The position numbers and the translations under genes were made by a program. A DNA stretch of 64,000 nt, from the IMG/VR virus record IMGVR_UViG_3300029705_000031; one strand, written 5' to 3'. Below are positions 1-64,000 of the stretch, in pieces (within the stretch, counting starts at the first letter, position 1; the number at the start of each line of letters is the position of its first letter). This DNA is from a virus. Taxonomy: Duplodnaviria > Heunggongvirae > Uroviricota > Caudoviricetes. The notes below the pieces were generated by a model, which had not been told where the DNA came from, did not search any database, and saw only the letters and a program-made list of their open reading frames with translations.

Positions 1-38
1 ATAGTAATCCTGATGTAACATCTAGTTATGAGGATACT

Positions 39-3000
39 ATGTTAATATCACCTGAATACTCAATATATAATAATTCAGAAACTAATTGTAAGCTAAATGA
101 TTTATTTACCTTCACTAGCAATATTTATTATATGAGTGATAAAGATGTTGAAGGTCTTACTGAAAAAACAAAAAATACAATTATCTTAGCTGCACTTAGA
201 AAAATCTTAGATGATCGTAAAATTCCTTATAAAGAAACTGACTATTTAGTTAATGTTAAATATGACAGTAATAATGAAATAAAATCTTATGATTTAGTTA
301 TTGATAATTTACTAAACTTAGTTTTAAATACTAATCCTCTAACTAAAAATGATCTACATGATGGTAAGGATGAAACTTTTAGAAGTTTACAAAGTGAAAT
401 TATTAGTCTAAAAGCTTATGTAAATGAATATGTAGTTAATGAAACTAAATATTCTGGTAATAAGTATTTTATGAAGAATGGTAAAGCTAATTATTCTGGT
501 TATAGTTTAGCTACTGTAATTCCTCATAATACTGGATTAATGCCTGCTAGTATTATTATAAATAATGTAAATCCTGACAGTATTATTGATACTGGAGATG
601 TTTATGTAAAATCAGATACTAAAAATATTTACGTTTATAATACTGGAAAAAATCGTTCTGAATTTGAATTCACTATTATATTTGATACTGGTGATTATTT
701 AGAATTTCCTAAAGATAAATCTTTTGAAGAGTTTATAGAAATTTGTATCAATAGTATTAAAAAAATAAAACTAGATAATTCTCTCATTAGACAAAAAAAT
801 GGAAAGATTATTATACATTTATTAGATATTAATAATGAGTCTTTATTCCATAAATTTGACTTCTTAGTTATTACTAATAATGAAACTAAAGAAGATTCTT
901 ATTATAGAGTTGATGATGCTGAATTATTTGAATATAATGAAGTAGATAAAACACTTACTATAATCTCTGATAAAGTTAAAGTTAGTTTAAAAGATACTTT
1001 TTATATTACTGCGATGCATATTGATGATGCTCCTATAATGTATCTATTAAACCAATTATTAATGAACCCTAATTTTTATATTCAGCCTGTTGTAAATTTC
1101 TTAGATTTAATATTTAAACCTACAGATTTTGAATTTGAAGAGTATAAAAAAGTATTAGGTGTTGAAGCCGTTGAATCTTTAATACAAAATGAAGAAGTAA
1201 GATTTGTAAATTTATCTTCTTATGATGTTACTGAAGATGATATTTTATTTGTTAATGGATTAGCATATTCATTAGTTGATAATGATCATTTTAAATTATT
1301 CTATTTAACTAATGAAGCTAAAATTACTAAAAGAATTCTTATTATTTCTAACTTTAATATCAATAATCTTGACGATATTTACGTTAGTAGACTTACTACT
1401 CTGATTAATCCTTTTGATATGGAAGATGATGAAAACGACTCTTCTTATAACTTTGATAAATATGTTTATTTAACTGAAAAATCTTCTTTCGGTCATAATT
1501 ACTTTAAATCTAATGTTATGCCTAATGAAGATGAAATTAAAAAATCTAATGTAGATAATGTTATAGATAATTATAGAGAATTTAAGAAAACTGGTTATTT
1601 TACTAGAGAAGATTTTGTTTCAACTATAAATCGTTATTTTGCTCAAAGCTATGTAAATATGACAGATATTGATTTAAACGTTGATAGATTTTTAAATAAT
1701 TCTATTGATAGTTTTACTTTTGAGCAAGTTATAAGTAACTATACTCTTTCTAACGAATATGAGACATTAGTTAAGAATTATATAGATAAAAAAATAAGTT
1801 TAAATGATTTTAAAGATAGTCTGCCTGAAGATGTTAGTTATAGAAATCTATTAGCTAAATATTATACTGTCGTTTATTTAAATTCTATTAAAAAAGAAAA
1901 GAAATTAATTGAATATAAAGATAGTTATAAAGTCAATGGAGCTTTAATTGTTAAAGCATGTAATGAATATTTTAATGAAGATTTATCAGAAGAAGAATTT
2001 AGATCAAAATTATATAGCAGTAATCTTGATCCTGATAATGTATATTTTAATTATCTAACATATAAACTTCTAGATGATGAATTTTCTGAAAATATGGAAG
2101 AAAATATTAATATCTATAAGTCTTATATAGAAAAATATAACTTATTTGATAGTATTTCAGAAGAAGTATATCCTTTTGATTCTTCATCTAGAATGTTTAA
2201 TAAACATCCTTTAACTAATAGAATTGAAGGTTTCCATTCTCATCACGCACATCATAATTGTGAGTATGATGATGAAAATCAAACTACTTATGATGATACT
2301 TATATGTATGTAGATTGCTATAATGGTAAACATGGTTTTACTACTAAATCTGTCATTCAAAATAGATATTGTATCGTTTCACATAAGCTTGGAAAAACAC
2401 CTAATTTTGTTAACATTAATCCTTTTGCTAATGATATTGAATCTGAAGAAGGAAAATTTGTTGGAAATATTTGGTGGGAAGCAGATGATGAAAATATTTA
2501 TGTTTATAATGATGGTAATTCTACTTGTGAATTTGAATGGTTTGCTACTTATGATGAAAATTGTAAAGTAGAGACTCATGAATATGAGGAACTTTTAGAT
2601 TTTAATAAGAAGGATTATCTATTCTATAACATAACCCACTCTCCTATAACCAAATTAGGATATTATGGTAAAGATTATTTAGAGTATGATAAAGATAAGA
2701 AATTATTAGCTGTTCATAATGCAAATCCCAATAATGTATCTTACAACTATAATTTATCTTATGTTATTGGCAAACACATAACTAATAAAAAGTTTTTAGA
2801 ATATTCTGAAGATTTTACTTATAATCAAGATGGATACTTTGATAAAAATTCAGAGGTTCCTCCTACTGGTAAAGAAATCATTAATTATTCTGGTGAATTT
2901 AGATCTACTAAAGGCACTTTTTATGGAAATGGTATAGCACAATATTTACCAATTAGTGATTTTGATAAATTTGAAACTGGTGATATTGTTTCTTATGTAG

Positions 3001-3323
3001 ACGGTGTATGTAAATTAGCTGATGCTAAAAATAAAGATACTGTCATTGGTGTAATAGCTGACAAAGACAATATAGCTTTGTATATAGATAATTATACAAC
3101 TAATAAAGAACTTGTTTCTTTATTTGGCATTCAAAATGTTAAAGTAATAGGAGATATATCTGCAGGTGATAAATTAGGCTTATTAACTGATAATCCTGAT
3201 TTAAAAGGCGTAGCTACTTCAGGTAATGGTTATGTTGATAATTGTTACATTGGTAAAGCATTAGAAAGTTATTCAAGTGAAGATACAGTTAAAACTATTA
3301 AAGTATTATTAACATTGGTATAA
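39..3323 (+). CDS. large hypothetical protein (1094 aa), probable virion structural protein; contains a His-rich patch (HSHHAHHN)
   Basis: long uninterrupted ORF, GAGGA RBS 6 nt upstream of ATG, no recognisable catalytic motifs, followed by bidirectional hairpin terminator. Confidence 0.6.
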   Translation: MLISPEYSIYNNSETNCKLNDLFTFTSNIYYMSDKDVEGLTEKTKNTIILAALRKILDDRKIPYKETDYLVNVKYDSNNEIKSYDLVIDNLLNLVLNTNPLTKNDLHDGKDETFRSLQSEIISLKAYVNEYVVNETKYSGNKYFMKNGKANYSGYSLATVIPHNTGLMPASIIINNVNPDSIIDTGDVYVKSDTKNIYVYNTGKNRSEFEFTIIFDTGDYLEFPKDKSFEEFIEICINSIKKIKLDNSLIRQKNGKIIIHLLDINNESLFHKFDFLVITNNETKEDSYYRVDDAELFEYNEVDKTLTIISDKVKVSLKDTFYITAMHIDDAPIMYLLNQLLMNPNFYIQPVVNFLDLIFKPTDFEFEEYKKVLGVEAVESLIQNEEVRFVNLSSYDVTEDDILFVNGLAYSLVDNDHFKLFYLTNEAKITKRILIISNFNINNLDDIYVSRLTTLINPFDMEDDENDSSYNFDKYVYLTEKSSFGHNYFKSNVMPNEDEIKKSNVDNVIDNYREFKKTGYFTREDFVSTINRYFAQSYVNMTDIDLNVDRFLNNSIDSFTFEQVISNYTLSNEYETLVKNYIDKKISLNDFKDSLPEDVSYRNLLAKYYTVVYLNSIKKEKKLIEYKDSYKVNGALIVKACNEYFNEDLSEEEFRSKLYSSNLDPDNVYFNYLTYKLLDDEFSENMEENINIYKSYIEKYNLFDSISEEVYPFDSSSRMFNKHPLTNRIEGFHSHHAHHNCEYDDENQTTYDDTYMYVDCYNGKHGFTTKSVIQNRYCIVSHKLGKTPNFVNINPFANDIESEEGKFVGNIWWEADDENIYVYNDGNSTCEFEWFATYDENCKVETHEYEELLDFNKKDYLFYNITHSPITKLGYYGKDYLEYDKDKKLLAVHNANPNNVSYNYNLSYVIGKHITNKKFLEYSEDFTYNQDGYFDKNSEVPPTGKEIINYSGEFRSTKGTFYGNGIAQYLPISDFDKFETGDIVSYVDGVCKLADAKNKDTVIGVIADKDNIALYIDNYTTNKELVSLFGIQNVKVIGDISAGDKLGLLTDNPDLKGVATSGNGYVDNCYIGKALESYSSEDTVKTIKVLLTLV

Positions 3324-3328
3324 TAAAA

Positions 3329-3366
3329 AACCGTATAAGACAATTAAGTCTTATACGGTTTTTTTT
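3329..3366. terminator. bidirectional rho-independent terminator between convergent genes
   Basis: stem aaccgtataagac / gtcttatacggtt with A-run upstream and T-run downstream. Confidence 0.7.
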
Positions 3367-4738
3367 AATTAAGTATATCTAACTGATTAAAAATTCTAGT
3401 AATATCAATATAAGGATTGTAAGAATTTAACTCCATAGTTAAAGCTCTTTCATCACCAATTTTTTGATCATCCCATCCATAATACCAATTACCAGGTGCA
3501 GGATTATCTGATAATTCTAATGGATCTGTTTCATTAGAGATGACAAAAATATTAGCATATTCACCAATTTTAAATGCAAAGAAAGCTAACCAAAGTTTAG
3601 TATTTACAGTTGTTCCATATATAGCGTTACAGAATTCATTAAATGTAGTTATATTTGAATCATTACCAACATAAACTTTAGCAGCATCTTTATATTCTTC
3701 CCAGTTATTAGAATTTAAAGTAAATAATCTAGAAGAATTATTTTTGATATCTAGAATAATACGAACTTTTCCGTTGTCAGTATATTTAAATATGGCTGTT
3801 AGATTCTTATTTAAAATACTACTTATGTTAGTCCAGTCATAACTGTCTATTAATAGGTTATTATTATAAGGATTTTTACCTATACTTTTACCTACATTGT
3901 TTAGGAAAGAAATATTATATAATGAACGATAATACAGTTTGTTTGTAATTCCATAAGAACTATATCTTACAGTTACTTTATCAGAATTATCTTCATCTAT
4001 TTCATAAAAATCGTTTATATTATTGAAAATTTCTCTATTTAAAGTACCTTCATATTGTACATAATCATTACCATTTTGTAAATAATAGGTTTTTAGACAA
4101 TCAAATTCAGTAGATTTTTTATATTCAGTTTCAATATCAAAATCATTTTCTATCCATGTAAATGTTCTATTGTCTTCATCTAGACTGAAACATTCATTAT
4201 CATAATGAACGCCATTAATATAAATAGAAACAGAATCGGAATGTATAGGAGTACATGATATGGTAAATGTTTGACCTGTGAATAATTTATCTTCATATGA
4301 ATAAAAACTTACGATGTCTTTATCTTCAATGAATTCTTCAATTGCATTACGAAGATTTATAAGTTCACTTTGAAAAGCTTCAGTTTTTTCAAAACTAGTA
4401 CTTGCTTTATTCCATGCATTAAATAATGCTTCATAAAAGTTACTACCAATTAAACTTAATCGTCTTACTAGATCAGGATTTAATTCTTCATTACCAATAA
4501 TTCTATTAAATCTATCAATAAAATCATGATTTGTATCTCGAACTGCGGTAGTGATAGAAAATATATCATTGATAGCACCTATAACAGTTTTACTCTCAGT
4601 ATTTAAACCCTTACTAAGATCTGGATTAATAGTACTATTCTGTAAATAAGGATTATTCTCAGTAGAAATAGCAAATAACTTTTTTTGTAATGCATATATT
4701 TCATTAAGTTCTTGAGTAGTTAATTCATTAATTGACAT
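3365..4738 (-). CDS. hypothetical protein (457 aa), probable structural module
   Basis: long ORF, first of a co-oriented minus-strand block with short intergenic gaps. Confidence 0.6.
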   Translation of the reverse strand: MSINELTTQELNEIYALQKKLFAISTENNPYLQNSTINPDLSKGLNTESKTVIGAINDIFSITTAVRDTNHDFIDRFNRIIGNEELNPDLVRRLSLIGSNFYEALFNAWNKASTSFEKTEAFQSELINLRNAIEEFIEDKDIVSFYSYEDKLFTGQTFTISCTPIHSDSVSIYINGVHYDNECFSLDEDNRTFTWIENDFDIETEYKKSTEFDCLKTYYLQNGNDYVQYEGTLNREIFNNINDFYEIDEDNSDKVTVRYSSYGITNKLYYRSLYNISFLNNVGKSIGKNPYNNNLLIDSYDWTNISSILNKNLTAIFKYTDNGKVRIILDIKNNSSRLFTLNSNNWEEYKDAAKVYVGNDSNITTFNEFCNAIYGTTVNTKLWLAFFAFKIGEYANIFVISNETDPLELSDNPAPGNWYYGWDDQKIGDERALTMELNSYNPYIDITRIFNQLDILN

Positions 4739-4754
4739 AGCTTATCACCACCTA

Positions 4755-5753
4755 TTAATATTCGTATTTATTTAATTTAAAAATATATCTAGTACGAGCA
4801 ACATTATCAAATGTAAATCTAGAAGCTTCTGCATTATATAGAACTTTACCGCAAACTGGTTCTTTTCTATCAGTATCATCAGGTCTTGCCTTATCACTAT
4901 AGTCGCCTAAATTTCTAAAAACATATGTTTTTGAAAAATTATTTTTCTCTAAAATATTAATAAGCTCATTCTGATAGTATGTTTCATCAAAGTAATAAAG
5001 ATTTTCTCTATCAACTTTCCATGTAGAATAATCATAGTTTTCTTTATTCCATAATGTATAAACACCATTAGTTATATAATAGTAATCTAAATCACTATTA
5101 AAATCATTAGTAACTGGTAAATAGAATAAAGGAAGATAAGACTCAGCAGGACGATCATATATCCAAAGTTCAACACAATTGCTAGAGAAATCATTTAATT
5201 CATAATTTTCTCCATACCAATCTTCCCATGATATAGTTTTTTCACTACTTGCTGACTTATTTTTAACATCTTTTAAATAAAGTATTTTATCAGCAAATAG
5301 CACGATATACATAGACCATTTAATTTTTCTTAAATTACCATTATAATCTGTAGTATAATCAGATTTATCACCAGCATTTAATAGTAACCAATAAATTTTC
5401 TCTTTTAATTCTTCAGATAAATTATCAATGCCAATTAAATCGGTCTTTTTCATATATGTTTTTTCAGAATATTCCTCATGGTTATCTATACGTTGATTTA
5501 AATGCTCTAGTTCAGTTTCATAACTTTTTCCTAAAATCTCTAAATCACCATTTAGAATATTTTCTATATTTTCATATTTATCAGATAATTCATCAAATTT
5601 TTGTTTAAAAGCAACATTTATTTGATGTTTTACATTACTATCTAATTTATCAAAATCTCTAATAATTCTCTTTAATTGTGAACCATCTTTTATTTGACAA
5701 AGATCAATTAAAGATCCAAGATTTTTTTCATGTTCATGTCTTTTTTCTATCAA
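4755..5753 (-). CDS. hypothetical protein (332 aa)
   Basis: ORF tightly packed in minus-strand block. Confidence 0.6.
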   Translation of the reverse strand: MIEKRHEHEKNLGSLIDLCQIKDGSQLKRIIRDFDKLDSNVKHQINVAFKQKFDELSDKYENIENILNGDLEILGKSYETELEHLNQRIDNHEEYSEKTYMKKTDLIGIDNLSEELKEKIYWLLLNAGDKSDYTTDYNGNLRKIKWSMYIVLFADKILYLKDVKNKSASSEKTISWEDWYGENYELNDFSSNCVELWIYDRPAESYLPLFYLPVTNDFNSDLDYYYITNGVYTLWNKENYDYSTWKVDRENLYYFDETYYQNELINILEKNNFSKTYVFRNLGDYSDKARPDDTDRKEPVCGKVLYNAEASRFTFDNVARTRYIFKLNKYEY

Positions 5754-5848
5754 AATTCTTAACCCCCTTCTTTATAAAAATAAAAAAAGTTGTTAGAATG
5801 ATAGTTAATAGTTATCTATCAAACTAACAACATTCTTAAAAATTCTAA

Positions 5849-7441
5849 TTATTTGTTATTAGGGTTAAAATTCTCATTTTCAGAATATAAAACATCATAA
5901 ACAACAGTTACATCAAAATCAGATTGTATATCAAAACCATTATCCATTTCAAGATAATCCCAAATTAAAATAGGAGTTACATTATCTTTTAAATAATAGT
6001 AGAAATACGTATCATTTTTATATGCAACACCATTGATAAATAGTTTAATACTACTTTCAATAGGTTTATATTTAAGTTCGAAATAAGGTCTTAATACGCC
6101 TTCAATTTCAATTTGTTTATATTCAGTAATAGTATCTTTATAATTAGAATAAACTAAACCAACTTTTTCTTGTAGCTTATTTAATTCATCTTCAGCTTTT
6201 TTAGCATCCATTTTGTATTTGTTAATTAATTTATTAGCAATACCAGTTAATTCATCATGTGGCATAGAATAGATATTTCCATCTAAATCTCCAGTATAGA
6301 AGTTAATACAAGAAATTTTAGATCCTTCACAAATAGTAGTGAATAGGTCATGATTCATTCCATAAACTTCATGAGGCATCATAAATCTTAACGATTTTTT
6401 ATCAGGATTAATAAGGAAAGTTTCATTAATTCCATTATAGGTTATCATACCTTCAGCTACAGAAGATGGGAAATAAACCATAGCATGTTTTTTATCAATC
6501 TGGAATAAACCAACTAATTTTTGTTGTTTTAAAACACCTTGATTTTTATTTTCATTAACAAATCTTACCATCTTAATATCGTTAATATCAAAATTAGAAG
6601 AATTACCAAAATCAATATCTAATATACGAATTAAATAATCATTTTGTTTATTAATTTCATAAAAATACATAACTGAATTATAAAATAATACACAACCAGA
6701 ATCTACAGGTTCAGACATTTGGATCCATTCGCCATTTCTACTAGATGCATAGAATTCATTTTCTTTAGTTACATGTGCCCAAGTATAAGGAATAATGTTG
6801 TAATACTCTCTATTTTCTTTAGGATCGAATATTTTAACACTGCCATCATCTTCTAAAATAGGAAGACCATATTTATCATATTTCTTGGGGAATTCTACTC
6901 CATCTTCCTCATAGTAAGTTATGATAATTCCATCTTTTTTGATTTTATAAGGATAATAACATCCATTAAATATTACGAGAGCATTAGAAACATCAGCTTT
7001 AAAGTTTACATCTAATCTATATTTTCTAGCCCCATCAATTATATCATAGTATAACTTCATTTCAAAATTTACTGGTTTAAGAGATAATCTAGATTTAACT
7101 GCAGATGGACTATCTAAACCATCTCTAGCTCCTATTAAATGTTTAAAACCATAAGCATCAATATATTCACAATCTGGCAGTAAATATAGTTCTTCATTGG
7201 TTAATTTTGGAGCATTTGTAATTTTATCAACGAAATGAATACCAATTTGAGATAGCATAGCTTTTCTATAGTTAATCCAACTAGATCTAGAATTTTTACA
7301 TTTATAATAAATCTCTTTAACATTAACTAACTGGGAGTTAATAGTACTATAATGTTCATTAAAATATTTTAGATGATAAGCTCTACAAAAACTATCTGAT
7401 TTAAACATAATAGTTTGACCGTCCATATATTCTTTATACAT
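5849..7441 (-). CDS. hypothetical protein (530 aa)
   Basis: ORF, 8-nt overlap with upstream gene suggests translational coupling. Confidence 0.6.
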   Translation of the reverse strand: MYKEYMDGQTIMFKSDSFCRAYHLKYFNEHYSTINSQLVNVKEIYYKCKNSRSSWINYRKAMLSQIGIHFVDKITNAPKLTNEELYLLPDCEYIDAYGFKHLIGARDGLDSPSAVKSRLSLKPVNFEMKLYYDIIDGARKYRLDVNFKADVSNALVIFNGCYYPYKIKKDGIIITYYEEDGVEFPKKYDKYGLPILEDDGSVKIFDPKENREYYNIIPYTWAHVTKENEFYASSRNGEWIQMSEPVDSGCVLFYNSVMYFYEINKQNDYLIRILDIDFGNSSNFDINDIKMVRFVNENKNQGVLKQQKLVGLFQIDKKHAMVYFPSSVAEGMITYNGINETFLINPDKKSLRFMMPHEVYGMNHDLFTTICEGSKISCINFYTGDLDGNIYSMPHDELTGIANKLINKYKMDAKKAEDELNKLQEKVGLVYSNYKDTITEYKQIEIEGVLRPYFELKYKPIESSIKLFINGVAYKNDTYFYYYLKDNVTPILIWDYLEMDNGFDIQSDFDVTVVYDVLYSENENFNPNNK

Positions 7442-7736
7442 TATAGTTTCCTCCCTTCTTCTCTAAAATAACAACATTATTTATGGATTTTTCTTCTTTT
7501 CCATTTTTACTATAAAATTTTAAAGTTACGGTACTACCAGGTTTATAAAATCCATAAATATAGTCGCCAAGTCTTCCATCTTTATCTTCACTATAAAGTA
7601 ATGTAGGCAAGGATAGGCCGTTAAAGTCATCCTCAACGGCCCATCTATTATATTTCTTACCTATTACATTATTTTTATCTAAAGAAAGTCTGGTTCCCAT
7701 AACGAAATTTTCAATATAAATAATGTAATTTTCCAT
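7434..7736 (-). CDS. hypothetical protein (100 aa)
   Basis: ORF overlapping start of downstream gene by 8 nt. Confidence 0.5.
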   Translation of the reverse strand: MENYIIYIENFVMGTRLSLDKNNVIGKKYNRWAVEDDFNGLSLPTLLYSEDKDGRLGDYIYGFYKPGSTVTLKFYSKNGKEEKSINNVVILEKKGGNYNV

Positions 7737-7758
7737 ATAGTATTAAACCATCCTTTCT

Positions 7759-10700
7759 TTAATTATCTATTTCTATTTCATTATTATTGATGGTATTAAT
7801 AACAGCAGTATTGTCAACTTTAACAATATCTACATCTATAACATAGATATTGTTACTTTCAGATCTATAACAATAACGGTTTAAACCACATCTTAAAATA
7901 TCCAATGTAGTTTCAAAATTAGATTCACGTTTCTTTAACTGGAATTCTATGTCATTACCACTAGCAGAAATATCAGTTTTATAACTAGCTTCAGGTCTTA
8001 ATTCAACTACTGATTCAATAATTTCATTTTCAGGTATAATAGGTTCGATAATCAGCCAGTTTTCATCTTCATAAGTTATATCATCGATATATACTCTAGA
8101 AATATCTAACATTTCATATTTGAAATAATCAAATTCACTATTAGTATAACTGCCTTCAGGAACATGTAATTCAATTATCTTATTAATACCTTCAATATCA
8201 AAGAAGAGATCAAGACTAATCTTACCATTTCTAATGGATTTTTCAATATACTTATTAATAGTTTGGACATTACCAGTACTAGTTTTAAAGTTTTTGAAAC
8301 AAACATAGATATACTGAGCCATACTATTTTTAGTATAGTTATTATTTTCATTAACTAACTGAGTATTGTATTTTACAATAGTGTTACCATTGATATCTTT
8401 TAAAGCAGCATTAGTAAAATCTATTTTAGAATACTCTTCATTTAAAGCTAGTTTATTAATAGCTATAGTATAACCATCCATTATATTACCAGTAAAGATA
8501 CCTTTAGCTGCAATACGAATATCATTAACATCCATAACTACAAATAGTAACTGCTGTACAAATTCTTTAGTTTCTTTATTATAGAAATCAACAGCTACTA
8601 CTTCATTTTTATTTAATACACCAATGGTCATGACACCTTCAGCATTAGTTAATTCAGCCTGACCAATAGACATATAAACACCATCAAGATTCTTTATTGA
8701 ATAATAGAAGAAGTTATCATCATCTTTATACTTATTAATAAAGTTTTCATCTAAAGTAGCAGTTAAATTATCATAATAAATAATCTGGTGATTATTCTTA
8801 ACATTATTGTTAAGTAATTTAATAGTAACATCAGTATAATCTTCAGTTAAGGTTTCAATAGGATCACCAGTCTTGGTATCATCATTAAATACATAGAGTC
8901 TTAATATATATTCTTTATCTAATACTAATCCAGTAATATAATCAGCTCTGGAAGATTCTTTATCTAATATATCATCTCTAAAAACATATACGTCAACAGT
9001 ATCGGTAGTTACTTTTTGAATCTGGTTATTATTATAAGTAGCATAAATATCAAGATTAGTTATAATTTCTCCATCAACTAAATAGCTATTGGGAATTACA
9101 TCTAATTTTTTAATTCTCTTACTAGAAACAGGAGATACAAGAATAGACTTGGTATCATAAATATGATCACAATAAATAGCTGAAATTATATAAGAGCCTT
9201 CAGAATCGACTATACCTTCATCATATTTAATAGAACCATCAAAATTAGTTAGAGTTCTAGTATATTCTTCTTCAGTTAGAATTCTCTCATTACCATTTTC
9301 ATAATGAGCAATAACTCTAATAGAATTAAAGATATTATCATTTAAAGTAAAGATATTAGTGTTACTTACAATTCTAATAGATTCGACTTCAATAGCAACT
9401 ACTTCCATAGTAATAGAATCAGAAATTAAATTTCCATTTTCACCTTGATTGAATGTAGCAGTTACATATTGTTTGCCTACATTTACAGTATCAAAATCAG
9501 GTAATTCTTCACCAAATTCATTCTTAAATGTATAATCACAATATTCAGTAATATCAATGTAATCTTCATCAGAATAATAACCTAATACTCTGAAGATAGG
9601 ATAGATATTTTGTTTAATCTTTTGGTCAGATGCATTAGTAGTACTGATAGAAATTTTCTTAAATCTACCATAATAGATATCATCAGTAGTTTCTACTTTT
9701 CTATTAGTATCTAATTTTTCATCTTTAACAATTTTTAACCAACTATTCTTAATTTCATTATTCTCATCTACATTCTTTAACTGAGTGTAGATATTTTCTC
9801 TAACTTCATTAGGATATCTAGTCATGTTAATAATTGCTTTAGCATAATCAGACCAGTTTATTTCAGAATAAATTTCAGCATCTTTTAAAGTAATATGTTG
9901 ATCATCAATCTTTAAATAACGATTGATAATAGAGCGTTTATTACATACAGGAACACGTACACGTCCAAGGTATACTTCAATATAATCTTCACAGATAGGT
10001 ACGCTGTATTCATCTAAATCAATGATACCGTATGAGAAATTAGTTTGTACGGAAGATTCTTCTAAAAATACTAATTCATCTATTATATCGCTATAGTCAT
10101 CAGTATATTTAGTAAACATTACTCCATCAAATACTTTAATTCCATTAATAATAATTTTATTATTTTCTACTAAACTCTTTACATAGAGAGAAAAATCTAA
10201 ATATCTATCATTATTTACAAATTCAAAACTATCATTAGGAATAAATGCTTCATCAATTAAAATGCTATCTACTTCGTCTACAACAATTTCTTCATATTTA
10301 CCAATTTCAGGATTAGATTCTAAAATTTTTTCTATAGCAGCAATTGCAATATCGGTATTTTTAATGACTCTATAGAAACGTTCAAACATGTCTCTATTAT
10401 TACGATAACGATGTTCTTCATATTCATCTTTATAGAGAACACATTTAATAGTATCAAGAATAACTAAATCAGTATTATTAGGAATTCTTTCAATATTGAT
10501 TAAATTTTGGAATTCTTGATTAAAAGCTACATAGTCAGTAATCTTATCTAAATTATGTTTGCAGTAGAAATTATAGGTATCATCAATATTTTTATTTCTA
10601 AAGACAACCTTAGAATTAGGTTTAAGAATACCGATAAATTGAATGTACTGATTACGATCTTCATCATTAACAAAAATGTAATCTACATTATTAATAAGTC

Positions 10701-11928
10701 TATAACCATCAACATAAACTTCTACATCGTTGATAGATTTTACAGGAAGAGGTAAAGAACAACCTGCAACTTTTCTACTATTATCAACTAGAGGAAGAAT
10801 AATATGATTATTTGCATCATATTTAATATATTCTTCATCTTCCAGTTCAGTAGTATTAATAAATTCACATTCAACATGCTTTTTTCTATTAATGATTAAA
10901 TATACATCGTTTTTATTTAAATTATCTTCACTCAGATCTAGAATAAGTAATTTTCTGTAATTAAAAGGAATAAATCCCCAATTATCTACATTAGAAGTTT
11001 CTCTAGTTTCTAGAGCAAATAGAATATCACCTGCATTACAAGTAAAGTTACCATAAGTACCAGCAACTAATACTTTATAAGCTTCATTTTTCTTTACATT
11101 TTCTAAAGGTAAAGATATAATATCTGAGCCAGATCCAATCTTACCAATAGTACCTTTAAAAGTTAAAGCATCTACAAAAGGAATATATTCTTTAATAAAA
11201 GCTTTAGTATTTAATTGGAAGTATTGCTCATCTTTTTCTAAAGAAGATTTCTTAAAAATAAGTAAATTTTCTAAAACAGCAATATCTTCATCTTCATCTA
11301 AAATTTCACCATATCTACCAACATCTTGTTTCTTAATCGTATAAGTTTTAGTATTAACATTATCAATACTTATAGTAGTATAGAAAGAATTACATCTAGG
11401 TTCTTTACGAATTACTACACTGATAATATCTCCAACATTTACTTTGTTTTCATCAATCAAGAAACGTCTACCACCAGTTTTAAAGTTATAAACTTTATCA
11501 CTAGGCATTTCAATATAGTTTTTCTTAGATAATTTTATACCATTTACAAAAACATCAGAGTAGAAATCATAGTTATCTGATGCTAAAGAACTATCGGTAC
11601 AAACAATTAGAATTTTATCGCCATTACCAAAGTTTAGGTAAACAGAGTCATTATTGAAAATATTTTTATAGAGTAATTTTTGTTTAGTTTCAACACTATC
11701 AATATAAACATCGGTTTGATAAACAATGTTTGAAGAAGCTTTTAAGTATCTTCTTATATAGTCAGGATCTTCTTTAATGATCTTATCAAAAGTTTCTTTT
11801 AGTTCTTTTCTAGTAGCGTAGGGGGTAATTTGTTTTTTTAAAGCATCTATAGTAGAGATACTAGTATCTCTATTTTTCATTGCCTCCATAACAATGGAAT
11901 CAAAAGTAACTGACATTCGTTTCAACAC
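7759..11928 (-). CDS. very large hypothetical protein (1389 aa), probable virion structural/baseplate-fibre protein
   Basis: 4.2-kb uninterrupted ORF in AT-rich DNA where stops are frequent; no catalytic motifs seen. Confidence 0.6.
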   Translation of the reverse strand: MLKRMSVTFDSIVMEAMKNRDTSISTIDALKKQITPYATRKELKETFDKIIKEDPDYIRRYLKASSNIVYQTDVYIDSVETKQKLLYKNIFNNDSVYLNFGNGDKILIVCTDSSLASDNYDFYSDVFVNGIKLSKKNYIEMPSDKVYNFKTGGRRFLIDENKVNVGDIISVVIRKEPRCNSFYTTISIDNVNTKTYTIKKQDVGRYGEILDEDEDIAVLENLLIFKKSSLEKDEQYFQLNTKAFIKEYIPFVDALTFKGTIGKIGSGSDIISLPLENVKKNEAYKVLVAGTYGNFTCNAGDILFALETRETSNVDNWGFIPFNYRKLLILDLSEDNLNKNDVYLIINRKKHVECEFINTTELEDEEYIKYDANNHIILPLVDNSRKVAGCSLPLPVKSINDVEVYVDGYRLINNVDYIFVNDEDRNQYIQFIGILKPNSKVVFRNKNIDDTYNFYCKHNLDKITDYVAFNQEFQNLINIERIPNNTDLVILDTIKCVLYKDEYEEHRYRNNRDMFERFYRVIKNTDIAIAAIEKILESNPEIGKYEEIVVDEVDSILIDEAFIPNDSFEFVNNDRYLDFSLYVKSLVENNKIIINGIKVFDGVMFTKYTDDYSDIIDELVFLEESSVQTNFSYGIIDLDEYSVPICEDYIEVYLGRVRVPVCNKRSIINRYLKIDDQHITLKDAEIYSEINWSDYAKAIINMTRYPNEVRENIYTQLKNVDENNEIKNSWLKIVKDEKLDTNRKVETTDDIYYGRFKKISISTTNASDQKIKQNIYPIFRVLGYYSDEDYIDITEYCDYTFKNEFGEELPDFDTVNVGKQYVTATFNQGENGNLISDSITMEVVAIEVESIRIVSNTNIFTLNDNIFNSIRVIAHYENGNERILTEEEYTRTLTNFDGSIKYDEGIVDSEGSYIISAIYCDHIYDTKSILVSPVSSKRIKKLDVIPNSYLVDGEIITNLDIYATYNNNQIQKVTTDTVDVYVFRDDILDKESSRADYITGLVLDKEYILRLYVFNDDTKTGDPIETLTEDYTDVTIKLLNNNVKNNHQIIYYDNLTATLDENFINKYKDDDNFFYYSIKNLDGVYMSIGQAELTNAEGVMTIGVLNKNEVVAVDFYNKETKEFVQQLLFVVMDVNDIRIAAKGIFTGNIMDGYTIAINKLALNEEYSKIDFTNAALKDINGNTIVKYNTQLVNENNNYTKNSMAQYIYVCFKNFKTSTGNVQTINKYIEKSIRNGKISLDLFFDIEGINKIIELHVPEGSYTNSEFDYFKYEMLDISRVYIDDITYEDENWLIIEPIIPENEIIESVVELRPEASYKTDISASGNDIEFQLKKRESNFETTLDILRCGLNRYCYRSESNNIYVIDVDIVKVDNTAVINTINNNEIEIDN

Positions 11929-11945
11929 CTTCCTTGCTCAATTTT

Positions 11946-12908
11946 TTAACTACGACTTAATACACGAGTAATTTCAGTGTATAAATCTAGAGCATCTTTG
12001 TTAATTGTACTATCAACTAACTGATCTCTATATCCTCTAATGTTAAAGATACAAGAAGTTATAATAACTTCTAATAGTCTTTGATAATTTTCTATAACAA
12101 ATATAGAATCTTCACCATAAAGATTCATGAACTCATTTAAGAATACTCTTAGATTTAGCTTATTTAATACGTCAAAGTATTCAGATAATGCTTTAAAGAA
12201 AGTTTCTAATGATTCATAATTCTCTTTAGGGAAATCTAAATCTGTACTAAGCATTAGTTTCTTAGGACTATTACCAGAAGTGCAAGCATAAGCAATATCG
12301 TTAGTTGCATCATTTTCTGGTTGTTCTAATACATAAAGTAGGAAGAACTTAGCTAATAGATAACTAATACGGTCTGACTTCTCAGGCATTAGATTGATTG
12401 CATATAGTTTATCTAATACTTTTCTCATTAGCTTTACATAGCATTCAGCAGAAAGTTTTTTAATCTTACCATTCATAGTAAATTTTCTTTCTGTTTTTTG
12501 TAACTCTCTAGAGATATAAGCACATTCTAGATAACCATATAGTTTTTTATTATCTATTCTAACTTCACCTTGTTTGCTTTTAGTAGCACCTATAGACTCT
12601 AGATTTACTACAGCAGTTATGTCATCCTTAAGAACTCTATTCTTTATAAGAAATATTGGAACTAATCTGGTTAGTTTTACATGATCTGAAAAAACAGTTG
12701 TTATTTCTTTATTTTCATAAGAATTGATAACTTGTTGCTTTAAGGTAAATGAAAAACGTCTTTTAATGATATCGATTTCATTTTTAAAATATTCAGCATC
12801 TACTAGATCTTTTTCCCAATCTATTTTCTTTACATTTTCTCTAAAGTTTTTACCTACTTTTTCATCTTTTCTAAATAGGTAAGTATCACTTAATCCTTTC
12901 AAGCACAA
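11946..12908 (-). CDS. hypothetical protein (320 aa); first gene of minus-strand operon
   Basis: ORF preceded by 130-nt AT-rich divergent intergenic region. Confidence 0.55.
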   Translation of the reverse strand: MCLKGLSDTYLFRKDEKVGKNFRENVKKIDWEKDLVDAEYFKNEIDIIKRRFSFTLKQQVINSYENKEITTVFSDHVKLTRLVPIFLIKNRVLKDDITAVVNLESIGATKSKQGEVRIDNKKLYGYLECAYISRELQKTERKFTMNGKIKKLSAECYVKLMRKVLDKLYAINLMPEKSDRISYLLAKFFLLYVLEQPENDATNDIAYACTSGNSPKKLMLSTDLDFPKENYESLETFFKALSEYFDVLNKLNLRVFLNEFMNLYGEDSIFVIENYQRLLEVIITSCIFNIRGYRDQLVDSTINKDALDLYTEITRVLSRS

Positions 12909-13041
12909 ACACCTACTTTCTTTCTTTTTTCATCATAGATTTATTAGTTTGTTTCAAGTAGATTAACTTGTTATTTTAAAAAGATTTACAACTATATATC
13001 ATAAAGGTATAGAAAAACTAAAGAAAGGAAATCTGATACAA

Positions 13042-13314
13042 ATGAGTAATTTTGTTGAACTTAAACAAGGTTTAGAAGGAAAATCTGAAGGACTTATAAA
13101 TCTTAATAGAGTATCATATATCACTATTGACATTGATAATTATAACTACATTACTGGTGAATATTCAGATGATCCAATATATTTTATAGTTTTTGTAATG
13201 GATGATAAGGATGAACATAGAAGACAATGTAGTTCACTATTAGAAGCACAAATGATCTATGCAAAACTAAGAAAATATCTTTGTAAAAATGAGGAGCTGA
13301 ATGAAATACTATGA
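13042..13314 (+). CDS. small hypothetical protein (90 aa)
   Basis: ORF with AAAGGAAAT RBS context. Confidence 0.45.
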   Translation: MSNFVELKQGLEGKSEGLINLNRVSYITIDIDNYNYITGEYSDDPIYFIVFVMDDKDEHRRQCSSLLEAQMIYAKLRKYLCKNEELNEIL

Positions 13315-13526
13315 GTAAATGGATGAAACTTGACGGATGTTTGTTTAATTTAGATTATGTTATGAAGATCTATATGTTAAACGAAGTTAATAATAGAGGA
13401 AAAGATAAATACTATATAGTAATCGTCCAAAGTGAAGATTATGGAGAATATAGAATTCCTTGTGTTAGTAGAACTGAAATGGAAGATACATTCAGTATGA
13501 TTGAAAGAAAAGTTATGGAGGAATAA
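13311..13526 (+). CDS. small hypothetical protein (71 aa)
   Basis: ATGA start/stop overlap with previous ORF. Confidence 0.45.
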   Translation: MSKWMKLDGCLFNLDYVMKIYMLNEVNNRGKDKYYIVIVQSEDYGEYRIPCVSRTEMEDTFSMIERKVMEE

Positions 13527-13529
13527 CAT

Positions 13530-14630
13530 ATGAAAGAATTAATTAAGATAGCACATATAGCAGATGTACATTGGGGAAGCATTAATCCTAAGAAACTTTA
13601 TAATGATTTAAAAACAGAATTCATTGACAAAATCAAAGCTATGGATGATCTAGACATGATTATGATTCTAGGTGATTATTTCGACAAAAAGATTCCTCTA
13701 ACAGATCAATCTAGTATTCTGGGTATCAAATTTCTGAATCAACTTTGTAGTTATGCTAAAAAAAGAAATATTGAAATCCGCTTAATTCGTGGTACTAAAA
13801 CACATGATTTCAACCAATTAGATAACTTCAAATCATTAGAAACTAACTTTTCTAATTTCAGAATCATTAATACTGTTTCTGAAGAAGTATTTAATGGTCT
13901 CAAATTTTTGTATGTTCCTGAAGAGTATATGAATGATCAGGAAGAATACTATAGAGAGTTTAAGAATAATAGTTATGACTGCATGTATGGACATGGTACT
14001 TGGGATGTTTTTGCTTTTCAGAATCAGATTTCAGAATCAGAAAGAATGATTAAGGGTTCTCCTGTTTTCATGTACAATGAATGGGATAATGTAGTAAAGT
14101 ATGACATTATCTTTGGACATATTCATGTAAGAAATAATCATAAGAAGCTACAATATCCTGGCTCTTTTGAAAGATGGTGCTATGGAGAAGAAACAAAAAA
14201 AGGTTTCTTAATTCAGGAAATTGATTTAAAGAATGAAGTATCTTTCATTCAGTTCTTTGAAAATACTAAAGCAACTGAATATACAACAGTTACCTTATCG
14301 AATTTAGTAAATGAAAATGAAGATTTAAAAGAAACTATTTCTAAAATAGAAAATCTAAAAAAAGATAATAGTAACTTTAGAGTAAAAGTAAGTAAGGATA
14401 TGTCTTTAGATAATTTAAATATTCTAAAAGAAACTTTTTCTAATGAAAATTCTATTAGAATCGAATTGCAGTCAGTTAAAGATCAGGTACAAGAAAAAGT
14501 TTTACAAGAATATGATTTCTTAGGTAATGATGTTAGTGAAAATATTCAAGCTTTTATAAAAGAAAAATTTGGTAAGGATATTTCATTAGAAGAAATAAAT
14601 GAAATTTCTAAAGAAGAGAATGATGATTGA
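13530..14630 (+). CDS. sbcD: Mre11/SbcD-family recombination-repair nuclease (T4 gp47-like calcineurin-type phosphoesterase)
   Basis: phosphoesterase motifs IAHIADVHWG (D-x-H), ILGDYFD (GD), and GHIH; size 366 aa typical for phage gp47. Confidence 0.8.
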   Translation: MKELIKIAHIADVHWGSINPKKLYNDLKTEFIDKIKAMDDLDMIMILGDYFDKKIPLTDQSSILGIKFLNQLCSYAKKRNIEIRLIRGTKTHDFNQLDNFKSLETNFSNFRIINTVSEEVFNGLKFLYVPEEYMNDQEEYYREFKNNSYDCMYGHGTWDVFAFQNQISESERMIKGSPVFMYNEWDNVVKYDIIFGHIHVRNNHKKLQYPGSFERWCYGEETKKGFLIQEIDLKNEVSFIQFFENTKATEYTTVTLSNLVNENEDLKETISKIENLKKDNSNFRVKVSKDMSLDNLNILKETFSNENSIRIELQSVKDQVQEKVLQEYDFLGNDVSENIQAFIKEKFGKDISLEEINEISKEENDD

Positions 14631-14642
14631 TTTATAAAAATT

Positions 14643-14677
14643 TTAGTTCTAAGTACTAATAAAGTACTTAGAACTAA
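14643..14677 (+). terminator. rho-independent terminator
   Basis: inverted repeat ttagttctaagtact / agtacttagaactaa. Confidence 0.6.
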
Positions 14678-14841
14678 AAATGTCTGTTAAAAACTTAAGG
14701 AGGTTAAAATGAATGACAAAGATTTAGATCAAAAAAGAAAATGTTATTCTTAATTTAATAAATTGTTTCCAAATTTTTGGAATAAAACTTTATTTAAATA
14801 AATCATTATAAAGAATATATGAAAGTGTAGGTGAAATATAC

Positions 14842-15423
14842 TTGGATTATTTATATAATATTAAGAAAATAGATGAATTAGAAATAGGTGATATTATATT
14901 TATGGAAGTAGATGAAAATAATAGACCTATTTGCGAATATATAATTCTAGAAAATTTAGATGATGGATATAAATCTACTTTTTGTTTAGAAGAAAAATCT
15001 ATGAGAAAGTTAGATTTTAATGATATGAAATTTGTATATTTCTTAGGAAATATGTGTCAAAAATTAAGTATTAAAGAATTAATGAAAAACGTACAAAAAC
15101 GTTATGTTTGGTTAGGTATTGAATATGATCTTATAAAAGTATTGGTTAATTTACTTGATGGTAATGTAGAAAAGTATAACTACGAAACTGAAGAATGGGA
15201 ATACCTTAATGACGAAGTAGAAGATAATGGATATATAATGACATTAACTTTTGATAGTGTTAGATTCCGTATCAATCTTACTACTCTAAAAGTTCAAATG
15301 GCTAACTCTCATACTTTAAGATTTAGAAATTATAACAATTTCCTTTTAGGTTTAGAAGGTGATTATGTTTTCAATAGTGAAAATGAGTTAGAATTAATAA
15401 AACCTAATGGAGAAACAAAATAA
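14842..15423 (+). CDS. hypothetical protein (193 aa), TTG start
   Basis: ORF with AGGTGA RBS; start codon is TTG. Confidence 0.45.
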   Translation: MDYLYNIKKIDELEIGDIIFMEVDENNRPICEYIILENLDDGYKSTFCLEEKSMRKLDFNDMKFVYFLGNMCQKLSIKELMKNVQKRYVWLGIEYDLIKVLVNLLDGNVEKYNYETEEWEYLNDEVEDNGYIMTLTFDSVRFRINLTTLKVQMANSHTLRFRNYNNFLLGLEGDYVFNSENELELIKPNGETK

Positions 15424-15467
15424 AAATTTCTGTAAATCTTAAAGTATATTGGGAGGAGGTTTTAAAT

Positions 15468-17144
15468 TTGGCTAAGAAGAAGGACAATTTAACAATACAG
15501 ATTCCAATTAATCTCAAGCAATTTGAATTATTTATTGGAACTGCATTAACATATAATGAATACGTTAATAAACAGTTAATAAGAAAAATTGCTGAATTAG
15601 CTACAAATATAGATAAAACCATGTATGAAGATGATATTGAGTTAGCTTCTAGACTATGGTTTTTAAAGGCTATACTAAAATATCGTATTAAAAATGGATT
15701 AAAAACTTCTGATGAACTAATTGAAGCTGTAAGAGTTAGTGGTAAATTCGAAGAAGAAATTGATACAATTATAGAATGTATTAATGATAATTGGTATGAA
15801 GAAGATAATGGTTTAGATAGAGAAAGTATTTTATATGTAGATGAGTTAGTATCCGATATCTTACAGTTTAGCTTTATTTTTGAATACCAAGATATTGTCG
15901 ATGATTTAAGCATTAGATTGCGATCTGGTGATTATGGAGATAGTATTCATGATTTTTGTGATTCATATAGAACTACTATAACTAATCTCTATACGGCATT
16001 TAAAAAGGCAGAAACTATTTCTAAAGAAAGTGAGAATGATTTTAGTAGTAATGATTCATCTCTAGAAATTGCAGTTGGTCGTTCTTTAAAACAGTTGAAT
16101 TCTCCTAGTAATAAACTAAAAACTTCTATTCGTATGAAGAATGAAATGTTGAATGGAGGTTATGAGTCAGGACGGTTTTATTTGATCCTTGGTTTACAGG
16201 GTGGAGGAAAGAGTGTAGAATTAGCACAAATAGCTATGGATTTTAAGCACTATAATAAAGATCTAGTTCTAGAAGGTGGAAAGAAACCTGTAATTCTTTT
16301 TATTACTCAGGAAAATTCTATTAGAGAAACTATTGAAAGATTCTGGAGTTTCTATATGGGTAATTCTGATGATTTCAAATCTCATTCTCTAGAAGAAGCT
16401 ATGAAAATTCTAAATGAAAAAGGTTTTTCTAAGGGAACTGAAATGCTGGTTAAGTACAGAAGTTCTAAGTCTATCTCTACAACTGATGTAGATGCTATGA
16501 TAGAAGAAATTGAAGAAGATGGAGATAGAAAAGTAATTGCAGTTATTCATGATTATTTAAAGCGTATTCGCAGTTCTCAATATAGTAAAAATATTGGTAA
16601 TAACTATGAAGAAATGGGTGCAGTTGCTGATGAATGGACTGTTATTGCAAAACAACATGATATTGTAGTTGTTAGTGCCATGCAGTTTAATCGAAATGCT
16701 CTACAAAAGATTGAAGAAGCTATGAAAAAAGATAAAGCTGATCCATTGAAAACTTTAGGTACATCTGATATTGGTGAATCTGTAAAGATTCTAGATAATA
16801 GTGATGTTATTTATTCTATTCATAGAAAACCTAATCCTCTTAATGGTGAAATGATGATTAGTTATAAACTAATGAAATATAGAGGTAAACGTTCTGCAGA
16901 TGCTCCTGAGTATTTCAGTCATCCTTTTGAAGAGAATAATACAATGAAACTGAAACCTGATTTAAATCTGACTAAGCCTCTATCTGTAGTTGAAATGGGT
17001 GATGGAATGAATAATTTCAATCCTAGTGAAAATCGTAAGGCTAGAAACGAAAAGAATGGTGGTAAAACACCTTCTGGTGGTCGTATTACTGTTAATAAGA
17101 GTAATAGAAAGAACTTAATGGAAGAAGAAGACGAAGAAGAATAA
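15468..17144 (+). CDS. RecA-fold P-loop ATPase, probable DnaB-like replicative helicase; acidic C-terminal tail (EEEDEEE)
   Basis: Walker A LILGLQGGGKSVELAQ in the middle of a 558-aa protein; Walker B-like hydrophobic-D stretch VIAVIHDYL; context of replication genes. Confidence 0.5.
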   Translation: MAKKKDNLTIQIPINLKQFELFIGTALTYNEYVNKQLIRKIAELATNIDKTMYEDDIELASRLWFLKAILKYRIKNGLKTSDELIEAVRVSGKFEEEIDTIIECINDNWYEEDNGLDRESILYVDELVSDILQFSFIFEYQDIVDDLSIRLRSGDYGDSIHDFCDSYRTTITNLYTAFKKAETISKESENDFSSNDSSLEIAVGRSLKQLNSPSNKLKTSIRMKNEMLNGGYESGRFYLILGLQGGGKSVELAQIAMDFKHYNKDLVLEGGKKPVILFITQENSIRETIERFWSFYMGNSDDFKSHSLEEAMKILNEKGFSKGTEMLVKYRSSKSISTTDVDAMIEEIEEDGDRKVIAVIHDYLKRIRSSQYSKNIGNNYEEMGAVADEWTVIAKQHDIVVVSAMQFNRNALQKIEEAMKKDKADPLKTLGTSDIGESVKILDNSDVIYSIHRKPNPLNGEMMISYKLMKYRGKRSADAPEYFSHPFEENNTMKLKPDLNLTKPLSVVEMGDGMNNFNPSENRKARNEKNGGKTPSGGRITVNKSNRKNLMEEEDEEE

Positions 17145-17149
17145 AATAA

Positions 17150-17183
17150 AGAGAAAGTAAGATTAGAATATCTTACTTTCTCT
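17150..17183 (+). terminator. rho-independent terminator
   Basis: agagaaagtaagat / atcttactttctct hairpin. Confidence 0.6.
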
Positions 17184-17214
17184 AAAATCTAGATTTTAGA
17201 AAGGAAATGCTAAA

Positions 17215-17592
17215 ATGAGAAGAAATGTCTATCCAGAAACTTTTCTAGGGAAAATTGTTTATCATGAAAAAGAAAAAACGTATTATCGAATTGATCATTT
17301 ACCTAAAAGATATAGAAACACATCTGAGACACATAGTGGAGAATATTTTACAAGAGTAACTAGATTAACTAATAATGAAGATAAGGACTCTTCAGATACC
17401 GTGTTACATATTAATCCAAATACTATAGAACATATGAAACTAATGAAATCTAAGAAAAATTCTAAACTAGAAATTAAGATTTATAAAGACAATAGTTATT
17501 ATAATGAAAATCTAGTTGAGCATACTGCATTAACAAAAGATTTTAATGAATATATATATGATATTCACTATGGTATTCATAAGAAGGAATAA
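17215..17592 (+). CDS. hypothetical protein (125 aa)
   Basis: ORF with AGAAAGGAAAT RBS context. Confidence 0.45.
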   Translation: MRRNVYPETFLGKIVYHEKEKTYYRIDHLPKRYRNTSETHSGEYFTRVTRLTNNEDKDSSDTVLHINPNTIEHMKLMKSKKNSKLEIKIYKDNSYYNENLVEHTALTKDFNEYIYDIHYGIHKKE

Positions 17593-17598
17593 ATACCT

Positions 17599-18150
17599 AT
17601 GGATTTAACAAAAGTTAGTAAATACTTAAGTCTAATTTTACGTCATAAACCTGAAGTAATTGGAATTACTTTAGATAAACATGGCTGGGCAAATACAAAA
17701 GAATTGATTGAAGGAATCAATAAACAACAAGATTTCAATATGAAAATGTTAGAAGAAATTGTTAGAAATGATAATAAACAACGTTATTCTTTCAATGAAG
17801 ATAAGACATTGATTCGTGCTAATCAAGGTCATTCCATTAATGTAGATGTAGAATTGGAAGAAAAAGAACCGCCTGAATTTCTTTATCATGGGACAGGTAT
17901 GAAATATGTAGGTTCTATTAATAGAATTGGATTACTTCCAAAAACTAGACTTTATGTTCATCTTTCAGAAACTTATGAGATTGCTATAGAAGTAGGTAAA
18001 CGACATGGTGAACCTAAAGTTTATCAAATTAAAGCTAAAAATATGTATAAAGATGGATATAAATTCTATCTATCAAAAAATGGTGTTTGGTTAACAAAAG
18101 AAGTTTCTCCGAAGTATTTTAATCATAATATAGATGCTACATTAAACTAA
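17599..18150 (+). CDS. kptA: RNA 2'-phosphotransferase Tpt1/KptA family
   Basis: hallmark Tpt1 motifs: SKYLSLILRHKPE (Arg-His), IRANQGHS (Arg), YHGT, RLYVHLS; 183 aa matches family size. Confidence 0.85.
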   Translation: MDLTKVSKYLSLILRHKPEVIGITLDKHGWANTKELIEGINKQQDFNMKMLEEIVRNDNKQRYSFNEDKTLIRANQGHSINVDVELEEKEPPEFLYHGTGMKYVGSINRIGLLPKTRLYVHLSETYEIAIEVGKRHGEPKVYQIKAKNMYKDGYKFYLSKNGVWLTKEVSPKYFNHNIDATLN

Positions 18151-18155
18151 CAAAT

Positions 18156-18198
18156 TTTGGATATATCTCATTTTAGAGATATATCCAAAATTTTTTTA
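18156..18198. terminator. bidirectional terminator between convergent genes
   Basis: ttttggatatatctc / gagatatatccaaaa with flanking A/T runs. Confidence 0.7.
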
Positions 18199-18675
18199 TA
18201 ATAATCTAGTATCTTTAACTCTAACTGGTGTTAAAATATGTTTTTCTACAAATTCAGGTTTATCTTTGTTTAGTAACAATTTTCTATTATATGAATTTAC
18301 TATACGATTTATATGTGATATTTTAGTTGGATCATAAATGTTTATAACAGGAGAATTGAATTCAGCAGCAGAAGGTATAGGATTAAACATCATAACTAAA
18401 TACCAAAAGTCTACGCTACCATAAATTTTTTTAGCTACTATTTCTGGATGATAATAATAAGCTTCTGGACAATTAACTTTTATTACAAATTGAGCTAAAA
18501 ATCCTTTATATCTTTCTAAAATATTATAATCAAATGTATAAAACTCGTCATTAAAATTTACTTTATGACTAAGATTAGTCAATAGCATTGAATTATTTTC
18601 ACTTTTTTCTAATGATTTATTTATATTAGCAACACCAGCTGTACTATCAAACTTAGAAAGGTTTATTGTCTCCAT
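18196..18675 (-). CDS. hypothetical protein (159 aa)
   Basis: ORF downstream of spike-like gene on minus strand. Confidence 0.45.
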   Translation of the reverse strand: METINLSKFDSTAGVANINKSLEKSENNSMLLTNLSHKVNFNDEFYTFDYNILERYKGFLAQFVIKVNCPEAYYYHPEIVAKKIYGSVDFWYLVMMFNPIPSAAEFNSPVINIYDPTKISHINRIVNSYNRKLLLNKDKPEFVEKHILTPVRVKDTRLL

Positions 18676-18710
18676 AAAATTTACACCACACCTTTATAAT
18701 TTCTACAATT

Positions 18711-19487
18711 TTAATTACATTTACATTCAATATTACTACCACTTTGGAAATATCCTGTACCACCAACATCTATTGAACCACCAATCGAAGTTGCGCCACT
18801 GATATCAACTGAACTATTAAAATTAGCAGATCCATTAACATCAGATGAACCATTTATAGTAACGTTACCATTTAGTTCTATTCCACTTTCAGAAATTACA
18901 ATAGAATTTCCACCAGCAACTAATTTCATTGTATGTTCATTAGTGTCTACTTCAATTCTACATCCATCCCAATATGATCTAATAACGTCTATATTACAAC
19001 GTTTTTCAGGATCTTCATAATTTCCAGGATTTATACAATTTGTAGTATCTATTTTATTACCTTCTGTATTAGCTGAAAATGGTAAGTAATAACATTTCTG
19101 TAAGTCTGAATCAAAAAACAATACTAAGATTTGAGAACCTACTCTAGGTATTCTTAATGAACCAGAACTACAATATGATTCATTATATTTCCAATTTGGA
19201 TTATTACTTTCATAGTAACTCATTGGTCTAGCCCAAATATAATTACTTTCCTCTAATTCCATTTCAGAATCTTCAAAATCTTTAGAATTAAGGATTAAGC
19301 TTTTATCTAATTCTACTTTAAATTCATTTTCAAAAGGTTTCTCATCATATTCATTCTCATACATTAATTGTGGTATAAAAACTGATACTTTTCCCTCATT
19401 ATCTGGATCAATATTATCTCTAACTTCAGCAATTACAAATTTAGATGTATCTAATTTAGAAATATCTTCTATCATATTGAAAATCAC
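18711..19487 (-). CDS. putative baseplate central spike (P2 gpV / Mu gp45-like OB-fold protein) with Gly/Ser-rich C-terminal beta-helix-like tail ending in Cys-x-Cys
   Basis: motif SLRIPRVGSQILVLFFDSD resembles gpV OB-fold core; C-terminal GxxxVxGxS repeats; weak, motif-level only. Confidence 0.35.
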   Translation of the reverse strand: MIFNMIEDISKLDTSKFVIAEVRDNIDPDNEGKVSVFIPQLMYENEYDEKPFENEFKVELDKSLILNSKDFEDSEMELEESNYIWARPMSYYESNNPNWKYNESYCSSGSLRIPRVGSQILVLFFDSDLQKCYYLPFSANTEGNKIDTTNCINPGNYEDPEKRCNIDVIRSYWDGCRIEVDTNEHTMKLVAGGNSIVISESGIELNGNVTINGSSDVNGSANFNSSVDISGATSIGGSIDVGGTGYFQSGSNIECKCN

Positions 19488-19584
19488 CTTCCTTTTATTA
19501 TTAGGTTGTTAAAAACAATTTTTCTTATAAATATATATTCTAACATTGTAAGTATATTGTTTTGTAAAGGAGTTTTGATAGAAT

Positions 19585-20118
19585 ATGAAAGAATTAACAA
19601 TAGAATCTTTAAAAGAAATTAGTAAACGATATAATGATTATGATAGCCCTTTGATAAAATCATTTAATAATGGTACCTATAAAGTTTCAAAAGCATCTTT
19701 AGCTAGATTACTAATTCAAAGTATTACAACATTTAGTCATGACGATCAATTAAAGAAATTTTTAAATGAAGAATTACCAAAATTAACAAAAGATGATTTA
19801 AAAGAGATTTATAATTTGAAAGTAATTTCACGTTCAGATATAACTTCAAAAATGTTTAGTCTTTTCAATTCAGATTTAATAAATCTAACAAATATGGAAA
19901 AACAATTCATTTTTCTATATGCTTGGAGACAAAATTGCATTTTATCTGATAAAGAAGAGAAAATGACAATTATTACATTTCTTAAAAAAGAAAAACATAT
20001 AAAAAGTAAAGAAATTAAAAAAGATATTGCATTAGCTTTATTAGAGATTGATTATCTAGACTACTTTAATCCAAATGATTACAAAAGAGAATTATTTGAT
20101 ATTTCATTAAAAATCTAA
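19585..20118 (+). CDS. hypothetical protein (177 aa)
   Basis: ORF with AAAGGAG RBS. Confidence 0.45.
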   Translation: MKELTIESLKEISKRYNDYDSPLIKSFNNGTYKVSKASLARLLIQSITTFSHDDQLKKFLNEELPKLTKDDLKEIYNLKVISRSDITSKMFSLFNSDLINLTNMEKQFIFLYAWRQNCILSDKEEKMTIITFLKKEKHIKSKEIKKDIALALLEIDYLDYFNPNDYKRELFDISLKI

Positions 20119-20145
20119 AACTTTTAGGGAGGATAATAAACATAT

Positions 20146-20628
20146 ATGGAGAACAAAAAGATTTTAACAGATTACCTAATTGAGAAAATGGAAGACGTTT
20201 TAGATTTAGATCATGATAATGGAAAATACACTATGCAGCAGCAGATCTTTGAAAAAGATAAAGATATTATTTGTAATCTATTTCTACCTTTTAACATTGA
20301 TGGTAAAACAATTGTTGATTATAGTGAATCTGCTAATGAGATTTTAAAGAAAGACAACTATAGACATTATATTAGATTCAATCCAATTAAGTATAAATCT
20401 CATCTATGTTTACTAGAAGAAGCTTTAGTAGAATTTGGTAAAAGTATTGGACAGGATTTAGATAGTTCTGTCATTAAAGATGATGAAGGATATTATGGTA
20501 TTGTATTGATTACATTCCATGATGGATCTAAAGAAACTTTCTTAGAAACATCTAAAGGATATAAAAAAGAAAATGAGGCTATTTTAAAAGCTATCCTGTT
20601 AGCTTTAACGGATTATGAAGAGGAATGA
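20146..20628 (+). CDS. hypothetical protein (160 aa)
   Basis: ORF with AGGGAGG RBS. Confidence 0.45.
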   Translation: MENKKILTDYLIEKMEDVLDLDHDNGKYTMQQQIFEKDKDIICNLFLPFNIDGKTIVDYSESANEILKKDNYRHYIRFNPIKYKSHLCLLEEALVEFGKSIGQDLDSSVIKDDEGYYGIVLITFHDGSKETFLETSKGYKKENEAILKAILLALTDYEEE

Positions 20629-20634
20629 TATAAG

Positions 20635-20910
20635 ATGTCTTCAGATTTAGAATCTATTACTACAATTATGTCATTTAAATGTAATAATTGTAAAGGTGAA
20701 TATATTGATATGAATTTAAAACCAGATTATGATAATTTCTATCATTGTAAAATTTGTGATACTTATTATGCAAAAACTTATACGTATAATGGTTTTTATT
20801 ATGTAGCAGACTTATATGAAATTGATAAGAAAATAGTTTTTGATAGAATGCTAACTAATAGCAATCATAAGATTATTGATTTAGAAGGGAGGAGTATTTA
20901 CATTGTCTGA
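20635..20910 (+). CDS. small zinc-ribbon protein (CxxC...CxxC)
   Basis: CNNCKG ... CKICDTYY motif pairs. Confidence 0.4.
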   Translation: MSSDLESITTIMSFKCNNCKGEYIDMNLKPDYDNFYHCKICDTYYAKTYTYNGFYYVADLYEIDKKIVFDRMLTNSNHKIIDLEGRSIYIV

Positions 20911-22252
20911 AATTACTATGGATTCTTTAACACATGATCAGCAAAGAGCTATAAAGAAAATGGTCATGTGGTGGAATCTGGTTGATAATCAACAGTATTA
21001 TCGTTTAGTAGGTTATGCTGGAACAGGTAAGACTTTCATAGTCAATTTCCTTATTAAAGAGTTAGGCCTAGATCCTGTTTCACAGGTTGCATTTTGTGCT
21101 TTTACTGGTTCAGCAGCTATGAATTTAGTTAAGAAAGGTAATAAGAATGCGACTACTATTCATCAGTTAATCTATGAAACTACAGTTGAAGAATATCCAG
21201 TTTACCATAAGAAAAAGAATAAAGAAACTGGAGTTATGGAAGATGATTTAAGTCGTGAACCAATTAGATATGAGAAGAAATTCTATACTACTAAGAAAAC
21301 TCAGCTAAATCCTTTAATCAAACTAATTGTTATAGATGAATACTCTATGGCTAGTGATGAAATGTTAAAGGATATACTAAGTTTTGGTATTAAAGTCTTG
21401 ATGATTGGAGATTCAGGTCAGCTCGAACCAGTGAATAAAGTAAATACCTTTATGGATGAGTATGATTCTATACTAGAAGAAATTGTAAGACAACAAGGTG
21501 AAAGTCCCATTATTGATCTATCTTTTAAAGCGAGAAATAAGATAGCTATTCCATATGGTACTTATAATGAAGATGCTGAAGTATTACCTATGTATTGTTT
21601 AGATGATATAGATGATGCTATAGAATTATATACATGGGCAGATCAGATTCTTTGTGGTTCTAATAGAACTAGAAAGAATATAAATCGAATTGTTAGAAAA
21701 CATTTAGGATTTACTGATATAATCCCTCAAGTAGGAGATAAGGTAGTTTGTACTCAGAATAATTGGAAACTATTAACATATAGTCCTAAATTAGGAACCT
21801 ATATAAATCTAGTAAATGGCACTATGGGTTATGTAAACAAGATTAAAGCAGTTAGTCTAGTTTCTAAAGAATTCATCATGGATTTTAGATGTGACTTTGA
21901 TCCAGAATGTGTATTTGAAGATATCAAAGTTAGTTTCTGTAATTTTGATGAAGAAACACAACCACCCTCTCAAAGAGGTAAGTTTGACGGTAGAAGTATT
22001 ACTAACATCTTTGATTTTGGTTATGCTATGACTGTTCATAAAGCACAGGGTAATGGATATGGTAAAGTTCTTGTTATAGTCGAAAAAATGTCCTTTAGAC
22101 CTTTCAATATAGAAACTGAAAGACGTTGGCTGTATACTGCTATTACAAGAGCTGAAAAACAGTTGATTATGTTAATTGATGATAAATACTATCGTAGTCC
22201 TTTGTATGAAAGAGATAGAGAATTTTGGAATAGCTATGATGAATACTACTAA
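20903..22252 (+). CDS. Dda/RecD-like superfamily 1 DNA helicase
   Basis: Walker A GYAGTGKTF, Walker B VIDEYSMA, motif VI VHKAQGNGY; 449 aa like T4 Dda. Confidence 0.75.
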   Translation: MSEITMDSLTHDQQRAIKKMVMWWNLVDNQQYYRLVGYAGTGKTFIVNFLIKELGLDPVSQVAFCAFTGSAAMNLVKKGNKNATTIHQLIYETTVEEYPVYHKKKNKETGVMEDDLSREPIRYEKKFYTTKKTQLNPLIKLIVIDEYSMASDEMLKDILSFGIKVLMIGDSGQLEPVNKVNTFMDEYDSILEEIVRQQGESPIIDLSFKARNKIAIPYGTYNEDAEVLPMYCLDDIDDAIELYTWADQILCGSNRTRKNINRIVRKHLGFTDIIPQVGDKVVCTQNNWKLLTYSPKLGTYINLVNGTMGYVNKIKAVSLVSKEFIMDFRCDFDPECVFEDIKVSFCNFDEETQPPSQRGKFDGRSITNIFDFGYAMTVHKAQGNGYGKVLVIVEKMSFRPFNIETERRWLYTAITRAEKQLIMLIDDKYYRSPLYERDREFWNSYDEYY

Positions 22253-22273
22253 AGAAAGGATTGAAACAAACTC

Positions 22274-22666
22274 ATGACTAATAATCCAAATGAAATCATT
22301 GAAGAGTATGAAGCTAAAGAACAGATTTCTGACAAACAGAAGAAAAAGAAACCTAAGACTAAGAAAGCCGATCACAAACATGTATATGATAAGTATGTGA
22401 TAAAAGAAGAAAAATTAGAAACATTATTTGGTAGCTATACATTGTATAAGGACAAAACACAGTTTAGTATATATAAGAAATGTTCTGTATGTGGAAAACT
22501 TATTCATGAAAATCTACCACAGTATATAGAAGATGATTTAGCTAATACTTTTGAAAAGAATTCAAAAAAATGGAAGTATTTTTATTTCTGTATTAGTAAT
22601 AGAGATGAAGTAGAGTATATAGAAAAGAATTATCCTGAAATTGAAATTTGTTATCTTGAAAAATAA
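22274..22666 (+). CDS. hypothetical protein (130 aa)
   Basis: ORF. Confidence 0.4.
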   Translation: MTNNPNEIIEEYEAKEQISDKQKKKKPKTKKADHKHVYDKYVIKEEKLETLFGSYTLYKDKTQFSIYKKCSVCGKLIHENLPQYIEDDLANTFEKNSKKWKYFYFCISNRDEVEYIEKNYPEIEICYLEK

Positions 22667-22709
22667 GTATATATTCTTATAGTGATTCTATTGAGGAGGT
22701 TTATTAACT

Positions 22710-22970
22710 ATGAATGAAGTTTCTAATCAGCAAAACAATAATCAAGAAATGGAAAAACTATATTATAAGCCTAATGAAGCTAGTTTTAATTTCAATGGTA
22801 TTACTTTGAATGTAGACATTCCTACATTTGTAGGTAACATTAAGAAGATTAGAGAAGAAAATAGAAGAAAGAAAGCACTTAAAGAATTAAAGAAACTTGA
22901 AGGTAAGACTTTAAGAGACGCACAGCATCATGTTGAAGATGAAACTATTGAAGTTGAAGAGGTTAAATAA
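22710..22970 (+). CDS. hypothetical protein (86 aa)
   Basis: ORF with GAGGAGG RBS. Confidence 0.4.
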   Translation: MNEVSNQQNNNQEMEKLYYKPNEASFNFNGITLNVDIPTFVGNIKKIREENRRKKALKELKKLEGKTLRDAQHHVEDETIEVEEVK

Positions 22971-23215
22971 TGAATAACGAGAATACTTTTCAATCTACAG
23001 AAAATTTAGATGATATTGTATTTACTACAGATACAGAACTACCAATTGATCCAGAACAAGCTTTTATCAGTACTAAAAATTCAGATGATTTTGATTTCAA
23101 TTTTAACAATCAGAATAATGCTAATAGAGCTACTAAACCAAAAGCTATGACAAAGAAACAAAGAAGATCTCGCACTAAAATGACTAAGGCGAGTCGTAGA
23201 CGTAATCATAGATAA
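22970..23215 (+). CDS. small protein with strongly basic C-terminus (KKQRRSRTKMTKASRRRNHR), possible nucleic-acid binding
   Basis: composition only. Confidence 0.35.
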   Translation: MNNENTFQSTENLDDIVFTTDTELPIDPEQAFISTKNSDDFDFNFNNQNNANRATKPKAMTKKQRRSRTKMTKASRRRNHR

Positions 23216-23227
23216 AAAAGTATTAGG

Positions 23228-23267
23228 GGAAGAATGACAAAAACTGTCATTCTTCCTTAATTTTTTT
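23228..23267 (+). terminator. rho-independent terminator
   Basis: ggaagaatgaca / tgtcattcttcc + T7. Confidence 0.7.
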
Positions 23268-23362
23268 GAAAAACACAAATTTTCACTATAACAAAAAATT
23301 ACACAAAACATAAATCACTAAGGTGATAGTATTTGTTATAAATGTATAAAGGAGATGTTTAG

Positions 23363-25621
23363 ATGAATGTAGCTGAATGGTTAGGAAAAGACAACCAACT
23401 TGGAATTGATATTTGGGAAAAGAAATATCGTCAAGATGATGAATCTTTTGACGAATGGCTAGATAGAGTAAGTGGTAAGGATGATGAAGTAAAACAGTTA
23501 ATTCTTGAAAAGAAGTTTTTATTTGGTGGAAGAATTCTTTCAAATAGACTACTTGATAGAAAAGCTACTTACAGTAATTGTTACGTTCTTCCTGCTCCTG
23601 AAGATAACATAGAAAGTATTTTTGATACTGCTAAGAACATGGCTAGAACATATAGCTATGGTGGTGGTATTGGTTTTGATTTATCTAAGTTAGCTCCTAA
23701 TGGTGCTAAGATTAACAATACCGCTAAGTATACTAGTGGTGCTATTTCATTTATGGATCTATACTCCATGGTTACAGGCTTGATTGGTCAGAATGGACGT
23801 AGAGGTGCTTTGATGTTATCTATGTCAGTATCTCACCCTGACATTGAGGAATTCATTAAGTGTAAGACAGATCTAGATAGAGTTACTAAAGCAAATATCT
23901 CTGTAAGAGTTTCTGATGATTTTATGAAAGCTGTTGTAAATGATGAAATGTGGACTATGTCTTTTACAAGAGATGAAACTAAAGAAACTATTAGTAAAGA
24001 AGTTAAAGCTAAAGATTTATTCAGACTAATTTGTGAAACTAATCATAACTATGCAGAACCTGGTCTACTATTCTGGGATACTGTATCTAATGGTAACTTA
24101 CTAGAATTTGATAAGGATTTTAGTTATGCTGGTACTAATCCCTGTGGAGAAATGCCTCTACCTGCTGGTGGTGCATGTAATCTAGGTTCTATTAATCTAG
24201 CAGAATTTGTAGGTGAACCTTTTACAGATGATGCATATATTGATTATATAGATTTAGAAGAAACCGTTAGAATTGCAACTAGAGCATTAAATGAAGTTTT
24301 ACATGAAGGTTTATCTAAGCATCCTCTAGACATTCAGAAAGAATCCGTTAACAATTGGAGACAGATTGGTCTTGGTGTTATGGGTATTTCTGATATGCTT
24401 ATTAAGCTTGGTGTACGTTATGGTTCAGAAGAAGCATCTACAGTACTGTATAATGTAATGAAAACTATTGCATATGAATCTTTTAAAGAATCCTATAACT
24501 TAGCCGATAAGTATGGTTCTTATCCTAACTTTAAAAAGAATAAAGTCGTTCAGTCAGCATTTTATAAAAGATTAAATGTATTTACATCTAATAATAAGAA
24601 ACTAGATAAACTAGCAAATTCTCAGTTACTAACTATTGCTCCTACTGGTACTCTTTCCACTATGTTAGGTATTAGTGGTGGTATTGAACCTATCTTTGCT
24701 AATTCCTATACTAGAACTACTCAAAGCTTACATGGAAATAACAATGATGTAGTTTATAAAGTATATACTCCTATTGTAGAAGCATATATGAAAGCCAATG
24801 GTATAACTGATGAAAAGGATCTTCCTGATTACTTTGTAACTGCAAAGGATATCAATTGGAGAGAAAGAATCAATATGCAGGCTGCAGCTCAACATTGGAT
24901 TGATGGTGCTATTAGTTCTACTCTTAATGTACCTGAAGATTTTACAGTTGAAGATGTAATGGAAGCATATATGTATGCTTGGAACGCTGGTCTAAAGGGT
25001 ATCACTATGTTCCGTGATAACTGTAAGAGAGTAGCTATTCTAAATACTGATAAACCTAAAGAAGAAGAAAAGTCTGTTATTGAACTAGCTGATAGTCTAG
25101 TCGGTAAGAGAAAAACTCTAACTACTGGTTGCGGTAGTTTACATTTACAGGCATTCTTTGATAGACATACTGGTGAACTAAAAGAAGTCTTCTTAGCTAA
25201 GGGTTCTACTGGTGGCTGCAATAACTTCATGATTGGTTTATCTAGAATGATTAGTCTAGCTGCTAAAAATGGTGTTTCTACAGCAGAAATTGTTGATCAG
25301 CTTAATAGTTGTGGTGTATGTCCTAGTTATGCAGTAAGAAGAGCAACAAAGGGTGATACAAGTCCTGGTAGTTGCTGTCCTGTTGCAGTTGGTAAGGCAT
25401 TGATTGAATTACAGAAGGAAATGAAAGATGAGATCAATCAATTTTCTTCTAATACTAAAAAAGAATCTGCTGTTCAAAAGAAAGTAGAGAAAAAAGTAGA
25501 GAAGACTAATGCTAATGTTGATCATTCTAAACCTATTAAGTGTCCAGAATGTGGAGAACCACTAAGCTTTACTAATGGATGTGACAGTTGTACTAACTGT
25601 GGTTATTCTACTTGTTCTTAA
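23363..25621 (+). CDS. nrdJ: class II (adenosylcobalamin-type, monomeric) ribonucleotide reductase with C-terminal zinc ribbon
   Basis: NPCGEMPLPAGGACNLGSINL active-site block, TLSTMLGISGGIEPIF, C-terminal CPECGE...CTNCG; no adjacent small subunit gene. Confidence 0.8.
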   Translation: MNVAEWLGKDNQLGIDIWEKKYRQDDESFDEWLDRVSGKDDEVKQLILEKKFLFGGRILSNRLLDRKATYSNCYVLPAPEDNIESIFDTAKNMARTYSYGGGIGFDLSKLAPNGAKINNTAKYTSGAISFMDLYSMVTGLIGQNGRRGALMLSMSVSHPDIEEFIKCKTDLDRVTKANISVRVSDDFMKAVVNDEMWTMSFTRDETKETISKEVKAKDLFRLICETNHNYAEPGLLFWDTVSNGNLLEFDKDFSYAGTNPCGEMPLPAGGACNLGSINLAEFVGEPFTDDAYIDYIDLEETVRIATRALNEVLHEGLSKHPLDIQKESVNNWRQIGLGVMGISDMLIKLGVRYGSEEASTVLYNVMKTIAYESFKESYNLADKYGSYPNFKKNKVVQSAFYKRLNVFTSNNKKLDKLANSQLLTIAPTGTLSTMLGISGGIEPIFANSYTRTTQSLHGNNNDVVYKVYTPIVEAYMKANGITDEKDLPDYFVTAKDINWRERINMQAAAQHWIDGAISSTLNVPEDFTVEDVMEAYMYAWNAGLKGITMFRDNCKRVAILNTDKPKEEEKSVIELADSLVGKRKTLTTGCGSLHLQAFFDRHTGELKEVFLAKGSTGGCNNFMIGLSRMISLAAKNGVSTAEIVDQLNSCGVCPSYAVRRATKGDTSPGSCCPVAVGKALIELQKEMKDEINQFSSNTKKESAVQKKVEKKVEKTNANVDHSKPIKCPECGEPLSFTNGCDSCTNCGYSTCS

Positions 25622-25636
25622 TTAAAAACTATAAAA

Positions 25637-25669
25637 GGTATAATCCAATACGGATTATACCTTTTTTTT
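25637..25669 (+). terminator. rho-independent terminator
   Basis: ggtataatcc / ggattatacc + T8. Confidence 0.7.
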
Positions 25670-25737
25670 ATTTCCTTAAAGTATGTTTTAGTGAAAAAAT
25701 TATTAATGATACTTTTTATGAAAGGAAGAAGTAAATA

Positions 25738-26169
25738 ATGAGAAAATTTTTTAACTGGCTTCATAGCCTATTTAAGAGCGAGAAAAATACAGAAATTGCT
25801 GTAATTACAGAACCTACCGATGAGGTAATTGAAGAAAAGAATGATGAAGAATTAGATATCCCTGTAGAAGAAACTATTGAAACTGAGTGTCACTGTGAAG
25901 AGTGTAATTGCGATAAGCAGTCTGATGAAGATTTCTTAAAGAATCTTGATTGGGATAACTTAGATTTGTATGATTTACATACACTATATTCTCTTGATCT
26001 AGAAAATTACTGTGATGACTTAGTTAACTGGTATAAGATTTCTAAGATTAAGGGCCTACCTGATGATTTCATTCGTAAGTATAAGGACAAGATCATCTGG
26101 AAAGAGTATAACAAGAGTTACTTAAGACATAAGACTAGAGATATGCTTAGAGAAGAAGGATATCTATAA
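25738..26169 (+). CDS. hypothetical acidic protein (143 aa) with one copy of the Trp-anchored repeat (NWYKISKIKGLPDDFIRKYKDKIIW)
   Basis: ORF; C-terminal module similar to repeats of 26358..27581. Confidence 0.45.
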   Translation: MRKFFNWLHSLFKSEKNTEIAVITEPTDEVIEEKNDEELDIPVEETIETECHCEECNCDKQSDEDFLKNLDWDNLDLYDLHTLYSLDLENYCDDLVNWYKISKIKGLPDDFIRKYKDKIIWKEYNKSYLRHKTRDMLREEGYL

Positions 26170-26176
26170 TAGATAA

Positions 26177-26213
26177 TACAGATATAGCTTAACAAAAGCT
26201 ATATCTGTATTTT
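26177..26213 (+). terminator. rho-independent terminator
   Basis: acagatatagctt / agctatatctgt + T-run. Confidence 0.6.
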
Positions 26214-26357
26214 TCAATTATAAAAATATCTATTATTCTAACTTTGATATAAAAGAATTATTTCTTTAAAAATGCTTAAAATAATTCCATATATCAAAAT
26301 AACGTATGGTTTACAAACATACATTAAAATTCTATTAAGAAAAGGAGAAGATCAAAT

Positions 26358-27581
26358 ATGACTGATCAGAAAAGATTTAACAAATCTGTTATTGATGAAG
26401 AAGATGAAATTGAAGAATATAGCGATGATCCTAGAAATGTAAAGTACAAGAAATTTGTAAAACTATTTGACATGCCTGATGAAGAAAGACTAAAGATGTT
26501 TGATCATTTCTTTAGTGAAGAAGCTAATCATAAGTTCTGGAACTATTGTAATGAGTTTAATCAACTTTCTATTCCATTTGTAGAATACTTTATGGATATG
26601 CTTCCTACTAAGTATTGGAAGACTCAGGCTAGAAAACTAATTAGACATGATTTAGATGAAACATTTGCTGATCATTTTGCTGATAAGATCTACTGGCCTT
26701 TGGCTTCTAAGGAAATGACAAAGCTCAGACAGGTTGATGAAGAACTAATTAGAAAATATGATAAGTATTGGGATTGGACTCAGATTTCTAAGGCTAGATT
26801 GTCTGAAGATCTAATTGAAGATTACAAGTATTGCGTAGATTGGACTGAAGTATCTATGCATTCTAGACTATCTGAAAACTTTATTCGTAAACATGTTAAT
26901 GATGTAAACTGGGAAAAGATTTCTGAATGGCAAAGAACTCTATCTGAAGACTTTATTCGCCAGTATCAAGATATGGTTAACTGGAAGTTCATCTCTCAGT
27001 ATCAGAAACTATCTGAAAAGTTTATGGATGAGTTTGCTGATAAGATTGATTGGTTCTATGCTTCTAAATCTCAGAAAATGTCTGAAGGATTTATTGCAAA
27101 GCATAGAGATGATGTTGACTGGGGAAGAATTTCTCGTTATCAAGTACTAAGCATGTACTTTATTCGTCAGTATAAGAATTATGTAAAGTGGAATAGTATC
27201 TTTATGTATCAGAAAACATCTGAAAAATTTAAAGAAGAATTTGCTGAGTTCTATCAGCCTTATGAAGACAAGTTAAAGAAAAAGGGAAAAGGTGTTAGAG
27301 CACAGAAACGTAAGATGGCAGCAAAGGCAGTCTTAGAAGATGAATGGCGTAAGGAACGTGGCTTTGAAAATCAATCTGAAAATTTCAAATATAGTAAGAG
27401 ACCTTCTGGTAAGCCTTTACTAAGAAATGAACAGCAGATTAGAGAAGAGCGATCTATTGTTAATAGATCTAGTGCTCGTACAGTTGTCAAACCTGGTGAT
27501 CGTTATACACCTGTTACTAGACCTACTATTGCTAAAGAAGTAAATGAAGCAAGAGATGAATCTCTTAAGAAACACTTTTAA
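26358..27581 (+). CDS. tandem-repeat protein (407 aa) built of ~9 copies of a 23-residue W-x(3)-IS-x(2)-Q-x-LSE-x-FI-x(4)-D-x-V-x repeat
   Basis: repeat units start with W at 22-24 residue spacing (WTQISKARLSEDLIEDYKYCVD, WEKISEWQRTLSEDFIRQYQDMVN, WKFISQYQKLSEKFMDEFADKID ...); 69-nt periodicity in DNA. Confidence 0.6.
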   Translation: MTDQKRFNKSVIDEEDEIEEYSDDPRNVKYKKFVKLFDMPDEERLKMFDHFFSEEANHKFWNYCNEFNQLSIPFVEYFMDMLPTKYWKTQARKLIRHDLDETFADHFADKIYWPLASKEMTKLRQVDEELIRKYDKYWDWTQISKARLSEDLIEDYKYCVDWTEVSMHSRLSENFIRKHVNDVNWEKISEWQRTLSEDFIRQYQDMVNWKFISQYQKLSEKFMDEFADKIDWFYASKSQKMSEGFIAKHRDDVDWGRISRYQVLSMYFIRQYKNYVKWNSIFMYQKTSEKFKEEFAEFYQPYEDKLKKKGKGVRAQKRKMAAKAVLEDEWRKERGFENQSENFKYSKRPSGKPLLRNEQQIREERSIVNRSSARTVVKPGDRYTPVTRPTIAKEVNEARDESLKKHF

Positions 27582-27591
27582 GTTTTAACAA

Positions 27592-27642
27592 TAAAGATAA
27601 AGTATGATTAACCTATTTAGAGAATCATACTTTATCTTTTTT
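27592..27642 (+). terminator. rho-independent terminator
   Basis: aaagataaagtatgatt / aatcatactttatcttt + T-run. Confidence 0.6.
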
Positions 27643-27663
27643 AAAAGAATGAGGATTTTACAT

Positions 27664-28068
27664 ATGAATAATTCAGATACAGAAAAGAGTTTTTTAAACT
27701 TTGAACTAACTTTGGAAGCCTATGACGCAATAATGGATTATATAGAGGACAATAACTTACTAAATGAAGATAATGCTGAAAGTTTTAGTATCTATGAAAG
27801 TCTAATGTTTGAATTAGCTATAGCTGAAGTAACTAAACTAAAACAAGTACTAATACAAGAAAATGCTAAATACTTATTAGCATTATTAGAAGTTAAAAAA
27901 GCTAAAGCAATGATAGATGATTTAATAAAAGAAATTACAAAAATGGCTGAGAAAGAAAAGCTAGAAAAAGAAAGAAAAGAGCAAGAACAGAATGATACAG
28001 TAAAATCTACTAAGGAATCTTTTATAGATACACTAAAGGGTAAGTTCTCTAAGTTTTTTAATCTATAA
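27664..28068 (+). CDS. coiled-coil protein (135 aa); start moved to ATG 27664 (GAGGA RBS) because ATG 27604 lies inside terminator hairpin
   Basis: RBS tgaggatt 7 nt before ATG 27664; Lys/Glu-rich heptad-like sequence. Confidence 0.45.
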   Translation: MNNSDTEKSFLNFELTLEAYDAIMDYIEDNNLLNEDNAESFSIYESLMFELAIAEVTKLKQVLIQENAKYLLALLEVKKAKAMIDDLIKEITKMAEKEKLEKERKEQEQNDTVKSTKESFIDTLKGKFSKFFNL

Positions 28069-28070
28069 TC

Positions 28071-28110
28071 AAAAATAGTATAGTTTTTATAAAAACTATA
28101 CTATTTTTAA
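28071..28110 (+). terminator. rho-independent terminator
   Basis: aaaaatagtatagttttt / aaaactatactattttt. Confidence 0.6.
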
Positions 28111-28179
28111 ATCTTTATTTTACTTATAAACATATATCATAATTCAGGTAAAATAAAAAGAAAGGAAATTTCATATCTT

Positions 28180-28785
28180 ATGGAAAACATTAAAAAGACT
28201 AAAAATTTCTTTTGTAGAAAATGCTTAACATCATATATCATCCCAACTGAATATAAAAATGAAATTGTAAATCTAACAGAGAATATAAAGATTGATCAGC
28301 ATCTAAACTTTACTTATAAGTGTTGTAAGTGTGGCCATGATGCTGAAGAAATTGATGAAAAGATGTTTTATAACGTCATAAAACTGAATAAAATGGGTTT
28401 CTATACTGATTATTGTTGTGAAGGTCATTCAGAAGATGATAAGAATATGGATAGTGGCACTTATATTAAATTTCTAAGTTTTGATGAACGTTTCTGTGAT
28501 GATTTTAGAAAAATGGATGAAGAAAAACATTTATATCTAAAATCTTTCTTAGAAAGAGAAATTAGAAATCATCCACTACTAAACTTTGAAATAAGCAAAT
28601 ATGATCATTCAATATCAATCGATATGAACTATAATTCAGATGAATTTGATAGATACATTGATGATAAAGGTTTTGAATATGTCAAAACTGAAACTCTATC
28701 ACAATTTGATGAACTCATCAAAAAATTAGAAAAACAAATAACAAGAGAAGAAAAAATGAAGAACTATAAGAAAGGAAACTATTAA
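28180..28785 (+). CDS. zinc-ribbon-containing hypothetical protein (201 aa)
   Basis: CRKC...CCKCGH cysteine pairs; AAAGAAAGGAAAT RBS context. Confidence 0.45.
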   Translation: MENIKKTKNFFCRKCLTSYIIPTEYKNEIVNLTENIKIDQHLNFTYKCCKCGHDAEEIDEKMFYNVIKLNKMGFYTDYCCEGHSEDDKNMDSGTYIKFLSFDERFCDDFRKMDEEKHLYLKSFLEREIRNHPLLNFEISKYDHSISIDMNYNSDEFDRYIDDKGFEYVKTETLSQFDELIKKLEKQITREEKMKNYKKGNY

Positions 28786-28789
28786 AAAC

Positions 28790-29347
28790 ATGAATAATAA
28801 CGAAAATGCAACTGTAATTGTAAAGGATAGAACTATCATTTTCTCTGGTGTTATCGATTCTGAAGCCGCTGGTAAAGGTATTTATGCTATCAAATCAATT
28901 GAAGATGAAGATAATGATAATGAATCTCATCTAAAGACTTATAATAGAGAACCTATCAATCTTATCATTAATTCTAATGGTGGTAATGCTTATGATGCAT
29001 TAGCATTGATTGATGTAATTGAAACTAGTAAAACTCCTATTCATACATATGCATATGGGATGATTATGAGTGCAGCATTACCTCTATTTGTAGCTGGTGA
29101 TAAGAGATTCTGTGGTAGACGTGTAACCTTTATGCATCATGAAGCTGCTGCTAGAATTGATGATTATTCTAGTATTATTTCAGCAAAAGCTAAAGAAGTT
29201 GAACGTGTCGGTAAGGTTATTGATGATGTCTTAATTGAAAGAACTAAAGTTACTGATAAGATGGTAAAACAGTGGTATAATGAAAGAGAAAAATATTTTG
29301 ACGCACAGGAAGCATTAAAGTTAGGAATTGTTCATGAAATTCTATAA
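28790..29347 (+). CDS. ClpP-family (S14) serine peptidase homologue
   Basis: INSNGGNAYDALALIDVI, GMIMSAALPL (Ser), FMHHEAAA (His) align to ClpP GG/Y-D/GxAASMG/MIHQP blocks. Confidence 0.6.
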   Translation: MNNNENATVIVKDRTIIFSGVIDSEAAGKGIYAIKSIEDEDNDNESHLKTYNREPINLIINSNGGNAYDALALIDVIETSKTPIHTYAYGMIMSAALPLFVAGDKRFCGRRVTFMHHEAAARIDDYSSIISAKAKEVERVGKVIDDVLIERTKVTDKMVKQWYNEREKYFDAQEALKLGIVHEIL

Positions 29348-29366
29348 GTAAAGGAACTTTTGGTTT

Positions 29367-30302
29367 ATGGATGGTGAAATGAAAAAGTTTATAAAATATT
29401 ACAAAAAAGAATTTGATAATAATGGAAATTTGATTGATACTAAAGAAGTAAAACTTTCATTTGATAACATGATTAAGCATTCAAATTGTTTTGACTGGTA
29501 TTACTTATCTAATAACATAACTGAAGATACTTGCACCAGAGATTTCATTACAACATTTGGCGAACATCTTAAATGGTATAATGGTAATTTCCTTATGTAT
29601 GTGCCTGATGATATAATTCTAAAAAATATGAATCGAATTGATAAAGGTTCTATTTTTAGTAGAAGACAATTTTCAGAAGAATTTTGTAGTAAGATTTTGG
29701 ATGATATTTTGAATACATCTCCAAAATATGCTAATGACATGTACTTTACAAACTTGAAGTATATGATAAAGTATCAAAAGAATCTTTCAAATGACTTCTT
29801 ACAGAAATATCTTTTTACTAAAATCACTACTGATAAGGTTAAAGGTATTATTCCAGACTATCGTGTAGGAGAGTTAATGAGGAATCTAGCTGAATATTTT
29901 CCTCTTACAGAAGAACAGTATTTGATTTATATAGTAAAAACTTCTAAATATACAACCAAATTTAGTAGATTTACAGCTTTAGTTAATGCGGATAGTAATT
30001 ACAGTCTAGATTTCATTAAAAATCATAGAAAAGGTTTAAATGAAAAAGCTTTCTTAAATACCGATCAAGTAAAATACTATCTATCACATAATAAGATTTC
30101 TGAAAATGCATTAACTGTATTTAAGCAGAGAATTAACTGGATCGATCTTATTAATAGCCATGAAACAAAAGCTGAAGTTTTAGAATATATGGGAAAACAC
30201 TGTAAGAAAGAAATATTTGATACTATAATGAAGCATTCAGACAAACTAAACAACAAAAAGAATCTAGAAATAGTTAATAGATCAATTTCAGAAAAAGTGT
30301 AA
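29367..30302 (+). CDS. hypothetical protein (311 aa) with degenerate copies of the Trp-anchored repeat (DWYYLSNNITEDTCTRDFITTFGEHLKWYNG)
   Basis: paralogy at motif level with 26358..27581 and 25738..26169. Confidence 0.45.
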   Translation: MDGEMKKFIKYYKKEFDNNGNLIDTKEVKLSFDNMIKHSNCFDWYYLSNNITEDTCTRDFITTFGEHLKWYNGNFLMYVPDDIILKNMNRIDKGSIFSRRQFSEEFCSKILDDILNTSPKYANDMYFTNLKYMIKYQKNLSNDFLQKYLFTKITTDKVKGIIPDYRVGELMRNLAEYFPLTEEQYLIYIVKTSKYTTKFSRFTALVNADSNYSLDFIKNHRKGLNEKAFLNTDQVKYYLSHNKISENALTVFKQRINWIDLINSHETKAEVLEYMGKHCKKEIFDTIMKHSDKLNNKKNLEIVNRSISEKV

Positions 30303-30428
30303 AGTTAGAATTTTTAAACATATATTCTAACTATGATAGAATTATAAAGAGGAGAAAGGATTATTATAGAAAATTTCTGTGAACCTTTCTCCTTTTCCTT
30401 GTCTATAAGAAAGGAGATTTAAAGAAAA

Positions 30429-30761
30429 ATGTTTAAAATTATGAAAAAGGAAAAATATGAACTAAGATACTTTTCTGTAAAAATACCTGATGTTGGTATT
30501 GAAAGCATGAATAGCAAACAATTAGAAGCCTATTATTCGAAAGAAAAAATCATTCAATTAGCACAAGATAATGTAATTGAAATTTCATCATTTACACTAT
30601 CTAAAATGTCAAATGAAGCTATAATTAGATTTAGTGTATTTGATAATTCTTTAAAAGATAAGTTTTTAAACATTCTTAATAAAGACTATCGTGAATTGTT
30701 ATTGATCAGAAGTTTGACACCGTTAGGAAGAATTAGAAATGTACACTGGATCTGCAAATGA
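30429..30761 (+). CDS. hypothetical protein (110 aa)
   Basis: ORF, overlaps start of deaminase gene by 23 nt. Confidence 0.4.
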   Translation: MFKIMKKEKYELRYFSVKIPDVGIESMNSKQLEAYYSKEKIIQLAQDNVIEISSFTLSKMSNEAIIRFSVFDNSLKDKFLNILNKDYRELLLIRSLTPLGRIRNVHWICK

Positions 30762-31185
30762 AAAATTTTTTAGTATAGCTAGAAAAGCAGCTGAGATGTC
30801 AAATTTTTATAGATGTCATACTGGTTGCGTAATAGTTTATAAAGGTGATATTATTTCATCTGGTTATAATCAAAATAAAACTCATCCCTTGCAAAAAGTC
30901 TATAACAAAGAAAGATATGAAGAAGATAGTACACCTCATTATATGCATGCTGAGATACATGCATTATCTAGTGTAATTAATGATACTTCTATTAATTGGA
31001 AGAAAGTACATATCTATTTATATCGTATTAGTAAGAAAAATGTATATGCTTTAGCTAGACCTTGCCCTGCATGTATGAAATTGATACATCATTTAGGCAT
31101 TAGACATATACATTACACTACTAATAATGGTTATGCTCATGAAATATTGAATGAGAGAGGAATTGAGAATGAAATTTGTATCTAA
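30739..31185 (+). CDS. dCMP (deoxycytidylate) deaminase
   Basis: zinc-binding cytidine/dCMP deaminase motifs HAEIHAL and PCPACMKLI; 148 aa. Confidence 0.8.
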   Translation: MYTGSANEKFFSIARKAAEMSNFYRCHTGCVIVYKGDIISSGYNQNKTHPLQKVYNKERYEEDSTPHYMHAEIHALSSVINDTSINWKKVHIYLYRISKKNVYALARPCPACMKLIHHLGIRHIHYTTNNGYAHEILNERGIENEICI

Positions 31186-31366
31186 AGAAAAGTTATCTAA
31201 GAAGAAACAAAAGGAACTAAACAAACAACATAGAAATTTTTGGTTGATAAATCCTATTACTAGAACTCCTAAAAATCCCAAAGCTTATGATAGAAACAAA
31301 GAAAAGAATTGGATGAAGAGTCTTGATGACTCTTGATATAGAAAGGTTTATTAAGCGATTTAAGAG

Positions 31367-31561
31367 ATGAATAACTTTAAGGTTAAGGAAATGCAGAATA
31401 TTCTTAGAAATAATGGTTATGCAAAGAAAAGACATCGTGGATCTCATGAAATCTGGTATAATGATGATAAAAATGATACTGTAGTTATTACTAATCGTAA
31501 GAAAGGTGTTAATTACTTTACAGCAACTAAAATGATGAAAGAACATTGTATTGTAAGATAA
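31367..31561 (+). CDS. hicA: HicA-like mRNA interferase toxin homologue
   Basis: 64 aa; LRNNGYAKKRHRGSHEIW...VVITNRKKGVNYFTATKMMKE matches HicA GFxxxRxxGSHxxW...V consensus. Confidence 0.55.
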   Translation: MNNFKVKEMQNILRNNGYAKKRHRGSHEIWYNDDKNDTVVITNRKKGVNYFTATKMMKEHCIVR

Positions 31562-31568
31562 AAATTAT

Positions 31569-31604
31569 AGAGGATTTCTTTTATAAGAAATCCTCTTTTT
31601 TTTA
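31569..31604 (+). terminator. rho-independent terminator
   Basis: agaggatttctt / aagaaatcctct + T8. Confidence 0.7.
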
Positions 31605-31676
31605 TTGGTTAAAATAGGTTTCAAATATATATAATAAAACTAGAATACTTTATAAAAGAAAGGAGTTTGTAGTTTT

Positions 31677-32153
31677 ATGCAATATACTTTTAAATTAGAA
31701 ATCTATACTGATAGTGATTTTAGTTTTCCATACATTCCTATTGGAATGAAATATGGCATTGAATGTTATTCTTTAGAAAAAGACTTTAAAAATAAAGAAG
31801 CTGCAGTTAAGTACATTAAGGATATTTCTGAATTTCTTAAAACACATATTACTGGAGATAAATATGCTATAGAATCTTTTAAGTCAATGTTAGAAAGATT
31901 TTGTAAAAATTTAGAAGATAAACCAAATAACCATTTTCATTCTTGTGTTGATTACATGGGAGGAAATTATGAAGGAACTAGTATTAGTTTAGAACAAACT
32001 TTAAACAAAGTCTATATTACAGAACTTTTCTTAACTGATGAAGAATATGATTTGTATAAAAGTGCAAAATACTTATCTTTAGGTGATATTAAAGATGCGG
32101 TTTTAGAAAAATGTAAAGAGATAAAGGAGAAGTATAAACATGTCAACTACTAA
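31677..32153 (+). CDS. hypothetical protein (158 aa), possible HicB-like partner (N-terminus MQYTFKLEIYTDSDFSFPYIPIG resembles HicB M-x-Y-x-x-x-L...DG-x-Y-x-x-x-FPDIPG)
   Basis: weak motif resemblance only; separated from hicA by a terminator. Confidence 0.3.
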   Translation: MQYTFKLEIYTDSDFSFPYIPIGMKYGIECYSLEKDFKNKEAAVKYIKDISEFLKTHITGDKYAIESFKSMLERFCKNLEDKPNNHFHSCVDYMGGNYEGTSISLEQTLNKVYITELFLTDEEYDLYKSAKYLSLGDIKDAVLEKCKEIKEKYKHVNY

Positions 32154-32334
32154 TAAATGGAAAGTGACAGGTTATTATGGTTTCTCAGATTATGATGGTC
32201 CTGAAGATGATAACATTAATCTTATAATGGAAATGGATAAATCTGTAACAAAAGAAGAATTAGAGTATTTATTATTCAAACGATATGAAAAATATAGATG
32301 TGTCGTATTAAAAACTAAAAAGGAGGAAATATAA
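32140..32334 (+). CDS. small hypothetical protein (64 aa)
   Basis: ORF overlapping neighbours, GGAGG RBS for next gene inside it. Confidence 0.35.
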   Translation: MSTTNKWKVTGYYGFSDYDGPEDDNINLIMEMDKSVTKEELEYLLFKRYEKYRCVVLKTKKEEI

Positions 32335-32336
32335 AA

Positions 32337-33866
32337 ATGGCGACTAAAAAGAATCTAACATATAACGAAGATAGTATTAAAGTCCAAGAATATCCTGATA
32401 ATGTAAGATCTAATCCTACAGTCTATATCAGTAGTCTTGGTAAAGAAGGTAATACGCATCTACTAAGAGAAGTAATTGATAACTCTATTGATGAATTCCT
32501 AAATGGTTTTGGTAAAACAATTACAATTGAAATTTCCAATAAAAAAGGTGTATTTAGAGTAATTGATGAAGGTCGTGGTGTTCCTCCTAAATCTATTGAA
32601 AGAGCATTTACTACATTACATGCTTCAGGTAAATTCGATAAAGATAGTTATAGCACATCAGGTGGTCAGCATGGTCTTGGTAGTACATGTGTTAATGCAC
32701 TTAGTAAGTATTTCCTTGTCATTACACATGAAGGTGGTCATGAATACTCTCAAAGATTTGAATATGGTAAGAAAGTAACTGAACTAAAAGATTTAGGAAA
32801 GTCTGATAAGGTAGGTACTATTGTAGAGTTTTGTCCTGATGAATCTGTAATGGATACATTTGAGATTGACATTGAATCAGTCAAAGATGAATGTAAGATG
32901 AAGTCTTTTATCAATAAAGGACTTACTATCATTATTAAGGACATGGATGAAAAGAAACAGGCTAAGTATTATCATAAAGATGGTATTGAGGAATACGTAC
33001 AGTTAAATGCTAAGAAAGCTCTATTTAATCCTATTACATTCTCTACATCAACTACTGTTAACAAGGCTAATAAAGAATTGAATGTAGAAATCGATTGTTC
33101 CTTTACTTATGATAACTCTACTGATCCTATCAATATTAAATCCTTCTGTAATTCCATTTATACTAGTGATGGCGGTACTCATGAAACTGGTTTTAAAACA
33201 GCTCTTACTAGTTTGATTAAAAAGTATATTGCTGATAATAACCTACTAACTAAAAAAGATGCAAATCTAGACATTACTGGTGATTCAGTTCAGGAAGGTG
33301 TAGTAGCAGTAGTATCTATCAAACATCCTCATCCGATGTATGATCAGCAGTCTAAGAAAAAGCTTAACTCTACAGAAGTTTCTGGTGCAGTAATGAAAGC
33401 AGTTAATGCAGAATTTAGTAAGTGGATTGAAACCCATGCTAAAGAAATGAAAGTACTTTGTACTAAAGTAATTGAATCTGCAAAGGCTAACAGTGCTGCT
33501 AAGAGAGCTAAAGAACTAGCTAATAAGAAATCTGAAAATGGAATTACTGCTGTTTCTGATCTATCAAAATTAGCTAACTGTATTTCTAAGAAACCTGAAG
33601 AATGTGAACTGTTTGTAGTTGAGGGTAATTCTGCAAGTTCAAGTGCTAGAAATGGTAGAGATAAGCAAACTCAGGCTGTTTATGCTCTAAGAGGTAAGAT
33701 TCTCAATACTAACAATCTAGCTGAAACTAAGATTTTTGAAAATAAGGAACTATCAGATTTGATTTATATCTTAACTGGTAAGAAAACTGCAATTGGTAAG
33801 AATTTCAATGTTGAAGACATGAAGTATCATAAACTGGTAGCCTTGACTGATGCTGACGATGACGGT
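32337..33866 (+). CDS. type IIA DNA topoisomerase ATPase subunit (GyrB/T4 gp39-like), exon 1 (GHKL ATPase + transducer + first half of Toprim, ends ...LTDADDDG)
   Basis: GHKL motifs EVIDNSIDE, IDEGRGVP, GGQHGLGSTCVNALS; Toprim VEGNSASSSARNGRDKQTQAVYALRGKILN; ORF stops 3 codons after DADDDG where GyrB continues SHIRTLLLTFFYR. Confidence 0.85.
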
Positions 33867-35157
33867 AAATGACACATTAAGTCTGCATCAGTGAGAAATT
33901 TTCTAACAATACATTAGTATTAATGTTAGGAGGTTTCATTCAAATGAAAAATGAAAAAGAAACTAAAGAAAGATATGCTTCTGGTATTGAAAATTGTAAA
34001 AAACAAGCTCAAAATCTTAAACAAAAAGCATCTGAAAAATTTTTAAGTAAAGTTTACGAACAAGTTGGTGATGATTATACTTTTCTGGAAACTTATGTAA
34101 CGAGTAAAACTAAACTCTGGGTAATACATAATGTTTGTGGACATAAGTATAGAGTAACTCCAAATGAGTTTACTTCTCATAAAAGACGTTGTCCAAACTG
34201 TGCAAATAAAAAAAGAGTACTTAATACTGGAATAAAACCTCATACATTAGAATCTATTATTGAAAGTGTAAAAGAATTATCTAATGACGAATATGAGGTA
34301 GTTAGTAATGAGTATGAAAATAATAAAGAAAAAATTTGGGTTAGACATAAAACATGTAGTTATTCATACCTTGTTCGTTATAATGACTTTCAGCAAGGAT
34401 ATAGATGTCCTTTATGTGCTGACATGAATAAAAGTCAGAATAATTCTAAACCAATACAGGATATTAAAAGTGTTCTAGATTTTAATAAAATTGAGTATGA
34501 ATCAGAAGTGTCATTTGAAGAATGTGTAGACAAACGTTTTCTTCCATTTGATATATTGGTTTATACTGATAAAGTCAATGATGAATACTTTTTAATTGAG
34601 TATGATGGACAACAACATTCTGATCCTAATGCACAATTTGGAGGAACTAAAGAAGAAAGACTTATTAGATTTGAGCTAACTCAAAAACATGACACTATAA
34701 AAAATGCTTTTTGTGAAGAAAACAGTATAAAACTTTATAGAATTTCTTATAAAGAAGATTTGATGAGCAAACTAAGAAGTATATTGGAAGAAAATAATCT
34801 AATTTGACTTGCAGTGAATGCCGTCTAAAAACCTAGTTAACTGCGGGAAACTATCAATAAACACTATTTACTAAACTAAGATAGTAATATACTTAGTGGC
34901 AATGGGTAACTCCAAAGATATAGTAAAAAGAATAGTGTTTGATACAATCGACGCAACGAAGTATCCTACATTTAGTAAAAGATAGGATATGAGTTCAACG
35001 ACTATCGAAACCAACTAACTTAATGTTAGTAATAAGGTAAGTTGAAATACTTACACGAAGGGAGTAGAGTAGGGAAATGTAAATTACAAAGTACCGAAAA
35101 GCTAGGCTATACTAATTTAGTATAGAAAATATAGTCTAAATTATGCAAAGTAATTTG
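33867..35157 (+). mobile_element. group I self-splicing intron (ORF in P1 loop) interrupting the GyrB-like gene inside the Toprim DxDxD motif
   Basis: IGS gccgtc (34818..34823) complementary to exon end gacggu with U.G at the splice site; P-like element aactgcgggaaa (34840..34851); R element gttcaacgactatcgaaacc (34993..35012); S element aaaatatagtc (35127..35137) giving P7 gacta/tagtc; omega-G 35157; exon 2 restores ...HIASLILGFVYRH. Confidence 0.8.
33923..34807 (+). CDS. intron-encoded putative homing endonuclease: three CxxH/CxxC zinc-finger-like repeats + C-terminal Vsr/DUF559-like (EDxHD-type PD-(D/E)xK) nuclease domain
   Basis: repeats CGHKYRVTPNEFTSHKRRCPNCA, CSYSYLVRYNDFQQGYRCPLCA; C-terminal FDILVYTD...LIEYDGQQHSD...RLIRF pattern typical of Vsr-like nucleases; AGGAGG RBS. 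Confidence 0.5.
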   Translation: MLGGFIQMKNEKETKERYASGIENCKKQAQNLKQKASEKFLSKVYEQVGDDYTFLETYVTSKTKLWVIHNVCGHKYRVTPNEFTSHKRRCPNCANKKRVLNTGIKPHTLESIIESVKELSNDEYEVVSNEYENNKEKIWVRHKTCSYSYLVRYNDFQQGYRCPLCADMNKSQNNSKPIQDIKSVLDFNKIEYESEVSFEECVDKRFLPFDILVYTDKVNDEYFLIEYDGQQHSDPNAQFGGTKEERLIRFELTQKHDTIKNAFCEENSIKLYRISYKEDLMSKLRSILEENNLI

Positions 35158-35982
35158 CTTCACATTGCAAGCCTTATCTTAGGATTTGTATATAGACATG
35201 CTAAACCCATTTTGGAAAAAGGTTACATGTATATTGCAATGCCTCCTCTTTATTCTATCATTGAAAGAAATAAGAAACGTTATTTCTTAAATCAAGAGGA
35301 ATATGATGCATATATTGAGGAAAAGATTTTTGAAAACTATGTATTTAGTTGTAATGAGATAGGTTTAAATAAGACTAAAGCTAAAACCATTCTTAAGAAT
35401 TTTGAAACTTACAAAAACAAAGTAAGTGAACTATCTACTAGTACAGGTATCAATATGTATTTAATTGATGATGTATGTGATTATTTACGTACTAATGAAA
35501 ATGCAACAAGTAAGGATATTGTGAATTTATTAAAACAGATTGGTGATTTTGAATTCTTTAAGAATGATGAAGGAAATTCTGAGATTAATGGTCTTTATGA
35601 TAATAGCTTTGTAAATGCAGTAATTAAGGATTTAGTAAAGTCTGCTAAAAAAGCTAAGAAGATTCTAGAAGATCTTAGTATTCCTGAAGAAGTATTCATC
35701 AATGATTATCATCTATCAATTAAGAACTATCAAGACATGTATAACAAGGTTACACCTAAGTCCAGAAGTCGATTCAAAGGCTTGGGAGAAATGGATGCTA
35801 ATGAACTTTGGGAAACTACTCTTGATCCTTCAGTTAGAAACATTATGCAAGTTGTACTATCAGATGAAGAAAAGACAGATGATACTATGGATACACTACT
35901 AAATTCTAATAGTAAGTATGCAGACAAACGTAAAGTATTCTTAATGAAAAATCAGCAAAAGATTAAGGAATTAGAAATCTAA
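35158..35982 (+). CDS. type IIA topoisomerase ATPase subunit (GyrB-like), exon 2 (rest of Toprim and C-terminal domain)
   Basis: HIASLILGFVYRHAKPILEKGYMYIAMPPLY aligns with GyrB HIRTLLLTFFYRxMxxLIExGxVYIAQPPLY; exact 3' splice site +/- a few nt. Confidence 0.8.
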   Translation, partial: LHIASLILGFVYRHAKPILEKGYMYIAMPPLYSIIERNKKRYFLNQEEYDAYIEEKIFENYVFSCNEIGLNKTKAKTILKNFETYKNKVSELSTSTGINMYLIDDVCDYLRTNENATSKDIVNLLKQIGDFEFFKNDEGNSEINGLYDNSFVNAVIKDLVKSAKKAKKILEDLSIPEEVFINDYHLSIKNYQDMYNKVTPKSRSRFKGLGEMDANELWETTLDPSVRNIMQVVLSDEEKTDDTMDTLLNSNSKYADKRKVFLMKNQQKIKELEI

Positions 35983-35991
35983 CTAATACAA

Positions 35992-36027
35992 AAAGAAAGT
36001 ATCTTATTTTAGATACTTTCTTTTTTT
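35992..36027 (+). terminator. rho-independent terminator
   Basis: aaagaaagtatct / agatactttcttt + T-run. Confidence 0.7.
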
Positions 36028-36089
36028 GTTTTAATAGGATTTATAACATTTCTATAATGAAAACTATTTTTAAGGAGTGAAATTACTAT

Positions 36090-36440
36090 ATGGCACAAGT
36101 TACTATAGATGCAACTCAGGATTACAAAGTTACTGACATTAGAAAAAACGTCAATAATAAGTATGATACTACTATTAAGATGCTTAAGAAGTGGACTATG
36201 GAAAACTTCTATTTCAATAACAATGTAGTTCATTATCTACATCCAGAAGCAGCTTACACTACTCAGATTGATAAATCCATTAGATGTAATGAGGTTGTTT
36301 ATAAGAAGTCTGAATTCGATACCCCTCTGTCTCATATGATGTACATGTTCATTGTTATTGGTAAAACAATGGAAGAAGATGAGAGAATTGAAGCTATTGA
36401 TGCTTTATGTAAGTCAGTTGAGGATGACTCTGTTGTTTGA
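36090..36440 (+). CDS. hypothetical protein (116 aa)
   Basis: ORF with AAGGAG RBS. Confidence 0.45.
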   Translation: MAQVTIDATQDYKVTDIRKNVNNKYDTTIKMLKKWTMENFYFNNNVVHYLHPEAAYTTQIDKSIRCNEVVYKKSEFDTPLSHMMYMFIVIGKTMEEDERIEAIDALCKSVEDDSVV

Positions 36441-36569
36441 CTACCAATGTTTAGAAAGAATCTAGGTTCAGGAAAACAAAGAAAATTTTGGTAATTTTCT
36501 AACTTTCTTTTTAACTATATATAATAAACCTGTCATAAAAATCAAACATTTTTAAGGAGGACATTAGTT

Positions 36570-37007
36570 ATGTATAGTTTTGGTAAGGAAGTAAGAGATC
36601 TAAAAGAAGCAGAAAAAGTTACGATTGATCTAATTGAAAATGGTAAGTTTAATGAATTTTTAGAAAAAACAAACATTGACAAAGACTTTTTAATTAGTAA
36701 GATTGAAGTGGCAGAATGTTTTACATTAGGAATTGACTATGATATCTGTCTAGAAGATTGCTTTAATCCAGAAACTCAGCAGTCGATTATTGATGAAATC
36801 AAACAGCGAGAAGGCTATGCTGACAATTCTTTAATTGTTGGAGATTGTTCTGTATATCTAGAAGATTCTGATAAGATGCTTTTTGGTTATTTCCTATGTA
36901 GTGATGTTTTCTCTAATACCAATACTGATAGCATGCTTCTACTATCTGTAGGTTTTGCTCTAGGAGAAGATATTGCCAATGCAACTAAGCAGTTTGTAAC
37001 TTTATAA
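36570..37007 (+). CDS. hypothetical protein (145 aa)
   Basis: ORF with AAGGAGG RBS. Confidence 0.45.
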   Translation: MYSFGKEVRDLKEAEKVTIDLIENGKFNEFLEKTNIDKDFLISKIEVAECFTLGIDYDICLEDCFNPETQQSIIDEIKQREGYADNSLIVGDCSVYLEDSDKMLFGYFLCSDVFSNTNTDSMLLLSVGFALGEDIANATKQFVTL

Positions 37008-37016
37008 AAACACTAA

Positions 37017-37056
37017 AAAGAGGATGTTTTATTCATTAAAACATCCTCTTTATTTT
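37017..37056 (+). terminator. rho-independent terminator
   Basis: aaagaggatgtttt / aaaacatcctcttt. Confidence 0.65.
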
Positions 37057-37076
37057 GTTTTAGAGGAGAGTTAATC

Positions 37077-37334
37077 ATGGAAAGCTTAAAGAATGTAATA
37101 GAAAATGAGCATATTTTTATAGTAGAAGTTGAAGAAGTTTTACAAAAGTTAGTTGCTATTAAAGCAGATAGTAAAGAAGAAGCATTAAAAAGAGCTAAAG
37201 AAAAATACAAAAATTGTGAACTTATCTTAAATGAAGAGGATTTTAAAGAAACTAGCTTTAAGATTTATGAATACAATGATCCTAGAGAAATCATAGAACT
37301 AGTAATCACAGCTTTAGCTAATAGAACTTGTTAG
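37077..37334 (+). CDS. hypothetical protein (85 aa)
   Basis: ORF with GGAGAG RBS. Confidence 0.4.
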   Translation: MESLKNVIENEHIFIVEVEEVLQKLVAIKADSKEEALKRAKEKYKNCELILNEEDFKETSFKIYEYNDPREIIELVITALANRTC

Positions 37335-38377
37335 AAAGGACTAATGATGAAATGACTATTGAAGAAATCAAAAATATGGTTAATGGTGAATCATACGATT
37401 TTCTAAGAACTAATCCACATCTTAAGGATAGAATCATTTTTCTTACATTAGGTGGTAGCTATGCCTATGGTACAAATAATGAAAATTCAGATGTAGATGT
37501 TCGTGGTTGTGCTCTTAATAGTGTTAATGATATCCTCGGTATGTCAAATTTTGAACAGGTAGTAAATACAACAACAGATACGACAATCTATAGTTTTAAT
37601 AAATTGATTAAACTCTTAATCAGCTGCAATCCTAACACCATTGAATTACTTGGTTGTAAACCAGAACACTATTTTTACATTACAGATATTGGTAAAGAAC
37701 TAATAGACAATAGAAAAATTTTTCTTTCTAAAAAAGCAGTTGAGGATTCTTTTGGTGGATATGCAACTCAGCAGCTTCGTCGTTTAGAAAATGCAATAGC
37801 TAGAGATAAACTATCACAGGAAGATAATGAAAGACACATTAGAAATTCCATGCAAAGATCTTTAAATCACTTTATTGATAAATATGGAATTTCTGATGGT
37901 AATGGTGTTGAACTCTTTATAGATAAAAGTAATCGTGATGATTTAGATTGTGAAATTTTCTGTAAGATTTACCTTGACAAAATTCCAGCAAGAGATTTTA
38001 CTGTTATGTTAAACTCTCTATCAAATGTAATTAGTAGTTATGGAAAACTAAATCATAGAAATCATAAGAAAGATGATGCACATCTTAATAAACATGCAAT
38101 GCATCTAATTAGACTGTATCTAATGGCTATTGACATTCTAGAAAAAGAAGAGATCAATACTTATAGAGAAAATGATATAGAATTTCTATTAAGTATTCGT
38201 AATGGAAGATATCAAAATGAAGATGGTACTTACCATAAAGATTTCTTTGATATTGTATCTGATTATGAAAAACGTTTAGTATATGCTAAAGAAAATTCTA
38301 GTCTTCCTATGGAGCCAAATATGGAACTTATTGAAGAATTTACAATAGATGTAAATAGGAGGTCATTAGATGTATAA
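37328..38377 (+). CDS. Pol-beta-superfamily nucleotidyltransferase (349 aa), translationally coupled to CCA-adding enzyme
   Basis: hG[GS]x9-13Dh[DE]h signature LGGSYAYGTNNENSDVDVRG near N-terminus; 8-nt overlap with next gene. Confidence 0.5.
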   Translation: MLERTNDEMTIEEIKNMVNGESYDFLRTNPHLKDRIIFLTLGGSYAYGTNNENSDVDVRGCALNSVNDILGMSNFEQVVNTTTDTTIYSFNKLIKLLISCNPNTIELLGCKPEHYFYITDIGKELIDNRKIFLSKKAVEDSFGGYATQQLRRLENAIARDKLSQEDNERHIRNSMQRSLNHFIDKYGISDGNGVELFIDKSNRDDLDCEIFCKIYLDKIPARDFTVMLNSLSNVISSYGKLNHRNHKKDDAHLNKHAMHLIRLYLMAIDILEKEEINTYRENDIEFLLSIRNGRYQNEDGTYHKDFFDIVSDYEKRLVYAKENSSLPMEPNMELIEEFTIDVNRRSLDV

Positions 38378-39713
38378 TGTCTCTTTCAATATTCCAGATA
38401 ATGTGAATGTTATCTTAGATACTTTACATGATAATGGATATGAAGCATATATAGTCGGTGGATGTGTTAGAGATAGTCTGTTAGGATTACAACCAAAAGA
38501 TTGGGATATTTGTACTTCAGCACTTCCACCACAAATACTAGAAGTTTTTAATGATAAGCGTATAATTGAAACAGGTTTAAAACATGGAACAGTTACTATA
38601 GTTCTAGATGACGAACAGTATGAGATTACAACATATCGTACTGATGGAAACTATTCTGATAATCGACATCCAGATTCAGTAACATTTGTTAGTAACCTTA
38701 AAGAAGATCTTGCAAGAAGAGATTTTACTATAAACGCTATGGCTTATAACAAACAAGATGGTTTGATTGACTATTTTAATGGTTATAAGGATTTAAAGAA
38801 TGGTATAATTTCTTGTGTTGGAGATGCTAATGAACGTTTTAATGAAGATGCGTTACGTATTATGAGAGCTTTACGTTTTTCTTCTAGATATGAAATTCCA
38901 ATTGCAGAATCCACACAAGAAGCTATTCATAAAAATAAGGATTTACTTAAAAATATTGCCATTGAACGCATTAATAGCGAATTATGTAAATTGTTACTTG
39001 GTTATGGTGGATCCTATATTTTAGCAAACTATAAAGATGTGATTACAACTATTATTCCAGAATTAAAACCTTGTATTGGATTTAATCAAAATAATCGTTA
39101 TCATGAATACGATGTTTATGATCATATCAGACATGCAGTATACAATTATGGAGGTTCGGATTTAGTAGTAATTATATCACTCTTACTTCATGATATTGGC
39201 AAACCTCATTGTTATACTGAAGACTGTAACGGAGGACATTTTTATGGTCATGGAGTAGTAAGTCATGATATAGCAGAGAAAGTATTAGACAATTTAAGAT
39301 TTGATAATAAAACAAAACATGATGTTCTTGAATTAGTATTATACCATGATTCAACTATTGAACCAACACCAAAAACAGTACGTAGATGGTTAAATAAAAT
39401 TGGTGAAAAACAATTTTTAAGACTTCTTGATATTCGTGAAGCAGATATGTTAGCACACTCCAAAGATACACAGAAGTCTAGATTAGAAAGAAATGATAAA
39501 CTTAGAAAAATTTTAGCTGAAATAATCCAATCTAATCAATGTTTTACTATAAAGGACTTAGCAATTAATGGTAAAGACATTATTGCTATGGGTGTACCTG
39601 AAGGTAAACGTATAGGTGAAATACTAAATACAGTCCTTAATGAAGTTATTAATGAAACTATTGTAAATGAAAGAAAATTTTTATTAGATTACGTATATTA
39701 TAATCTAGTATAG
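38370..39713 (+). CDS. cca: tRNA nucleotidyltransferase (CCA-adding enzyme/poly(A) polymerase family) with HD domain
   Basis: IVGGCVRDSLLGLQPKDWDICT, RRDFTINAMAY head-domain motifs and LLLHDIGKP HD motif. Confidence 0.8.
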   Translation: MYNVSFNIPDNVNVILDTLHDNGYEAYIVGGCVRDSLLGLQPKDWDICTSALPPQILEVFNDKRIIETGLKHGTVTIVLDDEQYEITTYRTDGNYSDNRHPDSVTFVSNLKEDLARRDFTINAMAYNKQDGLIDYFNGYKDLKNGIISCVGDANERFNEDALRIMRALRFSSRYEIPIAESTQEAIHKNKDLLKNIAIERINSELCKLLLGYGGSYILANYKDVITTIIPELKPCIGFNQNNRYHEYDVYDHIRHAVYNYGGSDLVVIISLLLHDIGKPHCYTEDCNGGHFYGHGVVSHDIAEKVLDNLRFDNKTKHDVLELVLYHDSTIEPTPKTVRRWLNKIGEKQFLRLLDIREADMLAHSKDTQKSRLERNDKLRKILAEIIQSNQCFTIKDLAINGKDIIAMGVPEGKRIGEILNTVLNEVINETIVNERKFLLDYVYYNLV

Positions 39714-39727
39714 AAGGAGAACACATA

Positions 39728-42700
39728 ATGGCACAGAATGTAATTCAAAAGGATATTGTTGATATTCAAAAAGACAATATGCTTCAGTATATGATGTCTC
39801 TAATGTATGATAGAGCGATTCCTGATATTAGAGATGGATTAAAACCAGTACAGAAATTTATCCTTTGGAGTTGTTACAGTTCAGGTTTCTTTCCAAATAA
39901 ACCCCATGTAAAGTGTGCTAAGATTGCTGGTGATGTTATTGCTAACTTCCATCCACATTCACTAGATGCAGCTTATGAAGCATTGTGTAGACTTGCTCAG
40001 ACTCATTCTATGAATATTCCATTAATTGATTTTCATGGTGCATGTGGTTCTATTGATGGATCAGGCGCAGCAGCTCATAGATATTGTGTGACTGGTGATA
40101 CCTTAATTAGTCTACCAAATGGTAAATTAAAAAGAATTGATGAACTAATTGAAAATTCTAATGATGATTCAACTATGGATGTAGATTTTGAAGTATTAGA
40201 TTTTAAAAATAATCCAGTACATGTTTCTAAATTCTTTAATTCTGGAAAACATGATATAATCAAGATTAAAACCAGTTCTGGTTGTACTATTAGAGGTAGT
40301 TATAATCATCCTATCTTGTGTTTATATAAAAATCCTACTGATGGTCTACCAGAATTCAGATGGACAACTTTAGATAAAATTGAAACTGGATGTTATGCTG
40401 TTATAGCATCTAAATTCAATAATTCTTTTAATGAAACTATAAGTGAAGAAGAAAAGCTTAAAGCAATTTTCTTTGGTGGAATGGTTTCTGAAGGAGGTTT
40501 ATCTAAAAATCAGAGATACTATAGAGTAAGTTTCTCCAATCAAGATAATGAATACTATAATCTAGTGGAATCTGGATATAAAGTATATCTTGAAGAGAAT
40601 AATCTAAGTAATTTGAATATTCGTATTAATCCAAATGCTCGTGGTGGAGTTAAAGAATTTTGTACTGAAGACAAAAATCTTCATAATTTAGTTAAAGAAC
40701 AAATTGGTGAAGATGCTCATAATAAACAGATTCCTCCCTATGTTCTAAACTCTAATTTAGAAATTCAAAGATGGTTTTTAAAGGCACTTTTTGAAGGAGA
40801 TGGAGGAGTAACATGTCGTTTAGATAAAAGAAGAAAAGATAATGTTACTGGACATGTATTTTATTCTACTTCTTCAACAAAACTTTTGAATGAATTAAAA
40901 ATTCTATTAATGAATTTTGGTATTAGAACTAAAGTTACTAAAGACAGATCTAATTTTAAACTTACAATTTATTCTTTAACTGACATGAAAATTTTTAAAG
41001 AAAAAATAGGATTTTTAAGTGATAGAAAAAATAAAGTATTGAATGAATTAGTAGAAAATAAAGAAATACAAATTACTAAGTCTTATGGTGTTTCTTCTTC
41101 AGATAAAATTCCATATCTTGCCGAATTCATTAGAAATAATAAACTTAGAAATACACATTATTTAAAGTCTCATAGCCTAAATTGTAAACAAGATATAGAT
41201 AAACATAATGATGTAATTAAAGATTCTTTGAGTTATGAAGAATATTTTAAGCTTATGAGAAAACTTGAAGTTTTAGATTTATACCATTATGAAGAAATTA
41301 TTGAAGTTGAAAGACTACCAGAAGAAGTAGTATATTCAATTAAAGTAGATTCTAATGATCATAGTTTTATTAGTAATGGTTTTATTAGTCATAATACTGA
41401 GGCAAAACTTAGTAAATATGGATTAGATATTCTTAGTGAAATCGATAAGGATGCTGTTGATTTTGAAAAGAACTATGATGTAACTAAAGATCAACCAACT
41501 GTTTTACCTGCAGTAATTCCTAATATCCTATTGAATTCTTCAATGGGTATTGCAGGTGGTTATGCTTCTTCAATTCCTCCACATAACATCAAGGATGTAT
41601 GTAATACTGTATGTGAACTAATTGATAATCCTAATATGTCAGTTCAAGATGTAGCTAAGAAACTAGTTCCTGACTTTCCTACAGGTGGTATCTTATGTTC
41701 TAAGAAGGAAATTGAAAAAGCTTACATTACTGGTCAGGGTTCAGTAAAACTAAGAGGTAGAGCAACTATCAATAGAAATAAGAATAACACATCAGAAATT
41801 GTTATTACTGAAATTCCATTTATGACTACAATTGGTCCTCGTATGAGTGGCACATCTACTAATACTGAGGGTGGTTTGATTAATTCCATTGTAGCTAAGA
41901 TTAAAGATGGTACAATTGATGGAATTAAGGATATTCACGATATTTCTGATAAGAATGGTCTATGTATTAAAGTTTTTATCAAGAAAGATTATGACCCTGA
42001 TGTTATTCTAAATCAGTTATACAAGTTCACTCAGTTAGAATCTACTTTTAAGATCATTCTAGTTTGTAAGAATGGTAATTTCTTTAAGGTTTATAACATC
42101 AAGGAAATTCTAACTGAATGGATTGAATTCCGTGTATCTACTATTAGACGTATCATTACACATGATATCAAGAAAGCTAAGTATCGTGAACATATTCTAG
42201 AAGGTCTATTAAAAGCATTAACTGATATCGATACTGTTATTAGTATCATTAAGAAAGCTAATGGAAGAGCTGATGCTAAAGTAAAGTTAGTTAGGAAATA
42301 TGGATTTACTGATTTACAGGTTGAAGCTATTCTTGACATGAAACTTTCTCAGTTAAACTCTCTAGATGGAAAGAAGCTAGAAGAAGAAAAACTAAGTAAG
42401 CAAAAAGAAATTCTAGAACTAAAAGAGAATTGGAAAGAATCCAATATCTATGAAAGAATTAAGAAAGAACAGAAAGAATTTGCTAAAAAATATGGTAGTG
42501 AAAGAAAGACTACTGTAGAAGAGATTGATACTGATATTACTACTGAAGACATTATTGCTGATGAAGATACTTTGATTGTCATTACTCAGGGTAATTACAT
42601 TAAGCGTATTTCAAATGAGTTTAGAACTCAGAAACGTGGTACTCAGGGTATTTCTATTGGTGATAACTCTATCACAGAAATGTTCTCTGCTTCTACTAAG

Positions 42701-43543
42701 GATCATCTACTATGTTTTACTAATACTGCCAGAGTCTATGATTTAAAAGCTTATGACATTAAAGAATCTAAGGATCTTAAAGCTAAGGGTTTAAGAATTG
42801 AAAATTATCTAAATCTAAAAGAAAATGAAACAGTTACTAACATTCTATGTATCAATAATACACAGATGAATGATAATGAATCCTTCCTAGTTTTCGCTAC
42901 TAAGAATGGTATGATTAAGAAAACTAAGTTAGAAGAATTCAATAACATTCGTTCTACTGGTATTATTGCTTTGATGTTAAAGTCTGGTGATGAACTAGTT
43001 TCTGTAAAGTATATTGATACTAGTAAACCTATGCAAGATATCTTGATTTCTACTAAAAATGCTCAGACAGTTAGATATGATCATGAAGAAATCAAAGAAT
43101 TAGGTAGAAATACCTATGGTGTAATTGGTATTAATCTAGAAAATGATGACCGTATTACAGATATGTGTATCATTGAAGATGACGAACAACTAATCTTCTT
43201 TGCTACTAAAAATGGTTTAGGTAAAACTATTCGTATTACTGATAATGTAGAAAAAGTTGATCCCAATACTAAAGAAAAAGTAATCATCAATGATGGTTTT
43301 CCTAGACTAAAACGCTCATCCAACATTAAAGGCAGACTATGCATGAAACTAAAAGAAAATGACGAATTAGTTTCAATGGTAGCTATCAATAATGTAAATG
43401 ACGAACTAATGATTGTTACTGATAGCAAACTATTAGTAGTCAATACTGAAGAATTCAAAGAACCTTTAAAGAGACCTACTTATGGTAAGAAATTAGTTAG
43501 TTTGACTAATGAAGACTATGTAAGAAAGGTGATTCTAAAGTGA
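39728..43543 (+). CDS. type IIA topoisomerase DNA breakage-reunion subunit (GyrA/ParC-like; precursor containing an intein)
   Basis: N-terminal GyrA blocks HPHSLDAAYEALCRLAQ and AAAHRY(active-site Tyr)...TEAKLSKYG split by intein; C-terminal beta-pinwheel-like repeats. Confidence 0.85.
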   Translation: MAQNVIQKDIVDIQKDNMLQYMMSLMYDRAIPDIRDGLKPVQKFILWSCYSSGFFPNKPHVKCAKIAGDVIANFHPHSLDAAYEALCRLAQTHSMNIPLIDFHGACGSIDGSGAAAHRYCVTGDTLISLPNGKLKRIDELIENSNDDSTMDVDFEVLDFKNNPVHVSKFFNSGKHDIIKIKTSSGCTIRGSYNHPILCLYKNPTDGLPEFRWTTLDKIETGCYAVIASKFNNSFNETISEEEKLKAIFFGGMVSEGGLSKNQRYYRVSFSNQDNEYYNLVESGYKVYLEENNLSNLNIRINPNARGGVKEFCTEDKNLHNLVKEQIGEDAHNKQIPPYVLNSNLEIQRWFLKALFEGDGGVTCRLDKRRKDNVTGHVFYSTSSTKLLNELKILLMNFGIRTKVTKDRSNFKLTIYSLTDMKIFKEKIGFLSDRKNKVLNELVENKEIQITKSYGVSSSDKIPYLAEFIRNNKLRNTHYLKSHSLNCKQDIDKHNDVIKDSLSYEEYFKLMRKLEVLDLYHYEEIIEVERLPEEVVYSIKVDSNDHSFISNGFISHNTEAKLSKYGLDILSEIDKDAVDFEKNYDVTKDQPTVLPAVIPNILLNSSMGIAGGYASSIPPHNIKDVCNTVCELIDNPNMSVQDVAKKLVPDFPTGGILCSKKEIEKAYITGQGSVKLRGRATINRNKNNTSEIVITEIPFMTTIGPRMSGTSTNTEGGLINSIVAKIKDGTIDGIKDIHDISDKNGLCIKVFIKKDYDPDVILNQLYKFTQLESTFKIILVCKNGNFFKVYNIKEILTEWIEFRVSTIRRIITHDIKKAKYREHILEGLLKALTDIDTVISIIKKANGRADAKVKLVRKYGFTDLQVEAILDMKLSQLNSLDGKKLEEEKLSKQKEILELKENWKESNIYERIKKEQKEFAKKYGSERKTTVEEIDTDITTEDIIADEDTLIVITQGNYIKRISNEFRTQKRGTQGISIGDNSITEMFSASTKDHLLCFTNTARVYDLKAYDIKESKDLKAKGLRIENYLNLKENETVTNILCINNTQMNDNESFLVFATKNGMIKKTKLEEFNNIRSTGIIALMLKSGDELVSVKYIDTSKPMQDILISTKNAQTVRYDHEEIKELGRNTYGVIGINLENDDRITDMCIIEDDEQLIFFATKNGLGKTIRITDNVEKVDPNTKEKVIINDGFPRLKRSSNIKGRLCMKLKENDELVSMVAINNVNDELMIVTDSKLLVVNTEEFKEPLKRPTYGKKLVSLTNEDYVRKVILK
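40085..41395 (+). mobile_element. intein (437 aa) with LAGLIDADG homing-endonuclease domain, inserted immediately after the catalytic tyrosine codon of the GyrA-like gene
   Basis: block A CVTGDTLISL, block B GSYNHPIL (TxxH), two LAGLIDADG motifs AIFFGGMVSEGG and FLKALFEGDGGV, block G VYSIKVD...ISHN followed by +1 Thr (TEAKL); removal restores AAAHRY-TEAKLSKYG. Confidence 0.9.
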
Positions 43544-43728
43544 CTGGTTTAGTTATATTTGTATTAGCTATCTTAGTTTTCTTTACAGTATATGTAGTCA
43601 AATTTCTATTAGCTTTAAAGAAAATTAAACCAAGTTTTAGTAGATCTATTGTCATTACACATACTGTAATTATGTATGTTTTTATGGTAGTACTACTTAT
43701 TTTTCCTTTATTAGAGGTGATTTTCTAA
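43540..43728 (+). CDS. small two-TM membrane protein (62 aa), GTG start overlapping topo gene stop
   Basis: hydrophobic segments LVIFVLAILVFFTVYVV and VIMYVFMVVLLIFPLL. Confidence 0.4.
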   Translation: MTGLVIFVLAILVFFTVYVVKFLLALKKIKPSFSRSIVITHTVIMYVFMVVLLIFPLLEVIF

Positions 43729-43899
43729 ATGTCTGTACAAATCTGTATGTTTATTGTATCTATTAGTGTACTTCTTATAATTTCTGGTTGTTATATCAAC
43801 ATAAATGATACACTAAACAAAAAAGATGGAGATATTCCTGAATCTATTGGAATTATTCTGTTTGTTACCTCTATCATTAAACTTTGGAGAATGATGTAA
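43729..43899 (+). CDS. small putative lipoprotein (56 aa; signal peptide with lipobox IISG-C)
   Basis: ATG overlaps previous stop (TAAATG); GAGGTGA RBS; MSVQICMFIVSISVLLIISGC fits [LVI][AST][GA]C lipobox; not in supplied ORF track (<60 aa). Confidence 0.4.
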   Translation: MSVQICMFIVSISVLLIISGCYININDTLNKKDGDIPESIGIILFVTSIIKLWRMM

Positions 43900-43912
43900 A
43901 AGGTAATCCTAT

Positions 43913-43959
43913 AAATTCGACTATTTCAAGGTTATATCTTGAAATAGTCGAATTTTTTA
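43913..43959 (+). terminator. rho-independent terminator
   Basis: aaattcgactatttcaag / cttgaaatagtcgaattt + T-run. Confidence 0.7.
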
Positions 43960-43990
43960 TCTCTATATTAAAGGAGAAGTATATTCTAAG

Positions 43991-44164
43991 ATGAACGATC
44001 TCTTTAATCTATTCATGATACCATGTATTGTTATAATACTAATTGGATTAATCACTATAACACTATTTAAAAAATCTCGTTATGAAGGATTTTGTATTCT
44101 ATCTATTGGTATTATTGGATTTTTGATCTTATTAGTAACTTTCAAAATACTTCTAAAAATCTAG
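43991..44164 (+). CDS. small two-TM membrane protein (57 aa)
   Basis: AAAGGAGAAG RBS; hydrophobic IPCIVIILIGLITITLF and ILSIGIIGFLILLVTF; not in ORF track (<60 aa). Confidence 0.4.
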   Translation: MNDLFNLFMIPCIVIILIGLITITLFKKSRYEGFCILSIGIIGFLILLVTFKILLKI

Positions 44165-44176
44165 GAGGAAATTAGA

Positions 44177-44593
44177 ATGCTAGAAAATAAAGAAATGCCT
44201 ATTAGAATTGAATTCAATCTAAAAATCACCGATCAGGATATTGAAGATATTGTAGTTACAGCAATTGAAGGCGGTATTGGATATTGGGCTTGTTTGGATA
44301 ATACTACTGAAGAATGGAATGAATTTGAAAAATCTAATTTAACCACTAGTGAATATTGTTCCAAACTACTATTGGATGGAAAGAAACTAAGATTTATTGA
44401 TGATGAAGATAGGAATACTTCTTGGTTGTTAGATATCGATATGTTACTTAATGGAATTAAGATGTATATCGAGAGTTGTTCTACTGATATAGTTGATAGT
44501 GGTTGTTTTGAGTTAGACCTATGTAATCTAGATGCTAATTCTGCTGATTGTATTTTCCAATATGCCTTATTTAAAGAAATTGTATATGGTTAA
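44177..44593 (+). CDS. hypothetical protein (138 aa)
   Basis: ORF with AGGAGG RBS. Confidence 0.45.
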   Translation: MLENKEMPIRIEFNLKITDQDIEDIVVTAIEGGIGYWACLDNTTEEWNEFEKSNLTTSEYCSKLLLDGKKLRFIDDEDRNTSWLLDIDMLLNGIKMYIESCSTDIVDSGCFELDLCNLDANSADCIFQYALFKEIVYG

Positions 44594-44618
44594 AATCTAA
44601 GAAAGTAGGTATACTATT

Positions 44619-44774
44619 ATGAAATGTCCTAACTGTGGTTGTGATTTATTACTAACAGTAACTACAAATGATATTACAGGAAATAGTTATACTAGTTTTT
44701 ATAGATGTGAAAGTTGTGAAACTAAATTAGACGAAGATGAAGTAGTGAAATTTAATGATAATGAGATTATTTAG
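44619..44774 (+). CDS. small zinc-ribbon protein (51 aa; CPNCGC...CESCE)
   Basis: two CxxC pairs; AGGTATAC RBS-like; below ORF-track size cutoff. Confidence 0.35.
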   Translation: MKCPNCGCDLLLTVTTNDITGNSYTSFYRCESCETKLDEDEVVKFNDNEII

Positions 44775-44869
44775 CTTATAACTATAAAAAGTAAAAATTT
44801 TTATAAATATATTTAATAATTCTGTAAACAAAATACTACAACACAACTAATCAAAAAGGAGACAAAATC

Positions 44870-45033
44870 ATGAAGTATTCAGAATTGGTCGATCAGGTAT
44901 TCGTAACTTCGGTGGCAGGTGTTGTACCTTATATCGAAGGACATGCTGGTGTTGGTAAGTCGCAGATGATTAGAGACGTAGCAAATCTCTATCGTGAAAA
45001 AGGATTTGAGGAAGTACCTATCGTTACCTTATT
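44870..45033 (+). CDS. MoxR-type AAA+ ATPase (AAA_5 family), exon 1 with Walker A
   Basis: Walker A EGHAGVGKSQ; ORF ends 10 codons past proposed junction; exon end ccttattc pairs with intron IGS gaataagg (45945..45952). Confidence 0.7.
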
Positions 45034-46217
45034 CGGTGCGCTACTAAAAGAGGGAGAGCTTAACTAAAGGTTACAATTCTTTAATAAAGGGGATGTTTTT
45101 ATGAGAGTAAAAACAAAACCTAATGTTGATGTTGGAGTTACTTTCACAAATAACGATGGTTTAGATTTTATAGTAGATGAGATAGTAGAAATAAAAAAGT
45201 ATGAAAAAATGTGTAAAATCACATTTTTAGAAAGTGGATATTCAGCTATAGTTGGTAGTAGTTCTATAACAAAAGGAAGTGTTAAAGATTACTATCAGAT
45301 AACTATTCTTGGTGTTGCTTGTTTTGGTGATGCTAAAACAAATCCAAGGCATACTAAGCAAACATATAGAATTTATAAAAACATGTTACATCGTTGCTAT
45401 GATGAAAAAAACAAAGACTATAATTCATATGGTGGTATTGGTGTTTCTGTTTGTTCTAATTGGTTGAACTATAACAATTTTCTAAATGACCTTTATGATA
45501 TTGAAGGATTTGATTTTGAAAAATTTGAAAATGGTGAAATTAGTATGGACAAAGATAAGAAACAAAAATACATTCCTAAGAATGAAAGAATTTATAGCAA
45601 GGAAACATGTTGTTTCATATCTACTAGTGAAAATTCTACTATAAGAAATTTCGAAAATAGTCTAAATCCAGAAAAAAGAAAAATTCTTATAACCTATCCA
45701 GATGGTAATACTGAAACAATAGATAGAACAGAATTAAAAATCTATTGTGAAAAAAAGGGTTTTACAAATCCAAACCATATTAGAAGAGTTTTAAGAAAAG
45801 AACGTAATTCTTACAAAAACATTAAATTTGAACTTGTAGACTAATGGGTTCTTCATTAACAAACCTCATGAACTTAAGGTAAGATCTTAAGGTGTGTTAC
45901 TTATCGTATTAAGTAATGCTAACGGTATCAGTGGAATAAGGATAGTTTACTATCACGAAGCAGCTGACTAAGAGACTCTACGGTCCAGAAATGGATAGCA
46001 GACAATACCGTGCCAAGCTTCTCAAAAGAGATGAAGGTGTACAGACTATCGAAACCAACTAGTTTTAAACTAGTAATAAGGTAAGTTGAAATACTTACAC
46101 GAAGGGAGTAGAGTAGGATAAACAATCCGAAGGATGAGGATCTAGATTGTTTCTAGATAAAAGATAGTCGAAAAATCACATAGAAATATGGTAGTGAAAA
46201 CTACATGATTTTTGCGG
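45034..46217 (+). mobile_element. group I self-splicing intron interrupting the MoxR-like ATPase gene (splice boundaries approximate, +/- 5 nt)
   Basis: IGS-like gaataagg following cagtg as in intron 1; R element gtgtacagactatcgaaacc (46036..46055), S element aaaagatagtcg (~46160..46171); ~75 nt core 46044..46117 near-identical to 35000..35073 of intron 1 with compensatory stem change (ctaac/gttag vs ctag/ctag); no canonical U.G at 5' splice site identified. Confidence 0.7.
45101..45844 (+). CDS. intron-encoded protein (247 aa), probable homing endonuclease/DNA-binding protein with conserved YxIYxxMxxRCY...YGGIGVxVCxxW motif
   Basis: located wholly inside intron; motif recurrent in phage intron/HEG-associated proteins; no clear HNH or GIY-YIG catalytic signature found. 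Confidence 0.35.
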   Translation: MRVKTKPNVDVGVTFTNNDGLDFIVDEIVEIKKYEKMCKITFLESGYSAIVGSSSITKGSVKDYYQITILGVACFGDAKTNPRHTKQTYRIYKNMLHRCYDEKNKDYNSYGGIGVSVCSNWLNYNNFLNDLYDIEGFDFEKFENGEISMDKDKKQKYIPKNERIYSKETCCFISTSENSTIRNFENSLNPEKRKILITYPDGNTETIDRTELKIYCEKKGFTNPNHIRRVLRKERNSYKNIKFELVD

Positions 46218-47199
46218 TGGTATTCCCGTTCCTAGACGTGATGAAAATAGCAAGAAAATGATCAACGATTACACTACACATGTTAAAATGCAGCAGATTT
46301 TGGATAATGATACTAGAGGTATCAACACAATCCTCTTTATTGACGAGCTAAATAGATGTGAAGCAGCAGTGAATCAGGAACTCATGCAGTTGATTCTTGA
46401 CCGTAGAATCAATGAAACGATTCTTCCTGATTCTTGTATTATTGTTGCAGCAGGTAACCCTGAGTATGACGATGATAACGACTATCAGGTTCAGGTTATG
46501 AACGACGCCATGAAGAATCGGTTTGTTAAGTATACACTTGAAGCTGATGTAAAGGACTGGCTTAAGTGGGCATCTAACACAAAGGATGATAACAAAACTG
46601 GTACAGAAGCAATTGATTCTGACGTAATTGAGTTTATTGCAGAAATGCCTAATCTACTTCACGATCCTCATAGTAAAGAAGACATCAAGCCCACTCCTAG
46701 AGGTTGGGAACTTCTTTCTAAGGTAATGAGACAGATTAAGAATTACTATCCTGAAGATTTTGAAAGTATGTTGTTTGAAGCAGCAAAGGGTGTAGTTGGT
46801 CAGACTCCTGCAACCCAGCTAATTGGTTTCCTGAGAGATAAGAAGAATCCTATTACTTCTACTAAGGATATTTTCAAGTCTTCTGATAAGGAATTTAACA
46901 ATAACGTACTTAACAAGATTAAGGGTGATACATCCACTAGACAGTTCGTTATCATTGATCGTTGCATTCGTTACATTAGCGAAAACATTAAGGAATTCAA
47001 TGATAAGAAGACTGGTGAAAATAGCTGTAAGAGATTCATTGAAGTATGTAAGGTACTTCCCAAGGACATCATGGTTGGCGTTCTAAAGAACATTGGTGTT
47101 AATCATAAGAATATTCATGATACTTTTACTAAGTATGATGACTATATGGATCTATTCTTTGATACCAATAAGAAGACTATGACTGCGGCAAACATCTAA
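46218..47199 (+). CDS. MoxR-type AAA+ ATPase, exon 2 (Walker B, sensor and AAA lid)
   Basis: ILFIDELNRCEAAVNQELMQLILDRR...IIVAAGNPEYDDDNDYQV...AMKNRF = classic AAA_5/MoxR Walker B-sensor blocks; in-frame extension upstream of first ATG back to 46198. Confidence 0.75.
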
Positions 47200-47212
47200 G
47201 CCATACTAATAG

Positions 47213-47270
47213 AGTTTAAGAGTTAGAGAAAAATAAAAAATTCTCTAACTCTTAAACTTTTTTCTTTTTT
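47213..47270 (+). terminator. rho-independent terminator (long-loop hairpin)
   Basis: agtttaagagttagag / ctctaactcttaaact + T-runs. Confidence 0.6.
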
Positions 47271-47318
47271 AATGAGTAATCAAAAAATCTTATAGAGAAA
47301 GGAGATGTACTATAAGTT

Positions 47319-48488
47319 TTGACTGATAAAGAATTGGAATTTGTAAAAAAGTTTCTAGATTTTAAAGAAGCTACTGAAAACAGTTACTACTATGATCGTT
47401 ATATAACACCAAGTGATGTTATGAAGTTTTTACAACCAGATGCAAGAAGAAACTATAAAGATGCTTGTAACATACTTTCTTATGAAGATAGAATAGATTT
47501 AGCAAAAATCTATCTAGAAAGAATAGTAAGTATGACATTTAGTAACAATTTTGGTTACTATAAAAATAGTCATAATAGTAATAAAGGTTACTATGAAACG
47601 ATGTTATCCAATAGTGGAATTGACTGTTATGTTGATGTAGCTAAAACAAATGAAGAAGGTTTTCCATTAGAGTTCAACAAGAAAAATGAGAACTTTTTCT
47701 ATATCTTCTTAGATGGTCTCTATAAGTATTGGGATAAGCAGTTAGAATACTATAAAAACAATCAACAAGAAGCTGTAGAGATTATGTTTGAATCTCAATG
47801 TAATGGTACTTGGTTTTACTATAACCATTTCAACTATAACTTCCTAAAAGTATATCTAGAATATCTGAAATCTAGAGGATTTAAGATTAACATCTTTGAG
47901 CTTTTCAATAAGAAACTCAAAAGAGTTATAAAAAGTATGGATAAAGGTTTAGCACATTATACTAAATCTTATCTATTTGAAAGTTTAGCTATAATCTTTG
48001 ATTTCTATAATGCTATTCTAGATATCTATGGAGAAGATAATGAAAAAGTAATCAATAAGCTACAGAACAATCTAATCACTATTTTCAAAGATGAAATAGA
48101 AACTGAGAAATTTGGTTTCATGAATACTTTCTTATACACAAAGAGGTGGACTAACAATAGTAAGAATAGAAGTTCTGAATCAACTAGTGATGTAGTTCAT
48201 TTCTGGGAGTATGTTTACAATAATGAACTAAATCCTACTTTAAAACGTATCTTCTTGAATGCAATAATTCATACTTGGAATAAGTCACCTATTCCAAAAG
48301 TAAGAAACTCAATGCAGTTACTAGTGGATTTAGCAACTTATAAATATGATGGAAGATCAGGATTTCCATACCATAATCAAAGATTGTTCTATAATGACAT
48401 AATTGCAAATGCAAACATGCTAAAGAAATCTGTTAAATCTATACTATTTTCTAAAGCAATTCTAGAAGAAGGAGGTTTATTTCTATAA
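47319..48488 (+). CDS. hypothetical protein (389 aa), TTG start, between MoxR ATPase and VWA genes
   Basis: ORF with AAAGGAG RBS; stop overlaps next start (TAATG). Confidence 0.5.
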   Translation: MTDKELEFVKKFLDFKEATENSYYYDRYITPSDVMKFLQPDARRNYKDACNILSYEDRIDLAKIYLERIVSMTFSNNFGYYKNSHNSNKGYYETMLSNSGIDCYVDVAKTNEEGFPLEFNKKNENFFYIFLDGLYKYWDKQLEYYKNNQQEAVEIMFESQCNGTWFYYNHFNYNFLKVYLEYLKSRGFKINIFELFNKKLKRVIKSMDKGLAHYTKSYLFESLAIIFDFYNAILDIYGEDNEKVINKLQNNLITIFKDEIETEKFGFMNTFLYTKRWTNNSKNRSSESTSDVVHFWEYVYNNELNPTLKRIFLNAIIHTWNKSPIPKVRNSMQLLVDLATYKYDGRSGFPYHNQRLFYNDIIANANMLKKSVKSILFSKAILEEGGLFL

Positions 48489-49984
48489 TGGCAGCTAAAG
48501 TTAGTACTAAGAATACTAGTTTAGAAGACATGAATGTAGAAGAACTTAAGAAAAGATGCTTAGAATGTGTTAACAACAAGGATCTTAATACTGCAACAAG
48601 ATACTTTAAAGAGTACATTGAATTGATCATCTTCAATCTATTGATTTCAGATCACTTCTTTGGTACTTTCATTATCCATATGCAAAGAGAAATTCGTTAT
48701 GATTTCTATGCACCTGCAGGTGTAACTATCAAAAAAGGTTCTCCATTATTGGTAATAAATCCTGCTCTACTACTAAGATATACTCATAAAGAAGTTAAAG
48801 CTATTCTAAAACATGAGGTTTATCATCTACTTCATTTCCATCTTCTAAGAAGTAAAGAGAATAACAATCGTTTTGATAGCTATATTGAGAATATCGTTAT
48901 GGACGTTGCTATCAACCAGTTCATTCCAGAAATTCCTGATGAATGTGTTACGTTTGACAATTTCTGTAAACAGTTTAAACTAGATCCTTACAGAGTATCT
49001 CGTAAAGAATCTTTTGAGTATTACTTAGAACTAGTAAAGAATAGTGATGTATACAAAAAAGATTCTGAACAGTATAAGCAAATGATGAAGGATATTCAGG
49101 ATATTCTTGATCAGCTTAATGAAAGTATGGGTCAGAATGGTAATGGTTCTGGTAGTGGCTCTGGATCTGGTGATGGTAAAAATGGTAAAGCTTCTGGAAA
49201 TGGTTCTGGAAATGGTGGAAAATCCATTCAGGAAATGTTAGATGAAATTCTAGATAAGAAATATCCTATTGATCATTCTATCTGGAAAGAATCTGATAGT
49301 TCCGATGTTCAGAACATCAAGGAGATCGTTAAGCATATGGTAAATGAAGCAATCAAGAATTGTGGTAATGTACCTGGCGATCTACAAGAGCTAATCAATA
49401 AGATTAATGAACCTACTATCATTAAGTGGCAGGATGAACTAAAGAGACTTGTTGGTTCTGTTAAGTGTCCTTATAAACTTACTCCTCTAAGAAGACCTAG
49501 AAGACAGCCTGATAGAATGGATCTTAAGGGTAAAATGTCTGATAGAAAAGTTAAAATCGCAGTTGCTATTGATACTTCTGGTTCTATGGGTGAAAGAGAA
49601 CTTCAGTTTGTATTCTCTGAAATCTTTAAGATTCTAGAATTGGTTAAGTTTGAAATGACAATCATTGAATGTGATTATAACGTACAGAGAGTTTATAAGG
49701 CTAAGAACCTGCAAGAAGTTGACATGAATGTCAAGGGACGTGGAGGTACAGCATTTACACCTGTCTTCAAATATCTTAAGGAAGAAATGCGTCAACAAGA
49801 TAAACCTGACTTACTGGTTTATTTCACTGACGGATGGGGCGAGTCTTGTCTTGACGAAAAGTATCATATTAGTAGTAGTACCAAACTAATGTGGGTATTA
49901 ACAGGACGTAAGAAAGATTTATCATGTTCTGGACATGGTGCTTGGACTAATAAGATCAAAGAACTTAAGATGAACGAAAGATAA
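48488..49984 (+). CDS. VWA-domain protein with N-terminal putative metallopeptidase-like (HExxH) domain; typical partner of MoxR ATPases (DUF2201-like architecture)
   Basis: HEVYHLLH motif; MIDAS motif KIAVAIDTSGSMG; Gly/Ser-rich linker; gene order MoxR-x-VWA. Confidence 0.6.
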   Translation: MAAKVSTKNTSLEDMNVEELKKRCLECVNNKDLNTATRYFKEYIELIIFNLLISDHFFGTFIIHMQREIRYDFYAPAGVTIKKGSPLLVINPALLLRYTHKEVKAILKHEVYHLLHFHLLRSKENNNRFDSYIENIVMDVAINQFIPEIPDECVTFDNFCKQFKLDPYRVSRKESFEYYLELVKNSDVYKKDSEQYKQMMKDIQDILDQLNESMGQNGNGSGSGSGSGDGKNGKASGNGSGNGGKSIQEMLDEILDKKYPIDHSIWKESDSSDVQNIKEIVKHMVNEAIKNCGNVPGDLQELINKINEPTIIKWQDELKRLVGSVKCPYKLTPLRRPRRQPDRMDLKGKMSDRKVKIAVAIDTSGSMGERELQFVFSEIFKILELVKFEMTIIECDYNVQRVYKAKNLQEVDMNVKGRGGTAFTPVFKYLKEEMRQQDKPDLLVYFTDGWGESCLDEKYHISSSTKLMWVLTGRKKDLSCSGHGAWTNKIKELKMNER

Positions 49985-49997
49985 GTGTTAAATTCAT

Positions 49998-50036
49998 ACT
50001 AGAGACTATAATACAACTTATAGTCTCTAGTATTTT
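49998..50036 (+). terminator. rho-independent terminator
   Basis: actagagactata / tatagtctctagt + T-run. Confidence 0.65.
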
Positions 50037-50070
50037 ACATAAATCAAAAAATAAAAAGGAGACTTAAAAA

Positions 50071-51630
50071 ATGGCAATTATTATCCCTATCATTATTGGC
50101 GTAGTACTATTAGGATTAGTCATTGGTTTCATGTGTATGATTTACAAGGTAGCTGATATTGACAAGGCATTGATTATTACTGGTGGCAAAGAGCCTAAGA
50201 TTAAGGTATCTGGTGGTAGTTTTGTAATTCCTATTTTTAGAAGAGCACAGTATTTTGATCTTTGTATGCTTACTGTTAAGGCCGATAGAGATGAAATTCG
50301 TACTGTAACTTCTGTACCTATTGTTACCGACTGGACTGCTCAGATTCGTCCTGATACCTCTGATGAAGCAAATCTAAAGAAAGCAATTATGTCTTTTAAA
50401 GAACGTGGTCAGGAAGGTATTATTAATGATGTTAAACTAACTCTTACTGGCGCTGTTCGTGATATTGTTGCATCTATGACTCCTGAAGCTGTTCTTAAAG
50501 ATAAGGCTGAATTTGCTCAGAAGGTTCGTGATACTGTTGAAGATGAAATGAGAAACATGGGTATGGAACTAGTTTCTCTAAACATTCAAGATATTTCTGA
50601 TAATAATGGTTACTATGATAACATTGCAGCTCTAGATATGGAAGATAAGCGTCTATCCGCAGAAACTAAGAAGGCTCAGATTAATCAGGAAGTTCGTAAG
50701 AAGAAGGCAGAATCTGAACAAGCTGCTGCTCATTCTGAACTTGCTGCAAATCTAGCTATTGCTGAAAAGAAACGTGATAATGATCTTAAGAGAGCTGAAT
50801 TTAAGGCTGAAACTGATACTGCTAATGCAAATGCTGAAATTGCTGGTAGACTTCAGACAACTAAGAGAGAACAGGAAGTTGCAGAACAGGAAGGTAGAAT
50901 TCAGGTAATCCGTCAGGAACAGGCTAACTTTGCTGCTCAGAAGGAAAAGGAAGTTATCATCACTAAGGCACAGGCTGAAAAAGAAAAGAATCAGATTGCA
51001 GCTGAAGCAGTAGCTAACATCAAGAAGATTGATGCTGAAGCAAAGGTTATGGTTGCTGAAAGAGAAGCTAATGCTATTAAGATCAATGCTGATGCTAATG
51101 CAGAAAAGGTTAAGAAGGAAGGTCAGGCAACAGCTGATGTTACTAAGCTAAAGGGTATTGCTGAAGCTGAAGTAGCAAAGGAAAAGGGTCTAGCAGAAGT
51201 AGAAGTCATTAAGGAAAAGGGTCTAGCAGAAGCTGAAGCTGAGAAGGCTAAACTACTAGCTAAGGCAGAAGGTGAAAAGGCTCTAGCAGATGCTCGTGCT
51301 TCTAATGAAAAGGTTAACTTCGAAATCGAAAAGCTTAAGATTGAAGCTGAAGCTAGAGTAACTATTGCTACTAAGACTGCTGAAATTATGGCTGAGATTG
51401 GTAAGAATGCTGAATTCGTCAACATCAATGGTTCTTCTCAGGGTACTCAGAGTGGTAATGTACTAATCGATACTCTTAAAGGTATTCCTGAACTTATGAA
51501 GGTTCTTAATGTTGAGAATGAAGCTCTTAATGGTAAGGGTATTAATGATGAAGTTAAAGGTATTGTCGAGAGTGTAACTGGTCCTGTAAAGGGATTACTT
51601 GTTGACAATTCTAACAAGTCTGATACATAA
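50071..51630 (+). CDS. flotillin/SPFH (band 7) family membrane protein with N-terminal TM helix and long Ala/Glu/Lys-rich coiled-coil (EA repeats)
   Basis: N-terminal IIIPIIIGVVLLGLVIGFMCMI; SPFH-like core; repeated AEAEVAKEKGLAEVEV... characteristic of YqiK/FloT flotillins. Confidence 0.65.
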   Translation: MAIIIPIIIGVVLLGLVIGFMCMIYKVADIDKALIITGGKEPKIKVSGGSFVIPIFRRAQYFDLCMLTVKADRDEIRTVTSVPIVTDWTAQIRPDTSDEANLKKAIMSFKERGQEGIINDVKLTLTGAVRDIVASMTPEAVLKDKAEFAQKVRDTVEDEMRNMGMELVSLNIQDISDNNGYYDNIAALDMEDKRLSAETKKAQINQEVRKKKAESEQAAAHSELAANLAIAEKKRDNDLKRAEFKAETDTANANAEIAGRLQTTKREQEVAEQEGRIQVIRQEQANFAAQKEKEVIITKAQAEKEKNQIAAEAVANIKKIDAEAKVMVAEREANAIKINADANAEKVKKEGQATADVTKLKGIAEAEVAKEKGLAEVEVIKEKGLAEAEAEKAKLLAKAEGEKALADARASNEKVNFEIEKLKIEAEARVTIATKTAEIMAEIGKNAEFVNINGSSQGTQSGNVLIDTLKGIPELMKVLNVENEALNGKGINDEVKGIVESVTGPVKGLLVDNSNKSDT

Positions 51631-51640
51631 GCTTCTTAAA

Positions 51641-51678
51641 AAGAATAGACTCTATCAAAAGAGTCTATTCTTTTTTTG
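51641..51678 (+). terminator. rho-independent terminator
   Basis: aagaatagactct / agagtctattctt + T7. Confidence 0.7.
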
Positions 51679-51737
51679 TTATTTTTCTAGACTTTAACAA
51701 ATCTATAATAGAAAAACATAGAAGAAGGTGAACTAAA

Positions 51738-52925
51738 TTGGCTAGTCCTAAAGATTGTAGCAGTGTTATAGTTAAAACCAAATACTATCCAGAAATTGAA
51801 AAGAATATAGCTAAGAACAATGGTAGAGAGTTCTTAAGTTACATTCCTAGATACATTGATAGAAATCATGATAAACTATTCAATGCAGATTTCAAACATC
51901 TATCTTGGAGAGTTGACAGTATGGATGGCGAAGTTGTTTTTGATACAGTTGGAAAAAATCCAGAAGAACTAAATCGAATCATAAAGGAAACTAAACAGAC
52001 TGAAGATAGCTGGGTTCTATACAATAAAGCAGAATATTGGTCTATGATCTTCATCATTAAGTACTTCCAAGATAACAAAAAAGAAAGAGAAATGAAGATG
52101 TCCATACTTTACTTTGCATTAGCTCTATACTCTAGTGTTATTAGAAAGTGTTTTAAGTTTGAACCTAATCCAAACATAATGGAATACACTATAAACTCTT
52201 TATCTAATCGCTATGACATTAAGAAGTATGGTACTATCATCAATGTTCTACAAAAGCTATCCTATGGTTGTCATGAGACTTATAAGGATTACTTAGATGA
52301 TAAGGATTTCTGTGACTTACACATTAAGGATTATCTAAACAACATGTATGTTCGTATTAACAACTTTGTTAAGGAAATCCTTACTGTTTATATCAAAAAT
52401 AAAGAAAACAAAAACTATATGAATACTGAAAGAGAAAAAACTGATGCTGAAGATTTTTATGAAACTAACAACATCTCAAATAAGATTTATCAGATGACAG
52501 AAAAAGTAGCAAATACTATCATAACTTCTAACTTGAATGTAAACATAGTAGAAATGTCTGCTAAGATGTCTAACGTTTCTATTAGCGAAGTTAGAAACGT
52601 AATCACTCGGATCTTAGAAAAAGATGACAAACGTATTAAGGAATTCATAGCATTATTCTTACATCAGTATTTAGTAGTTGATAGACATCCAGAAGCAACA
52701 TTCTCTAGTTCTAATTTCCTAGTTTATGTTAACAAGATTTATGGTAAGTCTAATACTAACGATAAAGGTGTTATTAGAATGAAGGAAATTCTAGATGAAT
52801 GGTTAAAAGAAAATTCTGAAAAATACTTAAAAACTCAACGAGTTGCTAGTTTGATAGCATTTAGAAAGTCTATCATGCTTTTCTTCTGTATTGCAACTCA
52901 ACAAGTTATACTGAATAAATACTAA
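51738..52925 (+). CDS. hypothetical protein (395 aa), TTG start
   Basis: ORF with GAAGGTGA RBS. Confidence 0.45.
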   Translation: MASPKDCSSVIVKTKYYPEIEKNIAKNNGREFLSYIPRYIDRNHDKLFNADFKHLSWRVDSMDGEVVFDTVGKNPEELNRIIKETKQTEDSWVLYNKAEYWSMIFIIKYFQDNKKEREMKMSILYFALALYSSVIRKCFKFEPNPNIMEYTINSLSNRYDIKKYGTIINVLQKLSYGCHETYKDYLDDKDFCDLHIKDYLNNMYVRINNFVKEILTVYIKNKENKNYMNTEREKTDAEDFYETNNISNKIYQMTEKVANTIITSNLNVNIVEMSAKMSNVSISEVRNVITRILEKDDKRIKEFIALFLHQYLVVDRHPEATFSSSNFLVYVNKIYGKSNTNDKGVIRMKEILDEWLKENSEKYLKTQRVASLIAFRKSIMLFFCIATQQVILNKY

Positions 52926-52951
52926 TTAAAATACAGGTAGGTGAAAATACT

Positions 52952-54379
52952 TTGGAAATAATGAATGAAAATGTTCTTTTACAGGAATCTTACTTCGGTA
53001 AGGATAGTACTCTACTAGAATGTGAAGAATGTATTAAAGCGATGAAAGAAGCTATAGTAGCAGGCAAGAATCCTAACTCTATCAATGAAAAGACTACATT
53101 TGAATCTTTGATAGCTAAAAAGTTCAACTGTGAAAAAGTCTATTTATCTATTTTAGCTGATGAAAGTGGATTGAATGCATATACTGTACCTTTCTATTAT
53201 GAAAAGAATCGTAGTTATGATGATAAGTTTTTTGAACTAGTATCAGATAATAATGGTATACGATATAAGTCTGCTACTGGTAAGACTTTATACATCTATA
53301 TCAATACTTATACCATTAGAAACTATAGTGTCACTAACATCATGGGTATTTTACTACATGAAGTTGGACATAATTTCTTCTATATGAAGGAACAGATACA
53401 AAATCGTAAGTCTAAGCTATTTACAGAGTTTGTACTATACTTAATGAGACTGTTAGATCAATACAATTATGATCCTAGATTAGTATCTGAAGTTGTAAGA
53501 GTTTTAATCAATGAAGGATTGAACTTTAAAAAAGGAATTCAAAAGTCTTCTTATGAAGAAACTAAGAAATTCCTATCTGATAAAGCTTTTGACATCATTA
53601 ATGGTAGATACAAGTCTACCCATACTGGAATTGGTAAAGCTTTCTATACTTTAGCTACTGTTGTAGGTAAGGTTATAACTACTGCTTTTTCTTTAGTAAA
53701 TACTGCAATATATACACTAATGTTCCCTCTATTAGTCAATTCTGCGGCTTATAAGAATCTAGAGAATTCAGCTAAGAAAACTCAGAACTATAATGCTGAA
53801 AAGTTCTGTGATAACTTCGCAGCTTCTTATGGTTATGCATTAGGTGTAGTTGATACTTTCAACTCTTCCTCTAACTTTACTTATTCTAAAAAAATTGCTA
53901 GTAAGATTCCTATTGTTAGAGTCTTAGATTACTATTCTGATGTCTTATTCTATTTCGTTGCTTATATGAGTGACGAACATCCTACTCATCAGAAACGTGT
54001 AACATTTGCTTTAGAGAAATTAAAGTATGAGTTAGAAACTAACAAAAAGAACATGTCTCCTAAACAGATAGAAGAAATCCAGAATGATATCAATGATATC
54101 GAAAAGCTATTAAAGAAAACTCCTTATTTCAAGAAAGCTATAGATAAGCTATTTGCTGGTATTGATGATAGGAGAGATAAAGCTGGTTCTTTAGGTATGA
54201 CTGATGAAGAAATCTATGATTTCGATAAGACTATACTAAAGGATAAAGTTACAACTATCAATAAAGAAGATTTAGGTATACTTTCTTATATGACAGAAGA
54301 CTATCAAAAAGCTATAGATGACTATTTTGAATCTCCTGTGATGGAAATGTTAAATGAATCCTGTATTCTAGAACAATGA
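52952..54379 (+). CDS. putative zinc metallopeptidase (HExxH: LLHEVGHNFF), 475 aa
   Basis: single HExxH motif followed by hydrophobic stretch; otherwise unassigned. Confidence 0.4.
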   Translation: MEIMNENVLLQESYFGKDSTLLECEECIKAMKEAIVAGKNPNSINEKTTFESLIAKKFNCEKVYLSILADESGLNAYTVPFYYEKNRSYDDKFFELVSDNNGIRYKSATGKTLYIYINTYTIRNYSVTNIMGILLHEVGHNFFYMKEQIQNRKSKLFTEFVLYLMRLLDQYNYDPRLVSEVVRVLINEGLNFKKGIQKSSYEETKKFLSDKAFDIINGRYKSTHTGIGKAFYTLATVVGKVITTAFSLVNTAIYTLMFPLLVNSAAYKNLENSAKKTQNYNAEKFCDNFAASYGYALGVVDTFNSSSNFTYSKKIASKIPIVRVLDYYSDVLFYFVAYMSDEHPTHQKRVTFALEKLKYELETNKKNMSPKQIEEIQNDINDIEKLLKKTPYFKKAIDKLFAGIDDRRDKAGSLGMTDEEIYDFDKTILKDKVTTINKEDLGILSYMTEDYQKAIDDYFESPVMEMLNESCILEQ

Positions 54380-54426
54380 ATTATAGGATTCTTTAATCAA
54401 AAATAAAGAAAGGAGATTTTTAATTT

Positions 54427-55158
54427 ATGTTAAACATTACTGCTAGTAGTTCAGAAGACTTCAGTGCAATAGAAGCTGCGTTATTTGAATTTGATGAAAA
54501 TGAAGTATTTTTAAAATATTTTGATGTTGCAGTACAGTCTGAAGCTGATGTTGAAGGTATTACTGTTATCTTAAGAAATAATAAAAAGTTTAAGAAAGAT
54601 CTCAATAAGAAAAAGTACATTGTTTCTATTCCTACTACTTTAACTATAGATGCTTTTGAGTTCTTAAAGAAATATGAAACCAAAGGTAATAAGAGAGTTC
54701 CTTTCTATTCTGTAATAATTAAAGGTCATCTTTATCAGTCTGATGTAAAACTTATCTTAATTTTATGTGGATTTAATGATGACAATATTCGTATCTTAAG
54801 TGCCGATGAATATTCAACTGGTGACGGTATAATTGTTGACGGTGGTTCAATTGGTGGTAACAATGGTTCAATTGACGATGATTATGTTGACGGTGGTATA
54901 ATTGGTGAGAATAATGGGAATAACGGTAGTAATAGTGGCGTTAATGGTGGTTTAATTGGCAACAATAATAACCATAAATGTCACCATACTAATCGTAAAA
55001 TGCATGAAATGTATCATCCTCCCGCTCCTTTAGGTCCTCCTCCTCATCATCATATGAGACCTGAAATGGCACCTCCTATGGATCATCACCATCATTGCAA
55101 ACCTATAATAAGCTGTGAAGAAGAATCTTTCATAGTTGATACCTTAATTGATCAATAA
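54427..55158 (+). CDS. hypothetical protein (243 aa) with Gly/Asn-rich repeats and His/Pro-rich C-terminus (HHTNRKMHEMYHPPAPLGPPPHHHMRPEMAPPMDHHHHC)
   Basis: composition; possible metal-binding tail. Confidence 0.45.
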   Translation: MLNITASSSEDFSAIEAALFEFDENEVFLKYFDVAVQSEADVEGITVILRNNKKFKKDLNKKKYIVSIPTTLTIDAFEFLKKYETKGNKRVPFYSVIIKGHLYQSDVKLILILCGFNDDNIRILSADEYSTGDGIIVDGGSIGGNNGSIDDDYVDGGIIGENNGNNGSNSGVNGGLIGNNNNHKCHHTNRKMHEMYHPPAPLGPPPHHHMRPEMAPPMDHHHHCKPIISCEEESFIVDTLIDQ

Positions 55159-55169
55159 AAATACAAAAA

Positions 55170-55207
55170 GAAGAGTATAACCTAAAATAGGTTATACTCT
55201 TTTCTTT
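55170..55207. terminator. bidirectional terminator between convergent genes
   Basis: aagagtataacct / aggttatactctt + T-run. Confidence 0.65.
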
Positions 55208-56324
55208 ATTTAGTTAGATTTATTCTATCAGTTAGTCTAGTAAACAAATTTGGTTTTTTAGGAGTTTTCTTTTTAATCTGTAAAGGTTCTAAATAACTCA
55301 TTGAAGCATAACCTTTTAGATTTTGTATATAACCCCAACCATTATTAGTTTTTTTATTGATATGAACAGTTTGTCCATTTTTTAATGTAGTTATTATATC
55401 ATAGTTAGTACTAGGCCCTTTACGAATGTTTAGAACATCACCTTTGTCTACATTTGTAACTACAAATACCTTACTGCCAGTAACAGGGATTAAATCTATC
55501 TTAGGTGCTAAAGTAAGAAAATTCATAGATACCCAACCATCTAAAGATTCTATATAACCCCAGTTATCATTAGTCTTTTTACTAATAGTTACTACTTTGC
55601 CTCTTTTTAAAGTATCAATAATATAAGAATTGGTATTAGGATTATTACGAACATTTAAAGAAGAATTAGCAGCTACATTTACTACATAGTCTTTATTAAC
55701 TAAAGTAGTTTTGATAGGTTCTTTTTCTAATTTTTCTTCATTAGAAATTACAGTATCATCTCCATCAAAAAAACCAATAGGACGTCCGTAACCAGCAATA
55801 CGATTGTAATCAAGTCTATAAGATTTTCTTTCAACTCCACCACCATTGGCTACGACACCATCATCAATACTAGTATTACCTTCTATAGTATAAACTCTAT
55901 TAGAATCTACTTTATAGACAATACCTACGTGTGCCATCATACTATAACTTAAATCAGGATATAAGAAAAAGATAATGTCACCAACTTTAGGTTCTTTAAA
56001 GATTCTATTCTTAGCCTTAAAGTTGTTATAGCCAACTATACAAGCACAGAATAAATCACCACATAGCATTTCCTTAGCCTTTTTTACATTACCTTTGCAT
56101 AATTCTACCATGATTACTGAAGTAAACATAGCACACCAAGGTTGACCCTGCCAATAAGTTTCACCTACACCAGTATATACACCATAATCTCGATTAAATC
56201 TAGTATAGTTATTATTACCTGCATTTGCTGAGAAATCTTCTAAATTTTCATTGGATAATTTTTCATGATAATTCTCATATTTCAATGCTATATTTACATA
56301 ATCAATTGCTTTAATAATTCCCAT
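55206..56324 (-). CDS. endolysin: N-terminal CHAP peptidase/amidase domain + two C-terminal SH3b cell-wall-binding repeats
   Basis: CHAP Cys GQPWCAMFTS and His MMAHVGIVYKV; two repeats NVRNNPNTNSYIIDTLKRGKVVTISKKTNDNWGYI / NIRKGPSTNYDIITTLKNGQTVHINKKTNNGWGYI. Confidence 0.8.
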   Translation of the reverse strand: MGIIKAIDYVNIALKYENYHEKLSNENLEDFSANAGNNNYTRFNRDYGVYTGVGETYWQGQPWCAMFTSVIMVELCKGNVKKAKEMLCGDLFCACIVGYNNFKAKNRIFKEPKVGDIIFFLYPDLSYSMMAHVGIVYKVDSNRVYTIEGNTSIDDGVVANGGGVERKSYRLDYNRIAGYGRPIGFFDGDDTVISNEEKLEKEPIKTTLVNKDYVVNVAANSSLNVRNNPNTNSYIIDTLKRGKVVTISKKTNDNWGYIESLDGWVSMNFLTLAPKIDLIPVTGSKVFVVTNVDKGDVLNIRKGPSTNYDIITTLKNGQTVHINKKTNNGWGYIQNLKGYASMSYLEPLQIKKKTPKKPNLFTRLTDRINLTK

Positions 56325-56344
56325 TTTTATAATTATCCTCCATT

Positions 56345-56974
56345 TTAGGTTCCATCTAAACTAATGTCATCTATATCCTCATAAATAAAGTCATCACCAT
56401 AGTGTTTTTTCAATTCTGATAGCTCTTTAGATTGAGAAACTTTCATTGTAACTAAGTCTTTTTGATAAGCTCGTTTCATATATGCTTTAACACAGATACC
56501 TAACATAATAACAATACCTGCACCTACGTAAGCTACTGGTTCTAAATTTTGCTGTAAGTGCATTTCAATACATATAAAAAGTATGAATAAGAAAGCTAGT
56601 GCAACACAAGCTATAGTAATTTTTTTAGAAAATTCCATTTTATGTTTAGCTTGTTTTTCTTCTTTAGTATTAAAGTTAGATGTTACTTTTTTTATTTCTT
56701 CACTAGTTAGTATGTTTAATAACTCTTTTTTAATACTTTCTTTGTCATCTTCAGTAAGAACACTATTGCAAATCTTTTCTTCTTTAATAGGTTCTTCTAT
56801 TGTAAATTCCTCTTCAGGTATTTCAGAATTTTCTTGATTATTTTCAGAGATAAACTGTAACTCTTCTGCTAAATCAGTATAATTTGATTTAGTTTCTTTT
56901 TCCTCTTTTACATCTTTTAAGATATTACTCATGTTTGATAATCTCTCTTTCCTAAGACGTTCTTTTTCAGTCAT
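56345..56974 (-). CDS. membrane protein (209 aa; charged N-terminal half, two TM helices), possible holin-like lysis protein upstream of endolysin
   Basis: TM segments ITIACVALAFLFILFICI and VAYVGAGIVIMLGICV; position immediately upstream of endolysin; function inferred from context only. Confidence 0.3.
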   Translation of the reverse strand: MTEKERLRKERLSNMSNILKDVKEEKETKSNYTDLAEELQFISENNQENSEIPEEEFTIEEPIKEEKICNSVLTEDDKESIKKELLNILTSEEIKKVTSNFNTKEEKQAKHKMEFSKKITIACVALAFLFILFICIEMHLQQNLEPVAYVGAGIVIMLGICVKAYMKRAYQKDLVTMKVSQSKELSELKKHYGDDFIYEDIDDISLDGT

Positions 56975-57136
56975 AAATAATCACTTCAACTTTCTTTTAA
57001 GAAACTTTTATATAGGCTTGATTATTGTATTGTTAAGAGTAATAATTAGGTAGAGTTTATAATAGTATAATCTTCCATTTCTTCTCATTATAAACAACAA
57101 ACTATTAATGATTCTTAAAAAATAAAAAGAAAGGAA

Positions 57137-58522
57137 ATGGAGGTTAAAATAACTATGCCTAGTGTTATTAATATACGTCAAACTATTACTGAATATTTTT
57201 CTGGTGATAGTGCTTCTACTAATTTTACTATAACTCACCTTCCTTTAGCTATACAAAAAATTACTGTAGATGACAATTTATTAGATGAATCTACATATAG
57301 TTTATCTGATAAAGTTGTCAAGATTAAATCTGCACCTGCTAGAGGTAATAAAAATATAGCAATTACCTATACCTATTATAGTGAACTACCTTTTATTAAA
57401 GGTAAGGATGGTAAATCTGTTTATGAAGTAGCTAAAGAAAATGGTTATACTGGTAGTGAAATAGATCTTTACGAAGCTTTAGGTGACTTAGATAAATTCC
57501 TACCCTTTACTGGTAATGAACCTGGTTTAGTACCTTCTGGTTCTAATTCAAATAAAGCTCTTTTCTTATCTGGTGATGGTGTTTGGAGAACTCCAAGTGT
57601 TGATTTAAATACAGCTTTAGAAGATTATCCAACTGAAGATGAATTAAATAAATTATTAGAAAATTACCTTCAAGATAAGGATTTAAAAAATTCTAATGCA
57701 TTAGCTGGTATTTTAGAAAATTATGTTAAGTCTAATAATAAAGATACTGTATTAGAGACAGTATTAAATGATGGCTATTATACTAAGGATGCAATAGATA
57801 AACTATTAGACGGCTATATTAAAAATGGTGAATTAGATGGTAACATTGGTAGCGATGAAGTAGCTGATTTACTAGCTAACTATGTTAAAAATAGTGAACT
57901 AACAGAAACTTTAAAAAAGTATGCACTTCTTACTGAATTAAGTAATTATTACAAAAAAACTGAAATAGATGCTACATTAGGTGATTATTACAAAAAAACT
58001 GAAATAGATGCTACATTAAAATCTTATACTACTAATACTAACTTTACTGATCTTTCAAATAAAGTCACTAATATAGAAAATAATTATACTAAAACATCTG
58101 ATTTAAGTGATTATGCTAAAACATCTGATTTAACTAATTATGTTAAAACTACTGATTTAAATAGTAAATTAACTAGTTATGCTAAAACATCTGATTTAAG
58201 TAGTTATGTTAAAACTACTGATTTAAATAGTACATTAAATAGTTATGCTATTAAATCAACAGCTACTACAGTTACTTTATCAGCTAGTGGTTGGGAAGGA
58301 ACTGAAGCTCCTTATACCTATAATGCAAGTAATATTTCTGGTATTACTGAAAATGGTATTGTTGCATTGGCTGATAGTAATACTTCCGCTCAAAAAGAAG
58401 ATGCTGCAGATGCTTTAATTAGTGTCAGTGCACAATCTGTAACCAATAAAACTATTACATTTGCTGCTAATGGCACTAAACCTACTTCCAATATTGTTTT
58501 ACAATTGGTATTCTTTGGTTAA
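57137..58522 (+). CDS. tail fibre protein (461 aa) with conserved phage-fibre N-terminal module (GKDGKSVYEVAKENGYTGSE) and Ser/Thr-Asp-Leu tandem repeats
   Basis: N-terminus homologous to 61550..62323; repeats KTSDLSDYAKTSDLTNYVKTTDLNSKLTSYAKTSDLSSYVKTTDLNS and YYKKTEIDATLGDYYKKTEIDATL. Confidence 0.65.
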   Translation: MEVKITMPSVINIRQTITEYFSGDSASTNFTITHLPLAIQKITVDDNLLDESTYSLSDKVVKIKSAPARGNKNIAITYTYYSELPFIKGKDGKSVYEVAKENGYTGSEIDLYEALGDLDKFLPFTGNEPGLVPSGSNSNKALFLSGDGVWRTPSVDLNTALEDYPTEDELNKLLENYLQDKDLKNSNALAGILENYVKSNNKDTVLETVLNDGYYTKDAIDKLLDGYIKNGELDGNIGSDEVADLLANYVKNSELTETLKKYALLTELSNYYKKTEIDATLGDYYKKTEIDATLKSYTTNTNFTDLSNKVTNIENNYTKTSDLSDYAKTSDLTNYVKTTDLNSKLTSYAKTSDLSSYVKTTDLNSTLNSYAIKSTATTVTLSASGWEGTEAPYTYNASNISGITENGIVALADSNTSAQKEDAADALISVSAQSVTNKTITFAANGTKPTSNIVLQLVFFG

Positions 58523-58574
58523 TAAAATCTTTTTAAACTTTATTTCAGTTATGATGATAAAGAAAAAAGAATAA

Positions 58575-58602
58575 AGGATAAAGGGAATTAATTCCCTTTA
58601 TC
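58575..58602. terminator. perfect 14-bp-stem hairpin ggataaagggaatt/aattccctttatcc flanked by A-run and T-run (bidirectional terminator); copy 1
   Basis: seen directly; identical stem recurs at 61506..61534. Confidence 0.7.
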
Positions 58603-58936
58603 CTATTTTTATATCACTTATTATCAATAAATTCTTCTAATTCAAACTTATAAAACCAAATCTCTCTTAGATCCTTAGTACGACAAAGAACTTGTTCTTT
58701 ACCTTCTCTTAGAACCCATAAATAATCCTTAGTAAACTTGTGAATTAGCTTTTTACCATGAGTAAATTCCATAGTTAAATACCACCTACAACCTTTTTAA
58801 ATTTTTAGTTCATATAATTTATATAAACTAATAGTTTTTTAGTAGTATTTTTAGTTTTTAAAAAACTTATATGATAAAGAAATATTTTAAATCATTTATC
58901 CTAAAATCTAATCTTAAATTATATTCTTATGATATA

Positions 58937-59380
58937 TTAGATGGATAAATAATAACTAAACTCATTATTAGAAAAACCATAAGCGTTCATATCTATAACC
59001 ATATTATCTTTAAGGACACGTACAACCCACATAAATGCTTCATCATAATCATCACTATTAGAATACTCAAACTTTATAGATTCAAAACTATCTGCAGGAG
59101 TAATTTCTGGTATAGTTATCCCCCATTTATAAGCACTACCTGTGTAAGTCACATTATGCATAATAATAAATATAGAATCTATAGGTACTTGTATTGTGAC
59201 TCCTGAATTATCAGCATTTACTTTTAAACGAATTAGAGATTTAGTAGCATAGTCATAGTAAATAATAACATTAGCTGGACTATAAGCTTCTCTATCAGGT
59301 TCTCTATCACTATTTAATGTAATAGTAGCCATCTCTGGCATATTACCAGAATCTCCGCCTCTTTTAACAAAAACAGACAT
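58937..59380 (-). CDS. hypothetical protein (147 aa), fibre-module associated
   Basis: ORF with GGAGAC RBS-like. Confidence 0.45.
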   Translation of the reverse strand: MSVFVKRGGDSGNMPEMATITLNSDREPDREAYSPANVIIYYDYATKSLIRLKVNADNSGVTIQVPIDSIFIIMHNVTYTGSAYKWGITIPEITPADSFESIKFEYSNSDDYDEAFMWVVRVLKDNMVIDMNAYGFSNNEFSYYLSI

Positions 59381-59401
59381 ATTCTTTCAAGTCTCCTTTC
59401 A

Positions 59402-59719
59402 TTATATTACACCAATATTTATAGGTATATCAACTTCAGGAATTTCTACAGTATAGAAAGTTAAACTGTTAAGACCTTGAGCTACCTTTTGAGAAGAAGG
59501 TCCTTTAATCCAAGCTTCTAATATTGATTTATCAGCTTCTATATCTGTTCCTGATAATCTTGCATCAACAATAATTATAGGGGTATTAATAGTTACACCA
59601 GATACAAATATAGACTGTTTATATCTACCATCAGAATTAGATTCCCATCCAGAAATAGTAAGAGTAGCTGAAGAAGCTTTTCCATGATTAGCTTGAGGAA
59701 TTGAATTTATAATACCCAT
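59402..59719 (-). CDS. hypothetical protein (105 aa); N-terminus MGIINSIPQ paralogous to 59958 ORF, C-terminus resembles end of fibre 57137..58522
   Basis: motif-level similarity seen in sequence. Confidence 0.45.
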   Translation of the reverse strand: MGIINSIPQANHGKASSATLTISGWESNSDGRYKQSIFVSGVTINTPIIIVDARLSGTDIEADKSILEAWIKGPSSQKVAQGLNSLTFYTVEIPEVDIPINIGVI

Positions 59720-59820
59720 AAAGTCTTTATTACCCTCCTTATTAGATTTTATTTGAAAACTTAATTTCTAATTAAAACATTTAACAATCAAAAATTTTAA
59801 AGAATAAACTATTTTAATTC

Positions 59821-59851
59821 CTAGAAACAAACTATTATAGTTTGTTTCTAG
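59821..59851. promoter_or_regulatory. perfect 31-bp palindrome ctagaaacaaactat-t-atagtttgtttctag in divergent intergenic region (operator-like)
   Basis: 15/15 arm complementarity around a single central T; lies between divergently transcribed 59402..59719(-) and 59958..61034(+). Confidence 0.4.
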
Positions 59852-59957
59852 ATTCAATAGCTTATTAATTTTTTAAAACTAAAAAGGTAAGAAGTTATTG
59901 AAAAGCTATTTTTATGTTTTTGTTATTAAATTTTAAAAGGGAGGTTATAAATATTTT

Positions 59958-61034
59958 ATGAGTATTATAAATGCTATACCCCAAATTAAAAGTATAGATA
60001 CTAGTGAATTTGCTAAAATTACTGATTTAAGTGATTGCATGAAAAAATCTGAAGTTTTACAATTATCTTCAGAACCAAATTCAACTACAATTGGTTATGC
60101 AGGACAAATGGCAATTGTAAATACTGATACAGTATATGTTTGTGCTGGTGCTATAACTGACGGTACTACAACTCAATATGTATGGAAGAAAAATAGAAGT
60201 GGCACTGTTGCTGGAGATAATGGTAGTGATCCTCTAGTTTTTACTACAAGTAAAACTATTGATCTTAGTGCTTATGGTTTAGAAACTGGTGATAGTATTA
60301 CTATTGCTTGTGTTAGTGGTGGTAATGGTGGTCAAGCTGGCGGCGGTAATGCACTTAGAGATGAAGTAGGTGGTAATGGTGGAGCTGGTGGATGTGGTGG
60401 TAAAAGTACTGGTAATAGTCATAGTGGAGGTGGAGGAGGTAGTGGTGTAGGATATGGTGCAGGTGGCGGAGGTGGTGGAGGTAGACATTATTATAGTAGT
60501 ACATCTGGCGCCACTAAGTATAAAGCTGGTAATGGTGGAGCTGGTGGAGCTGGTGGAAAATGTGAGGTAAAAACTGTAACATTAACGTCTACGTCTGTTG
60601 CTGTTACTATTGGAGCTGGTGGTACTGGAGGTAGCGGTATTGCTAGTTCTTCTGGTACTACTAGTGCCGATTATACAATTGGTAATGTTGGTGGTACTGG
60701 AGGTACTACATCCTTTGGTAGCTATTTATCAGTTACAGGTGGCGGAGGTAAAGCTGGTGGTAATGGAAGTAGTGGCGATTATCGTAGTCCTAGTACTTAT
60801 GATGATTATTCTTATGGTGGTTATGGTGGCGGCGGAGGAGGCGGTTGGTACTGGACTACTGGAGTAATTGGTTCTCTAAATCAATATGGAGCTGGAAGTA
60901 ATGGACCTGATACTAGTAGTGCATGGGAAACTTATGGTGGTAGAGGAGGCGGTGCTGCTGCTGCTAATGGTGGTACTGGAGGTAATTCTGGCACTGATAG
61001 TGGTTCTGGTGGCGCAGTCTTTATTTGGTATTAA
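59958..61034 (+). CDS. glycine-rich fibre/receptor-binding-like protein (358 aa; long GGxGG runs)
   Basis: GGGAGG RBS; N-terminus MSIINAIPQ shared with 59402 ORF; Gly-rich low-complexity core. Confidence 0.5.
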   Translation: MSIINAIPQIKSIDTSEFAKITDLSDCMKKSEVLQLSSEPNSTTIGYAGQMAIVNTDTVYVCAGAITDGTTTQYVWKKNRSGTVAGDNGSDPLVFTTSKTIDLSAYGLETGDSITIACVSGGNGGQAGGGNALRDEVGGNGGAGGCGGKSTGNSHSGGGGGSGVGYGAGGGGGGGRHYYSSTSGATKYKAGNGGAGGAGGKCEVKTVTLTSTSVAVTIGAGGTGGSGIASSSGTTSADYTIGNVGGTGGTTSFGSYLSVTGGGGKAGGNGSSGDYRSPSTYDDYSYGGYGGGGGGGWYWTTGVIGSLNQYGAGSNGPDTSSAWETYGGRGGGAAAANGGTGGNSGTDSGSGGAVFIWY

Positions 61035-61046
61035 TAGGAGAGATGA

Positions 61047-61496
61047 TTGATTATGAATAAGAAATATATAAGATTAGATGAAACTAATAGAGTTTTAGAA
61101 ATTATTCCTGAATTTGATCCTGTATTTCCTGAAATACCATTAAGTGAAAGATATTCCAAAGTATTTATAGATTCTCTTATGGAAATTGAAGAAGATGTAA
61201 AAGTAGAACAAAATTGGTACTACAACAAATCTACTAATGGTTTTGTAAAAACTATTAATGAAATTCTATCTTCTTCTGAATTAAGAGAAAAGGCTTATAA
61301 AGAATTAGCTATTATTAACTGGGAATCTTCTACAATTACTGTTGATAAGGCTAATGAACTTTGGATTGCTTATACTGCTGAAGGAAATACTGAAAAGTCT
61401 AGTAAACTATCTGCTTTAATTGCAGAAGCTAAAGCTAGCATTAGAGAAATGTATCCTGATGAAGTAGTTGAAGAACCTACTGAATCTGTTGAATAA
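61047..61496 (+). CDS. hypothetical acidic protein (149 aa), possible fibre assembly chaperone
   Basis: ORF directly after fibre-like gene; function inferred from position only. Confidence 0.35.
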   Translation: MIMNKKYIRLDETNRVLEIIPEFDPVFPEIPLSERYSKVFIDSLMEIEEDVKVEQNWYYNKSTNGFVKTINEILSSSELREKAYKELAIINWESSTITVDKANELWIAYTAEGNTEKSSKLSALIAEAKASIREMYPDEVVEEPTESVE

Positions 61497-61505
61497 AAAT
61501 AAAAA

Positions 61506-61534
61506 GGATAAAGGGAATTTAATTCCCTTTATCC
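61506..61534. terminator. hairpin ggataaagggaattt/aattccctttatcc (copy 2 of the 58575 hairpin), bidirectional terminator
   Basis: same 14-bp stem as copy 1, one extra loop nt. Confidence 0.7.
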
Positions 61535-61549
61535 TTAAAAATTACTTAA

Positions 61550-62323
61550 TTAACCTTCATAGCAAATATAGATATCACCAGTAGGTAGTGAAGCACCAGA
61601 ACCAATGTCATTAGTTCCAGCATAGATGTTTCTAACTTGTTTAGTACCTAAGTTAGTAACAGCACTTGCATTAGCAACAACTTGTCCTGCTAAAGTACCA
61701 GCAGTAATAGTATTAGCACCTTGATTGTGAGAAGTAGGAGCTACACCACTAACTTCAGATGCACTGTGAGTATGACCTACAGGAGAAGCACCAACTTCAG
61801 ATAAGGTATAAGTAAGACCACCAGTACCGTCAAAATTCTTACTAGAATTACCAATCTTAATAGCTCTACTAGTAGTTAACTTAGCAGCAGAATTTACACT
61901 ACCAGTAGGAATTACATAATCTACACCAGCTTGAGCAACTGTAATTGTACCATTACCATTACCTTTTAATAATCCATTAGCAGTAATAGTAGCTTGTTTA
62001 CCTGCAATACTAGCTAACGCAATATAAAAAGCAGCTTCAGTTCCAGTATAACCACCAGCTACAGCAGATTCATATGCTGATTTACCATCAGCACCAGCAG
62101 TAGTAGGAATACTATCCCAATAACTATAAGAGATATTAACGAGTCCACTAGGGGCAGTATTGAATGTAACAACATTACCAGATAGAGTATAACCAGAGTT
62201 AGCACCAGATACAATTATCTTAACATTTTGGTCTGGTATATTTTGTAAAGTAAAATCCTTCTGAGAACCATTTCCAACAAAAGTTTCAGTAATAGGAATT
62301 TTAATTTTTATAGATTCAGCCAT
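61550..62323 (-). CDS. tail fibre protein (257 aa) with conserved N-terminal fibre module (GADGKSAYESAVAGGYTGTE)
   Basis: paralogous N-terminus to 57137..58522. Confidence 0.6.
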   Translation of the reverse strand: MAESIKIKIPITETFVGNGSQKDFTLQNIPDQNVKIIVSGANSGYTLSGNVVTFNTAPSGLVNISYSYWDSIPTTAGADGKSAYESAVAGGYTGTEAAFYIALASIAGKQATITANGLLKGNGNGTITVAQAGVDYVIPTGSVNSAAKLTTSRAIKIGNSSKNFDGTGGLTYTLSEVGASPVGHTHSASEVSGVAPTSHNQGANTITAGTLAGQVVANASAVTNLGTKQVRNIYAGTNDIGSGASLPTGDIYICYEG

Positions 62324-62368
62324 TATAATTTACCCCCTTTATTCTATAAATTTTTGAAATCATTTTTT

Positions 62369-63130
62369 TTAGGTATTTTTTAATCTTTCGTCTAGTAAAT
62401 TCATTACAAATTGATAAACTGCATTAGAAGTGACAAGATTATCACTGCCAAAAGTTACTTCATTATCAATACTAAATCCAGTACCATCAGGATTAAACCA
62501 AACATCAATTTCATCAGTAGGTCTAACCTTACTTACTTCAATTCTACTATTGAATTTAAGGTTTTGTACGGAAGCTTTTTTATCCTCCATATCAATAATG
62601 ACAGAAACGATACTATTAACTTCAAATGCATGTTTATAATTACAGGTACAGACGTTTTCAGAGTCTACTAATTCATAATTTTCTCCATCAATTACAATGT
62701 GAGTTAAATCACAACTAGCTACTGGAGTTTTAAAATTGATCTGTAGCTTATTCTGTACGTACATACCAGTAGGTAAAGATAATGTTAATTTTTTATCAGC
62801 GATACTACCATTAACTGTAGCTGCTACAGTACCAGCACCAGCAGTATAAGCTACTTCATATTTTTCAAAAGGAATTAATTCATAAACACCTTTAGAAAAA
62901 CTAGTAGCTTTAAAAGTATCACCAGAACGTTTATAATAAGTCTTTCCACTTACTGCAGAATTATCAGAAGTTACTTGATAGTTAGCATAATCAGCAAAAC
63001 CAGCTTCAGAAATATCAGAGAATTGTTTAAAACAAAAACCATTAGCATCATATAATCTAATAAAAGAAGAACCTCTAACAGCTTTATTATAATCATAAGA
63101 TACTAAACCTTTTACTAAAACACCTGCCAT
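62369..63130 (-). CDS. hypothetical structural protein (253 aa)
   Basis: ORF with AAGGAGG RBS. Confidence 0.5.
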   Translation of the reverse strand: MAGVLVKGLVSYDYNKAVRGSSFIRLYDANGFCFKQFSDISEAGFADYANYQVTSDNSAVSGKTYYKRSGDTFKATSFSKGVYELIPFEKYEVAYTAGAGTVAATVNGSIADKKLTLSLPTGMYVQNKLQINFKTPVASCDLTHIVIDGENYELVDSENVCTCNYKHAFEVNSIVSVIIDMEDKKASVQNLKFNSRIEVSKVRPTDEIDVWFNPDGTGFSIDNEVTFGSDNLVTSNAVYQFVMNLLDERLKNT

Positions 63131-63150
63131 AATAAGTTTCCTCCTTCCGA

Positions 63151-63957
63151 TTAATAGTTAGCTAGGGTAGGTTGAGCATTTACAGAAATAGTACCACCAG
63201 TACTATAAGTATATAGAGTTCTAGCAACTAAATTAGTAGTTTTAATACTTACAGAACTTCCACTATCAACAATAATACCATCAACAACTTCATTATTACC
63301 ACCAGTAATGGTATCTATATACATCTGAGATAACTCAGATACTTTAACTGCTGTAATGGCACTATTAACATTGATAATACCTTTGCTAATAAAAGTACTA
63401 GCTTCTTTTAGTTCAATACCAGTATCAGTACTATTAATAGTAATTGTATATCCACTATCAAAAACAACAGCACTGTCAGTAATAGTTATACTATTAGCAG
63501 TTAAGTGTATTCCATTAAACTTTACAGAAACACTGTAAGAAATGGATAAATTATTGATAGTGATATCATAATTATCTCCACTAAAAATAATAGAACCACC
63601 AAAGAAACCAGTTACATTAACGACTTCATTATAAGTTCCATTATCTATAAAGGTAATATATGCATTATTACCATTTAAATTTTTAGGAATTACACTTAAA
63701 GCCTTATTAATAGTAGCATAAGGAGCATCCTTACTACCATCTCCAGTTTCATCATTACCAGATATACCTACATAAATAGTTGCATCTACTAATAGATTAG
63801 GACTTTTTGAACTAACTATATTGTTTATGCTACTATTGTTATTATTACTATTTTCTTTAGTAACAAACCAAACAACTTCACTACCAGAAGGAGCCTCACT
63901 ACCAACATGAACTTCAGGAGGACTAATGTTATTTTCTAAAGCAGTATATATACCGCT
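63151..63957 (-). CDS. tailspike-like protein, 5'-truncated (no start codon; reading frame runs into the terminal palindrome); N-terminal region has pectin-lyase-fold signature GDGSKDAPYATINKAL
   Basis: in-frame translation from stop at 63151..63153 up to an in-frame stop created inside the palindrome at 63958..63960; no ATG/GTG/TTG after that stop. Confidence 0.5.
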   Translation of the reverse strand, partial: SGIYTALENNISPPEVHVGSEAPSGSEVVWFVTKENSNNNNSSINNIVSSKSPNLLVDATIYVGISGNDETGDGSKDAPYATINKALSVIPKNLNGNNAYITFIDNGTYNEVVNVTGFFGGSIIFSGDNYDITINNLSISYSVSVKFNGIHLTANSITITDSAVVFDSGYTITINSTDTGIELKEASTFISKGIINVNSAITAVKVSELSQMYIDTITGGNNEVVDGIIVDSGSSVSIKTTNLVARTLYTYSTGGTISVNAQPTLANY

Positions 63958-64000
63958 TTAGAAAATAACATTAGTCCTCCTGAAGTTCATGTTGGTAGTG
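63897..64000. repeat. 104-nt near-perfect palindrome (48-bp arms, central gtatatatac also self-complementary; single a/c central mismatch) abutting the window end
   Basis: reverse complement of 63953..64000 equals 63897..63944 exactly. Confidence 0.9.

What the first reader, a model, noticed from the sequence alone, without database searches (positions are those of the whole stretch)
17599..18150. Phage-encoded Tpt1/KptA RNA 2'-phosphotransferase
All four catalytic-tetrad contexts of Tpt1 are present (LRH, IRANQGHS, YHGT, VHLS). Tpt1 removes the junction 2'-phosphate left by fungal/plant-type tRNA ligation, and it can also ADP-ribosylate 5'-phosphorylated nucleic acid ends. The family is not established in phages. 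One possibility is that it completes repair of tRNAs cut by host anticodon nucleases. Another is that it neutralises a 2'-phosphate-bearing or phospho-ended nucleic acid made by a defence system. A third is that it modifies RNA or DNA ends through NAD+.
Basis: partly seen in the sequence, partly recalled or inferred. Interest (0 to 1): 0.7.

Follow-up and report, generated by a model that had tools for sequence, protein, structure and literature searches.

The report
Phage copy of Tpt1/KptA RNA 2'-phosphotransferase

Summary
ORF 17599-18150 (+) encodes a 183-aa Tpt1/KptA protein. It matches Pfam PF01885 (E 1e-45), PHROG 5470 (E 2e-75) and Runella Tpt1 in the PDB (46% identity).

The window is part of a jumbo phage. 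The identical protein lies on contigs up to 320 kb.

The claim that the family is "not established in phages" is wrong. There is a dedicated PHROG family. 98 GenBank phage records carry a homologue. At least 231 IMG/VR contigs encode one. Two comparative-genomics papers already assign phage KptA to tRNA repair. I found no biochemical study of a phage Tpt1.

A tRNA-repair role gains some support. The window also encodes adjacent RlaP and CCA-adding/HD enzymes. In related viral contigs Tpt1 lies directly next to RlaP and/or the CCA enzyme. About 40 other contigs place it beside NAD+-salvage genes.

No RNA ligase, 2H, PNK or Macro gene was found in the window plus 7-10 kb either side. The rest of the genome could not be read.

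The parts
17599..18150 (+). Tpt1/KptA RNA 2'-phosphotransferase gene (183 aa). Tetrad residues R15, H16, R62, R117; NAD-lobe residues H97, T99, H121, R135.
17583..17588 (+). GAAGGA ribosome-binding site, 10 nt before the ATG, lying inside the end of the upstream ORF.
   Evidence: read directly from the sequence
17215..17592 (+). Upstream 125-aa ORF of unknown function that ends 6 nt before the Tpt1 start, so it is probably co-transcribed. It has no homologue beside Tpt1 in related viral loci, so it is not a conserved partner.
18152..18193 (.). 18-bp perfect hairpin followed by a T-run, between Tpt1 and the convergent baseplate gene. It looks like a bidirectional intrinsic terminator that ends the Tpt1 transcription unit.
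37328..38377 (+). RlaP-family (PF10127) RNA-repair nucleotidyltransferase, a candidate functional partner elsewhere in the window.
   Evidence: A 53.5%-identical homologue lies directly after Tpt1 in L067.
38370..39713 (+). CCA-adding tRNA nucleotidyltransferase with an HD domain. It overlaps the RlaP stop by 8 nt.
   Evidence: A ~52% identical homologue lies one gene after Tpt1 in ~24 IMG/VR loci.

Best explanation
The ORF is a functional Tpt1/KptA enzyme encoded by an uncultured low-GC jumbo phage. By homology, it uses NAD+ to remove a 2'-phosphate from RNA in two steps. First the RNA 2'-PO4 attacks NAD+, releasing nicotinamide and forming a 2'-phospho-ADP-ribosyl-RNA intermediate. [quoted passage not shown] Its most likely role in infection is as one component of a phage RNA (tRNA) repair toolkit. 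It would clear 2'-phosphates left when the 2',3'-cyclic-phosphate ends made by host metal-independent ribonucleases are opened, so that the tRNA can be rebuilt by the phage's RlaP and CCA-adding/HD enzymes and possibly by a ligase encoded elsewhere. What is shown: family membership, intact catalytic residues, phage origin, and co-occurrence or adjacency with RlaP and CCA genes. What is inferred: enzymatic activity, the substrate, and the link to host defence.
For: Family and active site: with tetrad roles from PMC6097658 and PMC6333775. Phage origin: baseplate, virion protein, prohead protease, endolysin, DnaB and Dda helicases, RNR and topoisomerase II are in the window, and a holin lies just outside it. 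The identical protein sits on contigs up to 319,626 bp and in 24+ contigs from several samples with the same neighbours. The gene's GC (27.7%) and GC3 (13%) match its neighbours, so it is not a fresh insertion. RNA-repair context: RlaP (PF10127, E 1e-16) and a CCA-adding/HD enzyme are adjacent at 37.3-39.7 kb. RlaP adds 1-2 NMPs to damaged RNA 3' ends (PMC12776372). In IMG/VR locus L067 the order is Tpt1-RlaP-CCA, contiguous and co-oriented. In ~24 loci it is Tpt1, one ORF, then CCA. C. difficile phage AR1086-1 has kptA ~5 kb from its RlaP homologue. Published predictions for phage KptA agree.
Against: No RNA ligase, 2H cyclic phosphodiesterase, polynucleotide kinase or Macro/NADAR gene was detected among ORFs of the window by PHROGs or Pfam. 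None appeared in the ~7-10 kb flanks either. There are no tRNA genes in the window. Here Tpt1 sits in a replication-gene block, 19 kb from RlaP-CCA. kptA neighbourhoods in phiCD211, Ea35-70, AD1 and AR1086-1 show no ligase. No source of internal 2'-PO4 RNA is known in bacteria (PMC6097658). I found no experimental study of a phage Tpt1 in the searchable library.
Confidence: 0.55

Rival explanations
1. Ligase-independent tRNA 3'-end healing. Tpt1 acts as an NAD+-dependent terminal 2'- (or 3'-) phosphomonoesterase on tRNA 3' ends. The ends have been cut in or near the CCA or acceptor end and their cyclic phosphate opened, for example by the HD domain of the CCA enzyme. Tpt1 creates the 2',3'-diol that RlaP and the CCA-adding enzyme need to rebuild the end.
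For: A subset of Tpt1 enzymes (C. thermocellum, A. pernix) remove terminal 2'-PO4 and 3'-PO4 with NAD+ (PMC6573784). Tpt1 is adjacent to CCA-adding/HD and RlaP genes in related viral contigs, and both are present in this window. No ligase was found anywhere I could look. HD domains of bacterial CCA enzymes having 2',3'-cyclic phosphodiesterase activity is recalled from my own knowledge (E. coli enzyme) and was not checked here.
Against: Runella Tpt1, the closest solved relative (46% identity), is ineffective on terminal phosphates. Most of the ~320 kb genome is unread and may hold a ligase. Adjacency in two or three phage lineages could simply be inherited synteny.
Confidence: 0.18
2. Tpt1 acts as an ADP-ribosyltransferase that caps 5'-phosphorylated RNA or DNA ends, either to protect or mark phage nucleic acids or to disable host ones.
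For: 5'-phosphate ADP-ribosylation by Tpt1/KptA/TRPT1 enzymes is documented in vitro (abstracts of PMC12678800 and PMC10415124; PMC11833690). The gene lies in a DNA-replication block with SbcD-like nuclease and DnaB.
Against: The physiological relevance of phosphate-end ADP-ribosylation is unclear even for cellular enzymes. No Macro, PARG or NADAR reversal enzyme was found in the window. The full 2'-phosphotransferase tetrad, including the step-2 residue R62, is conserved, which argues for the complete two-step reaction.
Confidence: 0.1
3. Tpt1 belongs to an NAD+/ADP-ribose-centred counter-defence island rather than to RNA repair proper. It would be functionally coupled to phage NAD+ reconstitution.
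For: In about 40 of the 80 nearest IMG/VR loci, Tpt1 lies two genes after a NAMPT/NAPRT-like gene. Nearby are a PRPP-synthetase-like gene, an isochorismatase-family (nicotinamidase-like) gene and NadE. A PRPS-like plus NAMPT-like pair is the make-up of NARP1 (Adps plus Namat; bioRxiv 10.1101/2024.02.11.579819). Tpt1 consumes NAD+ and releases nicotinamide.
Against: None of these NAD genes has a homologue in this window. The association may be a single phage lineage's synteny. The simplest reading is that NAD salvage supplies Tpt1's co-substrate, which is compatible with the repair model. The NARP papers do not mention Tpt1.
Confidence: 0.08
4. It is a recently captured cellular kptA carried as a passenger with no specific role in infection.
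For: The nearest relatives are 70-77% identical and include proteins labelled as bacterial MAG proteins (Eubacteriales, Muribaculum). That is far closer than any GenBank phage homologue (at most 57.6%). Tpt1 is dispensable in model bacteria (PMC6333775).
Against: The protein is identical in 24+ contigs from several samples. Its composition is fully host- or phage-like. All catalytic residues are intact. Close homologues recur in hundreds of large viral contigs. Two of the 72-73% identical 'relatives' are themselves on phage- or mobile-element-like contigs.
Confidence: 0.07

Closest known systems
Runella slithyformis Tpt1 (PDB 7kw8/7kw9) and Clostridium thermocellum Tpt1 (6e3a/6ede)
   Same: Single-domain, ~180-aa two-lobe enzyme. 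46% identity to RslTpt1 over 168 residues. The Arg-His-Arg-Arg tetrad and the NAD-lobe residues that were mutated in RslTpt1 (S8, K9, K62, Q78, H99, T101, I109, R137, H138) are all conserved.
   Different: It is encoded by a phage. It does not sit in a ligase / HD-Pnk / MTase-HIT cluster as in Runella. Activity is untested.
Phage KptA genes already annotated (PHROG 5470): C. difficile phiCD211-type phages, Bacillus phage G gp280, and Erwinia/Dickeya/Klebsiella/Serratia jumbo phages
   Same: Same family and length. They occur in large or jumbo phages, stand alone, and usually lie among genes of unknown function. Comparative genomics predicts a tRNA-repair role.
   Different: Only 42-58% identical. 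This phage has no near DNA match in GenBank phages. Its virion protein resembles AR9/PBS1-type jumbo phages at only 28% identity.
Tpt1 of uncultured large gut-type viral contigs in IMG/VR (e.g. UViG_3300045988_142974)
   Same: 65-72% identical Tpt1, with homologous RlaP (53.5%) and CCA-adding/HD (~52-53%) enzymes in the same genomes.
   Different: In those contigs Tpt1 abuts RlaP/CCA or an NAD-salvage cluster. Here it is 19 kb from RlaP-CCA and follows DnaB.
Fungal/plant Trl1-Tpt1 tRNA splicing pathway
   Same: Same final chemistry: NAD+-dependent removal of a 2'-PO4.
   Different: No Trl1-type 2'-PO4-dependent ligase or 2H CPDase was found in the DNA examined. No tRNA introns or tRNA genes are in the window.

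Membership tests
Tpt1/KptA (Pfam PF01885, PTS_2-RNA) | Full-length profile match above the curated threshold | tested here: met
   PF01885 at 156.3 bits against a cut-off of 26, profile positions 4-176 of 177. NCBIfam equivalog NF002014 at 240.3 against 239, a narrow pass. PHROG 5470 at E 1.6e-75.
Tpt1/KptA (Pfam PF01885, PTS_2-RNA) | [quoted passage not shown] | tested here: met
   R15, H16, R62 and R117 align to the tetrad. They are invariant in 12 homologues.
Tpt1/KptA (Pfam PF01885, PTS_2-RNA) | NAD+-lobe residues of the ADP-ribosyltransferase fold (HGT motif, VHLS His, Arg-His pair) | tested here: met
   H97, G98, T99, H121 and R135 are invariant, and H136 is nearly invariant.
Tpt1/KptA (Pfam PF01885, PTS_2-RNA) | NAD+-dependent removal of internal RNA 2'-PO4, or complementation of yeast tpt1-delta | not testable with these tools
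   Requires biochemistry or genetics.
Phage RNA (tRNA) repair system in the sense of Iyer/Burroughs/Aravind | RNA ligase (Rnl-type ATP-grasp or RtcB) in the genome | tested here: inconclusive
   None found among window ORFs by PHROGs or Pfam, nor in the 7-10 kb flanks. About 240 kb of the ~320 kb genome could not be read.
Phage RNA (tRNA) repair system in the sense of Iyer/Burroughs/Aravind | End-healing enzymes that create a 2'-phosphate (2H CPDase) or a 5'-phosphate (PNK) | tested here: inconclusive
   No 2H or PNK was detected in the window. The only candidate phosphoesterase is the HD domain of the CCA enzyme (PF01966, E 2e-6). The flank P-loop kinase is guanylate-kinase-like.
Phage RNA (tRNA) repair system in the sense of Iyer/Burroughs/Aravind | Accessory nucleotidyltransferases RlaP and CCA-adding enzyme | tested here: met
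   RlaP PF10127 at E 1e-16. CCA enzyme PF01743 at E 1e-40 plus PF13735, PF12627 and HD. PHROG 388 and 2244.

The most novel reading that the evidence does not exclude
Tpt1, RlaP and the CCA-adding/HD enzyme form a ligase-independent, NAD+-dependent pathway in large gut phages. It would restore tRNA 3' ends cut by host defence nucleases. The HD domain opens the 2',3'-cyclic phosphate, Tpt1 removes the terminal 2'-phosphate, and RlaP and the CCA enzyme re-add the missing nucleotides. In sister lineages the pathway would be coupled to NARP1-like NAD+ reconstitution, so that it keeps working under NAD-depleting immunity.
Probability: 0.15. Interest if true: 0.6.

Novelty: new member of a known kind. 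Interest (0 to 1): 0.25.

Why it matters
The physiological substrate of bacterial and phage Tpt1/KptA is still unknown, because bacteria have no known source of internal 2'-phosphate RNA. Phage copies that sit beside RlaP, CCA-adding and NAD-salvage genes offer a tractable setting to find that substrate and to test whether NAD-dependent RNA end-healing is a counter-defence. This particular gene adds one more example. It does not open a new question.

Tried and rejected
- **Near-identity DNA search.** A megablast of 20 kb of the window against GenBank phages gave no match.
- **tRNA and RNA families.** The tRNA scan and the Rfam scan at gathering threshold of the whole window found nothing.
- **Partner enzymes in the window.** PHROG and Pfam scans covered about 60 window ORFs. 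They found no RNA ligase, RtcB, 2H, PNK, Macro, NADAR, Nudix or NAD-salvage gene.
- **Walking along the genome.**
  - The first ORF's product is not on record.
  - Only 7-10 kb beyond each end could be read, and nothing relevant was there.
  - The 220-aa P-loop kinase in the left flank is guanylate-kinase-like, not a polynucleotide kinase.
- **A conserved kptA neighbourhood in annotated phages.** I looked in phiCD211, Ea35-70, AD1 and AR1086-1. The genes beside the AR1086-1 RlaP are an amidoligase-like protein, a DUF1653 protein and a pentapeptide-repeat protein, not a ligase or kinase.
- **A wrong guess.** I guessed that the 875-aa ORF overlapping the end of RlaP in L041/L042 would be a bacterial Pnkp-type kinase-phosphatase-ligase. 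It is a P-type Ca2+-ATPase.
- **Unidentified recurrent neighbours.** The 183-aa and 687-aa neighbours of Tpt1 in IMG/VR architecture B have no PDB sequence match.
- **The upstream ORF as a partner.** The 125-aa ORF upstream of Tpt1 has no homologue next to Tpt1 elsewhere, so I rejected it as a conserved partner.
- **Literature gaps.** The Burroughs and Aravind 2016 RNA-repair paper is not held in the library. I did not predict a structure, because a 46%-identical solved structure exists.

Full report
**1. The observation**

The + strand has an ATG-to-TAA ORF at exactly 17599-18150, encoding 183 aa. A GAAGGA ribosome-binding site lies 10 nt upstream, inside the end of a 125-aa ORF that stops 6 nt before the start. 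An 18-bp perfect hairpin with a T-run at 18152-18193 follows the stop codon and separates the gene from a convergent baseplate gene.

The protein matches the family far beyond chance:
- Pfam PF01885 (PTS_2-RNA, Tpt1/KptA): E 1.1e-45 over 4-176 of 177 profile positions.
- NCBIfam equivalog NF002014: 240.3 bits against a cut-off of 239.
- PHROG 5470 'RNA 2'-phosphotransferase': E 1.6e-75.
- PDB 7kw8: E 2.7e-43. C. thermocellum Tpt1 6e3a: E 3.5e-31.

Identity to the Runella enzyme is 46% over 168 aligned residues. I recall that 7kw8 is Runella slithyformis Tpt1, and the residue numbering agrees with that.

**2. Catalytic residues**

The essential tetrad is Arg16-His17-Arg64-Arg119 in RslTpt1 (PMC6097658) and Arg18-His19-Arg68-Arg121 in CthTpt1, where it grips the junction 2'- and 3'-phosphates (PMC6333775). 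Through the HMMER alignment these map to R15, H16, R62 and R117 of the phage protein.

The further residues probed in RslTpt1 (S8, K9, K62, Q78, H99, T101, I109, R137, H138) are also all conserved: S7, K8, K60, Q76, H97, T99, I107, R135 and H136.

In a 12-sequence alignment with metagenomic and phage homologues, R15, H16, R62, R117, H97-G98-T99, H121 and R135 are invariant.

- LRH contains two tetrad residues.
- VHLS lies three residues after the fourth tetrad residue.
- IRANQGHS and YHGT are phosphate-contact and NAD-lobe motifs, not tetrad contexts.

The conclusion of an intact enzyme stands.

**3. What genome this is**

The window has 28.8% GC. It encodes:
- a virion structural protein, baseplate wedge and baseplate assembly proteins, a prohead protease and an endolysin;
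- DnaB-like and Dda-like helicases and an SbcD-like nuclease;
- a class I RNR large subunit, a dCMP deaminase and a T4-type topoisomerase II;
- several HNH endonucleases.

A holin lies just beyond the left end. The identical Tpt1 protein is on record on 24+ contigs from JGI, ENA and Logan samples with the same neighbours. The longest of those contigs is 319,626 bp.

There is no near DNA match among 50,697 GenBank phage records. A virion protein is 28% identical to those of AR9/PBS1-type jumbo phages.

This is therefore an uncultured jumbo phage, probably of a low-GC Gram-positive host. The host guess rests on the CHAP/SH3 endolysin and is an inference. Tpt1's GC (27.7%) and GC3 (13%) are indistinguishable from those of its neighbours.

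**4. Is Tpt1 new to phages? No**

- PHROGs already has a family for it.
- tblastn finds homologues in 98 GenBank phage records. These include C. difficile phiCD211-type phages at 55-58% identity (annotated kptA), Bacillus phages, and Erwinia, Dickeya, Klebsiella and Serratia jumbo phages at 42-45%.
- The Ea35-70 annotation itself cites Bacillus phage G gp280.
- A pattern scan of IMG/VR using only two peptide patterns confirmed 231 viral contigs. The best 80 are 65-72% identical and mostly lie on 80-470 kb contigs.
- Two of the closest database relatives (72-73% identity) lie on 160-220 kb contigs that look like phages or mobile elements.
- Iyer et al. [quoted passage not shown]
- Iyer et al. 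[quoted passage not shown]

What I did not find is any biochemical or genetic study of a phage Tpt1.

**5. Partners**

The window holds no tRNA genes and no Rfam families. PHROG and Pfam scans of about 60 ORFs found no RNA ligase, RtcB, 2H, PNK, Macro, NADAR, Nudix or NAD-salvage gene. The 7-10 kb I could read beyond each end had none either.

The window does contain two RNA-repair nucleotidyltransferases that overlap by 8 nt:
- an RlaP-family enzyme (PF10127, E 1e-16) at 37328-38377;
- a CCA-adding enzyme with an HD domain at 38370-39713.

RlaP was named for its association with RNA ligases. It has now been shown to add one or two NMPs to the 3'-OH of damaged RNAs and to help restore tRNA function (PMC12776372). 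Iyer et al. 2021 list RlaP and CCA-adding enzymes as the commonest accessory repair enzymes of jumbo phages.

**6. Comparative context of the nearest viral Tpt1 genes**

I called ORFs in the 80 IMG/VR loci (Tpt1 plus or minus 10 kb), clustered them, and annotated the commonest neighbour families. Two recurrent architectures emerged.

Architecture B (about 24 loci):
- The order is unknown(687 aa) - unknown - unknown - Tpt1 - unknown(183 aa) - CCA-adding/HD.
- That CCA enzyme is 52-53% identical to the window's.
- In L067 (a 173 kb UViG), the 183-aa ORF is replaced by an RlaP 53.5% identical to the window's.
- This gives a contiguous, co-oriented Tpt1-RlaP-CCA block.

Architecture A (about 40 loci):
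- The order is isochorismatase-family gene ... adenylosuccinate synthetase - PRPP-synthetase-like - x - NAMPT/NAPRT-like - x - Tpt1 - x - x - ... NadE.
- In L041/L042, an RlaP lies 3.5 kb further on.
- A PRPS-like plus NAMPT-like pair is the make-up of the NARP1 NAD+ reconstitution pathway. I did not test clade membership.

None of the NAD genes has a homologue in this window. C. difficile phage AR1086-1 has kptA about 5 kb from its RlaP homologue.

Each architecture may be a single lineage's synteny, so the number of independent associations is small, perhaps three to five.

**7. Mechanism**

Shown:
- The protein has every sequence feature of an active Tpt1.
- It is stably carried by a jumbo phage.
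- It is the last gene of a + strand unit ending at a strong terminator.
- The genome, and related genomes, pair it with RlaP and CCA-adding enzymes.

Inferred:
- It performs the two-step NAD+-dependent 2'-phosphate removal.
- It does so on tRNA or other RNA damaged by host ribonucleases.

Two versions of the repair role are possible:
- **Classical version.** A CPDase opens the cyclic phosphate to 3'-OH/2'-PO4, a ligase seals the break, and Tpt1 removes the junction 2'-PO4. This needs a ligase and a CPDase that I did not find.
- **Alternative version.** Tpt1 removes a terminal 2'- (or 3'-) phosphate so that RlaP and the CCA enzyme can extend the end. This needs no ligase and is chemically precedented for C. 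thermocellum and A. pernix Tpt1, but not for Runella or human Tpt1 (PMC6573784).

Other readings are not excluded but have less support. They are 5'-phosphate ADP-ribose capping, a role centred on NAD/ADPr metabolites, and a passenger gene.

**8. Verdict**

The claim of novelty in phages is not supported. The gene is a new member of a known kind: a divergent phage Tpt1, at most 58% identical to GenBank phage homologues and at most 72% to those in IMG/VR.

The modest added value lies in the recurring physical link of phage Tpt1 with RlaP/CCA-adding enzymes and with NARP1-like NAD+ genes. This link suggests concrete experiments on the long-unknown substrate of bacterial-type Tpt1.

Noticed in passing
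L018-L059 (IMG/VR loci), e.g. L041:5388-12594: In about 40 of the 80 closest viral Tpt1 loci, the gene is embedded in an NAD+ gene cluster. The cluster holds an isochorismatase-family (nicotinamidase-like) gene, a PRPP-synthetase-like gene, a NAMPT/NAPRT-like gene two genes upstream of Tpt1, NadE and adenylosuccinate synthetase. The PRPS-like plus NAMPT-like pair resembles NARP1 (Adps plus Namat). The NARP papers I read do not mention Tpt1.
   Followed up: partly
L067:9956-12982 (IMGVR_UViG_3300045988_142974): Tpt1, RlaP and CCA-adding/HD genes are contiguous, co-oriented and overlapping. In about 23 sister contigs an unknown 183-aa ORF (no PDB match) takes the place of RlaP.
   Followed up: partly
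window 39728-43543 (+): The topoisomerase II A-like subunit is 1271 aa long. An insertion of about 480 aa (residues ~77-556) matches the Mycobacterium xenopi GyrA intein (E 3e-27), so it is probably an intein at the gyrase-A-type active-site position.
   Followed up: partly
window 32337-35982 (+): The topoisomerase II large (GyrB-like) subunit is split into two ORFs, 32337-33872 and 35143-35982, by an HNH homing-endonuclease ORF at 33923-34807. Rfam found no group I intron at gathering threshold, so the basis of the split (intron, or a truly split gene) is open.
   Followed up: partly
window 36090-39713 (+): The RlaP-CCA pair is wedged between the two topoisomerase II subunit genes, together with a DpnD/PcfM-like small ORF (37077-37334) and two unknown ORFs. 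This looks like an inserted accessory cassette.
   Followed up: no
window 14641-14679, 17150-17183, 18152-18193: Long perfect hairpins of 14-18 bp sit immediately after the SbcD-like, DnaB-like and Tpt1 genes. Terminator-like sites are about five times more frequent than in shuffled sequence (5 against 1.1).
   Followed up: no
L041/L042:15094-17721: An 875-aa P-type Ca2+-transporting ATPase (E 1e-105 to PDB 8qmp) overlaps the end of RlaP on contigs classed as viral. This is unusual cargo, or a sign that these contigs are not purely viral.
   Followed up: partly
window 11946-12908 (-): The virion structural protein (PHROG 21032) has its only GenBank phage relatives, at 27-28% identity, in AR9/PBS1, Staphylococcus S6/PALS_2, Listeria LPJP1 and Yersinia phiR1-37 jumbo phages. 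This hints at a distant link to that uracil-DNA / multisubunit-RNAP jumbo-phage group. Five large ORFs nearby (332-1389 aa) have no PHROG match.
   Followed up: no
P0029 (250 aa) and P0015 (314 aa): Some close Tpt1 homologues (70-74% identity) carry extra C-terminal sequence. In P0029 it is a Cys-rich, zinc-ribbon-like tail of about 70 aa (seen in alignment A1).
   Followed up: no
window 46258-51630 (+): A block made of a MoxR-like AAA_5 ATPase, an unknown 389-aa ORF, a 498-aa 'HNH' (PHROG 1314) protein and an SPFH/Band-7 protein. Its function in a phage is unclear.
   Followed up: no

Follow-up and report, generated by a model that had tools for sequence, protein, structure and literature searches.

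The genes examined lie at positions 25738 to 30302 of a window of 64,000 nucleotides (IMGVR_UViG_3300029705_000031), all on the plus strand. The source of the window is a phage of low GC content and about 300 kb in size, the host of which is probably Gram-positive, as judged by the presence of a CHAP+SH3 endolysin. Gene A (25738–26169) encodes a protein of 143 amino acids, and gene B (26358–27581) one of 407 amino acids. As originally predicted, these are separated from gene F (29367–30302; 311 amino acids) by genes for a helical, acidic, coiled-coil-like protein (27604–28068; start placed by the gene callers at 27664, giving 134 amino acids), a Cys-rich protein of 201 amino acids with a CxxC...CxxC arrangement (28180–28785), and a ClpP-like serine peptidase of 185 amino acids (28790–29347). 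The coiled-coil-like protein had no family match in Pfam or PHROG, and the Cys-rich protein gave a weak match to phrog_21654 (3.4e-4).

The cassette is held between the genes for ribonucleotide reductase (RNR) and dCMP deaminase in five lineages. Together with helicase and gyrase genes, these neighbours make up a replication and nucleotide-metabolism module, and the cassette genes are on the early-type strand. Of the cassette genes, A, the ClpP-like gene and F alone occur in every one of the five lineages. Gene B is found upstream of the ClpP-like gene and F in four of them, the coiled-coil-like gene likewise in four and the Cys-rich gene in three; lineage L115 retains the ClpP-like gene and F in the absence of B. 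The gap between the ClpP-like gene and F is 19 bp in the window and 14–17 bp, measured from gene coordinates, in the four related lineages.

A pattern scan of the region revealed five terminator-like sites against 0.9 expected. One is a plus-strand hairpin 3' of the RNR gene (25633–25665), with a stem of 14–15 bp followed by a T run, and another, recognised by the pattern scan only, is a plus-strand hairpin with a 16-bp stem 3' of gene A (26175–26211). By the same scan, such hairpins flank gene A alone, and none was found from 26211 to 30800, including the interval between B and F. Since no further terminator-like site precedes position 30800, B through F, the ClpP-like gene included, probably form a single transcription unit.

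The original prediction described about nine consecutive Trp-led repeats in B, and these proved to be real. Trp residues at positions 61, 87, 113, 140, 162, 185, 209, 232, 255, and 278, spaced by 22–27 residues, define ten units, of which the three N-terminal ones are loose (26–27 amino acids) and the remaining seven are 22–24 amino acids long. The repeat domain spans residues 61–300 (26538–27257). An HMM of the unit trained on 706 units from distant homologues, with the window sequences excluded, detected B with an E value of 4e-33; five full-length units scored between 1e-10 and 7e-6, and the other five matches were weaker or partial. The periodicity exists at the protein level only, as no 69-bp tandem repeat was found in the DNA of B. 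Orthologues of B begin at Met39.

The proposal that A and F carry the same module as B was also upheld, in different degrees. In protein A, a single unit is clear, at residues 98–119 (independent HMM E 2e-8; 95% and E 5e-8 by hhalign with the family profile), and W72–W98 may be a degenerate second unit. Its N-terminal half is acidic and contains a CHCEECNC cluster, and the whole protein is strongly acidic (pI 4.6). Protein F was not matched by the unit HMM. However, its residues 29–110 align with the family profile (hhalign 90%, E 1.7e-6), additional weak matches occur along its length, and the F orthologue in L115 was matched by tblastn with B as the query (6.6e-7). By sequence comparison, F is thus a degenerate Trp-repeat relative, and A, B and F are paralogous.

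A, B and F are assigned to a family that is spread among large DNA viruses under the name 'tryptophan repeat gene family' and corresponds to PHROG 3532. B is a canonical member (phrog_3532 1.7e-74), and A and F match the same PHROG at 3.7e-4 and 1.9e-5, respectively. In a comparison of predicted structures, the best match of B in BFVD was the entomopoxvirus protein MSV027 (E 2.5e-20), with AMV029 (2.7e-19), MSV205 (1.9e-17), and gp563 of Bacillus phage G (2e-17) also found; the top matches, at 27–35% identity, further included phage G gp558–563 and proteins of Marseille-, Pitho-, Orpheo- and Megaviridae, an iridovirus and an NPV. These viral matches are themselves predicted structures. The Trp-anchored repeat seen in B occurs in entomopoxvirus MSV027, MSV029, MSV205 and AMV029, in gp123–127 of Bacillus phage BpSp, and in gp556–563 of phage G, and the BpSp copies are already annotated as 'tryptophan repeat gene family protein'. 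Foldseek E values between the family and the window protein are about 1e-17 to 1e-20, again on predicted structures, and the family is characteristically multi-copy in large viral genomes. Altogether 548 homologues of B were found. Many metagenomic relatives end in a DUF7666 domain, unlike B.

The repeat was expected not to belong to the TPR, ankyrin, MORN or LRR classes, and no match to these models was obtained. More broadly, neither a sequence-model nor a clear structural match was found for TPR, ankyrin, HEAT/ARM, PPR, LRV or LRR/MORN. The repeat is not represented by a model in Pfam or NCBIfam, no member of the family has a solved structure, and no solved structure is close to it. Among known architectures, the leucine-rich repeat variant (LRV, PDB 1lrv) and the HEAT-like/alphaRep alpha-solenoids come nearest. 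Of the suggestion that it is an undescribed solenoid, the solenoid part stands as a prediction, whereas the repeat had already been named in entomopoxviruses, BpSp and phage G. The main effect of the present data is to correct the impression of an undescribed repeat; they do not alter current understanding.

The unit consensus of about 23 residues is W-x-x-I-S-x-Y-Q-K-L-S-E-x-F-I-R-E-F-x-D-K-V-x. An AlphaFold2 model of B built from 119 sequences has pLDDT values of 95–98 over residues about 100–290 and shows two helices per unit, with helix A covering approximately the first seven positions and helix B six mid-unit positions. The model suggests an alpha-solenoid of two short helices per repeat, in which Trp, Ile, Leu and Phe would pack the core and successive units would stack.

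Among the 706 units, the framework positions 1, 4, 5, 8, 10–12, 14, 15, 18, and 22 are conserved at about 77–100%. No residue exceeds 20% at positions 2, 3, and 6, and none exceeds 45% at position 7; family-wide, these four positions of helix A are the only hypervariable part. The pattern is reversed among B orthologues, in which positions 2, 3, 6, and 7 are conserved at 0.83–0.97 and positions 13, 16, 17, and 19–21 at 0.37–0.63. Variability across the family combined with conservation among B orthologues is what would be expected if these positions formed a specificity surface that, in this clade, always met the same partner. Thus, the predicted exposed face of helix A, on which the hypervariable positions were placed by helical periodicity and not by coordinates, is a candidate specificity surface.

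The C-terminal tail of B (residues 301–407; 27258–27578) is basic, with pI 10.2 and a net charge of +13. It was modelled by AlphaFold2 with low confidence, yet is the best-conserved part of the protein among orthologues, and in a search of 1.84 billion representative proteins it was matched solely by its own orthologue group. The tail is clade-specific, a feature that sets B apart from other family members, and is probably disordered until bound. B is present as one well-conserved orthologue per related phage at this locus. Its identity to the sister-phage orthologue is 76%, compared with 80% for the helicase, 89% for GyrB, 35% for A and 36% for F.

The product of the ClpP-like gene matches Pfam CLP_protease (5e-24; 85.5 bits against a cut-off of 20.2) over positions 12–179 of the 182-position model. 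In agreement with the Ser and His blocks noted earlier, Ser94 and His117 fall at the catalytic positions in alignments with solved ClpPs, and Glu167 occupies the Asp position. In related phage proteins the third triad position is Asp or Glu. The N-terminal axial loop of ClpP, of about 20 residues, gates the pore and couples the peptidase to ClpX, ClpA or ClpC. Residue 10–11 of the phage protein aligns with residue 23–24 of solved ClpPs, so that about 13 residues are missing and the axial loop is absent; the short N-terminus is common to the whole phage ClpP-like subfamily. No ClpX-like gene was visible in the window, in contrast to phage G, which has ClpP, ClpX and a separate head protease (PMC12484599).

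The view that this ClpP homologue is unlikely to be the prohead protease was supported. The 64-kb window yielded no gene for a portal, capsid or terminase protein, and in the cultured Bacillus phage Kirov the neighbours of the homologue are genes for thymidylate synthase, DHFR and thymidine kinase. The Kirov prohead protease, gp270, is a separate, non-ClpP protein encoded between portal and capsid genes and unrelated by phmmer. Relatives in metagenomic phages are also found among nucleotide and replication genes. Given the replication and nucleotide setting and the separate protease of Kirov, a role as prohead protease is very unlikely. PHROG head-protease families do match the protein (phrog_94 1.4e-27), as would be expected for any protein with the ClpP fold. 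The NF045542 head maturation protease cut-off was not reached (62.4 bits against 120), nor were the NCBIfam ClpP equivalog and subfamily cut-offs (best 74.3 against 228; TIGR00493 50.4 against 308.6). As the subfamily lacks the axial loop and recurs in replication and nucleotide modules, it is doubtful that either automated label, 'ATP-dependent Clp protease' or 'head maturation protease', suits it.

The ClpP proteins (MEROPS S14) of the Bacillus phages Kirov, Skywalker and KLEB27-3, Vibrio phage 2.275.O and the huge phages LR756500 and LR756504 are 31–43% identical to the window protein. Like it, they are encoded outside the head module among replication and nucleotide genes, retain Ser and His, and have an acidic third residue, which is Glu rather than Asp in the window protein, and a short N-terminus. 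The locus thus documents a loop-less ClpP-like subfamily that recurs in such modules of large phages. Among the large-phage ClpP genes compared, those of the window clade alone have Trp-repeat neighbours. ClpP is patchily distributed in jumbo phages, and host proteins have been proposed as its targets (PMC7824862).

The co-occurrence of the two gene families, a check proposed with the original prediction, was followed in both directions and did not extend beyond the clade. A ClpP-like gene was present at one of 91 other W-repeat loci: in IMG/VR (1.13 Mb) it lay within 10 kb at one of 67 loci, about 7 kb from the nearest repeat gene, and at the MAG loci there was none (0/24). Nor was there any at L001, L008, L009, and L012, which are W-repeat loci from annotated phages and from further metagenomic sequences. 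Conversely, none of eight distant ClpP-like loci with 31–41% identity (L013–L016, L112–L114 and Kirov) had a W-repeat gene nearby. Thus, the proximity of Trp-repeat and ClpP-like genes characterises one lineage and is not a rule of either family, and the flanking of a ClpP-like gene by family members is untypical of the tryptophan repeat family. The synteny in the five cassette lineages is explainable by shared descent, as all are close relatives; a functional link, with which it is also compatible, is the less likely explanation.

The locus as a whole is best explained by a Trp-repeat scaffold that binds a protein partner and is encoded, probably in one operon, beside a ClpP-like peptidase that is not the prohead protease; we give this reading a probability of about 0.6. 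The repeat domain would serve as a protein-binding scaffold through its predicted solenoid and candidate surface, and its most likely role would be to bind a host or phage protein in the early or middle phase of infection, by sequestration or recruitment.

A closer connection with the peptidase was implied by the earlier suggestion that the repeat protein is a substrate adaptor for it. That suggestion found little support, given that the families do not co-occur outside the clade and that L115 keeps ClpP and F without B. In its wider form, F and/or B would be substrate-selecting adaptors or regulators of a co-transcribed ClpP-like peptidase, by analogy with the repeat-plus-F-box adaptors through which eukaryotic viruses direct host proteins to degradation. 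Every one of the five lineages has ClpP next to F, with gaps of 14–19 bp, B lies upstream in four with no terminator-like site between B and F, and a ClpP-like protein without the N-terminal loop used with ATPases may need another partner. An F-box is present in AMV254, one of the entomopoxvirus members of the family (PMC7728225), which indicates that the repeat can pair with degradation machinery. The co-occurrence counts given above weigh against this, and A, B, F, the coiled-coil-like protein and the Cys-rich, Zn-ribbon-type protein matched no model of ClpS, MecA, SspB or any other Clp adaptor in Pfam, NCBIfam or PADLOC. Such an adaptor role is considered unlikely. If any repeat protein does work with the peptidase, F is a better candidate than B. 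A specific version, in which F would select substrates for a truncated, ATPase-independent peptidase and B would be second and dispensable, the whole acting as a host-protein degradation module, is distinctly improbable. If true, it would provide the first function for a 25-year-old orphan family and a parallel to its F-box-linked entomopoxvirus member. The poxvirus ankyrin-repeat/F-box families offer an analogy only, in having a repeat scaffold with few hypervariable surface positions in multi-copy genes of large viruses; their repeat type is unrelated, and no effector domain is fused to the window proteins.

The basic, highly conserved tail of B could instead mean nucleic-acid binding, in which case the solenoid and/or tail would bind DNA or RNA of phage or host origin, much as the PPR and Pumilio helical-repeat proteins do, in keeping with the replication and nucleotide-metabolism neighbours. 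This is highly doubtful, as the repeat domain is mildly acidic (pI 6.0), A is strongly so, and a tail limited to one orthologue group cannot explain the whole family. It is more doubtful still that the repeat proteins form part of the virion, whether as structural or as decoration proteins. Five family genes of BpSp stand in tandem a few kb upstream of a gene annotated 'major virion structural protein', and in AgentSmith a family gene adjoins virion structural genes; however, the window genes are on the early-type strand within a replication and nucleotide module, no structural label is attached to PHROG 3532, and the phage G multi-omics paper, so far as it was searched, describes family members solely as being of unknown function.

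Family membership, repeat anatomy, synteny and the co-occurrence counts were observed directly, whereas the fold, the binding surface, the operon structure and the function are inferred. The locus adds a new member to an already named, functionally uncharacterised family, for which no experiments or reported function were found in the literature searched. The family is among the few repeat families common to jumbo phages and eukaryotic large DNA viruses (entomopox-, irido-, baculo-, Marseille- and pithoviruses), and the locus contributes to it a high-confidence solenoid model and a candidate specificity surface on helix A. With a single orthologue per phage and its unique conserved basic tail, B contrasts with the large, fast-evolving tandem expansions of other viruses and would be a better experimental handle. 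By tblastn, copies were found at 36 places in Listeria phage LPJP1, 36 in BpSp, 21 in phage G and six in Clostridium phage c-st. The 64-kb window has three Trp-repeat paralogues, and the 299-kb sister contig carries a further copy about 40 kb away (L079).

Six ORFs, all in the same orientation, occupy positions 25738–30302. A (25738–26169, 143 aa) and B (26358–27581, 407 aa) are Trp-repeat proteins, and are followed by a helical acidic ORF (CC; 27604–28068, with the start placed at 27664 by gene callers), a Cys-rich ORF (Zn; 28180–28785), a ClpP-like ORF (28790–29347) and F (29367–30302). The Trp residues of B are found at positions 61, 87, 113, 140, 162, 185, 209, 232, 255 and 278, giving ten units, of which the first three are looser (26–27 residues) and the following seven have 22–24 residues. 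A unit HMM built from 706 units, all from distant homologues and none from the window, matched B with an E value of 4e-33 and A with 2e-8, the latter through a single unit at residues 98–119. When run on the window ORFs, this HMM did not detect F. Residues 29–110 of F align to the family profile (hhalign 90%, E 1.7e-6), phrog_3532 matches F at 1.9e-5, B and F give scattered BLAST matches, and the F orthologue in the related phage lineage L115 is a tblastn match for query B. Judged by these sequence comparisons, F is related to the family as a degenerate member. The Trp-anchored repeat family that had been proposed from the sequence is therefore real, with ten units in B and one in A. A 69-bp DNA tandem repeat was looked for in the repeat region and was absent, indicating that they did not arise by recent amplification at the DNA level.

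The Trp repeat has no match among Pfam or NCBIfam models, and neither a PDB sequence search with B alone nor a megablast comparison of the region with GenBank phages gave a match. The sole PDB match of the family profile, to engineered OspA repeats, was rejected as an artefact, because OspA is a beta-sheet protein that shares the 23-residue period and an 'LSEKYI' motif by coincidence. B matches PHROG 3532, which has no assigned function, at 1.7e-74. By tblastn, the repeat is abundant in Firmicutes jumbo phages, being found at 36 places in Listeria phage LPJP1, 36 in Bacillus phage BpSp (annotated as 'tryptophan repeat gene family protein'), 21 in phage G and six in Clostridium phage c-st. The top matches to B among predicted viral structures (BFVD), at 27–35% identity, include MSV027 (E 2.5e-20), AMV029 and MSV205, which belong to the entomopoxvirus 'tryptophan repeat gene family', and phage G gp558–563; further top matches are from Marseille-, Pitho-, Orpheo- and Megaviridae, an iridovirus and a nucleopolyhedrovirus. 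These PHROG, tblastn and BFVD matches identify the Trp repeat as a named yet uncharacterised family of phages and eukaryotic large DNA viruses. The name reportedly goes back to entomopoxvirus genome papers of 1999–2000. Hence, the original prediction was wrong in regarding the repeat as undescribed, since the family has both a name and a catalogue entry.

A large protein collection contained 548 relatives of B with the consensus W..IS..QKLSE.FIREF.DKV, and many of these carry a DUF7666 domain at the C-terminal end. When 119 family members were scanned with Pfam for domain fusions that might be informative, five had DUF7666 and the other matches were noise. A family member from AgentSmith is labelled 'oligoendopeptidase F'; the protein is 200 aa long with the repeat throughout, and a peptidase fusion was therefore rejected. 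Scans for Trp-repeat loci used a synthetic consensus of five units as the query. Among GTDB species genomes, this pattern-limited scan found the repeat on metagenome-assembled contigs only and in no isolate genome, a distribution compatible with a viral family. Large tandem expansions, typical for the family elsewhere, are exemplified by a 108-kb ENA scaffold (L008), where six Trp-repeat genes in a row (16–11724), each of at most 15 units, adjoin a CCA-adding/HD enzyme gene.

AlphaFold2 modelling of B as a single sequence gave a mean pLDDT of 40 and was unusable; a model based on an alignment of homologues, with pLDDT of 95–98 over the repeats, was used instead. In the prediction, every unit folds into a pair of short helices, 7 and 6 residues long. 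A Foldseek search of the model against the PDB gave no match below E 1. Together with the lack of a Pfam or NCBIfam match, the predicted two-helix units agree with the proposal of a solenoid-like repeat outside the common classes.

Across the 706 units of the whole family, framework positions are conserved at about 77–100%, while the commonest residue at positions 2, 3 and 6 reaches at most 20% and that at position 7 peaks at 45%. B orthologues show the opposite pattern, with positions 2, 3, 6 and 7 conserved at 83–97% and positions 13, 16, 17 and 19–21 falling to 37–63%. By helical periodicity, positions 2, 3, 6 and 7 would lie on the side of helix A that points away from the W1/I4/Q8 core. 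Given their variability in the family and conservation in B orthologues, this face is a candidate specificity surface that may recognise one fixed partner within the clade. Identity to the sister-phage orthologue is 76% for B, 80% for the helicase and 89% for GyrB, compared with 53% for ClpP, 35% for A and 36% for F.

The most conserved section of B is its C-terminal tail (residues 301–407; 27258–27578), which is basic (pI 10.2, net charge +13), is modelled with low confidence and is probably disordered. In an exhaustive HMMER search of 1.84 billion representative proteins, the tail matched its own orthologue group only. An 'RGF' in the tail was considered as a ClpX-like IGF docking motif and rejected, as its first residue is not hydrophobic.

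The ClpP-like protein includes a Pfam CLP_protease domain (5e-24), and in alignments to solved ClpP structures Ser94 and His117 coincide with catalytic residues. The catalytic Asp position is occupied by Glu167, and by Asp or Glu in relatives. The N-terminal axial loop is absent from this protein and from the entire phage subfamily. In NCBIfam, the protein fell under every cut-off, for both ClpP and the ClpP-related head protease, and an IMG/VR scan with it as the query found no relatives. Its gene sits within a replication and nucleotide-metabolism module, near genes for DnaB, a helicase, ribonucleotide reductase (RNR), dCMP deaminase, GyrB, GyrA and a CCA-adding enzyme, and no portal, capsid or terminase gene was recognisable in the 64-kb window. 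Large-phage relatives (31–43% identity) also lie among nucleotide or replication genes: thymidylate synthase, DHFR, thymidine kinase and Pol III in Kirov, replication and recombination genes in KLEB27-3, MutT in Vibrio phage 2.275.O, GyrA, ligase, ThyA and DHFR at the distant loci L112 and L113, and a CCA-adding enzyme at L114. Kirov has a distinct prohead protease gene between its portal and capsid genes, and phmmer found no relation of that protease to ClpP. In jumbo phages, ClpP is patchy and its probable targets are host proteins (PMC7824862); phage G has ClpP and ClpX genes together with a distinct head protease (PMC12484599). The module context, the neighbours of the relatives, the separate protease of Kirov and the published jumbo-phage cases thus support well the view that this ClpP homologue is not the prohead protease.

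Five lineages hold the gene set between the RNR and dCMP deaminase genes. The order A-B-CC-Zn-ClpP-F of the window recurs in L109, L108 has A-B-CC-ClpP-F, L006 has A-(64 aa)-B-ClpP-F, and L115 has A-CC-Zn-ClpP-F without B. The genes common to all five lineages are A, ClpP and F. In the window F begins 19 bp downstream of ClpP, and gene coordinates place this gap at 14–17 bp in the remaining four lineages. Terminator-like hairpins flank A alone among these genes. PADLOC gave no defence-system match in the set. It had been suggested that the repeat proteins act as substrate adaptors of the ClpP-like peptidase. Outside the clade, the association of repeat and ClpP-like genes vanishes: in IMG/VR, 67 repeat loci (1.13 Mb) yielded a single case of a ClpP-like gene within 10 kb, at a distance of about 7 kb from the closest repeat gene, and no ClpP-like gene was present at 24 MAG repeat loci or at four loci from annotated phages and other metagenomes (L001, L008, L009 and L012). 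Conversely, none of eight distant ClpP-like loci has a nearby repeat gene or a homologue of A, B, CC, Zn or F. Common descent of close relatives is enough to account for the synteny, and an adaptor role, which finds no support beyond this clade, is unlikely, though less so for F than for B. Of the original prediction, the solenoid-like repeat and the non-prohead ClpP thus stand, and the undescribed status does not. The locus is a further member of the known, functionally orphan Trp-repeat family. It is chiefly useful as a tractable and well-conserved example of that family, for which there are a predicted fold and a putative binding surface.

The slot upstream of the gene set (23363–25621 in the window, 6300–9016 in L006, 4109–7304 in L108) holds different RNR types in the sister phages: the window has an RNR of 752 aa that includes a TSCPD domain, L108 has the same type broken by a LAGLIDADG ORF, and L006 and L115 have anaerobic NrdD plus its activase. 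The RNR module is exchanged at a constant position. Downstream, a 110-aa ORF (30429–30761), conserved in L109 and L115, overlaps the start of the dCMP deaminase gene and weakly matches the C-terminal end of a PADLOC CARF-HEPN model (E 2.9e-4). A 64-aa HicA-toxin-like ORF (31367–31561; Pfam HicA_toxin) is kept in sister phages. The gyrB gene (32337–35982) is split into N-terminal (32337–33872, 511 aa) and C-terminal (35143–35982, 279 aa) parts by a 294-aa ORF (33923–34807) with faint DUF4379/Zn-ribbon matches; L115 is split likewise, and gyrB is intact (783–785 aa) in L006, L108 and L109. This pattern suggests the insertion of a mobile element, which may be an intron carrying a homing-endonuclease-like ORF. 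The 1271-aa GyrA-like gene (39728–43543) is interrupted by an intein that includes a LAGLIDADG endonuclease, as Pfam Intein_splicing and LAGLIDADG_3 lie between two DNA_topoisoIV segments. Genes for a MoxR-type ATPase-like protein (phrog_1297), a 389-aa ORF, a DUF2201 (metallopeptidase/VWA-like) protein and a Band_7/stomatin-like protein (46258–51630) could form a membrane-associated module. On the minus strand, large ORFs of 457, 332, 530, 1389 and 320 aa (3365–12908) gave no PHROG or Pfam match except for the 320-aa ORF, which matched phrog_21032 (virion structural protein). This block, probably of virion or tail genes, holds the sole structural genes seen in the window.

What the first reader, a model, noticed from the sequence alone, without database searches (positions are those of the whole stretch)
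33867..35157. Group I intron with Vsr/EDxHD-like endonuclease splits the GyrB-like topoisomerase gene inside the Toprim DxDxD motif
Exon 1 stops at ...LTDADDDG and exon 2 resumes with HIASLILGFVYRH, exactly where GyrB reads DADVDG-SHIRTLLLTFFYR. The intervening 1.29 kb has a canonical internal guide sequence (gccgtc pairing the exon end gacggu with U.G at the splice site), a P-like aactgcgggaaa element, an R element (gttcaacgactatcgaaacc) and an S element (aaaatatagtc) forming P7, and ends in G. The embedded ORF sits between the 5' splice site and the internal guide sequence, so it lies in the P1 loop. The same topoisomerase subunit is split between genes 39 and 60 in phage T4, and a mobile cassette (mobA plus the gene 60 bypass element) has been described there, which argues that this gene is a recurrent target for mobile elements.
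Basis: partly seen in the sequence, partly recalled or inferred. Interest (0 to 1): 0.65.

Follow-up and report, generated by a model that had tools for sequence, protein, structure and literature searches.

The report
Mobile intron splits phage topoisomerase gene
A self-splicing group I intron carrying its own DNA-cutting "homing" enzyme interrupts the GyrB-like topoisomerase gene of an uncultured jumbo phage; the call is correct, but this is an ordinary member of a very common class of phage introns.

Summary
Window 33867..35157 (1291 nt) interrupts a GyrB-like topoisomerase II large-subunit gene directly after the codons for DADDDG. Joining 32337..33866 to 35158..35982 gives a 784-aa protein. 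It is colinear with phage topo II profiles and matches an uninterrupted 83%-identical homologue exactly across the junction.

The insert is a group I intron. Its ribozyme core (34814..35157) is homologous to introns at the same codon boundary in four other phages. One of these, in Bacillus phage Internexus, passes Rfam's curated threshold.

Across the five introns, 97.5% of core pair cells form standard pairs and 20 of 42 pairs show compensatory changes. P1 has the U·G wobble, P10 covaries with exon 2, and the intron ends in G.

The 287-aa ORF (33944..34807) lies in the P1 loop, as claimed. It has two zinc ribbons and a Vsr-like nuclease domain. The best structural matches are Vsr, a DUF559-like protein and I-Bth0305I, with the catalytic residues in register.

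Introns in gyrB of this phage clade are already reported, and over 200 related introns appeared in the loci fetched. This is a new member of a known kind. Splicing and homing are inferred, not shown.

The parts
32337..33866 (+). Exon 1 of the GyrB-like topoisomerase II large subunit (510 codons, ends ...LTDADDDG). The last 6 nt, GACGGT (33861..33866), form the 5' strand of P1.
   Evidence: ORF list. Pfam HATPase_c, DNA_gyraseB and Toprim 1-69/96. phrog_543 profile positions 16-521.
33867..35157 (+). Group I intron, 1291 nt. The first intron bases are AAA TGA, which stop the exon-1 reading frame. The last base is G (omega-G).
   Evidence: Absent from the syntenic related phage L005 (blastn breakpoints; junction). 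Same insertion point in PALS_2, Internexus, BpSp and L156.
33928..33933 (+). Shine-Dalgarno sequence AGGAGG for the intron ORF, 10 nt before the ATG at 33944.
   Evidence: Read from the sequence.
33944..34807 (+). Homing-endonuclease gene, 287 aa (an upstream ATG at 33923 would give 294 aa). N-terminal helix, two treble-clef zinc ribbons and a C-terminal Vsr-like nuclease domain with D203, E219, H225, D250 and K253. It lies in the P1 loop.
34814..34818 (+). Intron strand of P10 (GTGAA). It pairs with exon-2 bases TTCAC at 35159..35163.
   Evidence: P10 pairs covary in all five same-site introns. Recovered by the MFE fold.
34820..34825 (+). Internal guide sequence GCCGTC, the 3' strand of P1. 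It pairs with GACGGU at the exon-1 end, with U.G at the splice site.
   Evidence: Sequence. P1 is 100% paired in the 4 sequences that hold exon 1.
34832..34855 (+). 5' strands of the core helices: P3 (CCTAGT 34832..34837), J3/4 (TAAC), P4 (TGCGGG 34842..34847) and P5 (TATC 34852..34855).
   Evidence: Hand-trimmed alignment A6 and pair counts. Rfam alignment. MFE fold.
34856..34940 (+). Peripheral extension of P5 (variable among homologues).
   Evidence: MFE fold. Alignment A3.
34941..34990 (+). P5 3' strand (GATA 34941..34944), P4 3' strand (TC[GA]CGCA 34948..34955) and the P6 hairpin (GTATCCTA 34961..34968 with TAGGATAT 34983..34990).
34993..35005 (+). J6/7 plus the P7 5' strand (GTTCAAC GACTAT), the 'R' element.
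   Evidence: Unique in the window. The extended 18-mer GTTCAACGACTATCGAAA (34993..35010) is found in at least 119 IMG/VR stretches.
35007..35100 (+). Peripheral hairpins between P7 and P3' (P7.1/P7.2-like), including the conserved GGGAGTAGAGTA.
   Evidence: MFE fold. Conserved block in Internexus, PALS_2 and L156.
35101..35136 (+). P3 3' strand (GCTAGG 35101..35106), P8 hairpin (35107..35125), J8/7 and the P7 3' strand (ATAGTC 35131..35136, the 'S' element).
35138..35157 (+). P9 hairpin (AAATTA / TAATTT) followed by the terminal G at 35157.
   Evidence: Read from the sequence. The MFE fold gives an alternative hairpin, GCAAA/TTTGC.
35158..35982 (+). Exon 2 (274 codons plus stop). It starts LHIASLILGFVYRH and carries the rest of Toprim and the GyrB C-terminal domain.
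   Evidence: Pfam DNA_gyraseB_C. phrog_543 profile positions 523-645. Joined-protein Toprim 1-94/96.
35990..36025 (+). Terminator-like hairpin with a T-run just after the exon-2 stop. None lies between the exons.

Best explanation
This is a mobile group I intron, of the phage IA-like type with extra hairpins between P7 and P3', inserted in the GyrB-like topoisomerase II large-subunit gene of an uncultured AR9/PBS1-related jumbo phage.

Splicing (inferred):
- The gene is transcribed as one unit.
- Ribosomes reading exon 1 stop at a TGA two codons into the intron.
- The intron folds so that the guide GCCGUC pairs with the exon-1 end GACGGU, giving U.G at the splice site.
- An external guanosine attacks the 5' splice site.
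- GUGAA, just upstream of the guide, pairs with UUCAC at the start of exon 2 to form P10.
- The exons are ligated after the terminal G, restoring ...DADDDG-LHIASL... and a complete Toprim domain.

Homing (inferred):
- The P1 loop carries a 287-aa homing endonuclease with its own ribosome-binding site.
- It has zinc-ribbon DNA-binding modules and a Vsr-like (EDxHD-type) nuclease domain.
- It presumably cuts intron-less alleles of co-infecting relatives near this codon boundary, so that recombinational repair copies the intron in.

What is shown and what is inferred: the anatomy, homology, covariation, colinearity and protein fold are shown here. Splicing, endonuclease activity and homing follow from what is established for group I introns and for I-Bth0305I.
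For: Junction and insertion site:
- An intron-less homologue (L005, 83% aa identity) matches the predicted ligated junction residue for residue. It lacks exactly this 1291-nt block.
- The joined protein is colinear with phrog_543 (profile positions 521 then 523) and completes Toprim.
- Introns sit at the identical codon boundary in Staphylococcus phage PALS_2 (HEG also in the P1 loop), Bacillus phages Internexus and BpSp (both ORF-less) and IMG/VR contig L156.

Ribozyme:
- The Internexus intron scores 64.7 bits on Rfam RF00028, above the gathering score of 50.
- An HMM of the four other introns finds the window core at E=1.1e-13.
- Pair counts: 97.5% of 203 cells are paired, against 32-48% when the partners are slid. 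20 of 42 pairs show double changes. 0 of 500 shuffles reach the observed values. P3, P5, P6, P8 and P10 all covary.
- The MFE fold independently gives P10, P3, P4, P5, P6 and P8, with z=-3.6.

Exon flanks:
- All four intron-containing alleles whose exon-1 end is held (window, PALS_2, Internexus, BpSp) end in GACGGT.
- AR9 (intron-less) and Internexus (intron-containing) differ around the site only at positions -4, -1 and +3, which lie in the exon strands of P1 and P10.

Endonuclease:
- The ORF is intact. The two Cys clusters, D203, E219, D250 and K253 are invariant, and H225 is nearly invariant.
- 13 of 31 relatives match DUF2726 and 3 match DUF559.

Transcription unit and assembly:
- A terminator-like hairpin appears only after exon 2.
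- The same 3.85-kb stretch is present, with one mismatch, as a JGI metagenome contig (sample 3300018475). This argues against a misassembly if that contig comes from a separate assembly; the window's own source is not known.
Against: - Rfam's group I model scores only 18.8 bits on the window itself, and nothing is reported at gathering threshold.
- The covariation alignment was trimmed and fitted by hand to the proposed helices. Two unpaired nucleotides were removed, so the pair counts lean towards the structure.
- The sequence link of the nuclease domain to I-Bth0305I is marginal: hmmsearch E=0.098 and hhalign probability 74%. The His lies one residue nearer the Asp than in Vsr and I-Bth0305I.
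- There are no RNA data, so splicing efficiency and protein dependence are unknown.
- P1 has to close over about 950 nt of translated RNA, which could make splicing inefficient.
- An ATG at 35143 could in principle start a separate C-terminal fragment.
Confidence: 0.9

Rival explanations
1. The ribozyme is decayed or splicing-dead. The two gene halves are made as separate polypeptides that assemble, as gp39 and gp60 do in phage T4, and the ORF behaves as a free-standing homing endonuclease between them.
For: - T4 shows that a split large subunit can work (annotation; bioRxiv 10.1101/2022.08.31.505936).
- GenBank annotators of PALS_2, Internexus, BpSp, PB50 and AH12 called two separate gyrB CDSs.
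- An in-frame ATG lies at 35143.
- The Rfam score is sub-threshold.
Against: - Every core helix, the U.G pair, P10 and the terminal G are intact and maintained by compensatory changes in five lineages. That would not be expected without selection for splicing.
- There is no Shine-Dalgarno sequence before 35143.
- There are none of the N- or C-terminal extension tails that accompany the T4-type split.
- Exon 1 stops only 2 codons past the junction.
- Exon flanks of intron-containing alleles are tuned to P1 and P10.
Confidence: 0.06
2. The intron splices, but the ORF is no longer an active homing endonuclease. It would be a domesticated or decaying passenger, or act as a maturase-like helper, so the element is now vertically inherited and not mobile.
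For: - ORF-less versions exist at the same site in BpSp and Internexus. This shows that the HEG is dispensable and is lost or gained over time.
- No activity data exist.
- The sequence link to the one characterised relative is only marginal.
Against: - The ORF is full length with its own ribosome-binding site.
- All zinc ligands and catalytic residues are invariant or nearly so across 31 relatives.
- The family is multi-copy in related phages: up to 13 places in Internexus and 410 phage records in all. This is typical of active homing genes.
- The intron is distributed patchily among close relatives, for example PALS_2 versus S6 and Internexus versus AR9.
Confidence: 0.15
3. The insert is another kind of element, such as a group II intron, an intein or a transposon, or it is an assembly chimera.
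For: Nothing specific. This was considered only because Rfam gave no hit at its curated threshold.
Against: - There are no reverse-transcriptase, Hint or transposase domains.
- The insert is not in frame with the exons.
- The sequence recurs in a JGI metagenome contig.
- It is homologous to bona fide group I introns.
Confidence: 0.01

Closest known systems
Group I introns at the same codon boundary (DADDDG|) of gyrB in Staphylococcus jumbo phage PALS_2 and Bacillus jumbo phages vB_BspM_Internexus and vB_BpuM-BpSp. In these records the gene is annotated only as two gyrB fragments.
   Same: - Identical insertion point after GAT GAC GGT.
- Same guide sequence (GCYGTC) and homologous P3-P8 core.
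- P10 pairs with the first bases of exon 2.
- PALS_2 also carries a homologous endonuclease (35% identity) in the P1 loop.
   Different: - The core is only about 68% identical to the best match.
- The window intron has a larger P5 extension.
- It lacks the P9.x hairpins (CAGTTCATAAGAGAAC...) that the other three share.
- BpSp and Internexus have no ORF.
- The host phage shares only 32-36% aa identity in the topoisomerase.
Predicted gyrB introns of the MarsHill-like Staphylococcus jumbo phages (Korn et al., bioRxiv 10.1101/2020.12.14.422802; joined CDS in GenBank), and the small intron in PB50 and AH12.
   Same: Same gene, same phage clade and same Toprim acidic motif. The literature already treats gyrB and gyrA of AR9-like phages as intron and intein targets.
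   Different: In PB50 and AH12 the intron is about 190 nt, has no ORF and sits 9 nt upstream (SDAD|DDG), so it is a different insertion site. The exact MarsHill and Machias junctions were not examined.
I-Bth0305I, the prototype of the EDxHD (Vsr-like) homing endonucleases, encoded in the recA group I intron of Bacillus phage 0305phi8-36 (PMC3239194; PDB 3R3P).
   Same: - Intron-encoded in a large Firmicutes phage.
- Catalytic residues align: ours D203/E219/D221/H225/D250 with theirs D196/Glu of IEVNG/N208/H213/D222.
   Different: - The N-terminal DNA-binding part here is a long helix plus two treble-clef zinc ribbons (DUF4379/CapR). I-Bth0305I has NUMOD/HTH motifs instead.
- The I-Bth0305I ORF interrupts P5, whereas this one is in the P1 loop.
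- Sequence similarity is only marginal (E 0.098).
- The nearest Pfam families among relatives are DUF2726 and DUF559.
Phage T4 genes 39 and 60 with the MobA/bypass cassette.
   Same: Same enzyme subunit and the same Toprim region are hit by a homing-endonuclease element. The 50-nt gene-60 coding gap follows codon 46, the Gly of DADHDG, which is the same codon boundary as this intron.
   Different: - T4 resolves the interruption by splitting the protein and by ribosomal bypass, not by RNA splicing.
- The 39/60 split is about 17-30 codons upstream.
- MobA is an HNH enzyme.
- No sequence similarity to the intron was seen.

Membership tests
Group I intron (Rfam RF00028) | P1 formed by an internal guide sequence and the 5' exon end, with a U.G wobble at the 5' splice site. 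| tested here: met
   GACGGU pairs with GCCGUC. All six pairs are standard in the 4 sequences that hold exon 1, and the U.G is invariant.
Group I intron (Rfam RF00028) | Conserved catalytic core P3-P8, including the P3/P7 pseudoknot and the P/Q/R/S elements, supported by covariation. | tested here: met
   97.5% of cells are paired and 20 of 42 pairs are compensatory, against 32-48% paired for the slid controls (on a hand-fitted alignment). P7 is invariant, so it is uninformative. The MFE fold recovers P3, P4, P5, P6 and P8.
Group I intron (Rfam RF00028) | Terminal G at the 3' end, and P10 between the guide region and the 3' exon. | tested here: met
   G at 35157. GUGAA pairs with UUCAC. P10 covaries in all five same-site introns.
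Group I intron (Rfam RF00028) | Score at or above Rfam's gathering threshold (50 bits). | tested here: not met
   The window scores 18.8 bits (E 0.05 in a 1.5-kb search) and is not listed in whole-window searches. The homologous Internexus intron at the same site scores 64.7 bits and the phiR1-37 gyrB intron 69.8 bits. The window core matches the same-site family HMM at E=1.1e-13. The low score is attributed to large peripheral insertions and the P1-loop ORF.
Group I intron (Rfam RF00028) | Guanosine-dependent self-splicing and exon ligation. | not testable with these tools
   Needs RT-PCR or RNA-seq, or in-vitro transcription with GTP.
EDxHD / Vsr-like homing endonucleases (I-Bth0305I family) | Vsr-like nuclease fold. 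| tested here: met
EDxHD / Vsr-like homing endonucleases (I-Bth0305I family) | Composite catalytic motif (Glu, Asp, His, Asp) conserved. | tested here: met
   D203, E219, D250 and K253 are invariant and H225 is present in at least 90% of 31 relatives. They align with D196(A), the Glu of IEVNG, H213(A) and D222 of 3r3p, with a one-residue shift at the His.
EDxHD / Vsr-like homing endonucleases (I-Bth0305I family) | Statistically significant sequence relationship to family members. | tested here: inconclusive
   3r3p is the top PDB hit of the nuclease-domain profile, but at E=0.098. hhalign gives probability 74% and E 2.8e-5. A single-sequence search finds nothing.
EDxHD / Vsr-like homing endonucleases (I-Bth0305I family) | N-terminal NUMOD/helix-turn-helix DNA-binding region. 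| tested here: not met
   The N-terminus is a long helix plus two treble-clef zinc ribbons (Pfam DUF4379 and CapR). It is best described as a Vsr-like homing endonuclease with a different DNA-binding module.
EDxHD / Vsr-like homing endonucleases (I-Bth0305I family) | Site-specific double-strand cleavage of the intron-less allele. | not testable with these tools
   Needs the protein and a cleavage assay.
Type IIA topoisomerase B subunit (GyrB/ParE/gp39 type), for the host gene | GHKL ATPase, transducer, Toprim with the E and DxDxD acidic residues, and a C-terminal tail, all colinear in one polypeptide. | tested here: met
   On the joined protein Pfam finds HATPase_c, DNA_gyraseB, Toprim 1-94/96 and DNA_gyraseB_C. 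It matches phrog_543 'topoisomerase II large subunit'. Closest relatives are the AR9/PBS1 gyrB genes.

The most novel reading that the evidence does not exclude
The codon boundary just after the Toprim DxDxDG may be a shared landing point for unrelated selfish elements. This intron family sits there in AR9-like phages, and the coding gap of the T4 MobA/bypass cassette lies at the same boundary. The bypass element could then occupy, or have replaced, an ancient intron or homing site.

Separately, the endonuclease gene sits inside the P1 loop. The 5' splice site and its guide are therefore about 950 nt apart on RNA that is being translated, so splicing of an essential replication gene might be gated by translation of the selfish gene.
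Probability: 0.12. Interest if true: 0.5.

Novelty: new member of a known kind. Interest (0 to 1): 0.3.

Why it matters
The practical value is in annotation.
- This phage's topoisomerase large subunit should be annotated as one 784-aa spliced product.
- The same unannotated intron explains the "two gyrB fragments" in the GenBank records of PALS_2, Internexus and BpSp.
- The endonuclease family (phrog_559) is labelled "HNH endonuclease" or "hypothetical" and is present in 410 phage records. Here its catalytic domain has a Vsr-like fold, so the label is misleading for this member.

Biologically, the finding adds a well-documented case to two general observations.
- Homing elements repeatedly target DNA that encodes catalytic metal-binding motifs.
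- Intron, intron-less and ORF-less alleles coexist among related jumbo phages.

None of this changes current understanding.

Tried and rejected
- **Rfam on the whole window.** Neither gathering nor E-value mode reported anything for the intron. Only a 1.5-kb search gave a sub-threshold hit.
- **Megablast of the locus against 50,697 phage records.** No match, so the phage itself is not in that collection.
- **Protein-seeded scan of metagenome contigs.** No relatives found.
- **Pattern search for ORF-less same-site introns in IMG/VR.** Zero hits. A looser guide-plus-P4 pattern gave 34 loci, of which only L156 is in the topoisomerase gene.
- **Single-sequence PDB search and NCBIfam for the endonuclease.** Uninformative: only zinc-ribbon look-alikes.
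- **A special relationship to the NADFDG| introns.** I asked whether introns with the same guide, found after NADFDG| in a different gene, are especially close to the gyrB-site introns, which would suggest transposition by reverse splicing. The gene was not identified; NADFDG resembles the RNA polymerase beta' catalytic motif, from my own knowledge. Their HMM scores (87-113 bits) are no higher than those of introns with unrelated guides (about 85-118 bits), so this was rejected for lack of support.
- **A dedicated promoter for the endonuclease gene.**
  - Sigma-70-like sites are not above chance.
  - An AR9-type late-promoter match (AACA-N6-TA, 33905..33916) exists, but the motif occurs 0.8 times per kb, so it is only a hint.
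- **A covariance model excluding the window.** Not built, because the calibration time was expected to exceed the limit. An nhmmer test was used instead.
Full report
**What is in the sequence**

The + strand ORF 32337..33872 encodes the N-terminal 510 residues of a GyrB-like protein: Pfam HATPase_c, DNA_gyraseB, and Toprim profile positions 1-69 of 96. It ends ...LTDADDDG, followed by Lys and a TGA stop. A second ORF in the same orientation contains ...LHIASLILGFVYRH... and a GyrB C-terminal domain. Between them lie a 287-aa ORF (33944..34807, preceded by AGGAGG) and about 350 nt of non-coding sequence.

Joining 33866 to 35158 keeps the reading frame and gives a 784-aa protein.
- It matches the phage "DNA topoisomerase II large subunit" profile phrog_543 colinearly. 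Exon 1 covers profile positions 16-521 and exon 2 covers 523-645.
- Its Toprim match extends to 1-94 of 96, and the score rises from 37.2 to 49.3 bits.

Its text omitted the Leu that begins exon 2, and the insertion lies just after the DxDxDG motif rather than inside it.

**An empty site in a relative**

A 299-kb IMG/VR contig (L005) encodes an uninterrupted homologue with 83% aa identity. It reads ...LTDADDDGLHIASLILGFVYRHAKPIL..., which is exactly the predicted ligated junction. DNA alignment of L005 to the window breaks at the two proposed splice sites.

The window stretch 33046..36896, including the intron, recurs with a single mismatch in a 3.85-kb JGI metagenome contig. This argues against an assembly artefact, provided that contig comes from a separate assembly; the window's own source is not known.

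**The same element elsewhere**

The closest topoisomerase relatives (32-36% identity) are AR9/PBS1-like Bacillus jumbo phages and Staphylococcus jumbo phages. The gene is interrupted after the same GAT GAC GGT in four other places:

| Source | Insert | ORF |
|---|---|---|
| Staphylococcus phage PALS_2 | 1266 nt | Homologous ORF directly after the 5' splice site |
| Bacillus phage Internexus | 404 nt | None |
| Bacillus phage BpSp | 303 nt | None |
| IMG/VR contig L156 | Core present; contig ends 5 nt before the guide | Not known |

In BpSp the start of the intron reads GACGGT|GAAATGATT GCCGTC, a P1 hairpin with a 9-nt loop. In the window and in PALS_2 the endonuclease gene occupies exactly that loop. 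The window ORF stops 6 nt before the P10 strand and 12 nt before the guide sequence.

**Is it a group I intron?**

Rfam's general model is weak on the window: 18.8 bits against a gathering score of 50, and the hit is not listed when the whole window is searched. The homologous Internexus intron passes at 64.7 bits with E 1.9e-14. An HMM built from the four other same-site introns, without the window, hits the 64-kb window once, at 34814..35140, with E=1.1e-13.

I cut the five introns down to their proposed helices. This was a hand-fitted alignment. I removed two unpaired nucleotides from it (a GA bulge in the window's P4 3' strand is separate from these: the removals were that bulge and one J6/7 base in PALS_2), as disclosed. 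On it I counted pairs for P1, P3, P4, P5, P6, P7, P8 and P10.
- 97.5% of 203 cells form standard pairs, against 32-48% when the partners are slid by 1-3 columns.
- 20 of 42 pairs show changes on both sides.
- No shuffle out of 500 reaches the observed values.
- P7 (GACUAU/AUAGUC) and most of P1 and P4 never vary, so they are uninformative. P3, P5, P6, P8 and P10 all covary.

P10 is especially telling. The five bases just 5' of the guide pair with the first bases of exon 2 in every intron: GUGAA/UUCAC, UGUAA/UUACA, UGAUA/UAUCA, AUGAU/AUCAU and UGUGA/UCACA.

An unconstrained MFE fold of 34808..35165 recovers P10, P3, P4, P5, P6 and P8 on its own, with z=-3.6. The intron ends in G and the 5' splice site has the U.G wobble.

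**Exon flanks**

All four intron-containing alleles whose exon-1 end is held (window, PALS_2, Internexus, BpSp) end exon 1 with GACGGT. Most intron-less alleles use other synonymous codons: L005 GACGATGGA, AR9 GATGATGGA, and LPJP1 and PB50 ...GATGGA. AR9 (intron-less) and Internexus (intron-containing) differ around the site only at positions -4, -1 and +3, which lie in the exon strands of P1 and P10. This pattern fits co-conversion during homing, or selection for the guide pairings. Staphylococcus phage S6 has the uninterrupted GATGATGACGGT|TTGCAT and is a plausible natural recipient.

**The intron-encoded protein**

- *Family and conserved residues.* It matches Pfam DUF4379 (treble-clef zinc finger) and CapR, and phrog_559 at 1e-53. 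Across 31 relatives the invariant residues are the Cys of two zinc ribbons, D203, E219, G222, D250 and K253, and H225 is nearly invariant.
- *Pfam matches of relatives.* 13 relatives match DUF2726 and 3 match DUF559.
- *Sequence link to I-Bth0305I.* A profile of the C-terminal domain has 3r3p as its best PDB sequence match (E 0.098; hhalign probability 74%). Our D203 aligns to the mutated D196A position, and the Glu, His and second Asp are in register to within one residue.

"Vsr/EDxHD-like" is therefore supported for the nuclease domain. The DNA-binding part differs from I-Bth0305I, which has NUMOD/HTH motifs and whose ORF interrupts P5 (PMC3239194).

The family is widespread: 410 phage records, and up to 13 places in one genome. 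In other introns it sits in other loops. It lies between P4 and P7 in L013 and L079, after P7' in phiR1-37, and again in the P1 loop in L144 and L153. P1-loop endonuclease genes are also reported in fungal mitochondrial introns (PMC4964425).

**How ordinary is it?**

- The family HMM finds 222 related introns in the loci fetched, in many genes and with many different guide sequences.
- Introns in DNA gyrase B of MarsHill-like Staphylococcus jumbo phages, and introns or inteins in gyrA of AR9 and MarsHill, are already described (bioRxiv 10.1101/2020.12.14.422802). They are annotated as joined CDSs in GenBank.
- Within this clade I saw three different intron sites in the Toprim region:
  - ELFLVEG|DSAGG in phiR1-37, whose intron scores 69.8 bits on Rfam.
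  - SDAD|DDG in PB50 and AH12, a small ORF-less intron.
  - DADDDG| here.

**The T4 comparison**

BLAST of the joined protein against T4 gp39 and gp60 places the 39/60 split between query residues 478 and 495, some 17-30 codons upstream of this site. However, the 50-nt bypass gap of gene 60 follows codon 46, the Gly of DADHDG. That is the very codon boundary used by this intron. A preprint on MobA elements places the cassette in Toprim and notes that Vsr-family endonucleases replace MobA in some metagenomic clades. I treat the coincidence as a lead, not a result.

**Mechanism and verdict**

The best explanation (confidence 0.9) is a mobile group I intron that self-splices to restore the topoisomerase subunit. 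Its P1-loop gene encodes a Vsr-like homing endonuclease that spreads it to intron-less alleles. The anatomy, homology, covariation, colinearity and protein fold are shown here. Splicing, cleavage and homing are inferred from established knowledge of group I introns and of I-Bth0305I.

The main rival is a dead ribozyme with the gene expressed as two subunits. The maintained covariation and the absence of a ribosome-binding site for exon 2 count against it. Whether the endonuclease is still active is open; I give 0.15 to the possibility that it is not.

Novelty: a new member of a known kind. Interest: 0.3.

Noticed in passing
window 39728..43543 (+); intein roughly aa 127-556, DNA about 40075..41393: The partner GyrA-like topoisomerase subunit carries an intein with a LAGLIDADG endonuclease domain (Pfam Intein_splicing and LAGLIDADG_3). 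The related phage L005 lacks this block. Both subunits of this phage's topoisomerase II are therefore invaded by different selfish elements.
   Followed up: partly
L163 (phage T4 NC_000866 2000-6000), gene 60; compared with window 33866|35158: The 50-nt translational bypass gap of T4 gene 60 follows codon 46, the Gly of DADHDG. That is the same codon boundary as this intron's insertion site. The 39/60 gene split itself is about 17-30 codons upstream.
   Followed up: partly
IMG/VR loci L129, L134, L138, L143, L145-L147, L152, L154, L157, L158, L160, L162: Related ORF-less introns with the same guide sequence (GCYGTC) sit directly after the codons for NADFDG (variants NCDFDG and NADYDG) in a gene that was not identified. 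The motif resembles the catalytic NADFDGD of the RNA polymerase beta' subunit (from my own knowledge). A second group (L137, L141, L142, L149, L155, L161) follows ...GADVDS. Their HMM scores show no special closeness to the gyrB-site introns.
   Followed up: partly
L126 and L128 (Staphylococcus phages PB50 and AH12), about 3019..3210; L004 (phiR1-37) 1764..2069: There are two further intron sites in the same Toprim region. One is a roughly 190-nt ORF-less intron at SDAD|DDG, 9 nt upstream of this site. The other is an intron at ELFLVEG|DSAGG whose endonuclease gene (g313) lies after P7'. In GenBank all of these are annotated as separate gyrB fragments.
   Followed up: partly
window 33944..34807; PHROG phrog_559: The endonuclease family is labelled 'HNH endonuclease' in PHROGs and RefSeq, or 'hypothetical protein'. 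Here its catalytic domain has a Vsr-like PD-(D/E)xK fold, so the label looks wrong for this member.
   Followed up: partly
window 33905..33916: AACA-ATACAT-TA matches the AR9 late-promoter consensus AACA-N6-T(A/G) (PMC5312081) and lies 28 nt before the endonuclease start codon. The motif occurs 0.8 times per kb on this strand, so this may be chance. AR9 does have an intron-borne gene (g190) with its own promoter.
   Followed up: partly
window 34198: This is the single difference between the window and JGI contig Ga0187907_10117616 (sample 3300018475). It is C versus G and changes Asn85 to Lys inside the first zinc-ribbon CPNC of the endonuclease.
   Followed up: no
window 31367..31561 (+): A 64-aa ORF containing ...KKRHRGSHEIW... 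resembles a HicA-type toxin. This is a recollection only and no search was run.
   Followed up: no
window 23363..25621, 37328..38377, 38370..39713, 15468..17144: Neighbouring genes include a ribonucleotide reductase large subunit, an RlaP-like nucleotidyltransferase, a tRNA nucleotidyltransferase and a DnaB-like helicase. Three large ORFs (39..3323, 5849..7441 and 7759..11928) have no PHROG match.
   Followed up: no
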